Source of the DNA: Reticulomyxa filosa
Lineage: Eukaryota > Protista > Foraminifera
DNA length: 40,252 bases
Reading direction: 5' to 3'
Assembly (NCBI GenBank): GCA_000512085.1
Contig: ASPP01010825.1
Coordinates: 1-40,252, forward strand
Shown: in pieces, positions 1-40,252 of the stretch
Layout: each line of letters opens with the position of its first letter
Position numbering within the stretch: the stretch's first letter is position 1
Notes under the pieces: model-generated
Told to the model about the DNA's origin: nothing
Databases searched by the model: none
What the model saw: only the letters and a program-made list of their open reading frames with translations
Position numbers and translations under genes: made by a program

Positions 1-28
1 TTTTTTTTTAATATTGAAATAATTGCAG

Positions 29-3000
29 GAAATTTTTCAAAGCTTGACTTTGGCACTTGAGCATCACGCATATATTATTCAAAATCGACTGTTCAAATGT
101 GCATTGAAATTGCAACACGTGCTTCCACAATGCCAGCATTTGCTATGGTACAACGCTTTGACGACTTACAATCCGCCCAAACGCATCGAACAGAAGCTAC
201 AAAAGCTGCAAGCTCGCATCACCGCATTTCCAAACACAGAATTCTTGGAGATGGTTGCACTCGAGTTGTTTTTTGAAAACTGCCCGTTCAAATCAGTTTT
301 GGAGGATTTATTTTTGAGGAACCTATTTGCAGACACAAACGCCCCAATCGAAGCCAAACGAAAGCTATTTCTTACACGTAACGTTTTCTTTTGTTTGTCT
401 TTTTTTTAATTAAAAAAAAAAAATATATATATATATAATACATATACATATATATTATGTGAATACAAATCCTGATCTTTGTTTGTGTGATTATGATGTA
501 CGCAAGTGATCGACATGAATGCTGTGCTTTCCAACAATTCGACGGTAAAGATCCGGAATCTTTTGTACAAATACAGAGACAAACTCACAGTGTTTGGGAA
601 AATAACCGACTTCCAATTGGTGGGGCCGATGGTGCGCGAGCTGTTGCGCAAAGTGGAATTCAATCAGCACCAAACGAATATTAGCGATGCCATCATTGAC
701 AGCATTTTAGTCCCGACTATCGAAATTGTTATTCGTCCTCAAGACAGTCTCTTGTTGTTCGAAATGCTTCAGGAATTTCCTTTGCTCATGGCAAAAGTGG
801 CCCTCGGGATTGTCAAAAATCAAATGTTGGCGGTCGATCTCAGGTTTATTCCAATGTTTGTGGAATTCATCAAGGTCGGACTTTTTTTTCTTAAATTGAA
901 ATATGTTCTTCCCAATCAAACACACCCTTTTTTTTTTTTTTTTTTTTTTTGCTACAATAGCCCTCAAAGACGAAGCAGACGAACGAACACGAAGAATGGA
1001 ACAAACTATTAAAGAAAGTTTATGAAGCATGGCTACTGCGCAACGGATTTATGAAGACTATAGAGTGCATTTTAAAATTTGGCTTGGATTGGAATGAATT
1101 TGAAGCAATGTTTAAAGCGCCCTCGGTGTTTCTTTTGAAAGAATCCGTCCCTTCATCGTTCTCACAAAGACTTACCATCATCACGACTGATCAAATACCA
1201 CTGTCCAGTTTCGATTCATCCACTTTTCAAACAAAAGATCTTGTTGTTGTTTTTATTTATTTATTGCTACATGTTTTTTGCGCATGTGCGCACACATTCA
1301 TTGTGTAATGTTCATTGTGTTGTTTTGGTCTCGTTCAGTGAGGAAAGAGGTGGCGAAAATGATAACCGAAAAGTATCCGAGCAAATATTGTCAAACTGGA
1401 ACTGGAACGCTCAAGAAAGATGACAAAGAAAGTGTAATTCCGTTCATTCGAAAATTTATTAAAAGTAATGGCGAATGGGAATTGGCTTGGGAGTTGGTGG
1501 ATCGATTATTTAGCGGATTTCAGCCTTTTCAATCTGACGACAAAGCGGAGATGATTGCATACATTACGAATAGCGAGGGACTTTTTATTTTTCAGTTTTG
1601 ACCATACATAAATCAAATCAATAAATAAGTTACTAAGTTAGTATATAACTCGTTTGCTTTTTTTTTTTTTTTTTTTCAAATAATGTTAGATTCATTCATG
1701 AAGTTGTTTCGCAGGAGAAATTGAAAACATTACCATGCTGCGCGATTCTTGAAATGTACTGTGAATGGTTTCGACAACTCAGTAACACTATTCTCGAAAG
1801 AATGATCAGCGTGGCGACAATGGTCAGTCTAGTTACGCACGAACGCTATGATAGCTTACTCCAGTTGTTCGAGTTGATCAGGTCCACTCACACAAATATT
1901 ACCCAATATGCCAATGTGTCCAACGTGCAATTGTTGTTGCAACAATTCGAAGACATCCAATTCAAGCGACAGGCTCTGCAGCTCTTTTTTGCCAACGTCA
2001 GTATCGCAGAAAATCATTTCGGACAAGATCTAGCTCCGTTGCAGAAATTGTACAACGAGGTGAAGGACGTCTCGTATTGGAATGAGATCAATTTGTCCAC
2101 GGCATTTTCCAAAGATTGGCAAAATTTCAACTCTGCCAAATTGGCACTGAAGCAATTTGCGAAAATGGCATCATCAGACATCTGGGTGTCGATATGGAGA
2201 TCATTGGTTACGCAACAACAGCAGCTATGGAATATGGTAAGACTACGAACACATAAATGTATATATTTGTATATATTTGTATATGTGCATATGCATTCAA
2301 TATTCATTCCTATTCATGTTTATGTTTTTGTCGCGACAAACAGAGAACCTTTTCCGTGATGAGAACCTTCGACCTATGCCAATGGATTCGAGAAAAAAAA
2401 GAACAGCTGCTGGAAAAGATTGGAACGTATGACTTTGAAGGCTATGTTCAAAGATTTATTGCCAAGGAAATCAACGGCTCAACTATCGGATCGCTCGAAG
2501 CTCGAGAAGAAGCCAAGCTCATAAATCTGCTATTTTCACAAGGAAAGGTAACGGAAGAAGATCGGATCATCAGCCGTCGGCTGTGTGGTATGATTGTTGA
2601 AACAGTTAATTTTGAAACGCATTACAAAGGGATTGCTTTATATATTCCATTATATGTACATATAAATATATATGTATATATGCATATATGTATATGTGTA
2701 AATAACTACATGTGATACACGTGTGACGCTAAAAAAAAAAAAAAAAAGAGAGAACAATGCGAAAAAATGAGGACATTGCCTCAAACAGATAAACGCTTTT
2801 GTTTGTCTACGGTTATTGAGTTTCAAAACAAAGCCAAAGAAGAATGGCAAATTGCAAAAAAAGAATTGGAAGGGAAGACTATCAAAGGTGCGAAGATATT
2901 GAAACAATTTGCCTTACTGAAAAGTAAGCCAAAGACGGACATTGGAACACAAGTGCGTCTGATGTATGAGCCACTCACGAGTAACGGGGAAAGGTTGACA

Positions 3001-6000
3001 TTGGACGATCATGAGAACGAAGAGTTGGACAGTTTGGAAGTGGCCGTTCCCATTGACTTTATGCCCACCGCACGGGAAATGAATGCGTATAAAGCAATCG
3101 AGGCCGAGTTCAAGTTCCACGTCCCGATTGTACATACTACATACAAGCCATTGGAGGGCGCGGAATTGATAAAAAACGCCAAGTCCGAGTTGAAGCGTAT
3201 CGGTGAAGAGCAGAAGAGCGATTCGATTGCAGCCAAGAGAATCAATTGGGAGAGTATTACAAAAGCGTGCGGTCTTTCGAAAGGATATGTAGAGTGGGTC
3301 AAGTTTATCTCTTTCAAATGCCTTTTGCGCAACCCAGCGGACTATCTCGCAAGATTCGAGCTGTACGCAGACCTTGCCACGGCTTTGCGATCTGTCTTTG
3401 ACTACTTTGAAGTGATTGAGCCATTGAAGCTGCTTCGAGACGTAACCGCGTCATTTAGCGCACTGCATCGCAAAAACGAAGAGAGCGACAACAAAACATG
3501 GAATGACGAGCAGTGGATAAAGAGTCTCAGTGCACTGCCATCATTTGATAGCGTGTCCATTGATAAGATTGTCGAGTTTTGGGAACAAAACAGACCGCAA
3601 TTGCCAAGGATTGGGACTGCCGCGATGAAATGGTTTCGATTGCTTGCAAATAGCAATGGGGTTATCAAAGACTGCTTCGAACGCTTTGCAAACTCGCAAA
3701 CCTTTAATGAACACATCCAATCATTCACAGACGACCCCATCCAAGGTGAACGAAGTGCCAGCTTAATGTATGTGCGCAATTTCATTGTAAATACGCTCAC
3801 CACAAAGTACGTCAACATTTCGCAAATGCAAGAATATTTGCTAAACTTTGCCCAGCAAATGAATGAAGAAAGACTCCGATGGTTCACCATCGTTTTTACT
3901 TCATGGGACGTCATCATCAAAGACACGGTGGATGCTCAAGGGTGGTTGTATCAGAATGACAAAGAATTGCTTGACAGAATACGAATAGTTTTGTTGTATC
4001 TTTTCTTTCTATATGTCCTCTTTCAAACTCACAGGTTTTTTTAAACTTTGAAAAAAAAAAAAAAGGTACGCTTTGCAAATGAAAGCTCCACTCAACGCAC
4101 TCATTATGTGATGGTGGGCAGTCTGAAAATCTATCAAGAAGAAAAGGAAGAAATCGAAGAATTCAGACGCAATACTGTCGATGAACAGCTGACCCTTGGA
4201 CCGCAGGACAAGTTTGATCAATTGGCAGATCGTCTGTTGCTACACGTCTCCGCAGAGTCAGAAGCAATCGAAGTAGACACGTTGACCGTGCAACAGAGCA
4301 TATCCTACATGACCGTGGAAGAAGTAAACCAATTGTTCATGTTGCATGACAAACAACTGATTACCTCCGGCTTGGAGGATATGAGCAAATTGTTGGAAAA
4401 TGTCTCGAAATATGGCATCACTGGCAAAAAGTTGAAAGCTTTGGCAGATGATCCTAACAATGAAGACTGCAAAGATTGGTTGCCCACTGGCGAATCAAAA
4501 GCAAACGTCAAGCAACAAATTATTAAAATTGTACAATTTGAAGTATTGAAAGAAAAGGTTTGTTAAGGAAGGAGATAATTTTATATAAAAAATTTTCATG
4601 TCTCTTTCAAATAGCCTTTTTTTTGAGCTGGAGGATTATTATTTCCTTGTGATGTTTATCATCGTTGTTGGTGAATCTTAACATTATAAAAAAAAAAAAT
4701 AGGTAAAAAGTAACTTTATCCCGAAATTTGACTTGTCAAAAAAAATTGGAGAGAAAAGATTGCAATATTATCGATTGGGCGGAAGAGAACGTCTGGAAAC
4801 AGATCGAAATATCGAATTTTCCAAATCAACTTACGAGTTTGAACAGATCAACGAAAACTGGAAAAACTATCTTAATGAATGGGAAATCAAAATCAACAGA
4901 TGTCGACGTGATTATCCGTGTTTATTGTTCCTTACTGTGAACGATATGCGGTTCCTGTGTGACCACATTAAAGAATATAAGCAATCGGCAGATAATTCCA
5001 AAAAACAAGGCCTGTTGAACTTGATCACCTCAAAGGTGTCGTTTATCCAAGCAAACGTTACCCTTCAAGAACTCCAGACAAGCCTTGAGGACGAATCAGT
5101 TTGTCCATTCTTTTTTTTATTTCTCTATATTTTATTGACGTGATATGATGATATCTTTTTTTTTTTTTAAAAAAAAGTTATCAAATTGGAAGTCCGAAAA
5201 TGAATTAGAACGATTGGGTCAATTTCTAAGTATCTTTTTGGTCGCTTTTCGTCCAACGTCCACAAAGGAGTCATCAGCGAAGAAAAATGTGTTGAACATG
5301 GCCGCCCTCATCTTTATTTATGTAAAAACACTCAAGTGTTTTCGTATATAGTAAAACTGAATTTGAGAGAAGGTGAAACACCCACTGCCAGTCGAGTTGA
5401 GTAGATAGTTATTGTTTGTGAATATTAATAATGTCATTGTTGTGCATTTGTTTGAATGTTGGAAAAAGGTATTATTTTGTGAGCAAACCACAACAATCGA
5501 ACAACTGGAATGCTTTTTATTTCGCGCCACTCCGAGCGGATTTGCAGCATCGCTGCATTGTCTCGTGCAACCCGAGTTGCTAAGTGTCCCCGTCCAGCAA
5601 GTATTGATTGTCAAGCTATTGAAATGCATGACTCACCCCAATGGTCTACTTGCGGTTATCACAACAAATATACAATCCATTGTGTCGCAATATTTGATTG
5701 AATATCGAGGTACAGACATCCCCTTGTTGACACGCGAAGAAAAGCTGCAGTTCTACGGCGGGATATTCTGCGGAACCTTTGATGAATACAAAAAACATAA
5801 GAAAAAAGTGCCGTTTGTACAAGTGTATATTTCAAAGCATGAATGTGTTGGGAAATCGTATCTGATTAGTGGGCTTGCGAATCAATTGAGATTACCACAT
5901 CACTTTGTTCATATCCCATTCAATTCATCGGTTGTCGATAGAGATTTTGTGGTGGATAAGTTTGTTCGTTCTCAATCGACAAACACTTTGACGGTACATT

Positions 6001-9000
6001 CTTTTCATCCCTTCATTAATTTGATTTTTTTTTTTTTATTTAATATACTATTAATGTTATCACTTAAACAAAAAAAAAAAAAAAAAAAGATGTTCCATAT
6101 CAACATATCAAGTCAAGCCGGACCAGATGTAAACACTCTGCTGTTCCAATTGTTGGTGCTTCGCCATTTAACGGCGTCCAATGGTGAAAGTTTTTTTGTT
6201 CGAAGCAATCACGCGTTTATAGTGGAGCTGCCGACGGAACTGTGCAATACCCTTCAAAAAACTTATTTGGAAGACGTCAAGCAATGCTTCCATTTCTTGG
6301 GAGATTTGATCGACGAAAAGGCGATTTCTTTTGTTGAAGTGGTAGACGAAATGCGTTCGGAGAAAGTGTCTGATATCTCTTATGTTCAAGTAAATCAGCT
6401 ACAACTCAATGAAAAAGAAATGTTCGTTATACGTTACTTGGATGCATTAGACAAGGGATTCCTCAAAAACACAAGTGAAAAACAAGAACCCTGGAAATAC
6501 GAGACACATGCGGAATTAAAGGACGAACAAATCCGCGTCTTAACCAAGAAGTACTATCCTCGAGGTTTGTTTTTTTCTATACCATCAGAAAAGAGCAAGA
6601 GAAAGAACAAGGGAAGGGACAGCAAAACAAAACGGTTTAGTAATGTATATTGTATACATATGCATGTATTTGTTTTTTTTTTTTTAAAAAAAAGGGACCC
6701 ATTCAATGATTCAGTTGAAGTCGTTCCTACGATTTCTATATTGTCAATTGACACAAGTGTATCACTTCCCATACTTCCAACCTGACAATGCCCCGAAAAT
6801 AAAGAAAAACAAAAGCATCCCATTGCATCATATGGTTGTATCTTCGCTGGTGCAATCTGCGCAATTGATAGCATGCGAAATTCCTGCTTCTGATATAGAT
6901 TCGAAAACAAACGAGGAGGACGAAAAAGGTACTTCGGTGACAGAAGAGGCAGAAGGGACAGAAGAGTTTTTTTTGGTGAAAGAGTGGAAAAAAGAAGATT
7001 CACTCATGGTCGTATTGAATCAGATCCCGATTTCAAATTCAGTGCGCTTGCATTTTTTTTTTTGGTTTAAATATATATTTTGTTTTCGTGTTTGAGAAAT
7101 ATAAAAAAAAAATGTTTCTGTGAAATTAGAAATACCTTCGTATGAATGGAACGACATTGAAACAAGATTTGGACGAGGCAATGCAAATGGCAGAGAATTC
7201 GTTGTCCCTATTGACAATGAATTTGGAAAGAAATAGGCACTCTGATGCTGAGAACTGGAAATGGCTAGTAAGAGAACTCCACTGGAATGTGATCAACTTT
7301 GAAGAGGACATTACAAAAAAAAAAAGGATCAGAAATCAGATGTGATTGACAAGAGTGGTCAGAAGGAGAAAATGCGTTTGATTTTGCAGATTTGTGGGGC
7401 ATTTGAGTTGATAGCATTTTCTGTTTATTATTTTGCTTTGATTTTTTTTCATTTAATTTTTTTGTCGGTTGTTGTTAAAGCTCGCCTGACGAGGAAAAGC
7501 GAGATATTCAAGTAGAAAAGCTGCTGAGCGAAAACAGCGACTACACCTTGACATATGACAATATTTTAAAAATTGTCGCTATATTCTTTCGTGTTAAAGC
7601 TGCCATTCCAGTTTTAATTATGGGAGAAACAGTTATCATACTTCAAATGAAAATGTTCTTTTTTGTTCTCGTTTTGTTCCTCAGTTATTTTTTTGTTCTC
7701 GTTTGGTTCCAAAAAAAAAAATAAAGGGATGTGGAAAAACGAGGTTGCTAAAATTCATGGCAAGCGTGTTGGGAATAAACATGACACCGATTGATGTTCA
7801 CGGAGGATATAGAACAGAGCAATTGGAAAAAGATTTGAGGACACCACGTGAAAGCGCCGAAAGCAATCCAAATAAAATCCATTTGGTGTTTTTGGATGAG
7901 ATAAACACTAGTCCTGACATTGGTGCATTTAAGGAGGTCGTTTGTGATCACAGTTTCAAAGGAAAAGCGTTTCCAGAAAATATGGTCATCGTCGCTGCAT
8001 TGAATCCGTACAGAAAGCATAAAAAAACAAGAGAGGAAATAGAAGCAGAAAAAGAAGAAAGTCGAAATACAAATCGACATTTCCTGGATAATCTTGATAA
8101 AGAAATGAGTGAGTTGGTCTATCGAGTCTTTCCGCTCCCAAGATCGATGAAAACATACGTGTGGAATTTCGGATCGTTGTCTGATCTGGATGAAATGCAG
8201 TACATATCATTAATTACTGAGCACATTTGGTATGTTGTTTTTTTTTTTTTTTAGGGGAGAAAAAAGTTTTTTAATTTTAATTAAAAAACAAATATTGATA
8301 TAATGTGATAAGGTCTAACAAGACAAATATGGACAAGTTGCACTGGTCAGAAAAAAACAAGAATGATCCAGAAGCCAAGGAAAGAATGCTCCAAGGTTTA
8401 GGAAATATCAAACATAAATTTGTAGAATGTGTATTTAATTCACAGTCATTTTTAAGGTATATGTTTGTGTGTGTGTGTAAAATAAAGTGAGATAATGTCC
8501 AAATTTGTTGTGATGTGATATTTCAGAAAAACATTGGGAGACCGCAGTGTATGTTCTCTTCGAGACGTTCAACGCGTAAATAATTTGTTTGTATGGTTTT
8601 ATAATTCTCGATCTGTCAAAAATATTGAACACATGTCCAACGTGATGATTTTGGCATTGGCCCAATGCTACTATTATCGCTTAAATGCCAATGATCGACG
8701 CAAATATGTAGAAATGGCAAAAAAAGAACTTGCTGATGACTTTGAAAATGTCATAGAACGGGAGCAACAGGAATATCTGTATAAGATGGAGATCCCTCAC
8801 GGCATTGCATGCAATCAAATCTTTCGTGAAAATATATTCATATTCTTGTGGCTTTGGCAACAAAGACACCTACGATTGTGGTGGGTAGACCTGGTTCCTC
8901 CAAAACTTTGGCGATGGCGACGGTCCAATCCAATCTGGACTCGTCCAGCAAAAACAAGAAACTGAACGAGGCGCGCTTTGGAGACTTTTTTGTGATCTCT

Positions 9001-12000
9001 TTCCAGTGTTCGAAATTGACCACATCGGAGGCAATTCGAGAGAGATGGGAAAATGCCATAAGATTTGTTGGAAGGCTCAGAGAGTTTGAAATCTCTTTTC
9101 TTTCTTTAGATTGACAAATACTTAAAGAAAACAATATCATGCAAATAGGAATTCGAATGCTAGAGCTCGAAACAGTCATATCACGACATTGGAAAAGAAT
9201 GTCGTGCTCGTGTTGGATGAAATGGGATTGGCCGAGCAATCAAATAACCGACCGTTGAAGGTGTTGCATCAATTGTTGGAAAACGAGAATCGACAAATTG
9301 CATTTATTGGATTAAGGTAACAAAAAAAAAAACAATACATCATAACACAACATACCATAACATAACACATCATAACATAACACGATATAATCATATCAAT
9401 AGCAATTGGAGATTGGATGCCGCGAAAATGAATCGGGTTGTATTGCATCAAGTGTTACAACCAACTAAAAAGGAACTGGAAGACACAGCAAACAAAATTC
9501 TGTGTGGAAATGAAAGTAGTATAGCCTCGGGGAAATTTACCGTCAAAGTGCCACGAATTACAGCCTTTTTTGAGGAAGTGATGAAAACGCAAAATGAATC
9601 TGCGTTTTCCTTTGATTTCTTTGGACAACGTGACTTTTATTCGCTGTTAAGCTATTTAGGCTACTGCGTTGAGATCGGTAGGGAAGCAACCAAAGAAGTA
9701 TTGATCGAAGCCATAATGAGAAATTTCGGTGGAATGAGCCAGAAACAAACCGAATCCTTTTTGTTTCCGAAAATTGTCAAAAACTTGTTGGAAAGTGGTG
9801 AAGAGCTCAACTCTGCCGATGTTTGGAAATCCTGTTCACCTTTGAAATTAATTAACGATAACATTAAGCAAATGCGAAGCGTGGACAAGTCTCCGACATA
9901 TGATATGCGAAATATCATGCTTATCACTGAGTCTCCATTCTTATGGAAGATACTCTTTGACAGCGGCATTATATTGATGGACTCGGCTGAAGTCATTTTC
10001 GGCAGCAGATTTGTGGGAGATGTCGTATCCACGCAATATTTGTACCACGTCATTGAAAAGGTCCGCAATGCAATGAATACAGGCAAGACGTGTGTGCTTC
10101 TGAAGTTAGAGAGACTATATGATTCGCTATACGACGTGCTCAACCAGCGTTATCAAGTGGTGGATGGCCAAAAGTTGAGAAAATTCTTGCAATCGATTTT
10201 GACGTCAATCTTTTTTGATGGCATTTTTTTTATTGTATGTTTGACTTAAAAAAAGATTTTGTCGAATATGTCTTGGAGGAGAAGCAATTCGTTCTCGCAT
10301 TTCCAAAAACTTCCGCTGCATAGTTGTGGCGTCACGTGAAGAAGCCCATCACGCAAATGTTATGGAACATTTTTTGTTTGCTTCTTATCTATGTACATAT
10401 ATATTTATATATGCATATATGTATTAATAAATACATGGAAAAGATATTTGCAAGCATATTTTTCATTGAAATGTGGGCATGGAACTAACACAGACAATAA
10501 GTCCAGACATGCATCTGCCAGTCGCGTTTTTAAGTCGTTTCGAAAAGTTTTACTTGGATCCTGCGACATTGGAGTACTTTTTGGACCCAGAGTTAAAAGA
10601 AAAACAACAAACGTCTCCACACAATTTGGACTCAAGATTTGAAGAAAAATATCAAACGCTTTCACAAGTGGCAAAGAAAAGATTTTCTGATCACCCCAAT
10701 ACCAGTCCCAGTCAATTGTTTATCGGATTTGTCGAAAAGTATACATTCATTAGTTTGGTGGCCAACTTCAAATCGGGAAAAAATAAATCGGAGGAAATGA
10801 AAAATGAAAGTGAAAACAAGAGCGATGTAGAAAACGCCGTCGAAGGATGTTTCCAATTGTTGTTAAAAAATACGGCTTTGGAATTTGTCATTCACGACGC
10901 AAATAAACAAAGAGAGTTTTTACCTTATGCTGACATTGTTAAGTGTCCGATGACATAGCAAAAATAAAGCCATGTGTATTACGATCAACCTTTGTTGTTA
11001 TGCGACTTGCAAAATAGGTGGACGTATTGGAACGAGAAGCCGCAAATGAAAAAAACAACTTTGCATTCGTGAAAATTGTGACGCATGACAATCTGTTATT
11101 GTGCACGAAAAACATTGAAAGAAACGGTTGCGAATATCAACTTACTGTCGAACATGCGTCGACCACTTTTCTCGAAACAAAAAAAATTCAAGACGTTCGA
11201 ATATCTCAAATATCTCAAGTGCAAAATGTTACGATTATCGGAATAAAAGACATTCGCGACTTTACTCACGAAATTGATTTGTTTACTTACGTGACCGAGT
11301 TTTTCCGTATGCGTATAACCCAGGTGGGACATCTCGTGTTGGTACTCGCGTGTGACCCTCCAATGGAAGGGGAAACACTCACCCATTACTTGCATGCGCA
11401 ATACATTGTCGAAAAGGCATATCACAACTATTTGAGAACCAATGAAGTCCTCTTGCAAATTAAGAAAACTGTCGTGATGCTTTTCTACAGGTATTTTTTT
11501 TTTTTCTCTCCCTTTTTGTTTGCATATGTGTATGTATGTGTGTATGTATGTATACGTTAGCCGTCGAGGAGGATCAACATCAAACCAGAGAGATGGTCCA
11601 CAAACACAAATTCCCCCCGAGGTTGGACATCCACTAATTGTGAGTGGAATTTGGAAACATGTATTTGTGGATGCATTGCTACCAGCAGACGTGCCGCAAG
11701 AAATTCAAATCAGTGATGTAAATATATTCGATAAAGAGTCTTGTCAAAGGATTCACAATCGAATTAAGACTGTCATTTTTGATCTTGTCAAAAATTGTAT
11801 TGAATTGGCACTCAACCGCATCCAATTTTCAGAGCCTTCTCAAGACGAAGCGAGCAACATACTGAGAACATATCTACAAAAATCCCCACCCGATAATGGA
11901 AGGTTCCGAGAGATCTTAAACCAACGTATTTTAGATGTATTATCCGATGAAAGACACGGCACAACAAAGTGTCTCCAAGACTTGTTAGAAAAGTCGATCC

Positions 12001-15000
12001 GCAATGTATTATTGGATGAACGTGGATCGCTTCGTAGCCAGTTTTTGACGCTATTACGAGAGAAAATCAAATCGATTTTGGTCGAAGTATTGACAGTTAT
12101 TTTCGACAATCAAAACTTGCATTTATACAATCCTTCAGAACCGAGCGCGGAATCGAGAAACGAGCTCTTTTTGAAAGCGTTGAACGAGCCCAAAATTACT
12201 CGAACGTCACAGCCTTCCCAAGACACTCAAATCCTTATTCGCAACGACATTCCAAATGGAGGACAGTTCCCCTTCAGTAGTTACATTCACTCGTGGATAT
12301 CCTCGTATCAGAAGGAGACATTCAACGAGATTGAAACGAAAACCGAGAACGAGAACAAAGCCAAGTCTCTTCTCAGCTCGGAGGTGTCGCTAACGCAACA
12401 TGTTCTCACCACAATTCAAACCAATGGCTTGAAAGTTCTGGAAGATTTGCCAATCGACTTAATGCGTAAGTACATCCAAGATGTGATACATTTGCAGGCT
12501 CGTGCCCTCGGCCTAAATTCTTATGAGTCGAACATGTACGCTCTTTTGCATAGGCAAGTGTGCTCCTTTGTCGAAAAGGCGTGCGAAAAGCTTGCTGAGG
12601 AATCCAACATTGAGGATCAAGATCATGCGTCACAACAAGACAGCCACTTGGCAGCGCTGATGATGTTCTATCAATTGAATGCTGATCCCACACAAATGCA
12701 TATTGACACGTCCGAGTTGTCCACAGAACAAATCAATGCCGCGTCTTCATTCCAAATCGCAGAAGTGTATTCCATTTTGTGGACTCACGAACCCATCTTC
12801 CAGAATTTCATTAAGATTGTGTTCGTTTTGAAAGAGAGGCCACAGGAAATTGAAAACTTGCAAAATGGTATATTGTATATTATGTGCACATCAATAAAAC
12901 AATATACAACAAACATGTGGATAAAATAATAGCTTGGGAAGAGTCACCAGCTTTGTTTTCCTCGATTCAAAAGATTTTAACTATTATATTGAAGCATGCT
13001 CAAAACAATCTATATTCCAGCTCTGGTGTGGCATTACAAGACCAAATCGAATATTTGGTGTCATTAACAAATCCCTTCGAAGAATTTCTATCATGGCTGG
13101 CCAAATACGACGAGTCCGAGGTAATGAAATTAAAAAAGCAATGGGAGTTATTACTTTTGCAAGTCCTTTGTATTCGCGCTGCAAATTTGAAAGTTGATTC
13201 AAACATTCTGTCAAAGATCAGTGTTCGTTTCGAATACAGAGGTTTTGATGATTTCGACAGTTTGAATGAGGTCCTGGAAAATGTAAGTGCGTTGATTGGC
13301 ACATCCCAATTTAAAAAAGAAAAGGAATCTGCTTTGCAATGGGTTGTCCAAAACTATCTTCGCACTTTTGTATTCAAAGATCGCACCGCGACACTTTCAG
13401 ACGATTTTGTGGAAAATCTTGTTTTGTTGTTGGCTGACGGAAAGTCAAAAAAATTATGCGTTGAGCCAACAATATTCACCAAAATGGAGATTGCAACAAA
13501 TCTTTTGTCATTGCTTCAGAATGTTAAGAAAGAAATATTATACGTATATGTGTATGTCATTTTTTTTTTTTTTCTTCCCCCCCTCCCCACTCTGCAAACG
13601 ATTTTCGATTATTATATGTTGACATTTTGCACAGAACAATCAAAAAAATTTGGGCAATTATCTGCAACAGCATTTAAACGATTGTGACTTAAACAGCGAA
13701 TTTCCAGTACTTATTTTACGCGCACATGAACAATTTTTACATTTCAAAGAGGAAAATAGACAATTAAGTTTGCCCAGCATAGTTACACGTCTCGTTGCTG
13801 CAAATGCAAATTTGAAAAGCAGTTTGGAAGACAAGTTGATGTTGGATCAATTATTGGCAATTGGCGAGTGCAAATTTTGTACCTATCATTTTGCACATTA
13901 TCTGAAAGCCTGCACAGAATTCCCCTCCTATTTCTACGGGCCTGATGGCATTACACATTTCGACATCAAAGAAGGGAGAAAAATAACAAATACATATTTG
14001 GGGGCAAGTGACTGTGCCAAAATTGGTGCTATGTACGTCATTACTCCGAATATGGGAGCACACGAGCAAAAAGTCAGACGTGGCTTGCAATTTTACCTGC
14101 TCACAGAATTTTGGAAGTTTCGTTGGAAAAGAGGAAAGGGAGGAGGGACGTAGGGCCCAATTTTTATTTGTTAATGTTTCACACGTATATTTCAAAAAAT
14201 AAATAAACGAAGATGTAAAGGCTCAGACGCGATCGTGAGCGTGGGAAGAGAGGAATTTGCGAGATTGTTTAAATTTTCAATAAGAGCGCCAAACATTCTA
14301 TCTAGCAATACAATCGTGGATGATGTCTTTCGTGTGTTGGAACATTCTGCTACGTCGTTAAAATCATACGAACAAACCCAATTGATTTTGAAGGACGCCA
14401 AAAAAAATAGAAAAATAGTCTGGAATGAATTCAATCAAAGCCAGTTTGTCCATCTTGTGGCAGGCGTGCTCAATGTGTTTTACAAGGCCAAAAACACAAA
14501 CTTTGAGGTTATGTCACGCTTTATGCCACAAGTACTGCAAACCATACGCAGCACTTGTGGGCAAGAAACAGACAGAGATTACTTGGGCGCTCCTGAGCGT
14601 GTCAATTATTTGTTATGCCAACTCGCAGTTGCCGACTCTGATTTAGTGAATTTCAAGAATCAAAAGCAAGATGTGTTTAAAAAATTTTTGAATATACTCA
14701 ACTTAGGATGGCATTTAGTGGGTGTAATCTTGTCCTTGCCTCCGTCGCCTTTGAGCATTCTGTTCCATGCCCCGAAGAAATATCGAAATGGCTATTTGTT
14801 GGGGATGCCTGAGGACCAAAGCGTATGTTTGCTGAAAGCTAGAACTGGACATCAGGCGTGGATGTGTCCTCAAAAGCATTTATTTTTTGCCGCCGACGGG
14901 TCTTCGCAATCACTATGTTCCTTATGTAATTCCGGAAACAGCAACAACAATAATAACAATAACAACAACGTCAAGACAACAAAGTATCAGCCCGTTCCCG

Positions 15001-17762
15001 TTCCTCGCAATTACTATTTAGGCGTGTCGACGAAAATGGTCACATTGTGCGAAAGGTGGTCGGCGGTAGCGAAGTCAAATACGATACGGATATGTTGACA
15101 CCAAGGGGATATGTGATTATTGAAGGCGAAGACGACATTTGCAGAGATTTTGACGAAACGTCGGTTCGCATAGCGAGATTGTTTGTCAATTTGCTTCTGT
15201 TAATTCATCATAGCTGTATGCAACGCAGTCAAGTCGTCGAATTTACAAAACTGAGTAGTGACGCTAAAAACATAACAAACCGACTATTGAAATTAATAAC
15301 AACGTATATCGAAAAGATTGCTCACGCAGTCGATCATCTGTCCGAGGAAAGCTGTGTATTATTGCTTCATCGTATTATCCAACAGATTTATGAGACATAT
15401 GTTGATGAATTCCCAAATGGCTTAGAGGATTTGTCAATTCGCGGCAGACAAGAGTTTGAAGTCTATTTAATTTCCAAATGCATTGACCCGGTCCTGTTGA
15501 ATCACGGAAAATATATCCGCGAAACTCGCGAATGGACTTTAACAGATCCGAATTGCGTGTATTGGACAACACGTATCGACGATCGATTGTCATTGGAAAA
15601 AGATGAAGGCAAAGAGTTTTTGTCGCAATATTATCCTCATATTTATTTGCCATTCCAAGAAGTCACGTTGCTGCAATTTCGTAGTTACGTGATGCAAGAC
15701 AAAAATAACAACACTGCGTATCCAGTAATTAGCGGACTTTTGAAGACCATGGCATTGTCAAGCGGCTATTCTGTGTTCGCCTTGCGATATTTGCCGGAGA
15801 TGATCAACTGGATGAAACTGGTTCATTATCGATTCAATGGTCGGTTGACAAGAGAAGAAGCCGGGTCGAAAACAGCACAAGATGTTTTGAATAGATGTAT
15901 CGAAGATAAATGGGGAGATATTAATCAATGGATCACTGCTTTGAAAGGGTTCTCCACCGGATGGAATCATGTGGTCAGCCGTACTGCCGATTCCAAAAAG
16001 CAAGGTGCCGCAATTGATGAAAAACGACCTTCGGCCATTTTGGATAACTTCTCTTTGCCTTTTAATAAATCTCATCCTATTGCCGCAAAATCTGAAGAAA
16101 AAAAAGAAAAACATAGCGTGGAAGCCAACTACTCTGGTCCAAGAAAGCGAAGTCTTTTCGATTTTTTCAAAAAAGATGAAACAAACACATCCACTGAGGA
16201 TGAAAAAGGAGGCAACGAAGATAATCTCGAAGATATGTTGGACGTAACAGCGTCTGAAAATGATGTTGACGATCTTGGGTGGATGAAACGCTTTTTAGTC
16301 CTTTCCAACCAGCCATTCCAACTCCTCAAAACTGATGCAAATAACGTTGTCTCTCCACAAGATGTTCCTCTGTCTTTGGCTCTGGAATGTGGTCCAAATA
16401 GTCCTTTGGAAACAAGTAAAATGCTGCGACTTTTGCTAGATCATTTGGTAACAGTCAATAATTCCTTATTAGAGAATTGCTCCAAGTTTCTTTTTTTTTT
16501 TTTTTTTTTTGGTTAAAAAAAGTAATAATTATACACTATTGAAAATGCTTACTTTTGTTATCACAAAAAAGGTCACAACATGTCGAAAAAACTGCTGTAA
16601 CTCGCATCTCGAATGAAAAAGACGTAGTTGGAATTAATGAAGAAGAATTATCGAAGTTGAGCCGCTTTTCAATTTGTACATTTGTTTACCTTTGATTTGT
16701 TGTTGCGGAGGAAAATATTAAAAATCTTTGTTTTGTTTTGCAACAGGATGATCCAACAGTGCGCTAGTCAAAAGTCAAAATATGGACAAGCGGTATCGTT
16801 GAATATCAACTTAGAATTGCTGGAAACACAAATAAAAGAAAAGTACATCGTCGGTCGAAAATATCTATCTTTTGATTTGAGTGAAATCACGTTTGAACTC
16901 TCTGGCGAATATGATATGCAAGAGGTATTTGACCTGATTAATCAAAAGTTTTCGGAAACAGCAAATCAACCAAATTATTTTGAGAAAGTGGACGATAATG
17001 TGTTGTTAACCTTGAACACAAAACTCTTGCATCCAGATTCTTCTATCGCGTCTTATGCTCTTAGGGACAATGTCAACCCATCCGACTACGCCAATCTGGG
17101 TACAAATTCAAACAAATTAAAAGTTTACAAAACACCTAAAGAAGCTGTTGAACAAGTGTTGCTCGCTATTCGACGACAAAAGACCGTTCCAACGGGAACA
17201 GACTCAATTGGTTTATACATGAAAAAGATATTGCATTTGCATCAGAGAGAATATGAACCATTTGAAAAAACTAATGAATTGTGTTTGAAACACAGCAAGT
17301 CTGTATGGGAATATCTAAATAGGATGTATTTGATGGAAGAAAGTAAATGGTGCCAACTGCCAAAGGGCCTTTTGAAAATATATCAGTTAGGTTTTTATTT
17401 ACTCTTCTTGGTATCTTTTTTACAAATTATATGCGTCTTGCAAATAATTTTTATTCAGAGATCCACCTTCTGACGAAACTGAGCAGTTGCTGGGACGATT
17501 TGTTACTGACAATGAAACAGATGCAATATGGAGCTTGCTGCTATGTTGGAAAAAAATCTTGGAAACAACACTAAGCAGACAGGCTCTTCCAAAACCTAAT
17601 GAAATTCCTTTATCAAAATTCCTACATGGAGAAATAAAAGACGATGATCTCAAAAAATTAGTGCTTGAATTGCCAATACAACTTCAGCTAAATCACGCAG
17701 GTATTGCCTTTCAAAAATGTGCATCCAAGTTTGAAAAAAAGATTCAAGCTAGCTTCCTGTGA
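29..17762 (+). CDS. Giant RNF213/mysterin-like AAA+ ATPase with E3-like module (5'-partial, multi-exon, about 5,020 aa in window)
   Basis: RNF213-like motifs in order: GRPHLYLC...VLFC, SKHECVGKS, FHINIS, YTLTYDNILKI...IPVLIMGET|GCGKT (Walker A), VFLDEIN (Walker B), AALNPYR, LVYRVFPLP, SLRDVQR, VVGRPGSSKT (Walker A), VLVLDEMGLAE, GLSNWRLDAAKMNR, FFGQRDFYSL, RNFGG, IFGSRF, LYDSLYDVLNQRY, RFEK, WKHVFVDAL, FPFS, MPED. Hand-called introns: 378-506, 875-960, 1243-1349?, 1595-1689?, 2237-2343, 2656-2748?, 3988-4065, 4558-4702, 5099-5177, 5396-5468, 5994-6089, 6565-6694, 7042-7129, 7407-7480, 7632-7726, 8230-8312, 8457-8526, 9084-9148, 9317-9402, 10174-10255, 10359-10493, 10938-11017, 11491-11560, 12868-12932, 13523-13634, 14122-14220, 16486-16571, 16656-16746, 17386-17458. 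Four 1-nt frameshifts (about 5237, 7320, 8846, 14980) need correction. Stop TGA at 17760-17762. Confidence 0.9.
7661..7710. repeat. Intronic 20-bp direct repeat
   Basis: ttttgttctcgttttgttcc (7661-7680) and ttttgttctcgtttggttcc (7691-7710), 1 mismatch, inside the intron that splits the Walker A motif. Confidence 0.85.
9334..9396. repeat. Degenerate pentanucleotide microsatellite (CATAA-like) in an intron
   Basis: aatacatcataacacaacataccataacataacacatcataacataacacgatataatcata shows 5-nt periodicity. Confidence 0.8.
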
Positions 17763-18366
17763 TTAATTCACGTGCATGGATCTAGTGTAAACCTTCGGAT
17801 TGCTTGTTTTTGATATAATATTAAAGTATTATTTCGTCCTGTTGTACGCTCTATGTAAACAAATTATACTTGAATAAATCCAATTTTGTCAAAATCTTTA
17901 TATGAAAAAACATTAACAATTATCGATGCTTTTTATTCCAAACACTTCAAAAAGTTGATTTTTCATGAATAATATTCTAAATTGCTCGCGGATATTCATT
18001 TTAGATCTTGTTGCTGTCAATTGTGTTCACTCCATGTTGCTGTGCCCTTAAATTATTTAGTTGTTCACATAAAAAGAAGATACGGTCGATCACAAACATC
18101 TAATAAATCAAAAATTATAGTGCTTTATACGATCCCAAGAATGAAAAAACAAATTTACACTAGTGTAAAAAATGAACTTGTACAAGCCGTTCTATTTTTT
18201 GTAATAAATTCACAATTAACAATCTGTCGAAGAAATTCATACTCGCAACAATCACTATTTATTTATGTTTTCTTTGATATTCATTCATTGTTTTATCACA
18301 AACAATGCTTTACAAAATCATTTACCAAGATATATTGTTTCTTTCATTCGATGAAGAGAGGAACAA

Positions 18367-20390
18367 CTAATTGCGAATGACATATACTTGAAAAAAACCA
18401 ACGAGCAATCCCAAAATTGCTCCGATTGCAATGAGTTTGATTTCATCTTCTTTGAAAACAGGATGTAAACATCCTTCAAATTGTTGATAACTTAATTTGG
18501 ACATTTGTTCCCGGATGAGTCTTTCTAAATCCATGACCTCGTCTGCATAATTTTCTAATTTTTTTTGAACGATCATAATATCCTCTTGACACTCCATTTC
18601 TTGATGACATTTCAGTAATTCATCACAAGCTTCTTTTTTGATTCGCTAAACAAACAAATAAAGAGAAGTACTGTTTCAAATCAAAGTGAGAATTCTCATA
18701 CAGATTATATTTCATATATGTACGTGTCATTGTGACAAAGTGGGTCTATAAGGGCTGTTATATTTGCCAAAACTTGAAATTTTTCAGGTCCAACGGCATA
18801 TTCTAACAACGGCTTAATTCTACCAAAATCGGCAAATCGCTCGCATGCATCTTCAAAATGGCGAATGACCAAATCGAACAAGCGATCTGATGATTTACCT
18901 CGAAGCATAGAAGAAAATAAAACCTCTGCTCGCAATACAGTTTTGGTCAAGAAGGAAGCGAATTCTACACTGACCTCACGTTGTCGACGCAAGAACAATC
19001 CGTGAATTGTGATCCCGCAAAAACGATGAGGTAGAACTGGTCGAAAGATAATTTGGAGTGCAATCCAATTAGTTATCCATCCCAATATAAAGCCACTCAC
19101 TGGCAACATCCAGTATTTTACTAATTTGTTATGGCCAAAAGAAATTGTTGCAATCATCTGTCCAAAGCCTAACACTAATCCGAGCACTGCCCCAAAATTT
19201 CTGTCCATTTTTTTTGTTTTGTTAAATTTGCTGAGTGATATAAAAAAAAGTGTAAAGATTTAACCGAATAAAAATAAGCTCTTTCCAGCCACATTTTAGG
19301 AAGACATTGGAAAGCAATTTTTTATCATTTTGTAAAGCGGTTCCGACCATATCTTTGAGATCAAACACAGACTCAATGTTTTTACTAATATCTTCGATCA
19401 TATTTTTAACAGTAATCGGTGCATCTCGGACGGCAATGTCAATAAAGGATTTTCGCAAGTGTTCTGGAAGCAAGGCCCATGCCATTGGAGCTTGGCTTTG
19501 GGCGACCCTTGGAATGATGATTTGCAAGACTTTGTAACATGCAGGTTCCATAATAACTGCGACTTCGTTGGGATTGATTCGATGGATGATATCTTCCATT
19601 CGAATGACATTAGGGATCATTAAATCGACTGCCATCTCTGCCATCTTTATTGCTTTCATTGGTACAATGCCTTGCCAACCAAATCCGTATCCTTTCAATG
19701 GACCTGATTGGAATTGATACAATCCAATGAATTCCGTTGGATTGAACGTCATCCACAGCGCCAATGCGATATGTCCATATGTGAATATCATACAAATTAT
19801 TGGAATCGATACTTGGTTTTGTTTTATTTGGTTTTGCTTCTTTTTTTTTTTTTTTTGTAACTTATGCGCAATATACACAAACATGCAAATTACGCACATG
19901 CAATACGTATTTTGTATGGTAAAACAAAACTGTATCGAAGTAACATTTCCCAATTATCGCAAATGTATCCCCACAACCTAAAATACCAAATGGCTGTAAC
20001 TGCAATGCCACAAAATAAGATGACTGTTCCTGTTAATATGGACAGGTTGATACATGTAACCTCAAAACAATTGGATTCAAACCAATTGCGCTTTGATTGA
20101 TGTTCTAAAAAGTCATGAAGAAATTCTAAATCGTCCAACACCATTCCTGAACTTGTTGATTTTTTTTTTACTCTAGTCGATACTGTCGTAGCATCTTCTA
20201 TTTCTTTTTCTTCTGTTTTGCTATCCTCTGCAGTTCTCTTTGTTGGGTTGTGTTCACCTTTTCCATATTCCGAGTATATATCAGTGTTATCATCTTCTAG
20301 GGAACGATAAGTAGCGTTGATACTGATGACAGGGTTCTTTGAGGACACTTTCTCTCCTTGAACTGTTACATTTATATCATTGAACGCCAT
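18367..20390 (-). CDS. DUF445-like membrane protein (4 exons)
   Basis: Motifs GWQGIVPMKAIKMAE, GWITNWIALQIIFRP, HGLFLRRQREVS, FEGCLHPVFKEDEIKLIAIGAILGLLVGFFQ. Introns 19812-19930, 19201-19264 and about 18646-18773 preserve frame. Confidence 0.85.
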
Positions 20391-20580
20391 TTTTTTTGAC
20401 AGCACTTTTTCCCTCTGTACAAGAGCACCACACAACACGGAATATAACACTATGAGAAACCTTAGAAAATTCGGGCTGGTTACATAATTTTCGAAACTGA
20501 GCCGCGTGATAATATAAAACCTAAGAACTTTTGAAATGAAGGGAAGTTACAGGTAATTTTGTCTACTGATTAGGACTTGA

Positions 20581-21948
20581 ATGAATAATATCGACACTAA
20601 TAACAAAATAAAAGAAAAGTCGATAAAATGTTTAGGACATATGCAAGCAAATTTATGCTGTGATAGTGTGGAATGGTGTCCTTGTGAAACCTTTGAGCAC
20701 CTGTTTGTGATAGGACACTATCAACTCAACCAGTCAACGGACTCCAATGCCCAAACAAAATCGGGAGGGATAAGTTTATACGAGTACAAACCCAAAGTGG
20801 GTTTGGAAGGAGACAGTCCTTCATTGACACACTTCAATTTGCTCCGTTGGTATTCGACGGGAGCTGTATTTGATATGAAATGGCATCCAAAACGAGAGCA
20901 AACAAATCCATTGTTGGCAGTGGCAATGGCAAATGGAGTGATAGAGTTGTATCAACTGTCGAAAAAACAAAGAGACGAGGATGGAAAAGAAAGTAAAGAA
21001 GAAGATGAAAGCAACAAGCAAACAAGAGGAAGCCAAGTTGAACTTACTCGGATCTCGTCTGTGAAAATTCGAACATTGGATGAATCAACTGGCAATGGCA
21101 ATGAAGACGACAGTCCTCCGTCTTGTCTATCATTGGATTGGAATACACACTTGCATGACAAGCAAGCAGAAGTTGATCGATGCAGATTGTTGAGTGCTTT
21201 AAGTGATGGATCTTTGATCGTGTTAGAGTTGAGCAATAACAAATTGACAATCGTGGATCGTTGGAAGTGTCATACCGACCAAGTATGGACGGGGGTGTTC
21301 GATCATGACTACATGAACACTACACACACGGTCGTGTACAGCGCCAGTGACGACGGGAGTATTGTTTTGTCCGACCGTCGAACTCGCAATGATACCACTT
21401 TGCGACTGAAAGGTTGTCACAATGATTTGGGCGTATGTTCATTGAATCAATCACTCATCCATGGACATGTGTTATATTCCGGAGGGTTTGATGAACACTT
21501 GAAAGTATGGGACAAGCGCTATTTCAAGCAACACATTACTGATGTCAATACATCAAATACACATTCCAATGTAAATTCACGGGAATTGAAAAGTTACAAA
21601 ATTGGAGATGGAGTTTGGCGAATTCGGGTCAAACCAATCACTTTCAATGCAACCAAGTTTTCATTACAACTTGATAATGTTAATCCCATTGCTTCGCACG
21701 AGTTGCTATTGATTGCTGGAATGCGCTCTGGATTTCATGTGTTAGATACCGCTCACACACGGGTCACGGACTTCACTCTTGTCTCTACATATGCGCTACA
21801 TGGACAATACAATGATCTTCAGATCGATAAAAACGAAATACTGGCCTATGGATGTGATTGGATGTTCGGAGAGGAGCATGTGGTTGCCTCTTGTTCTTTT
21901 TATGATAAAGAAATACATTGTTGGAAAATTCAAGAACTATTGAAATAA
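20581..21948 (+). CDS. DPH7: Diphthamide biosynthesis WD40 protein (DPH7/WDR85), intronless
   Basis: CDSVEWCP, GHYQL, AVFDMKW, SASDDG, SGGFDE, GDGVWRI, AYGCDW, ASCSFYDK match the DPH7/RRT2 family. Confidence 0.9.
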   Translation: MNNIDTNNKIKEKSIKCLGHMQANLCCDSVEWCPCETFEHLFVIGHYQLNQSTDSNAQTKSGGISLYEYKPKVGLEGDSPSLTHFNLLRWYSTGAVFDMKWHPKREQTNPLLAVAMANGVIELYQLSKKQRDEDGKESKEEDESNKQTRGSQVELTRISSVKIRTLDESTGNGNEDDSPPSCLSLDWNTHLHDKQAEVDRCRLLSALSDGSLIVLELSNNKLTIVDRWKCHTDQVWTGVFDHDYMNTTHTVVYSASDDGSIVLSDRRTRNDTTLRLKGCHNDLGVCSLNQSLIHGHVLYSGGFDEHLKVWDKRYFKQHITDVNTSNTHSNVNSRELKSYKIGDGVWRIRVKPITFNATKFSLQLDNVNPIASHELLLIAGMRSGFHVLDTAHTRVTDFTLVSTYALHGQYNDLQIDKNEILAYGCDWMFGEEHVVASCSFYDKEIHCWKIQELLK

Positions 21949-22618
21949 ACTAGAACTCCATTTTCCCTCTCTTCTTTGCGCTTCTTTTTCAAAACTTATT
22001 GTTTTACAATCTTCAAATCCTTTTTAATAGCTGAATTATATCTCATGAATTAACATAAATCTGCATTTTAGGGCGGAAAGAGTCCTTCGAGATACGTTCA
22101 TGCACTGCTTACATCTTTTTTTAATAAAAAACATTCATCACAAAGAATGTATGTCGATCTCACTATATAGTTGGTTTGTCATTTGGCTTTTATCAACATG
22201 ATTTTCTTTTTCAAAAAAATTTTTTGCTAAAACAAATAATGGAATTTTTTTTTGTCTAATATACAACAGTACTCTACATAGGCCAGCGAATATTCAATCT
22301 ATTAGTATAATCTCTTTTACATAGCTCAGAAAAGAGATATCTAAAGCCTTTTCTATCATGTTTGTTTTTATTATTTGTTATTAGTTGTAATTTAATTAAA
22401 TTCATCAAACTGGATATTAATTCCACAATATTTGGCAATAAATTTGATTTAAATACTTCATTTTGTCTCAATACGTACAATTGGAAATACACTTGGCTGT
22501 ATTTGTTTTTTTCAAAAATGTGGCAGATCATGTCAGTTTTACGTTGAACGTTGATGAGTCTTGAGTACAAAAAAAAGGGAACGCCCACTTTTACCAAAAT
22601 TTTTTAAGTGTTATCAAA

Positions 22619-23117
22619 ATGAGCAGAAAATTAAAAAAAAAAACAAGGGGACGCCGAGCAAAAACAGCGCTCAATAGGTTTGGTGACCAACCAGATTACT
22701 CGTATTACATTTATAAAGTCCTCAAGCAAGTAAGCCCTGAAATGGGTGTCTCAAAGAAAGGAATGATTACATTCAATTCTTTTACTGAGGATGCCGTCAA
22801 AAAAATTTTGGATGAATCGAGAGAGCTGTTGAAAATCTCCGGGAAAAGGACACTTGATGCACGAACAGTTATGCTTATTTTTTAAAACATAAGTTTGAAA
22901 TGACAGATATATTTTTTGTCAACAGATTCAAACATCAGTGAGGCTAATTTTTCCAGGAGAATTGTCGAAACACGCAGAGTCTGAAGCAATGAAAGCAGTG
23001 ATGAAATACTGTATGAAAATTACAACAAAAACAAACACACAAACAGACTTATTGATTAAATTTTTTTTACAAAGTTCAAATGTGTTTTATGCAATAGCAA
23101 CGGTCAACAGGTCTTAA
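22619..23117 (+). CDS. Divergent histone H2B (3 exons)
   Basis: [12 protein letters not shown]...[12 protein letters not shown]...TLDART|[28 protein letters not shown]|STVNRS*. Introns 22868-22925 and 23011-23097. Confidence 0.9.
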
Positions 23118-23829
23118 CCGAATTGCCTTATTCTCGTCCTTCAAATTGGGAACAAACAACGACAGGCAAATGTGGTTCGGGTATTTCGCAACTTCGGTCA
23201 TTTGCTTTTTATCGTAACGTAAATCCGAAGATAATTTTGTTGAACATTATGCAACTTTTTTTTGTTTGTTCTGGTCGGGTTTTAATCCATTTTTCAAGAA
23301 CACTTTTTTTTTTCTTTCCCCAAAAAATGGATGAATGAACTTTTCAACTATGTTAAAGGGTGAAAATAAAACTATCTAAACAACTTTCCGAAATACGTTG
23401 TTCTTTTATCGCACACCGTTGTAGAATTTTTTGATCCAAAACACTTTTCTTTAAAGTATTTGACTACTTCAATGTAGTGTTTCTTAGACAGATTATGCTT
23501 TTGATCGGAGGAATCCTTATTGATTCCTTTGTTTTTGAAAAATAGTTTTTTTAATAAATTTTTGTCACTAAAATTCCCAGTACACGATTGATTAAAGAAT
23601 TCAAAATATGTCGGGACCAAATCTAATGCTTTTTTTGGAGGAAGCGATTCTGTTGGAACCTTTTTTGGTGGAATTTTTAATCGCCTTCATCTATGTTTTC
23701 GGCCAAATCCTTGCCCTCAAGTATGATGATACAAAATATTTCTAAGTTGTGATGGCATCAAACTTTTTCTTTTTGATGTTTACAAAGCACATTACTCTGT
23801 TACTCTGAAAAAGTGAGAAAAAGAAAAAT

Positions 23830-26800
23830 ATGTATGTTTTAGTGTTGTATTGGGCAGTAATTGGCTATGTAATAATAAATGGATGCATTGGTCAGAATGG
23901 ACCATTGCCAACAAGTGAAATGGATGCACTGGTGTCATTTTATAACAGTACAAATGGAGAAGGATGGACAAATAAATGGGATATAATTTGGTCGAATATA
24001 TCACAAAGTGACTTTTGTTCATTTCACGGTGTAGAGTGTGCAAACAATCACGTTGATGAGTTGACAATGCAATTTAATGGTCTGGTAGGGACGCTCCCGG
24101 CAAGCCTGTCCAACTTGACCAAGTTGCGAGTGTTGGAGTTGATAGGAGAGAATCTGTACGGTACTCTTCCATCAGAAATTGGAAGTTTGCGAAACTTGCA
24201 AACATTGGACTTGCAAAATCTAAATGTGACGGGAACAATTCCCGAAGAAATTTTAAGTGGATTGCCAAGCCTAGAATCCCTCGCTATCGTACAATGTCCA
24301 TTTTTGAAAGGGATTTTATCTCAACAAATCAGTTCATTGCAAAACCTGACACGGCTGACTATCTCAGAATGCAATGGAATAAGCGGGACCATTCCTCCGC
24401 AAATTGCCACTTTGGCACTCTTGCATACCCTGCAATTGTCGTCTTGCAATTTTACTGGTTCATTGCCATCCGAATTGGGAGGTCTGCAGAATCTTCAAGT
24501 ACTAGATATTAGTCAAAATCTCTTGACAGGGACAATTCCATCACAATTCAGGTTTATTTTTATTGCAATGCGTGTACGTGCACGTATTTTGTATTTGTAC
24601 GTGCATTTGTGCTTGTACGTACACTCAAACGTAAACACAAATACAAATATTATCAAGCAATCTGTCCAAGTTGTCCCAATTGAGTTTGGGAGAAAACGAA
24701 TTAAGTGGGTCAATTCCAAGTGAATTGGTCAATTTGCGTAATTTGAATATATTGCAATTAAACTCGAATCAATTGAAAGGTACAATCCCAACAAATTTTG
24801 GAACAATGTTGTCTTTGAGTGTATTCGACGTTGGAGGAAATAATCTGACGGGAGTCATTCCATGGAACTTGTGCAAGAGTCTTATTTTGTTTCGTGTGTC
24901 CCAAAATCAGCTGACTGGAACAATCCCATCCGATATTTTTTCTATATGTACGCGGGTGGAGGTGTTTGCATTAGAACACAACCTCTTTTTTGGAACGCTT
25001 CCATGGCAATTGGGAAATTTGACTTTTTTGGAGGTTTTGTCTTTGGGCTATAACCGCTTTTACGGAGCATTGCCAGAGACTATTGGGTGTGTATACAGTC
25101 AAAAAAAAAAAAAATTGGGGATACTTCGCCATAGAGATATAGCTATTCACACATACACACAAACAAACAATAACACTATTACTAGACACTTTGTACAAAT
25201 AAACGTATACTCATTTCCAATTTTGAGATAGTCAGCCAAAGCCGTTGACCACCTGGATTTATCAAACAACGAATTGAGTGGTACGATACCGCCATGTTTT
25301 GGACAAAAGCAAGTCAGTCGTTGGAAAAGCTATATTTGAATAACAACAATTTGAGTGGGACTATCGACGAAGTGACAGAGACATGGAAGAATTTGAGAGA
25401 GTTGGCTATCAGCGACAACCACTTGAGCGGGACATTGCCAACGTTTCGATTGGCCAAGAATTTGAGTGCATTGATTGCATCGGACAATTATTTCACAGGG
25501 TCTTTGCCATCGTTTTACAACAATTCCAATTTGGTTGTTTTGTCATTGGACAATAATCAATTTCAACATAAACTACCAATCCTCGCAAATTCTATGAACA
25601 ATTTGCGCTCATTGACATTGCACAACAATCAATTATCCGACAACGACCTGACCTCATGGTAACTGTTCACAAAAAAAAAAATATGGCTGAAACTATTGTT
25701 TAAACAACAACTTGTAACAATAACATTTGAGAAATATAAAAAAAAAAAAGGTTAGACAAACTCTTTCGAAAGTCTCCTGTGCTATCAATCCTTACATTGG
25801 CAAACAATCATGGACTGGTTGGATCCATTCCAGCGCTAATCTACAATTCAGCATTGTCCGCATTGATTGCTCATGGATGCAGCATCAACGGCCAATTACC
25901 ACAAATCGCATCCAATCAAAAAAGCCATTTACTTTTTGCAAGTTTATCCCAAAATCGATTGTCTGGACTCATGCCGGAGCATTTCATCAATCAAAACGGC
26001 ACTGTCATCAACAATACTCAAATTTACTATCAAACCACTTTTCTCAATTGGGAGGAGCTCCTTGTTACTCAAAGTTTTTAGCTTTTGTCTTTGTTTTTAT
26101 ATTTTAACGAGTACGTTATATATTTATATATGTGTATATATGCGGCCATTTTGTTTGTTTGTACGTTAAAGGTAGAGATGTCCCAAATGCTAGTCATATC
26201 GCCATTGATTGAATACGGCTTGTATTTGTCTGGAAATCGGTTTAAACAAAATGGCGAGTGGTATAAGGGGTTTTCGCAGCAGACATTGCCTCATTATGTG
26301 CCATCGAGTGAACGAAGCGCAGAGAACTTGTACATTACAAACCGCGCATCCTTTCAACAGTACGTGATCATTGCAATTGCGGTACCTATCATGGCAGGAC
26401 TACTGTTGTGGCAAATGATACCCGTCAAGTGTATCATCTGTACGTGTGGGTGTTGCTCTCCACGATTCCCTTTTGCTCGCCAAAAGCCGTCGAACATTGG
26501 GTTTTTCAAACAAATCGAAGTTAATGTGTCTCGTACTCTCTATCTGTCCAAAAAAAAAAAATATATATATATATATGTATATACAATGTGTGCATTCGAA
26601 TAAATAAATAAGTATGTGTATAAGCTAATGAGTAATGGCTACGTCCTTGGAGTAAGTTGTCTATTGGCAGTGATATATTGTATCAACGCCAACTTTTATT
26701 CCGAGGGCTTTCCCTTGTCGCAAATGTCACTGGCGTATGTGAATGATCCACCAAAAAGTACGGTGGGAGTGCTGATAGCAATCGTACTGTGCACAAATGC

Positions 26801-28144
26801 GATTGTCCTTGGCTACGTGTTGAAAATAAGATACCAGGACCAAGTCGAACAAATATTCCAAGCGTATGCCAAAGAGCCTTTAGCCATGCATTCCGACCAG
26901 TCCACTGATGCGACGACGGTAGTGAGTATGGAGCCTTTGGTTTTCGATGGAAAGAAATGGCTGGAGTTGTGTCTATATTTGACACTTTGGATAGTTACAT
27001 TATGTTGTGTCGTGAGCTATTGCGTACTCGAGGCCTTTCCAAGTAATAATACATTAAATATTGATTCCAACGTCATATTTGTTTTGCAGGGATCGTTGTC
27101 ACTGTTACTATGTCTATATAATTCCTTCGTTGCTCCCAATCTCTCCACGCTGCTCATTCAAATGATCATCTATTATCGCCGCCCATCCAAATCTACCAGT
27201 CAATGGCTGCTGACAATGTGTACTCCATTTCTCACTCTATTGTTACGGGGATTGATGTGCATCTATTTGCCCATTGTTGCTGCTACGTATTTTTATGACA
27301 GCTGCGGACGACAATGGGTCAATTACTGGGATCTTTGTGTCACTTCAAAACCAAATGAAGTGGTCGTTGAATATCTCTGGAACGTCAATGTCACGTTGTC
27401 TGGCGAAAATTTCCTTTGGTCTTCGACCTCTTCTGCTAACTTTGCCTTGCCATTAATGTATTGGAGTGACGTGTGTCGTAAAGGCTTTTATCACAATTAT
27501 CAATACGGTATGTACATACGTGGTGTATTATTACATTTAATCTTTTCTTTAAAAAAAAAAAATACCTCTACTTTCATACGATATCTACACGCACATGCAT
27601 GTGCTTGTAGGGGATTGTGCTCGCGAAATAATGGAAAAATGGTGTAACGTGATGATCTTGAAAATGGTGGCAAACGTAATCATGCCATGGATTCATGTAT
27701 TGATATTGAAATGGCGAAATCAAAGACAAGAAAAGGTTTTGCTTACAGACAATGTTGAACATGCCAGCGTTGTGTCCAATTTGGAAATGACAATTTTGCT
27801 TGGATTGTTCTGTCCTCTGATCATACCTTTGTGCATTTTGGCTCTTCTCTCTAACTATTGGAAATATCAGTATCTGTTGAGGACTTGTCACAACTTCACG
27901 CTGTCTGCAAATAATCCCCTTTTTCGTAGCCTTCTTATTCATTGCATATTTTTTGCAACAGTTCATTTGGATGTTCATAGCCACTTTCAACAGTAGTTGG
28001 TTAGGCTATAGTCAACTCTGTTGGAATTGCTTTTTTTTTGGTTTTATCTTCATTGATGTTTGTTTTGTACTTTGTGTCGTCTTTCTTCATCGTGTTGTCA
28101 AACACTGCAAACGCAAGTCTTTGTCTTTTACAACTACTAATTAA
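23830..28144 (+). CDS. LRR-ectodomain, multi-pass transmembrane receptor-like protein
   Basis: Hydrophobic N-terminal signal, LRR N-cap (DALVSFYNSTNGEGW...FCSFHGVEC), about 20 plant-type LxxLxLxxNxLxGxIP repeats, then many hydrophobic segments. Introns 24552-24657, about 25087/25091-25231, 25659-25750, 26064-26171, 26520-26612, 27508-27610. Frameshifts near 25297 and 27916-27924. Confidence 0.85.
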
Positions 28145-28480
28145 CTTTGGCCATCTTTTATTACGTAAGTATCTTTTTGCAACATACTTTATTTTTTTTT
28201 ATTTTCATTTGTTTTTATCTTTCTGTCATTGTTTTGTTGAATTGTAAAGAAAAGCACTTTTCTACAAACTGTGCCATTTAATTTTTTCTTTTTAATGCTC
28301 GGACATGAAATTATGCACTTATTTGTTTCTTTATCTTTTTAATTTATTTTTTACTAGCTTGAAACCTTTTTTCTGTAATTGAAACGTAACAGTGTTTATT
28401 GTCTTAAAATTTTGTACCTTTTAACCAACGCAAAAGGGGCTTGCAAAGTCCGTAAGATTCTGTTTTGAATTGACTGAAAC

Positions 28481-28831
28481 ATGAGGCTAAAAGTTAGTCC
28501 AAAACGAAGATGTCCCTGGTGTTTCTTTGTGACACGAAAAGGGAATTTGTATGTACGATGCAAAGTAGATCCAAGGCACAAACAAAGGCAGGGCTCGTCA
28601 GTCGGTCACGCGACCAGATATCGAAGAAAATTCAAGCATCATAACTTCAGCACAATGGCTATTTTGGACCATTCTGAAATAAACGGCAATATTCCATGTA
28701 CAATAATAGATTCGATAGTTCATAGACAATTGTATGACACTGGTGCCAAGTGCTATTTGCTGAATCCATGTGAAATGACCTGGACTGAAAAATTTGAAAT
28801 GTTCTATAATGAAAGACCAATCAAAAATTGA
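28481..28831 (+). CDS. Ribosomal protein bL36, probably mitochondrial, with C-terminal extension
   Basis: MRLKVSPKRRCPWCFFVTRKGNLYVRCKVDPRHKQRQG is the L36 zinc-ribbon signature (CxxC...C...H, HKQRQG). Confidence 0.9.
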   Translation: MRLKVSPKRRCPWCFFVTRKGNLYVRCKVDPRHKQRQGSSVGHATRYRRKFKHHNFSTMAILDHSEINGNIPCTIIDSIVHRQLYDTGAKCYLLNPCEMTWTEKFEMFYNERPIKN

Positions 28832-29204
28832 TCAAAAGAATGAGAACAATAAAATTTTGGAAACTTTGAAAAAAAAACAAGCTACATTTGAAAGTTTTTC
28901 ATCGTACTCAATTTTTAAATTGTTTATTTCAATCACAAAATTTTCTTGTTTTATCAGTTGTGCGATGAGGAACAAAGATCAACATTTGTTCCGAGGTAAT
29001 GAAAAAAAGATTGTGTTAACACCTTAGTCTTTCAATACCTCAAGGCGCATGAAGTTAAATGCGTTTTTGATACAGCAAATCTAATCTTTTGAAGTAAAAG
29101 CAATTGTGATTTGTTTAGCATCAGCTTTTTATAGACTAAGAGTGCTTGAAAAAAATTTTAAACACTAAAAGTTCAAGTTTGGTGGGCCTGTTTGCAGCAC
29201 ATTC

Positions 29205-30858
29205 ATGACTGCAGTATCACTTTCACACATTGTGATAGCTTTTGTTGTAAAAGAGCCGAGCAAAATCCCAAATGAAATTTTGTTTTTGCAGCAAAGTGCA
29301 AAAATGGACGAATGTCCCAAATGTTGGTGTGGAATTGAGGTCGATGTTTCTGAAAAGGAGTTATCCGACAATAGTTATCTGGAAAAGGTTTTGATTTCAA
29401 TTATTGAATGTACATGCCTAAAACGTGAGAACTTACTCATTTCTCAAACTGGAAGACCATTGCGGCTTTATGGAGAGCGTAAAAATGTGCTATTGCATCC
29501 ACAGCTGTTTCATCTCAGGTAAATATCGTGTTGTCCTTTGTGTTTTTTTGCTTCATAGCAATTTTAGTAAAAGTTATTGGGTTAAGATACTTTTGGCGGA
29601 TGGCGGGATAATGAAAGGTCTCTACATGACACAATTTGTTTGAATGAGAAGTATATGGATTACAAATGGCTTACAATAAATGAGAAAATTTGGAGTGAGA
29701 TGGAATGGGTTCCATTTACTCAAAATGCATTGGGGACCGTATTATTTGATCCCGTAGAACAATCACAAATTAATTGGCTGAAAGCAGATCGCAAGCATGG
29801 AGCTTCTCAACTTGCAATAAAATGTTTGGAGTTTCTCCAAGAAAATTATGGTACAAAAAAAGAATCAATGTCTCCTGTACACGTATATAACTATTGCTAT
29901 CAATTATTTAAATCTCGTTCGTCGATGCAACCAGTGGCAAATGTCGTAATTACATTTTTAGAAAAATGGAATGCGCGTGAAGAGGATAACACACCACAGA
30001 GTGTTGCCAAGGTATGTAAATCAATCATTGATGAATGGAGTGGTGATGTAGACATTCGTATTCCGATGATGTTTCATAAACTGTTATGTTCTCGTCATGA
30101 AAATCACAAAAAACTGAAATTATTCACACTGTCCATTTCTTCAAATGTTTACAAAGCACTCAATTTTGTGAGCAGTGAAAAGCACAGTCACAATAAATAT
30201 ACAATCGATGAAATTGTCATTGCAGAGTCTAGGCCTCTGTTTGAAGGTGTTTCCATGGCCGAAAAAATTGAAAATGAAAATGTCTCGGTTACGATTATTA
30301 CAGAAGCACAAATGGGCATTTTTATACCTTTATGTGATGCTATTGTGTTTGGAGTTGATACCATTGATCTACGCAATGGATATGTTATCAACAAAGTTGG
30401 AAGTTATTTGGCTGCTTTATGTGCAAGAGAGGTATGAAAATGATAGAGAGCAAGGAGAAGCAAAAATGTATTTTGTGTTTTGTTATTTACTTTTACATAT
30501 TTTTTATTTGTTGTGGAATTTGTCTGTGCTGAAGAATAACGTGCCAGTGTATGTTATTGGGCACGAAAGTAAATTACGAAGATCAAACACAGACGTCACA
30601 AAAGAGTGGCCAAACTTGGAAGAAAAAAGGCTCTTAGATCAAACAAAAATAAACAACGAAGAAAAGTCAACAGAGGATCAGAGAAATGTAGAACTGGAGG
30701 AAATGGACGAAGGAGAAATCACTAAAGACTGGGCATCCAATATCAAAACAAAAAGAAAAAATTGCCAGATTCGAAACATTTATTTTGAAAAAATTCCTTT
30801 GTTATTAATTGACGCACTTGTGTTGACAAATCAAATCATAGAGCAAAACAAAAATTAA
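29205..30858 (+). CDS. Degenerate Nudix-fold domain fused to an eIF2B-alpha/ribose-1,5-bisphosphate isomerase-like domain (3 exons)
   Basis: C-terminal IF-2B family motifs DRKHGASQLA, SRSSM, TLSISS, AESRPLFEG, GVDTI, NKVGSYLAAL, RNIYFEKIP. The N-terminus resembles the Nudix domains known to fuse to this family. Introns 29519-29617 and 30432-30534. Confidence 0.8.
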
Positions 30859-31206
30859 CTCTGCAACTACAAATTTTGTTATTGGCTCTTCTTCGAGATT
30901 TTTTTTTGCTACTTTAAAAGGTCAATAAAAATTAATATATACATTGTTAATGTCGTTTTTTAATTTAAGTTGCTATTTTCACTTTATTCTGTTGGCTCAA
31001 ACTCTTCCAGTTATTCGCCTCTTAGTATTGTTCGTGAGAAAGAGAAACACATTGCAGGGAGTAAAATCACAGTAGATGAGGGTCAAAACTATAGAAAATG
31101 GGAATCCGCAAAATACACAAACAAAAACTTTGAACAACTTTGTTGAAAATAGGATCGAAAAAAATCCTCGAATGGCATATGCAAGTTTTCCAAAAAATTC
31201 ATTTAG

Positions 31207-31857
31207 TTACAATTTAGGAACACCCACAACTTTAATTTTCCAAAAAGTACCATCACCAGGCTGAGCAGCAATAACAGCCCAGGTCAACTTTTTTTTCTTT
31301 TTCGACTTTTGACGAACAGCACCAAGGAAACGATTCTTGTTACCTTGGCACTGAAATTGAACTGCGGGAGCGTCCGCAGATGCTTGAGTGACAGCCTCAT
31401 CTTTCATAACTTTAAAAATGATATCTTCTTCTTCTTCTCCACTTCCGTTTGCCTTACAAACCAATTTTGGTTTTTTTGTTGATAATTTTTTCTTTTTTGG
31501 CTCACTCACTCGCAAATAACGAGTATTGTGAACAGCTTTTAATTTCACCAATTGTTGTGCTGCGTCTACTACTTCAATCTTCCATTGGCATGGTCGTTTT
31601 TGTTGTTCTGTCAAACCCATTGTCCCTTCTGCATTCAATACATAAAGATAACTTCCTTGTTCTCCTGTATCTCTTACGTGTGCCAGCATTATTGTATTGT
31701 TGTCTTTGAGCCATGCAAAGGCAGGATCTGCAGGGACTGTCGGCGCTGCTGGTGTTGCAGGTGTTGCGCCTGCTGGCGGAGGTGGAGCCGGCGCTGGTGC
31801 TGGTGGTGGCTGTTGTTTGCCACTGCTTGAGCCACTGGAGCTCTGTGAACTGCCCAT
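31207..31857 (-). CDS. Putative N-myristoylated protein with Pro/Ala linker and fascin-like beta-trefoil domain
   Basis: MGSSQS start, PPPAPAPAPPPP linker, three repeats of the type (V/I)xL/Fx...(R/S)YL/FL...W/FxI/V. Intronless. Confidence 0.65.
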   Translation of the reverse strand: MGSSQSSSGSSSGKQQPPPAPAPAPPPPAGATPATPAAPTVPADPAFAWLKDNNTIMLAHVRDTGEQGSYLYVLNAEGTMGLTEQQKRPCQWKIEVVDAAQQLVKLKAVHNTRYLRVSEPKKKKLSTKKPKLVCKANGSGEEEEDIIFKVMKDEAVTQASADAPAVQFQCQGNKNRFLGAVRQKSKKKKKLTWAVIAAQPGDGTFWKIKVVGVPKL

Positions 31858-32658
31858 GTTCGGTGCTTGTATATTTTAATTCATTGTCAGTGTGTCAAAA
31901 ATTCGGATTTTCGTTACAAACGTCAGAATTAAACCGTTCAGAAGGACAAAAGACAATACATAATATCTCTTATCAATAACTTTGAATTGATCACAAATAC
32001 TTTACACAGAGCAAATGATTAGCTTTCCAAATATCAATAAAGCCAAGTATATATTTTTTAAGAAGGCCAACAGGTTCCTGCAAAGCGATTCATAAGCGTC
32101 GAAATAAAAACAGATAACATCAAACAATTCTTACTTTTTTGTTAACAGTCAAAAAATTGCATATAATCAATTTTCCGTTAGTATTTTTTTATTTATTGAT
32201 CACATTTTGGCGAAAAATGTGTAAACTATTCACATAGTTTTTTTTGGAGTGGAGACGTGTCATTCTGTATGGAAAAAAGGGATCAAAACATTGCATATTA
32301 AAATTAGAATAAAAAAGAATAAATTGGTTGAGTCGTTTGTAAATTTAGCACCTTAAAAAAAACAAACAAAACAAGATATTACAAATTGTCCTGTACATCT
32401 TATGGACACAACCAGAAAAACATCAACACAATACAATTACAACGTATTTGGTAAACCTCCCAAAATAAGTCTTGGGTAACTTGTTTCTGAAAGCAGCAGC
32501 ACTAAAATGCTTTCAAATAAAAGAACTGAGTTGCTATGTTGCAAGAAATAAATAATAAAAAAGATTGCAGAGGATGAGATGAACAAAAAAATGGATAAAT
32601 ATATTTCCCTTGTTTCCCTTTTCCTCCAAACAATGTTGCAATAAATATAGAGCTTGTT

Positions 32659-35377
32659 TCAGTTAACACTGCCATAATTTGAAACAATGCGATTCAAAGA
32701 ACGCCTGTGCATTTTAAAAACAAGAGTCGCAAATTGATTGTTGAGTGTATGTGAATTAGTTGAAAAGAGTGAAAAAGTAACTTGACATTCGCCTCCAAAG
32801 TGCGATGTATGATTTTCCAAATGAGATGCATGAATAAGCCACAGGAAACCATAAGAATGAATAGACATATACGCAATTTGCGATTTACGGGCTGAGACAA
32901 GGAGAAGGACAAGTACATGACGATGAAAAGTAAGGGACACAACGAGCATAGAATGCAACCACAAATTCCGCCGGGGATTTTGAATGGCCGATGTTGTTCG
33001 GGTTTGTTTTTGCGGACCCACATAAATGATAAGACCATGCAAATGGTGTTGACACTGGCAATGATCATATCGACTTCGATGAGCATTTCAAAATCGGCAA
33101 TAAAGAATACCGTCGTCGCGACAAGTAAATTGAGCAACACATAAATTCGTCGTTGCGCCATCATATCGGCGACCTGATTGACTCCGTCTTGCAAATGTGC
33201 AATTAAATTGATAGACAAGTTCATTTTCGTTTGGGAAATCTGATTTCGACGGAGGTGTTCAACACGAGTGGGCTCCGACATCGAGGGAACCAATGCCGAG
33301 GGATATGTGACGACCTTGTTGACTGGTAATGTATCCATGTCATTCTTCGGCGCAAGAGAGGTCGACGATGAAGAGTCATCGTCACTGCTATTGTCATTAT
33401 TGCCATTGGCGTGGTAATAATGCTGATTATAATTATGCTGATTAAAATTATGAGCATAATTGTAATGGGTCTTATTATCATTGTTATCGCCATTGTAATT
33501 GTCATTAATGGTCGTAACACGAGGAAACACGGACTTGTGATTGTTCACACGGACGTGGGCCATCATTGTCATCACTCCATTCTTCACTACGACGTTCTCA
33601 TATCTACGCATACCCCCCGTCCCATGCATGTCAGTTGCCACTCCAGATGCCAATATCGGAGTGGACGACGACTTACTCATATTCTCCAAGGACTTCAGCT
33701 TTGGGATTTGAGCATTCTGTTCCTTGTCGATTTCTTGCTTGTTCTTGTCCGATTCTCCGTCGTTCCCGTTGTGATCGCCGTTGACTTTCGACTGTGGAGC
33801 CATTTCGATATCGTCCACCGTTGTCTCTTCGTCGTGACTGGGAAGAGGAGGCGTGCTTTCCGAAGAGTGCGACGGCGAGCCCGTGGTATGTCCACTTGTC
33901 AATACAACGTTCAAAGGCATGACAGGCTTGACAGTGCGGCCAATGTTTAATGGTCTCACCACGTGATGTCGACGACGAGGATACGCAAATAGCAAATGTT
34001 CCCACCATTTCGTTTTCCTATTCAAATTCCCCGACGTGCTCATCTCCAATGCGTGTTCCTGTTCTTGCATTGCATCATAATACTCCAACAATTCCTGGAA
34101 CGGATTTCGACTGGACTCGATCAAATATGCCAATCCCTCTTGTGCAACCACTGTGGCTGAGTTGTATAGTCCAATCAATGCTACAACTGCTCCAATGTCG
34201 TATACAACGCCAAACCAATGTCCGACTGTTTTTTTGCTAATTACTTGATAGTATCCCACCTTTAATGCGTCGCGCACACATTTGTTTGTACATATATTTT
34301 TTAAACGAAGCTGGCGATATTAAATGCACATACAAAACTTGGTAATGTGACGCATCGCTATCAATGGATGTGGAGATAAGGACTGGCAACAAATTGATCG
34401 TCGCGACCAAAGGAATAAGTATTAATGACGCAGATAAAAACGTGGTATAGGGGTTTCTCACTTCTCCTAAGTTACGTCATACGTAAGAAATATAGAAATT
34501 TGTTGCACGCATGCGCATAGCATGCAGTAATGTACGTCGTGATATTGCTTTTCCAAAAAAAAAAGGAGTGAAATACACACCTGCCAAAACACCTAAATTG
34601 ACAGCGCCCGAATACAACCACATGGCGACAGATAGGCCGAACGCATAATTGAAGTCAGCTTGTGAGGCGGGATCGGCTCCGTTTTTGACCGCACTGTCAT
34701 TCGCAGTGAAAGTGAGTGTCTCACTCCATTGAATGTATGGGACCCCACACACAATGAACAAAACGCAAGGTATCAAACATATCAAAAATATCAAAGTCGA
34801 TGCTTGAGACATAAAATAGGTACCTTTCAAATTGATCACTGTAATTCCAACTATTATTGGAAAGCCCAAACATATCTTTGCAAATATTACACTACTCGAC
34901 GGAAAGTATTTACTCAATACCTCCGATGCCAACACCGGATATGACACTGCATCAATACATTCCATTATCGACATCCAATACGCAACGTGGATACCAATGG
35001 TTTCTCCACATGCCACTCTTTTTTTTTTCAAACTCAGTTTTGTATGCCGCCTCCAAACACCAAAAAACAAGCTAAACAATTACAGAGCACCAAAACTAGC
35101 ATCATTACCGTATGGTTTGAATATATCCTCCATTTTCAGGAAACATAGTGGCACTCTCGGCACTTATAAATGCTAGTGGGAGTCCAAACAAAAAAGCTCC
35201 AGATAGCATGATTGCGAATACATATCCTACCGGCCCTGTTTGCACTATCGGCTCTGCGCAATAAAAACCTCCTGATATCCAAAAAAAACCGAGCGCAACT
35301 GTGCTAAAAAGTCCAAGCTTTCGGTCGTTGTGACCTTTTTCTGTTCCCAAAGAAACTGGCGAATATGTTGCTGACAT
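32659..35377 (-). CDS. APC-superfamily amino acid/polyamine permease (5 exons)
   Basis: LGLFSTVALGFFWISGGFYCAE, AESATMFPENGGY, WLYSGAVNLGVLAGEVRNP, RKNKPEQHRPFKIPGG. Introns 35018-35108, 34467-34580, 34260-34338, 32705-32781. Ends SNYGSVN*. Confidence 0.85.
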
Positions 35378-36080
35378 GGTGGACTTAATTTTTTAGAGAA
35401 TGGAGAATGATAATATTTATTAATAATTATTTAAAAATTTCAACCTTTTTGGACAGCAACTTTTTAACCAGTTTCAAAGCACCCTTTTTCTTACGTGACA
35501 GTGTTCAATCTATGACAAAGGGATATATCATAACACATTTACCATGAGTGTCAAAATTGAGTGTGAAAGTGAAACAAGCAAGCTCGAAACTTTTTAAAAA
35601 ATCTGTTTTTCTATTTTTTTGAAATATTCTTAAAGGTAGTCATTTATTGTAATTTATAATAAAATCAATACAACTGTAAAAAATTGATATCTTCTATTTT
35701 AATTATTTGGAAATATCAAGTTATATTTTGTTATATTAGGAACACATTATTTACTGCGTTGATTTTTCAACAACCAAACCATGACGTTCGTAAGTATATT
35801 ATTATATCTACATATATTTTTTTTCACACGAACGTGGTCAATTCTCTTCTTCAATCGTCTTAGTGTTGCAATGAACAAATTTAATGTTCGAGGATTTAAA
35901 TAAAAATTTTATTGAGAGTTATTCAAACTATTTATGACAAGCATGTGATAGAAGCTGTTTCAATGTGCCAGCAAGAGTTGTCTTTTAAAAGATAAACTAC
36001 AGTACTTTGAGAAAAAGGGGCAACCAAATTGGAGATAATGTTTTAGAAATATAAAATATATTATCATAATCATCGAGCTT

Positions 36081-38130
36081 ATGTCGCAAACAACATTACC
36101 TCTTTTCCCAGATACCTCTGGAAAAAGAGCTTCGGAGAAGCTGACCCCTTCTGAAGCTACACAGCAAGCCGCTACAACACTGCAAGATTATAGTGCGTCA
36201 CTAGATTTCAAAAAATATCAAGATAAACATATGGAATCCTTATTAAAAGATGAGGAATTATGTAGTACCAAAGTGTGTGTAGGATACGGTATATACAAAA
36301 CTATGTATCCAGTTGTGAGAGCCAACTTAGCCAAGATGAGCGAATTTTTCAGGTTAATTTTGGAAGGAAGGTTTCTTTCCCTTCAATATCACTAATTTGT
36401 TGTTTTTTTTTTAACAAAAAGAAAGAAATTTTACGACAGTGAAAATGACGATGATCAAGTAAAACTGAAATTTATTCCAGAGAAAGCATTTGAGGTGATA
36501 TTGCGCACAGCATATCACCTCGATCCAAAGTTGGACGGTAAAAATGTGATCCCGACGTTATACGTAAGCAAAAAATTAAAAATCGACGAATTGCGAAGAG
36601 AGTGTGAACGTTACTTGAAAAAAAACATCAATGCTCACAATGTATTACACATATGGGATCAAGCAATGAAATATAAATATTGTTCGAAATACAAGTTGGA
36701 CTTTCGAAATCCTCCAAAAGAGCACAGCCAGGTTTTGTTTGCGCTTATTGATTGGATGAGCGATAACATATACAAAACATAAAAAAAAAAAAAAAGGAAT
36801 TGGAAAATCACATATTATACGTAATTGCACAAGAAAGTGAAGCAATTCTTTTCAGTGACGCCTTTTTGGAGGTGTCGTTTGAGGTGATAATTCGACTTGT
36901 GGCGGCCCCTTTTTTCCACGTGAAAGAAGAGGACTTATGGCAACGGACTCAAGAGTGGATGCACTGCTACGCAATACCATACTTTCGACGTTTGCGATAC
37001 AAAGAAAAAGAACAAGCTCAATCTAGTGAGGATGACGATTTTCCGGAAGACCGGTCTGAATATGAAACTAACTTGGATCGATTCCGTCCATATTACACCG
37101 ATCCTGATCACAAAGACAGTGACGAAGATGACAATAGCAATACTAATAACAATAATAATAACAATAATAATAACAATAATGATAACAACGAGAATAACAA
37201 CGAAAATGATAAAAAGGAAACTACCAAAGTATTGTTTTAACTTTTTTCGAAATCGTTTGAGGATTGTGTGATACCAATCTTTTTTTTGAAAATAGCTGAC
37301 GATTGCAAGCAAAGACTTTGAACCGACCCAAAAAAGCGTTGATGAATTGATTGGCCTATGGAACCAATGGTTTGTTCGAGTGTTCCGCTTTGCCTCGATG
37401 AAACCCGGCTTTTTTATCGATCGTGTGATGGATCAAATTGTGGATCGAGATTTTAGAGAAGAAATTTTAGTATATTTTATTGATAACAAACGAAGACCAA
37501 AGCATTGTAAATTTGATGCAAGGGATATGACGCAAGAAACTGGTATCAAATGCTTTTGAATTTGTTAGGATTCTCAAATTGATATATTTGTTTCTTTTTT
37601 AATGTTGTAAAAAGTGTCAAAGGACAAAAAAAGGTTTCACCACTGGCTGTCGCGTAATTAAGAGCAATGTGGAAGAAGAAAATGCCAAAACATTGTTCGA
37701 TTTGACCAAAGGGTCACGTTGGGCATATCGTACATGCCAACAAGTTCCTGATCAATACTTTGTTGCCGAGTTGCCATTCTTTTCGTTTCCACAGATCATT
37801 CGGCTGAAAAACCATTTTGATGACATTGACTGTGTTAAAGACATAAAAGTATTTGCTTGGAAGAGCACTACTGTACCATATCCTAATGCTAAGCCAGAAG
37901 AAGAAGAAAAGGGGTGGGTGGAATGTTTCACTTTTGCCAGCCAACAAACCAAAGAGTGGCAAGAATTTAAAACCGGCTTAGGAATTGCTGACACAAGCCG
38001 TTGGTTTAAAATACAAATTCTCTCTACTTATGGCCGATACTCGTGTATCGAGAGTATTCAATTTGGCATTGCTTGTGCATATGCACAAGTCCTCATGCGA
38101 GAAGCATCTAAGAAAACAACTGAGGAATGA
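36081..38130 (+). CDS. BTB/POZ-BACK protein with C-terminal discoidin/galactose-binding-like domain (5 exons)
   Basis: BTB: VRANLAKMSEFFRLIL, FEVILRTAY, KLKIDELRRECERYL. BACK: ILFSDAFLEVS, VKEEDLW, FRFASM. C-terminal WQEF...SRWFKIQILSTYG. Introns 36371-36421, 36732-36796, 37229-37295, 37543-37633. Confidence 0.8.
37138..37210 (+). repeat. (AAT/AAC)n coding microsatellite (poly-Asn) in the BTB gene
   Basis: Encodes NNNNNNNNNNNDNNENNNEN. A similar tract lies at 14943-14969. Confidence 0.9.
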
Positions 38131-39549
38131 AAGAACCAAACACAGCTCCAAGATGTTGCTTTTTTACGTGTGGTCTCTCATGGCACGAGAGCAATCATTC
38201 AGGGACAAAGTTCCACTAATTGCGTCACTGCCAAAAAAATCTTTGTGCCCTTTTCATTTTGCTTATTTGATTATTTGGTTTGTTCTTTTTGTGGCTGTTT
38301 GTTTTCTTTTTGTGCAATTTGTTACATGTCTAAACATTTTTGTAGTTAAAAACGCACAACCCAATTTTTCCACTTAAAAATAAAAAAGATTGTTTAGAAT
38401 AACGAAAGACATATTTTAGATCTTTTTAGAGGTTACTTGGTCGGGCATAATCAATACTTTTCAAGTCATCCATCATTCCACGTGAGACAAGATACTTCAA
38501 ACAAAAAAAATCATACAAATCCTTTGGTTTAAAACAAAAAAATGTAACATAATTTTCAAATTGATAGTTTTTTATTGTTGTAGGACAATCACTACAAGCT
38601 ACCAAGGTAGGAAGTGACTTGAATGTTTTTTTGAGAAAGTGGCGAAGGAAAAGTTTTAGTGACAAACTTTTTGTTTTCTTTTTTATTCATTTTTGTTTTA
38701 CTCGAAGTTAATTTATATCAATTAAGTCGAAATCAATCTAAATACGTTTGTTACACGGTGTTATTGAACGAAGCATAAGACGTTTGCAAGAACAACACAG
38801 GAACGAAGTAACTATAATACGTTAAGCACAATATCAAGTAGTGATTAGATGTGTGTTGGGAAGGTGAAATATAATATAGTCAAGATCGACATATAAACAA
38901 GTAGATAAAAACAACAACGTGAATCTTATGATAGAAGATAAAATTTGGATGAACTAATATAGTTTTATGACTTGAATTAAAAATGGGTCAAAGCATAATT
39001 TAATTGATTTTGTTTTCGATATGTAAGTATGAATATCAACGTTAGAAGATAAAGTTCTTAGTATGGAGCAAATTTAACAATAATTATAATATATATATTT
39101 AAGATATGTTTTATCATAATATTTGTCTATTGAAGTACAATAATGATCAAAAAATAGATAACTTTAACGATATGATCGATTAAAATTTCGAAATTATATT
39201 ACATAAAAGACATTTTTTTAATTACAATTTATAACAAGTAACGAAAAATGTACGTAAGATATTTTATTACATTAAGACAAAAAAAATTTTTCAATTAAAT
39301 TAGAATCACATAATGTAAAATTTACGAAAGAAATATAAAACAATAAGAATATATATCAATAGAAACATTTTTGGACATTTAACAGGAATTGTATAAAAAA
39401 TAATAATATTGTAAATATGACAGACATATTTAAAAACATAATGATGACATGTTATTTTATATAGAATTTATTTTAAAACAGGTTGAAAGACATCAATTAA
39501 ACTGGTATTAATTAAAAAAGAATTACATTCATTGGTATATTCAATTCAA

Positions 39550-40150
39550 ATGAAGTATCTTGGATTGTTACTTGATTTTTACATGACTCTTAGATATATA
39601 TCAAATACTTCAAATTTCGCTTCGTTAAATCTAATTGTGATTACTTTTTCTTACAATGCTCTTTTGACTTCTGATTCTGCAAATGTCACCTTTACAACTG
39701 GCATATTTTTAAATCTTTTCACTTAATATCTTTCATATCTAAGTTCATCATGTATCAACGGCTTATTGTGGTGATTCTCTTGTCAATACATTCTTCAATA
39801 AAATATAGCGATTTGCTCGGAGACACAATCTTGTCGAAATTTGAACAAAGGGTAATATTTTGTTTCTTCTTATGTTCAATACTTGTTGATTTGATTGTTG
39901 CTTTGTATTGAATTGATCTGCAATTACTTTTAATTTATCTATTTTCATTTGATTATGGAATTCAATTCTTTTTTTTTATTTTCTACAGCTTTCTGTTCTT
40001 GATTTAATTGTTCTTATGATAATCTACTCTTTGTTTTTTGTTTGTTCTTTCATATTTATTTTTATCTTGGTCTTGAATTTTTGATTGAATTGCGATCTTT
40101 TTGTTTGATTTCCACTGATGACCTTCTTTTACTTGCATTGTCAATCATTA
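39550..40150 (-). pseudogene. Decayed coding remnant, possibly a non-LTR retrotransposon ORF1 (gag-like) fragment
   Basis: Minus strand is A-rich with stop-interrupted protein-like text (MPVVKVTFAESEVKRAL*EKVITIRFNEAKFEVFD) reminiscent of the region before ORF1 zinc knuckles. No knuckle or reverse transcriptase is visible. Confidence 0.3.
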
Positions 40151-40221
40151 TTTCATATTGCTATTCAAATGGGGCTGTTTTTGATATATTATGATGCTAT
40201 GGTTGTCCGAAACTGTTGATG

Positions 40222-40250
40222 TCTGGTAATAACTACAGTTAATTACCAGA
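40222..40250. repeat. Inverted repeat (hairpin)
   Basis: TCTGGTAATAACT-AC-AGTTAATTACCAGA: 13-bp arms with one bulged A. Confidence 0.75.
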
Positions 40251-40252
40251 TG

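What the first reader, a model, noticed from the sequence alone, without database searches (positions are those of the whole stretch)
29..17762. Giant protist RNF213-like protein with intact ATPase motifs but apparently no catalytic E3 site
Seen: both Walker A/B pairs corresponding to the active RNF213 AAA modules are intact (GETGCGKT/VFLDE and GRPGSSKT/VLVLDE). No RING-type Cys/His pattern appears in 11561-14800, the RZ finger is degenerate and two SAM-like domains are inserted. About 5,020 codons lie in the window with the N-terminus still missing. Known: animal RNF213 is a pathogen-sensing ATPase/E3 that ubiquitylates bacterial LPS through its RZ finger. Inference: this is a rewired immune-like sensor whose output may be SAM-mediated assembly rather than ubiquitin transfer.
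Basis: partly seen in the sequence, partly recalled or inferred. Interest (0 to 1): 0.8.

Follow-up and report, generated by a model that had tools for sequence, protein, structure and literature searches.

The report
Ligase-dead RNF213 copy in a foraminiferan
A single-celled foraminiferan carries a giant relative of the human antibacterial ubiquitin ligase RNF213 that has kept its ATP motor but lost its ubiquitin-transfer site, a loss that happened at least three separate times in foraminifera and suggests non-catalytic partner copies working beside active ones.

Summary
The window is Reticulomyxa filosa contig ASPP01010825.1. Bases 29-17762 hold 30 exons (~5,007 codons) of an RNF213-like gene whose N-terminus is off the contig. 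Both Walker A/B pairs are present. The RZ finger keeps its four zinc ligands but lacks the catalytic Cys and His. The decay is local: 25 versus 1 lineage-specific changes in RZ (p=2.5e-6), normal rates elsewhere in the E3 module, no in-frame stops. Two reader inferences fail: the RING is absent from every foraminiferal copy sampled, and both SAM-like domains (SAM fold supported for the first) also occur in RZ-intact paralogues, so they do not replace ligase output. RZ was lost independently in three foraminiferal lineages; one dead copy lies head-to-head with an active one. Best reading: a selected pseudo-ligase acting as a non-catalytic coat or sensor partner of active paralogues; that mechanism is inferred, untested. 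Four one-base frame breaks are probably assembly errors, but no reads were available. The scan already noted dead RZ copies on other R. filosa contigs (s1-490712).

The parts
29..17762 (+). RNF213-like gene, 5'-truncated by the contig start; 30 exons, ~5,007 codons, stop TGA at 17760-17762; NCBI splits it into four models (the last is RFI_14863)
2344..2607 (+). SAM-like domain 1, on a phase 0-0 exon in the arm/stalk region; shared with RZ-intact paralogues
   Evidence: AlphaFold pLDDT 90, pTM 0.80; VIA best Z 8.3, first 47 rows nearly all SAM/PNT domains; paralogues
4282..4557 (+). SAM-like domain 2, homologous to domain 1; not folded separately; shared with RZ-intact paralogues
   Evidence: HHalign 92%, E 6.5e-7; Atlas lead only
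5225..5260 (+). frame break 1 (one base short, region with a T5 run)
5838..5858 (+). P-loop-like motif HECVGKS, probably the degenerate AAA2 site
   Evidence: assignment to AAA2 from my own knowledge of RNF213
7311..7325 (+). frame break 2 (A11 run, one base short)
7623..7741 (+). AAA3 Walker A, GET|GCGKT, across intron 7632-7726
7886..7900 (+). AAA3 Walker B, VFLDE
8832..8848 (+). frame break 3 (one base short), just before Walker A4
8884..8907 (+). AAA4 Walker A, GRPGSSKT
9204..9221 (+). AAA4 Walker B, VLVLDE
11561..12867 (+). E3-back region
   Evidence: HHalign to RING-bearing RNF213s 96.9%, E 1.3e-10
13283..13342 (+). inferred RING slot: two helices joined by a short loop inside one continuous exon; no RING
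   Evidence: motif comparison of alignments A4 and A8; model secondary structure; position is my inference
14865..15023 (+). pseudo-RZ finger: C-x3-H (14865-14879) and C-x2-C (14916-14927) kept; catalytic Cys position is Gly (GGG, 14898-14900), loop three residues short; nine-Asn insert at 14943-14969; no His in the general-base loop
15019..15023 (+). frame break 4 (one base short); the NCBI model bridges it with a 38-nt 'intron'
15023..16485 (+). E3 core after RZ, conserved at the normal rate
16747..17762 (+). C-terminal domain (E2-docking domain in mammals), complete and evolving at the same rate as in an RZ-intact paralogue
   Evidence: PMC12075652 for its role

Best explanation
A selectively maintained pseudo-ligase paralogue in an expanded foraminiferal family of RING-less, RZ-type RNF213 proteins. 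Shown from sequence: the ATPase motifs, E3 scaffold and CTD are kept and the RZ Cys/His dyad is gone, so it cannot transthiolate ubiquitin by the known mechanism. Inferred: it still binds and hydrolyses ATP and joins RNF213-type coats on a target (engulfed or invading microbe, or a vacuole membrane) through its variable N-terminal tip. It would act there as a non-catalytic sensor or scaffold subunit that recruits or co-assembles with RZ-active paralogues, which do the ubiquitylation. The SAM-like domains are a family-wide feature that may help assembly in active and dead copies alike. About 0.8 that the gene is a functional pseudo-ligase; about 0.45 for this partner mechanism.
For: RZ alone is accelerated: 25 vs 1 lineage-specific changes against P0005 with P0167 as outgroup (p=2.5e-6; 18 vs 6, p=0.014 with P0155). 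E3-back, shell, core and CTD show no acceleration (p>=0.1). No in-frame stop in ~5,000 codons, against roughly 140 expected had the whole gene drifted as long as RZ did (rough estimate). pN 0.19-0.51 with saturated pS against four paralogues. RZ-active paralogues exist in the same genome (P0005; L009). Three independent losses on the tree, each beside an intact relative; 0 of 200 bootstrap trees join them. Dead P0006 has 3,510 open codons, pairwise dN/dS 0.18 with P0167, and lies head-to-head with that active copy. Human RZ-dead mutants still coat Toxoplasma vacuoles, coat growth is cooperative and needs both ATPase sites (PMC11549300).
Against: No expression, localisation or biochemical data; no sequencing run was listed. 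Four frame breaks, if real, make it a pseudogene. Human RZ-dead mutants fail to coat bacteria (PMC11549300). Hetero-assembly of paralogues is not shown for any RNF213, and purified RNF213 did not oligomerise in vitro (PMC12075652). The head-to-head layout is a single case in another species; the window's upstream neighbour is off the contig. Two AAA exons are mildly accelerated (p~0.02-0.03, uncorrected).
Confidence: 0.45

Rival explanations
1. Decoy or negative regulator: it caps coats of active paralogues, competes for E2~Ub through its CTD, or absorbs microbial antagonists aimed at the active copies.
For: CTD and E3 scaffold kept at normal rates. In the P0006/P0167 pair the catalytic loop differs at 7 of 8 codons and the His loop is deleted, inside a tract of low synonymous divergence (45 of 285 other residues differ; Fisher p=3e-5), as if the dead state were actively kept. 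A Shigella effector targets human RNF213 (abstract).
Against: No direct data. The same sequence evidence fits the partner model. A pure decoy need not keep both ATPase sites. The catalytic loop also varies among intact copies.
Confidence: 0.2
2. Stand-alone, ubiquitin-independent ATPase coat or remodeller of membranes or vacuoles, needing no active paralogue.
For: RZ-dead human protein coats vacuoles unaided (PMC11549300). P0016 has deleted the whole finger.
Against: Zinc ligands and CTD are retained in this copy and in P0006; no new effector domain was found in the E3 half.
Confidence: 0.14
3. Recent pseudogene: once a functional pseudo-ligase, now inactivated by real frameshifts.
For: Four frame breaks, the first upstream of the ATPase core. 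Large gene families shed copies. No reads to check.
Against: All four are one base short, two at or near T5 and A11 runs, with no nonsense codon. One-base breaks at short runs also occur in RZ-intact paralogues L003 and L009, in L005, and in an unrelated LRR gene on this contig, which points to assembly error.
Confidence: 0.14
4. One reading: the SAM domains replaced ubiquitin transfer as the output.
For: SAM fold supported; SAM domains often polymerise (own knowledge).
Against: Both SAMs occur in RZ-intact L009, P0167 and P0152. They sit in the arm/stalk, with insertions relative to canonical SAMs. No polymer interface was tested.
Confidence: 0.04
5. Still a ligase, through a cryptic site or an E3 domain in the missing N-terminus.
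For: Roughly 600-1,000 residues are probably missing by comparison with L009. E3 module swaps exist in the family (IBR domains in the RZ slot of Cymbomonas P0169).
Against: Paralogue N-termini scanned gave fn3 or nothing, no E3 family. The only significant fold match of the modelled E3 half is RNF213 itself.
Confidence: 0.03

Closest known systems
Mammalian RNF213 (mysterin); PDB 9jwg, 8s24, 6tax, 7oik
   Same: Order of AAA core, E3-back, shell, core, RZ position and CTD; two Walker A/B pairs; E3 module fold (Foldseek E 1e-10; VIA Z 24.8, 637 aligned, rmsd 16.7 A for a model with pTM 0.45); the four RZ zinc ligands.
   Different: No RING; catalytic Cys (human C4516) and His (H4537) absent; two SAM-like domains in the arm; the mammalian E2-contact Trp is not recognisable in any foraminiferal copy; N-terminus unknown.
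RZ-intact foraminiferal RNF213-like proteins (R. filosa RFI_30897 and contig ASPP01047817.1; Nonionella stella EukProt P165887 and P272242)
   Same: RING-less architecture, both SAM-like domains where the N-terminal half is available, 30-55% identity, nearest relatives on the tree (100/100).
   Different: They keep the Cys/His dyad and pass PF20173; this copy does not.
Engineered RZ-dead RNF213 (C4516S, H4509A; PMC11549300)
   Same: ATPase-competent and ligase-dead; still coats Toxoplasma vacuoles.
   Different: Laboratory point mutants; here the state is natural, old and apparently selected.
Pseudoenzyme partners and head-to-head sensor/executor NLR pairs (from memory, analogy only)
   Same: A catalytically dead paralogue kept beside an active one; divergent gene pair in the P0006/P0167 case.
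   Different: Unrelated proteins; no functional pairing shown here.

Membership tests
RNF213/mysterin family | Dynein-like AAA+ core homologous to RNF213 | tested here: met
   E 6e-22 to human RNF213; 816 relatives of the AAA4-5 exon
RNF213/mysterin family | Walker A and B intact in AAA3 and AAA4 | tested here: met
   AAA4 is in frame only if the upstream breaks are errors
RNF213/mysterin family | E3 module scaffold and CTD after the AAA core | tested here: met
RNF213/mysterin family | RING domain (animal-type) | tested here: not met
   also absent from all foraminiferal copies sampled
RZ-type transthiolating E3 | Four zinc ligands C, H, C, C | tested here: met
RZ-type transthiolating E3 | Catalytic Cys and general-base His | tested here: not met
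   Gly at the Cys position, no His in the loop; PF20173 12 bits vs cut-off 27
RZ-type transthiolating E3 | E2-docking residues of the CTD | tested here: inconclusive
   CTD complete; Phe where most intact foram copies have Tyr; alignment to animals poor
RZ-type transthiolating E3 | Ubiquitin transfer or ATPase activity | not testable with these tools
   needs purified protein
SAM domain | SAM helical fold (domain 1) | tested here: met
   pLDDT 90; best Z 8.3, rmsd 2.3-2.4 A, ~70 aligned; top rows are SAM/PNT throughout; Z is modest and Pfam and PDB sequence searches find nothing
SAM domain | SAM fold (domain 2) | tested here: inconclusive
   not folded; homologous to domain 1 at 92%
SAM domain | Head-to-tail polymerisation | not testable with these tools
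   needs biochemistry
Expressed, intact gene | Open frame in reads and a full-length transcript | not testable with these tools
   no run listed; no own genome held

The most novel reading that the evidence does not exclude
Foraminifera run a two-component RNF213 system in which ligase-dead, ATPase-active copies act as diversified sensors and trigger ubiquitylation by a few RZ-active executors, sometimes encoded head-to-head, a sensor/executor design not described for this family in the papers searched.
Probability: 0.25. Interest if true: 0.8.

Novelty: new variant of a known kind. Interest (0 to 1): 0.5.

Why it matters
RNF213's ATP-driven coat formation and its ubiquitin transfer are separable in human mutants, but whether the ligase-independent activity matters in nature is open. 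Natural copies that lose only the catalytic dyad, repeatedly and under continued selection, indicate that it does. They give ready-made active/dead pairs (this gene with RFI_30897; P0006 with P0167) for testing complementation in trans, dominant-negative action and coat assembly. It also shows that RING-less, RZ-based RNF213 is the foraminiferal norm. Limits: the organism is hard to work with, the assembly is error-prone, and the scan has already noted dead copies elsewhere in this genome.

Tried and rejected
The genome search 'own': no genome held. The look-up of sequencing runs: none listed, so read laying could not be used. The word search with the post-RZ exon found one fragment; the big protein search was then used once because the family was left open. 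Pfam and PDB sequence searches miss both SAMs. The Cys/His cluster near 13870 (CKFC...H..H) was rejected as a zinc finger: it is helical in the model and only one Cys is conserved. An intron or frame error hiding the catalytic Cys was rejected: the frame is continuous between the zinc ligands and matches paralogues. The 38-nt intron at ~14985-15021 was rejected in favour of a one-base break: it is shorter than all 29 other introns (65-145 nt) and its translation aligns with paralogues. JGI scans gave no foraminiferal RZ; eight non-foram loci all had the catalytic Cys. Lineage-specific dN/dS failed through saturation. The mixture-model tree timed out; LG+G4 was used and the AU test was not run. 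Paper searches found nothing on RNF213 in Reticulomyxa or on natural ligase-dead paralogues.
Full report
Source and gene model. The window is the whole 40,252-bp contig ASPP01010825.1 of Reticulomyxa filosa, assembly GCA_000512085.1. NCBI splits 515-17762 into four genes. Reading the junctions gives one gene of 30 exons with 29 GT-AG introns of 65-145 nt and 15,017 coding bases; allowing for four missing bases this is about 5,007 codons with no in-frame stop. Base 29 follows an acceptor AG, and the first exon corresponds to a point roughly 900 codons into paralogue L009, so the N-terminus is on another contig.

RNF213 homology. The AAA3 exon matches human RNF213 at E 6e-22. A profile of the foraminiferal E3 half matches it at E 3e-12. 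The AlphaFold model of that half (mean pLDDT 69, pTM 0.45) has RNF213 entries as its only significant Foldseek hits and aligns to the human E3 module at Z 24.8, next best 6.6. The E3-back aligns to RING-bearing RNF213s at 96.9%. Walker A and B of AAA3 and AAA4 are present at 7623-7741, 7886-7900, 8884-8907 and 9204-9221; these are the two active sites in mammals (PMC12075652).

No RING. No RING pattern occurs in any + frame. The inferred slot (about 13283-13342) is a short loop between two helices inside one exon, and no intron is long enough to hide a RING exon. This is the family state: none of the foraminiferal proteins sampled has a RING, and many other RNF213-like proteins lack one. In mammals the RING is dispensable for bacterial ubiquitylation (PMC11549300).

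The RZ finger is dead. Human RZ uses C4505, H4509, C4525 and C4528 for zinc and C4516/H4537 as nucleophile and base (PMC11549300). The window keeps all four ligands. The nucleophile position is Gly (GGG), the loop is three residues short, nine Asn codons follow the last Cys, and the loop that carries the His has none. The frame is continuous between the ligands, so an assembly slip cannot explain this. Against R. filosa paralogue P0005, RZ shows 25 versus 1 lineage-specific changes (p=2.5e-6; 18 versus 6 with a second outgroup), while E3-back, shell, core and CTD show no excess. Had the whole gene drifted for that long, about 140 stop codons would be expected (rough estimate); there are none. 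So RZ decayed while the rest stayed under selection.

Repeated loss. At least nine distinct copies were seen in R. filosa. Among eleven foraminiferal-clade sequences covering the RZ region, eight are intact (P0005, L009, P0021, P0107, P0152, P0153, P0155, P0167) and three are dead: this one, P0006 (Cys to Asn, His loop deleted, ligands kept) and P0016 (finger deleted). On an LG+G4 tree of the C-terminal halves each dead copy groups with intact relatives at 100/100 support and three changes are forced (outgroup branches are long, no AU test). P0006, P0016, P0152 and P0167 come from one marine metagenome (ERZ23488602); their foraminiferal origin is inferred from the tree. P0006 and P0167 are a divergent, head-to-head pair, 57% identical, pairwise dN/dS 0.18. 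Around RZ their synonymous divergence falls to pS 0.2-0.6, yet 7 of 8 catalytic-loop codons differ. Outside foraminifera the catalytic Cys is kept in the great majority of proteins retrieved, with a few losses or swaps. Two intact copies come from the Nonionella stella EukProt set, which I take to be a transcriptome, so the family is probably expressed.

SAM-like domains. Segment 2344-2607 folds confidently (pLDDT 90) and its best structural matches are SAM and PNT domains throughout (best Z 8.3). Segment 4282-4557 is homologous to it but was not folded. Both occur in every foraminiferal copy with that region available, including RZ-intact L009, P0167 and P0152. They are ancestral features of the foraminiferal family, not a substitute for the ligase.

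Frame breaks. Four sites are one base short (about 5240, 7320, 8840, 15022). Similar one-base breaks at short runs occur in RZ-intact L003 and L009, in L005 and in an unrelated LRR gene at about 25295 of this contig. With no nonsense codons this favours assembly error, but two of the four are not in long runs and no reads were available. I put a real recent pseudogene at about 0.14.

Mechanism. Shown: motor motifs, scaffold and CTD kept; catalytic dyad lost; selection continued afterwards. Known: RNF213 coats grow cooperatively, need both ATPase sites, and RZ-dead mutants still coat Toxoplasma vacuoles though not bacteria (PMC11549300); the CTD docks the E2 (PMC12075652). Inferred: this copy is a non-catalytic sensor or scaffold that co-assembles with active paralogues (0.45). 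Rivals are decoy or negative regulator (0.2), stand-alone ATPase coat (0.14), recent pseudogene (0.14), SAM output (0.04) and cryptic ligase (0.03). Sequence alone cannot separate the first three.

Novelty. No paper in the library links RNF213 to Reticulomyxa or describes natural ligase-dead paralogues (subscription papers are not covered). The scan has noted RING-less and RZ-dead copies on other R. filosa contigs; those are unchecked notes, and my own R. filosa sample (two intact, one dead) cannot confirm their claim that most copies are dead. Verdict: new variant of a known kind, interest 0.5.

Noticed in passing
L001/L007/L010 (ERZ23488602 scaffold_14): RZ-dead P0006 and RZ-intact P0167 are encoded head-to-head; a tract of low synonymous divergence spans RZ, yet the catalytic loops differ.
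   Followed up: partly
P0169 (Cymbomonas tetramitiformis), residues ~5400-5630: IBR/RBR-type domains occupy the RZ slot of an RNF213-like protein: an apparent E3 module swap.
   Followed up: no
window 5225-5260; L005 6020-6060; L009 7750-7770: Three R. filosa paralogues each have a one-base frame break (-1, +1, +1) in the same ~90-nt stretch, while L006 and P0157 do not. Probably homopolymer errors, but the coincidence is unexplained.
   Followed up: partly
L009 836-2221; L007 7456-9999: Fibronectin type III domains at the N-terminal tip of two RZ-intact paralogues; the tips of other paralogues differ.
   Followed up: partly
L004 15710-16210; L010 18096-18320: Small canonical SAM-domain ORFs lie just downstream of two foraminiferal RNF213-like genes (P0016, P0167).
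   Followed up: no
window 23830-27996: LRR gene with plant-receptor-like repeats and a one-base frame break at a T run near 25295.
   Followed up: partly
window 29205-30858: eIF2B-alpha-like (IF-2B family) gene with an unrelated Cys-containing N-terminal part.
   Followed up: partly
window 20581-21948: WD40 beta-propeller-like ORF (weak Pfam hits).
   Followed up: no
P0052 (Potamilus), P0065 (Capsaspora), P0159: Full-length RNF213-like proteins outside foraminifera that also appear to lack a catalytic RZ.
   Followed up: no
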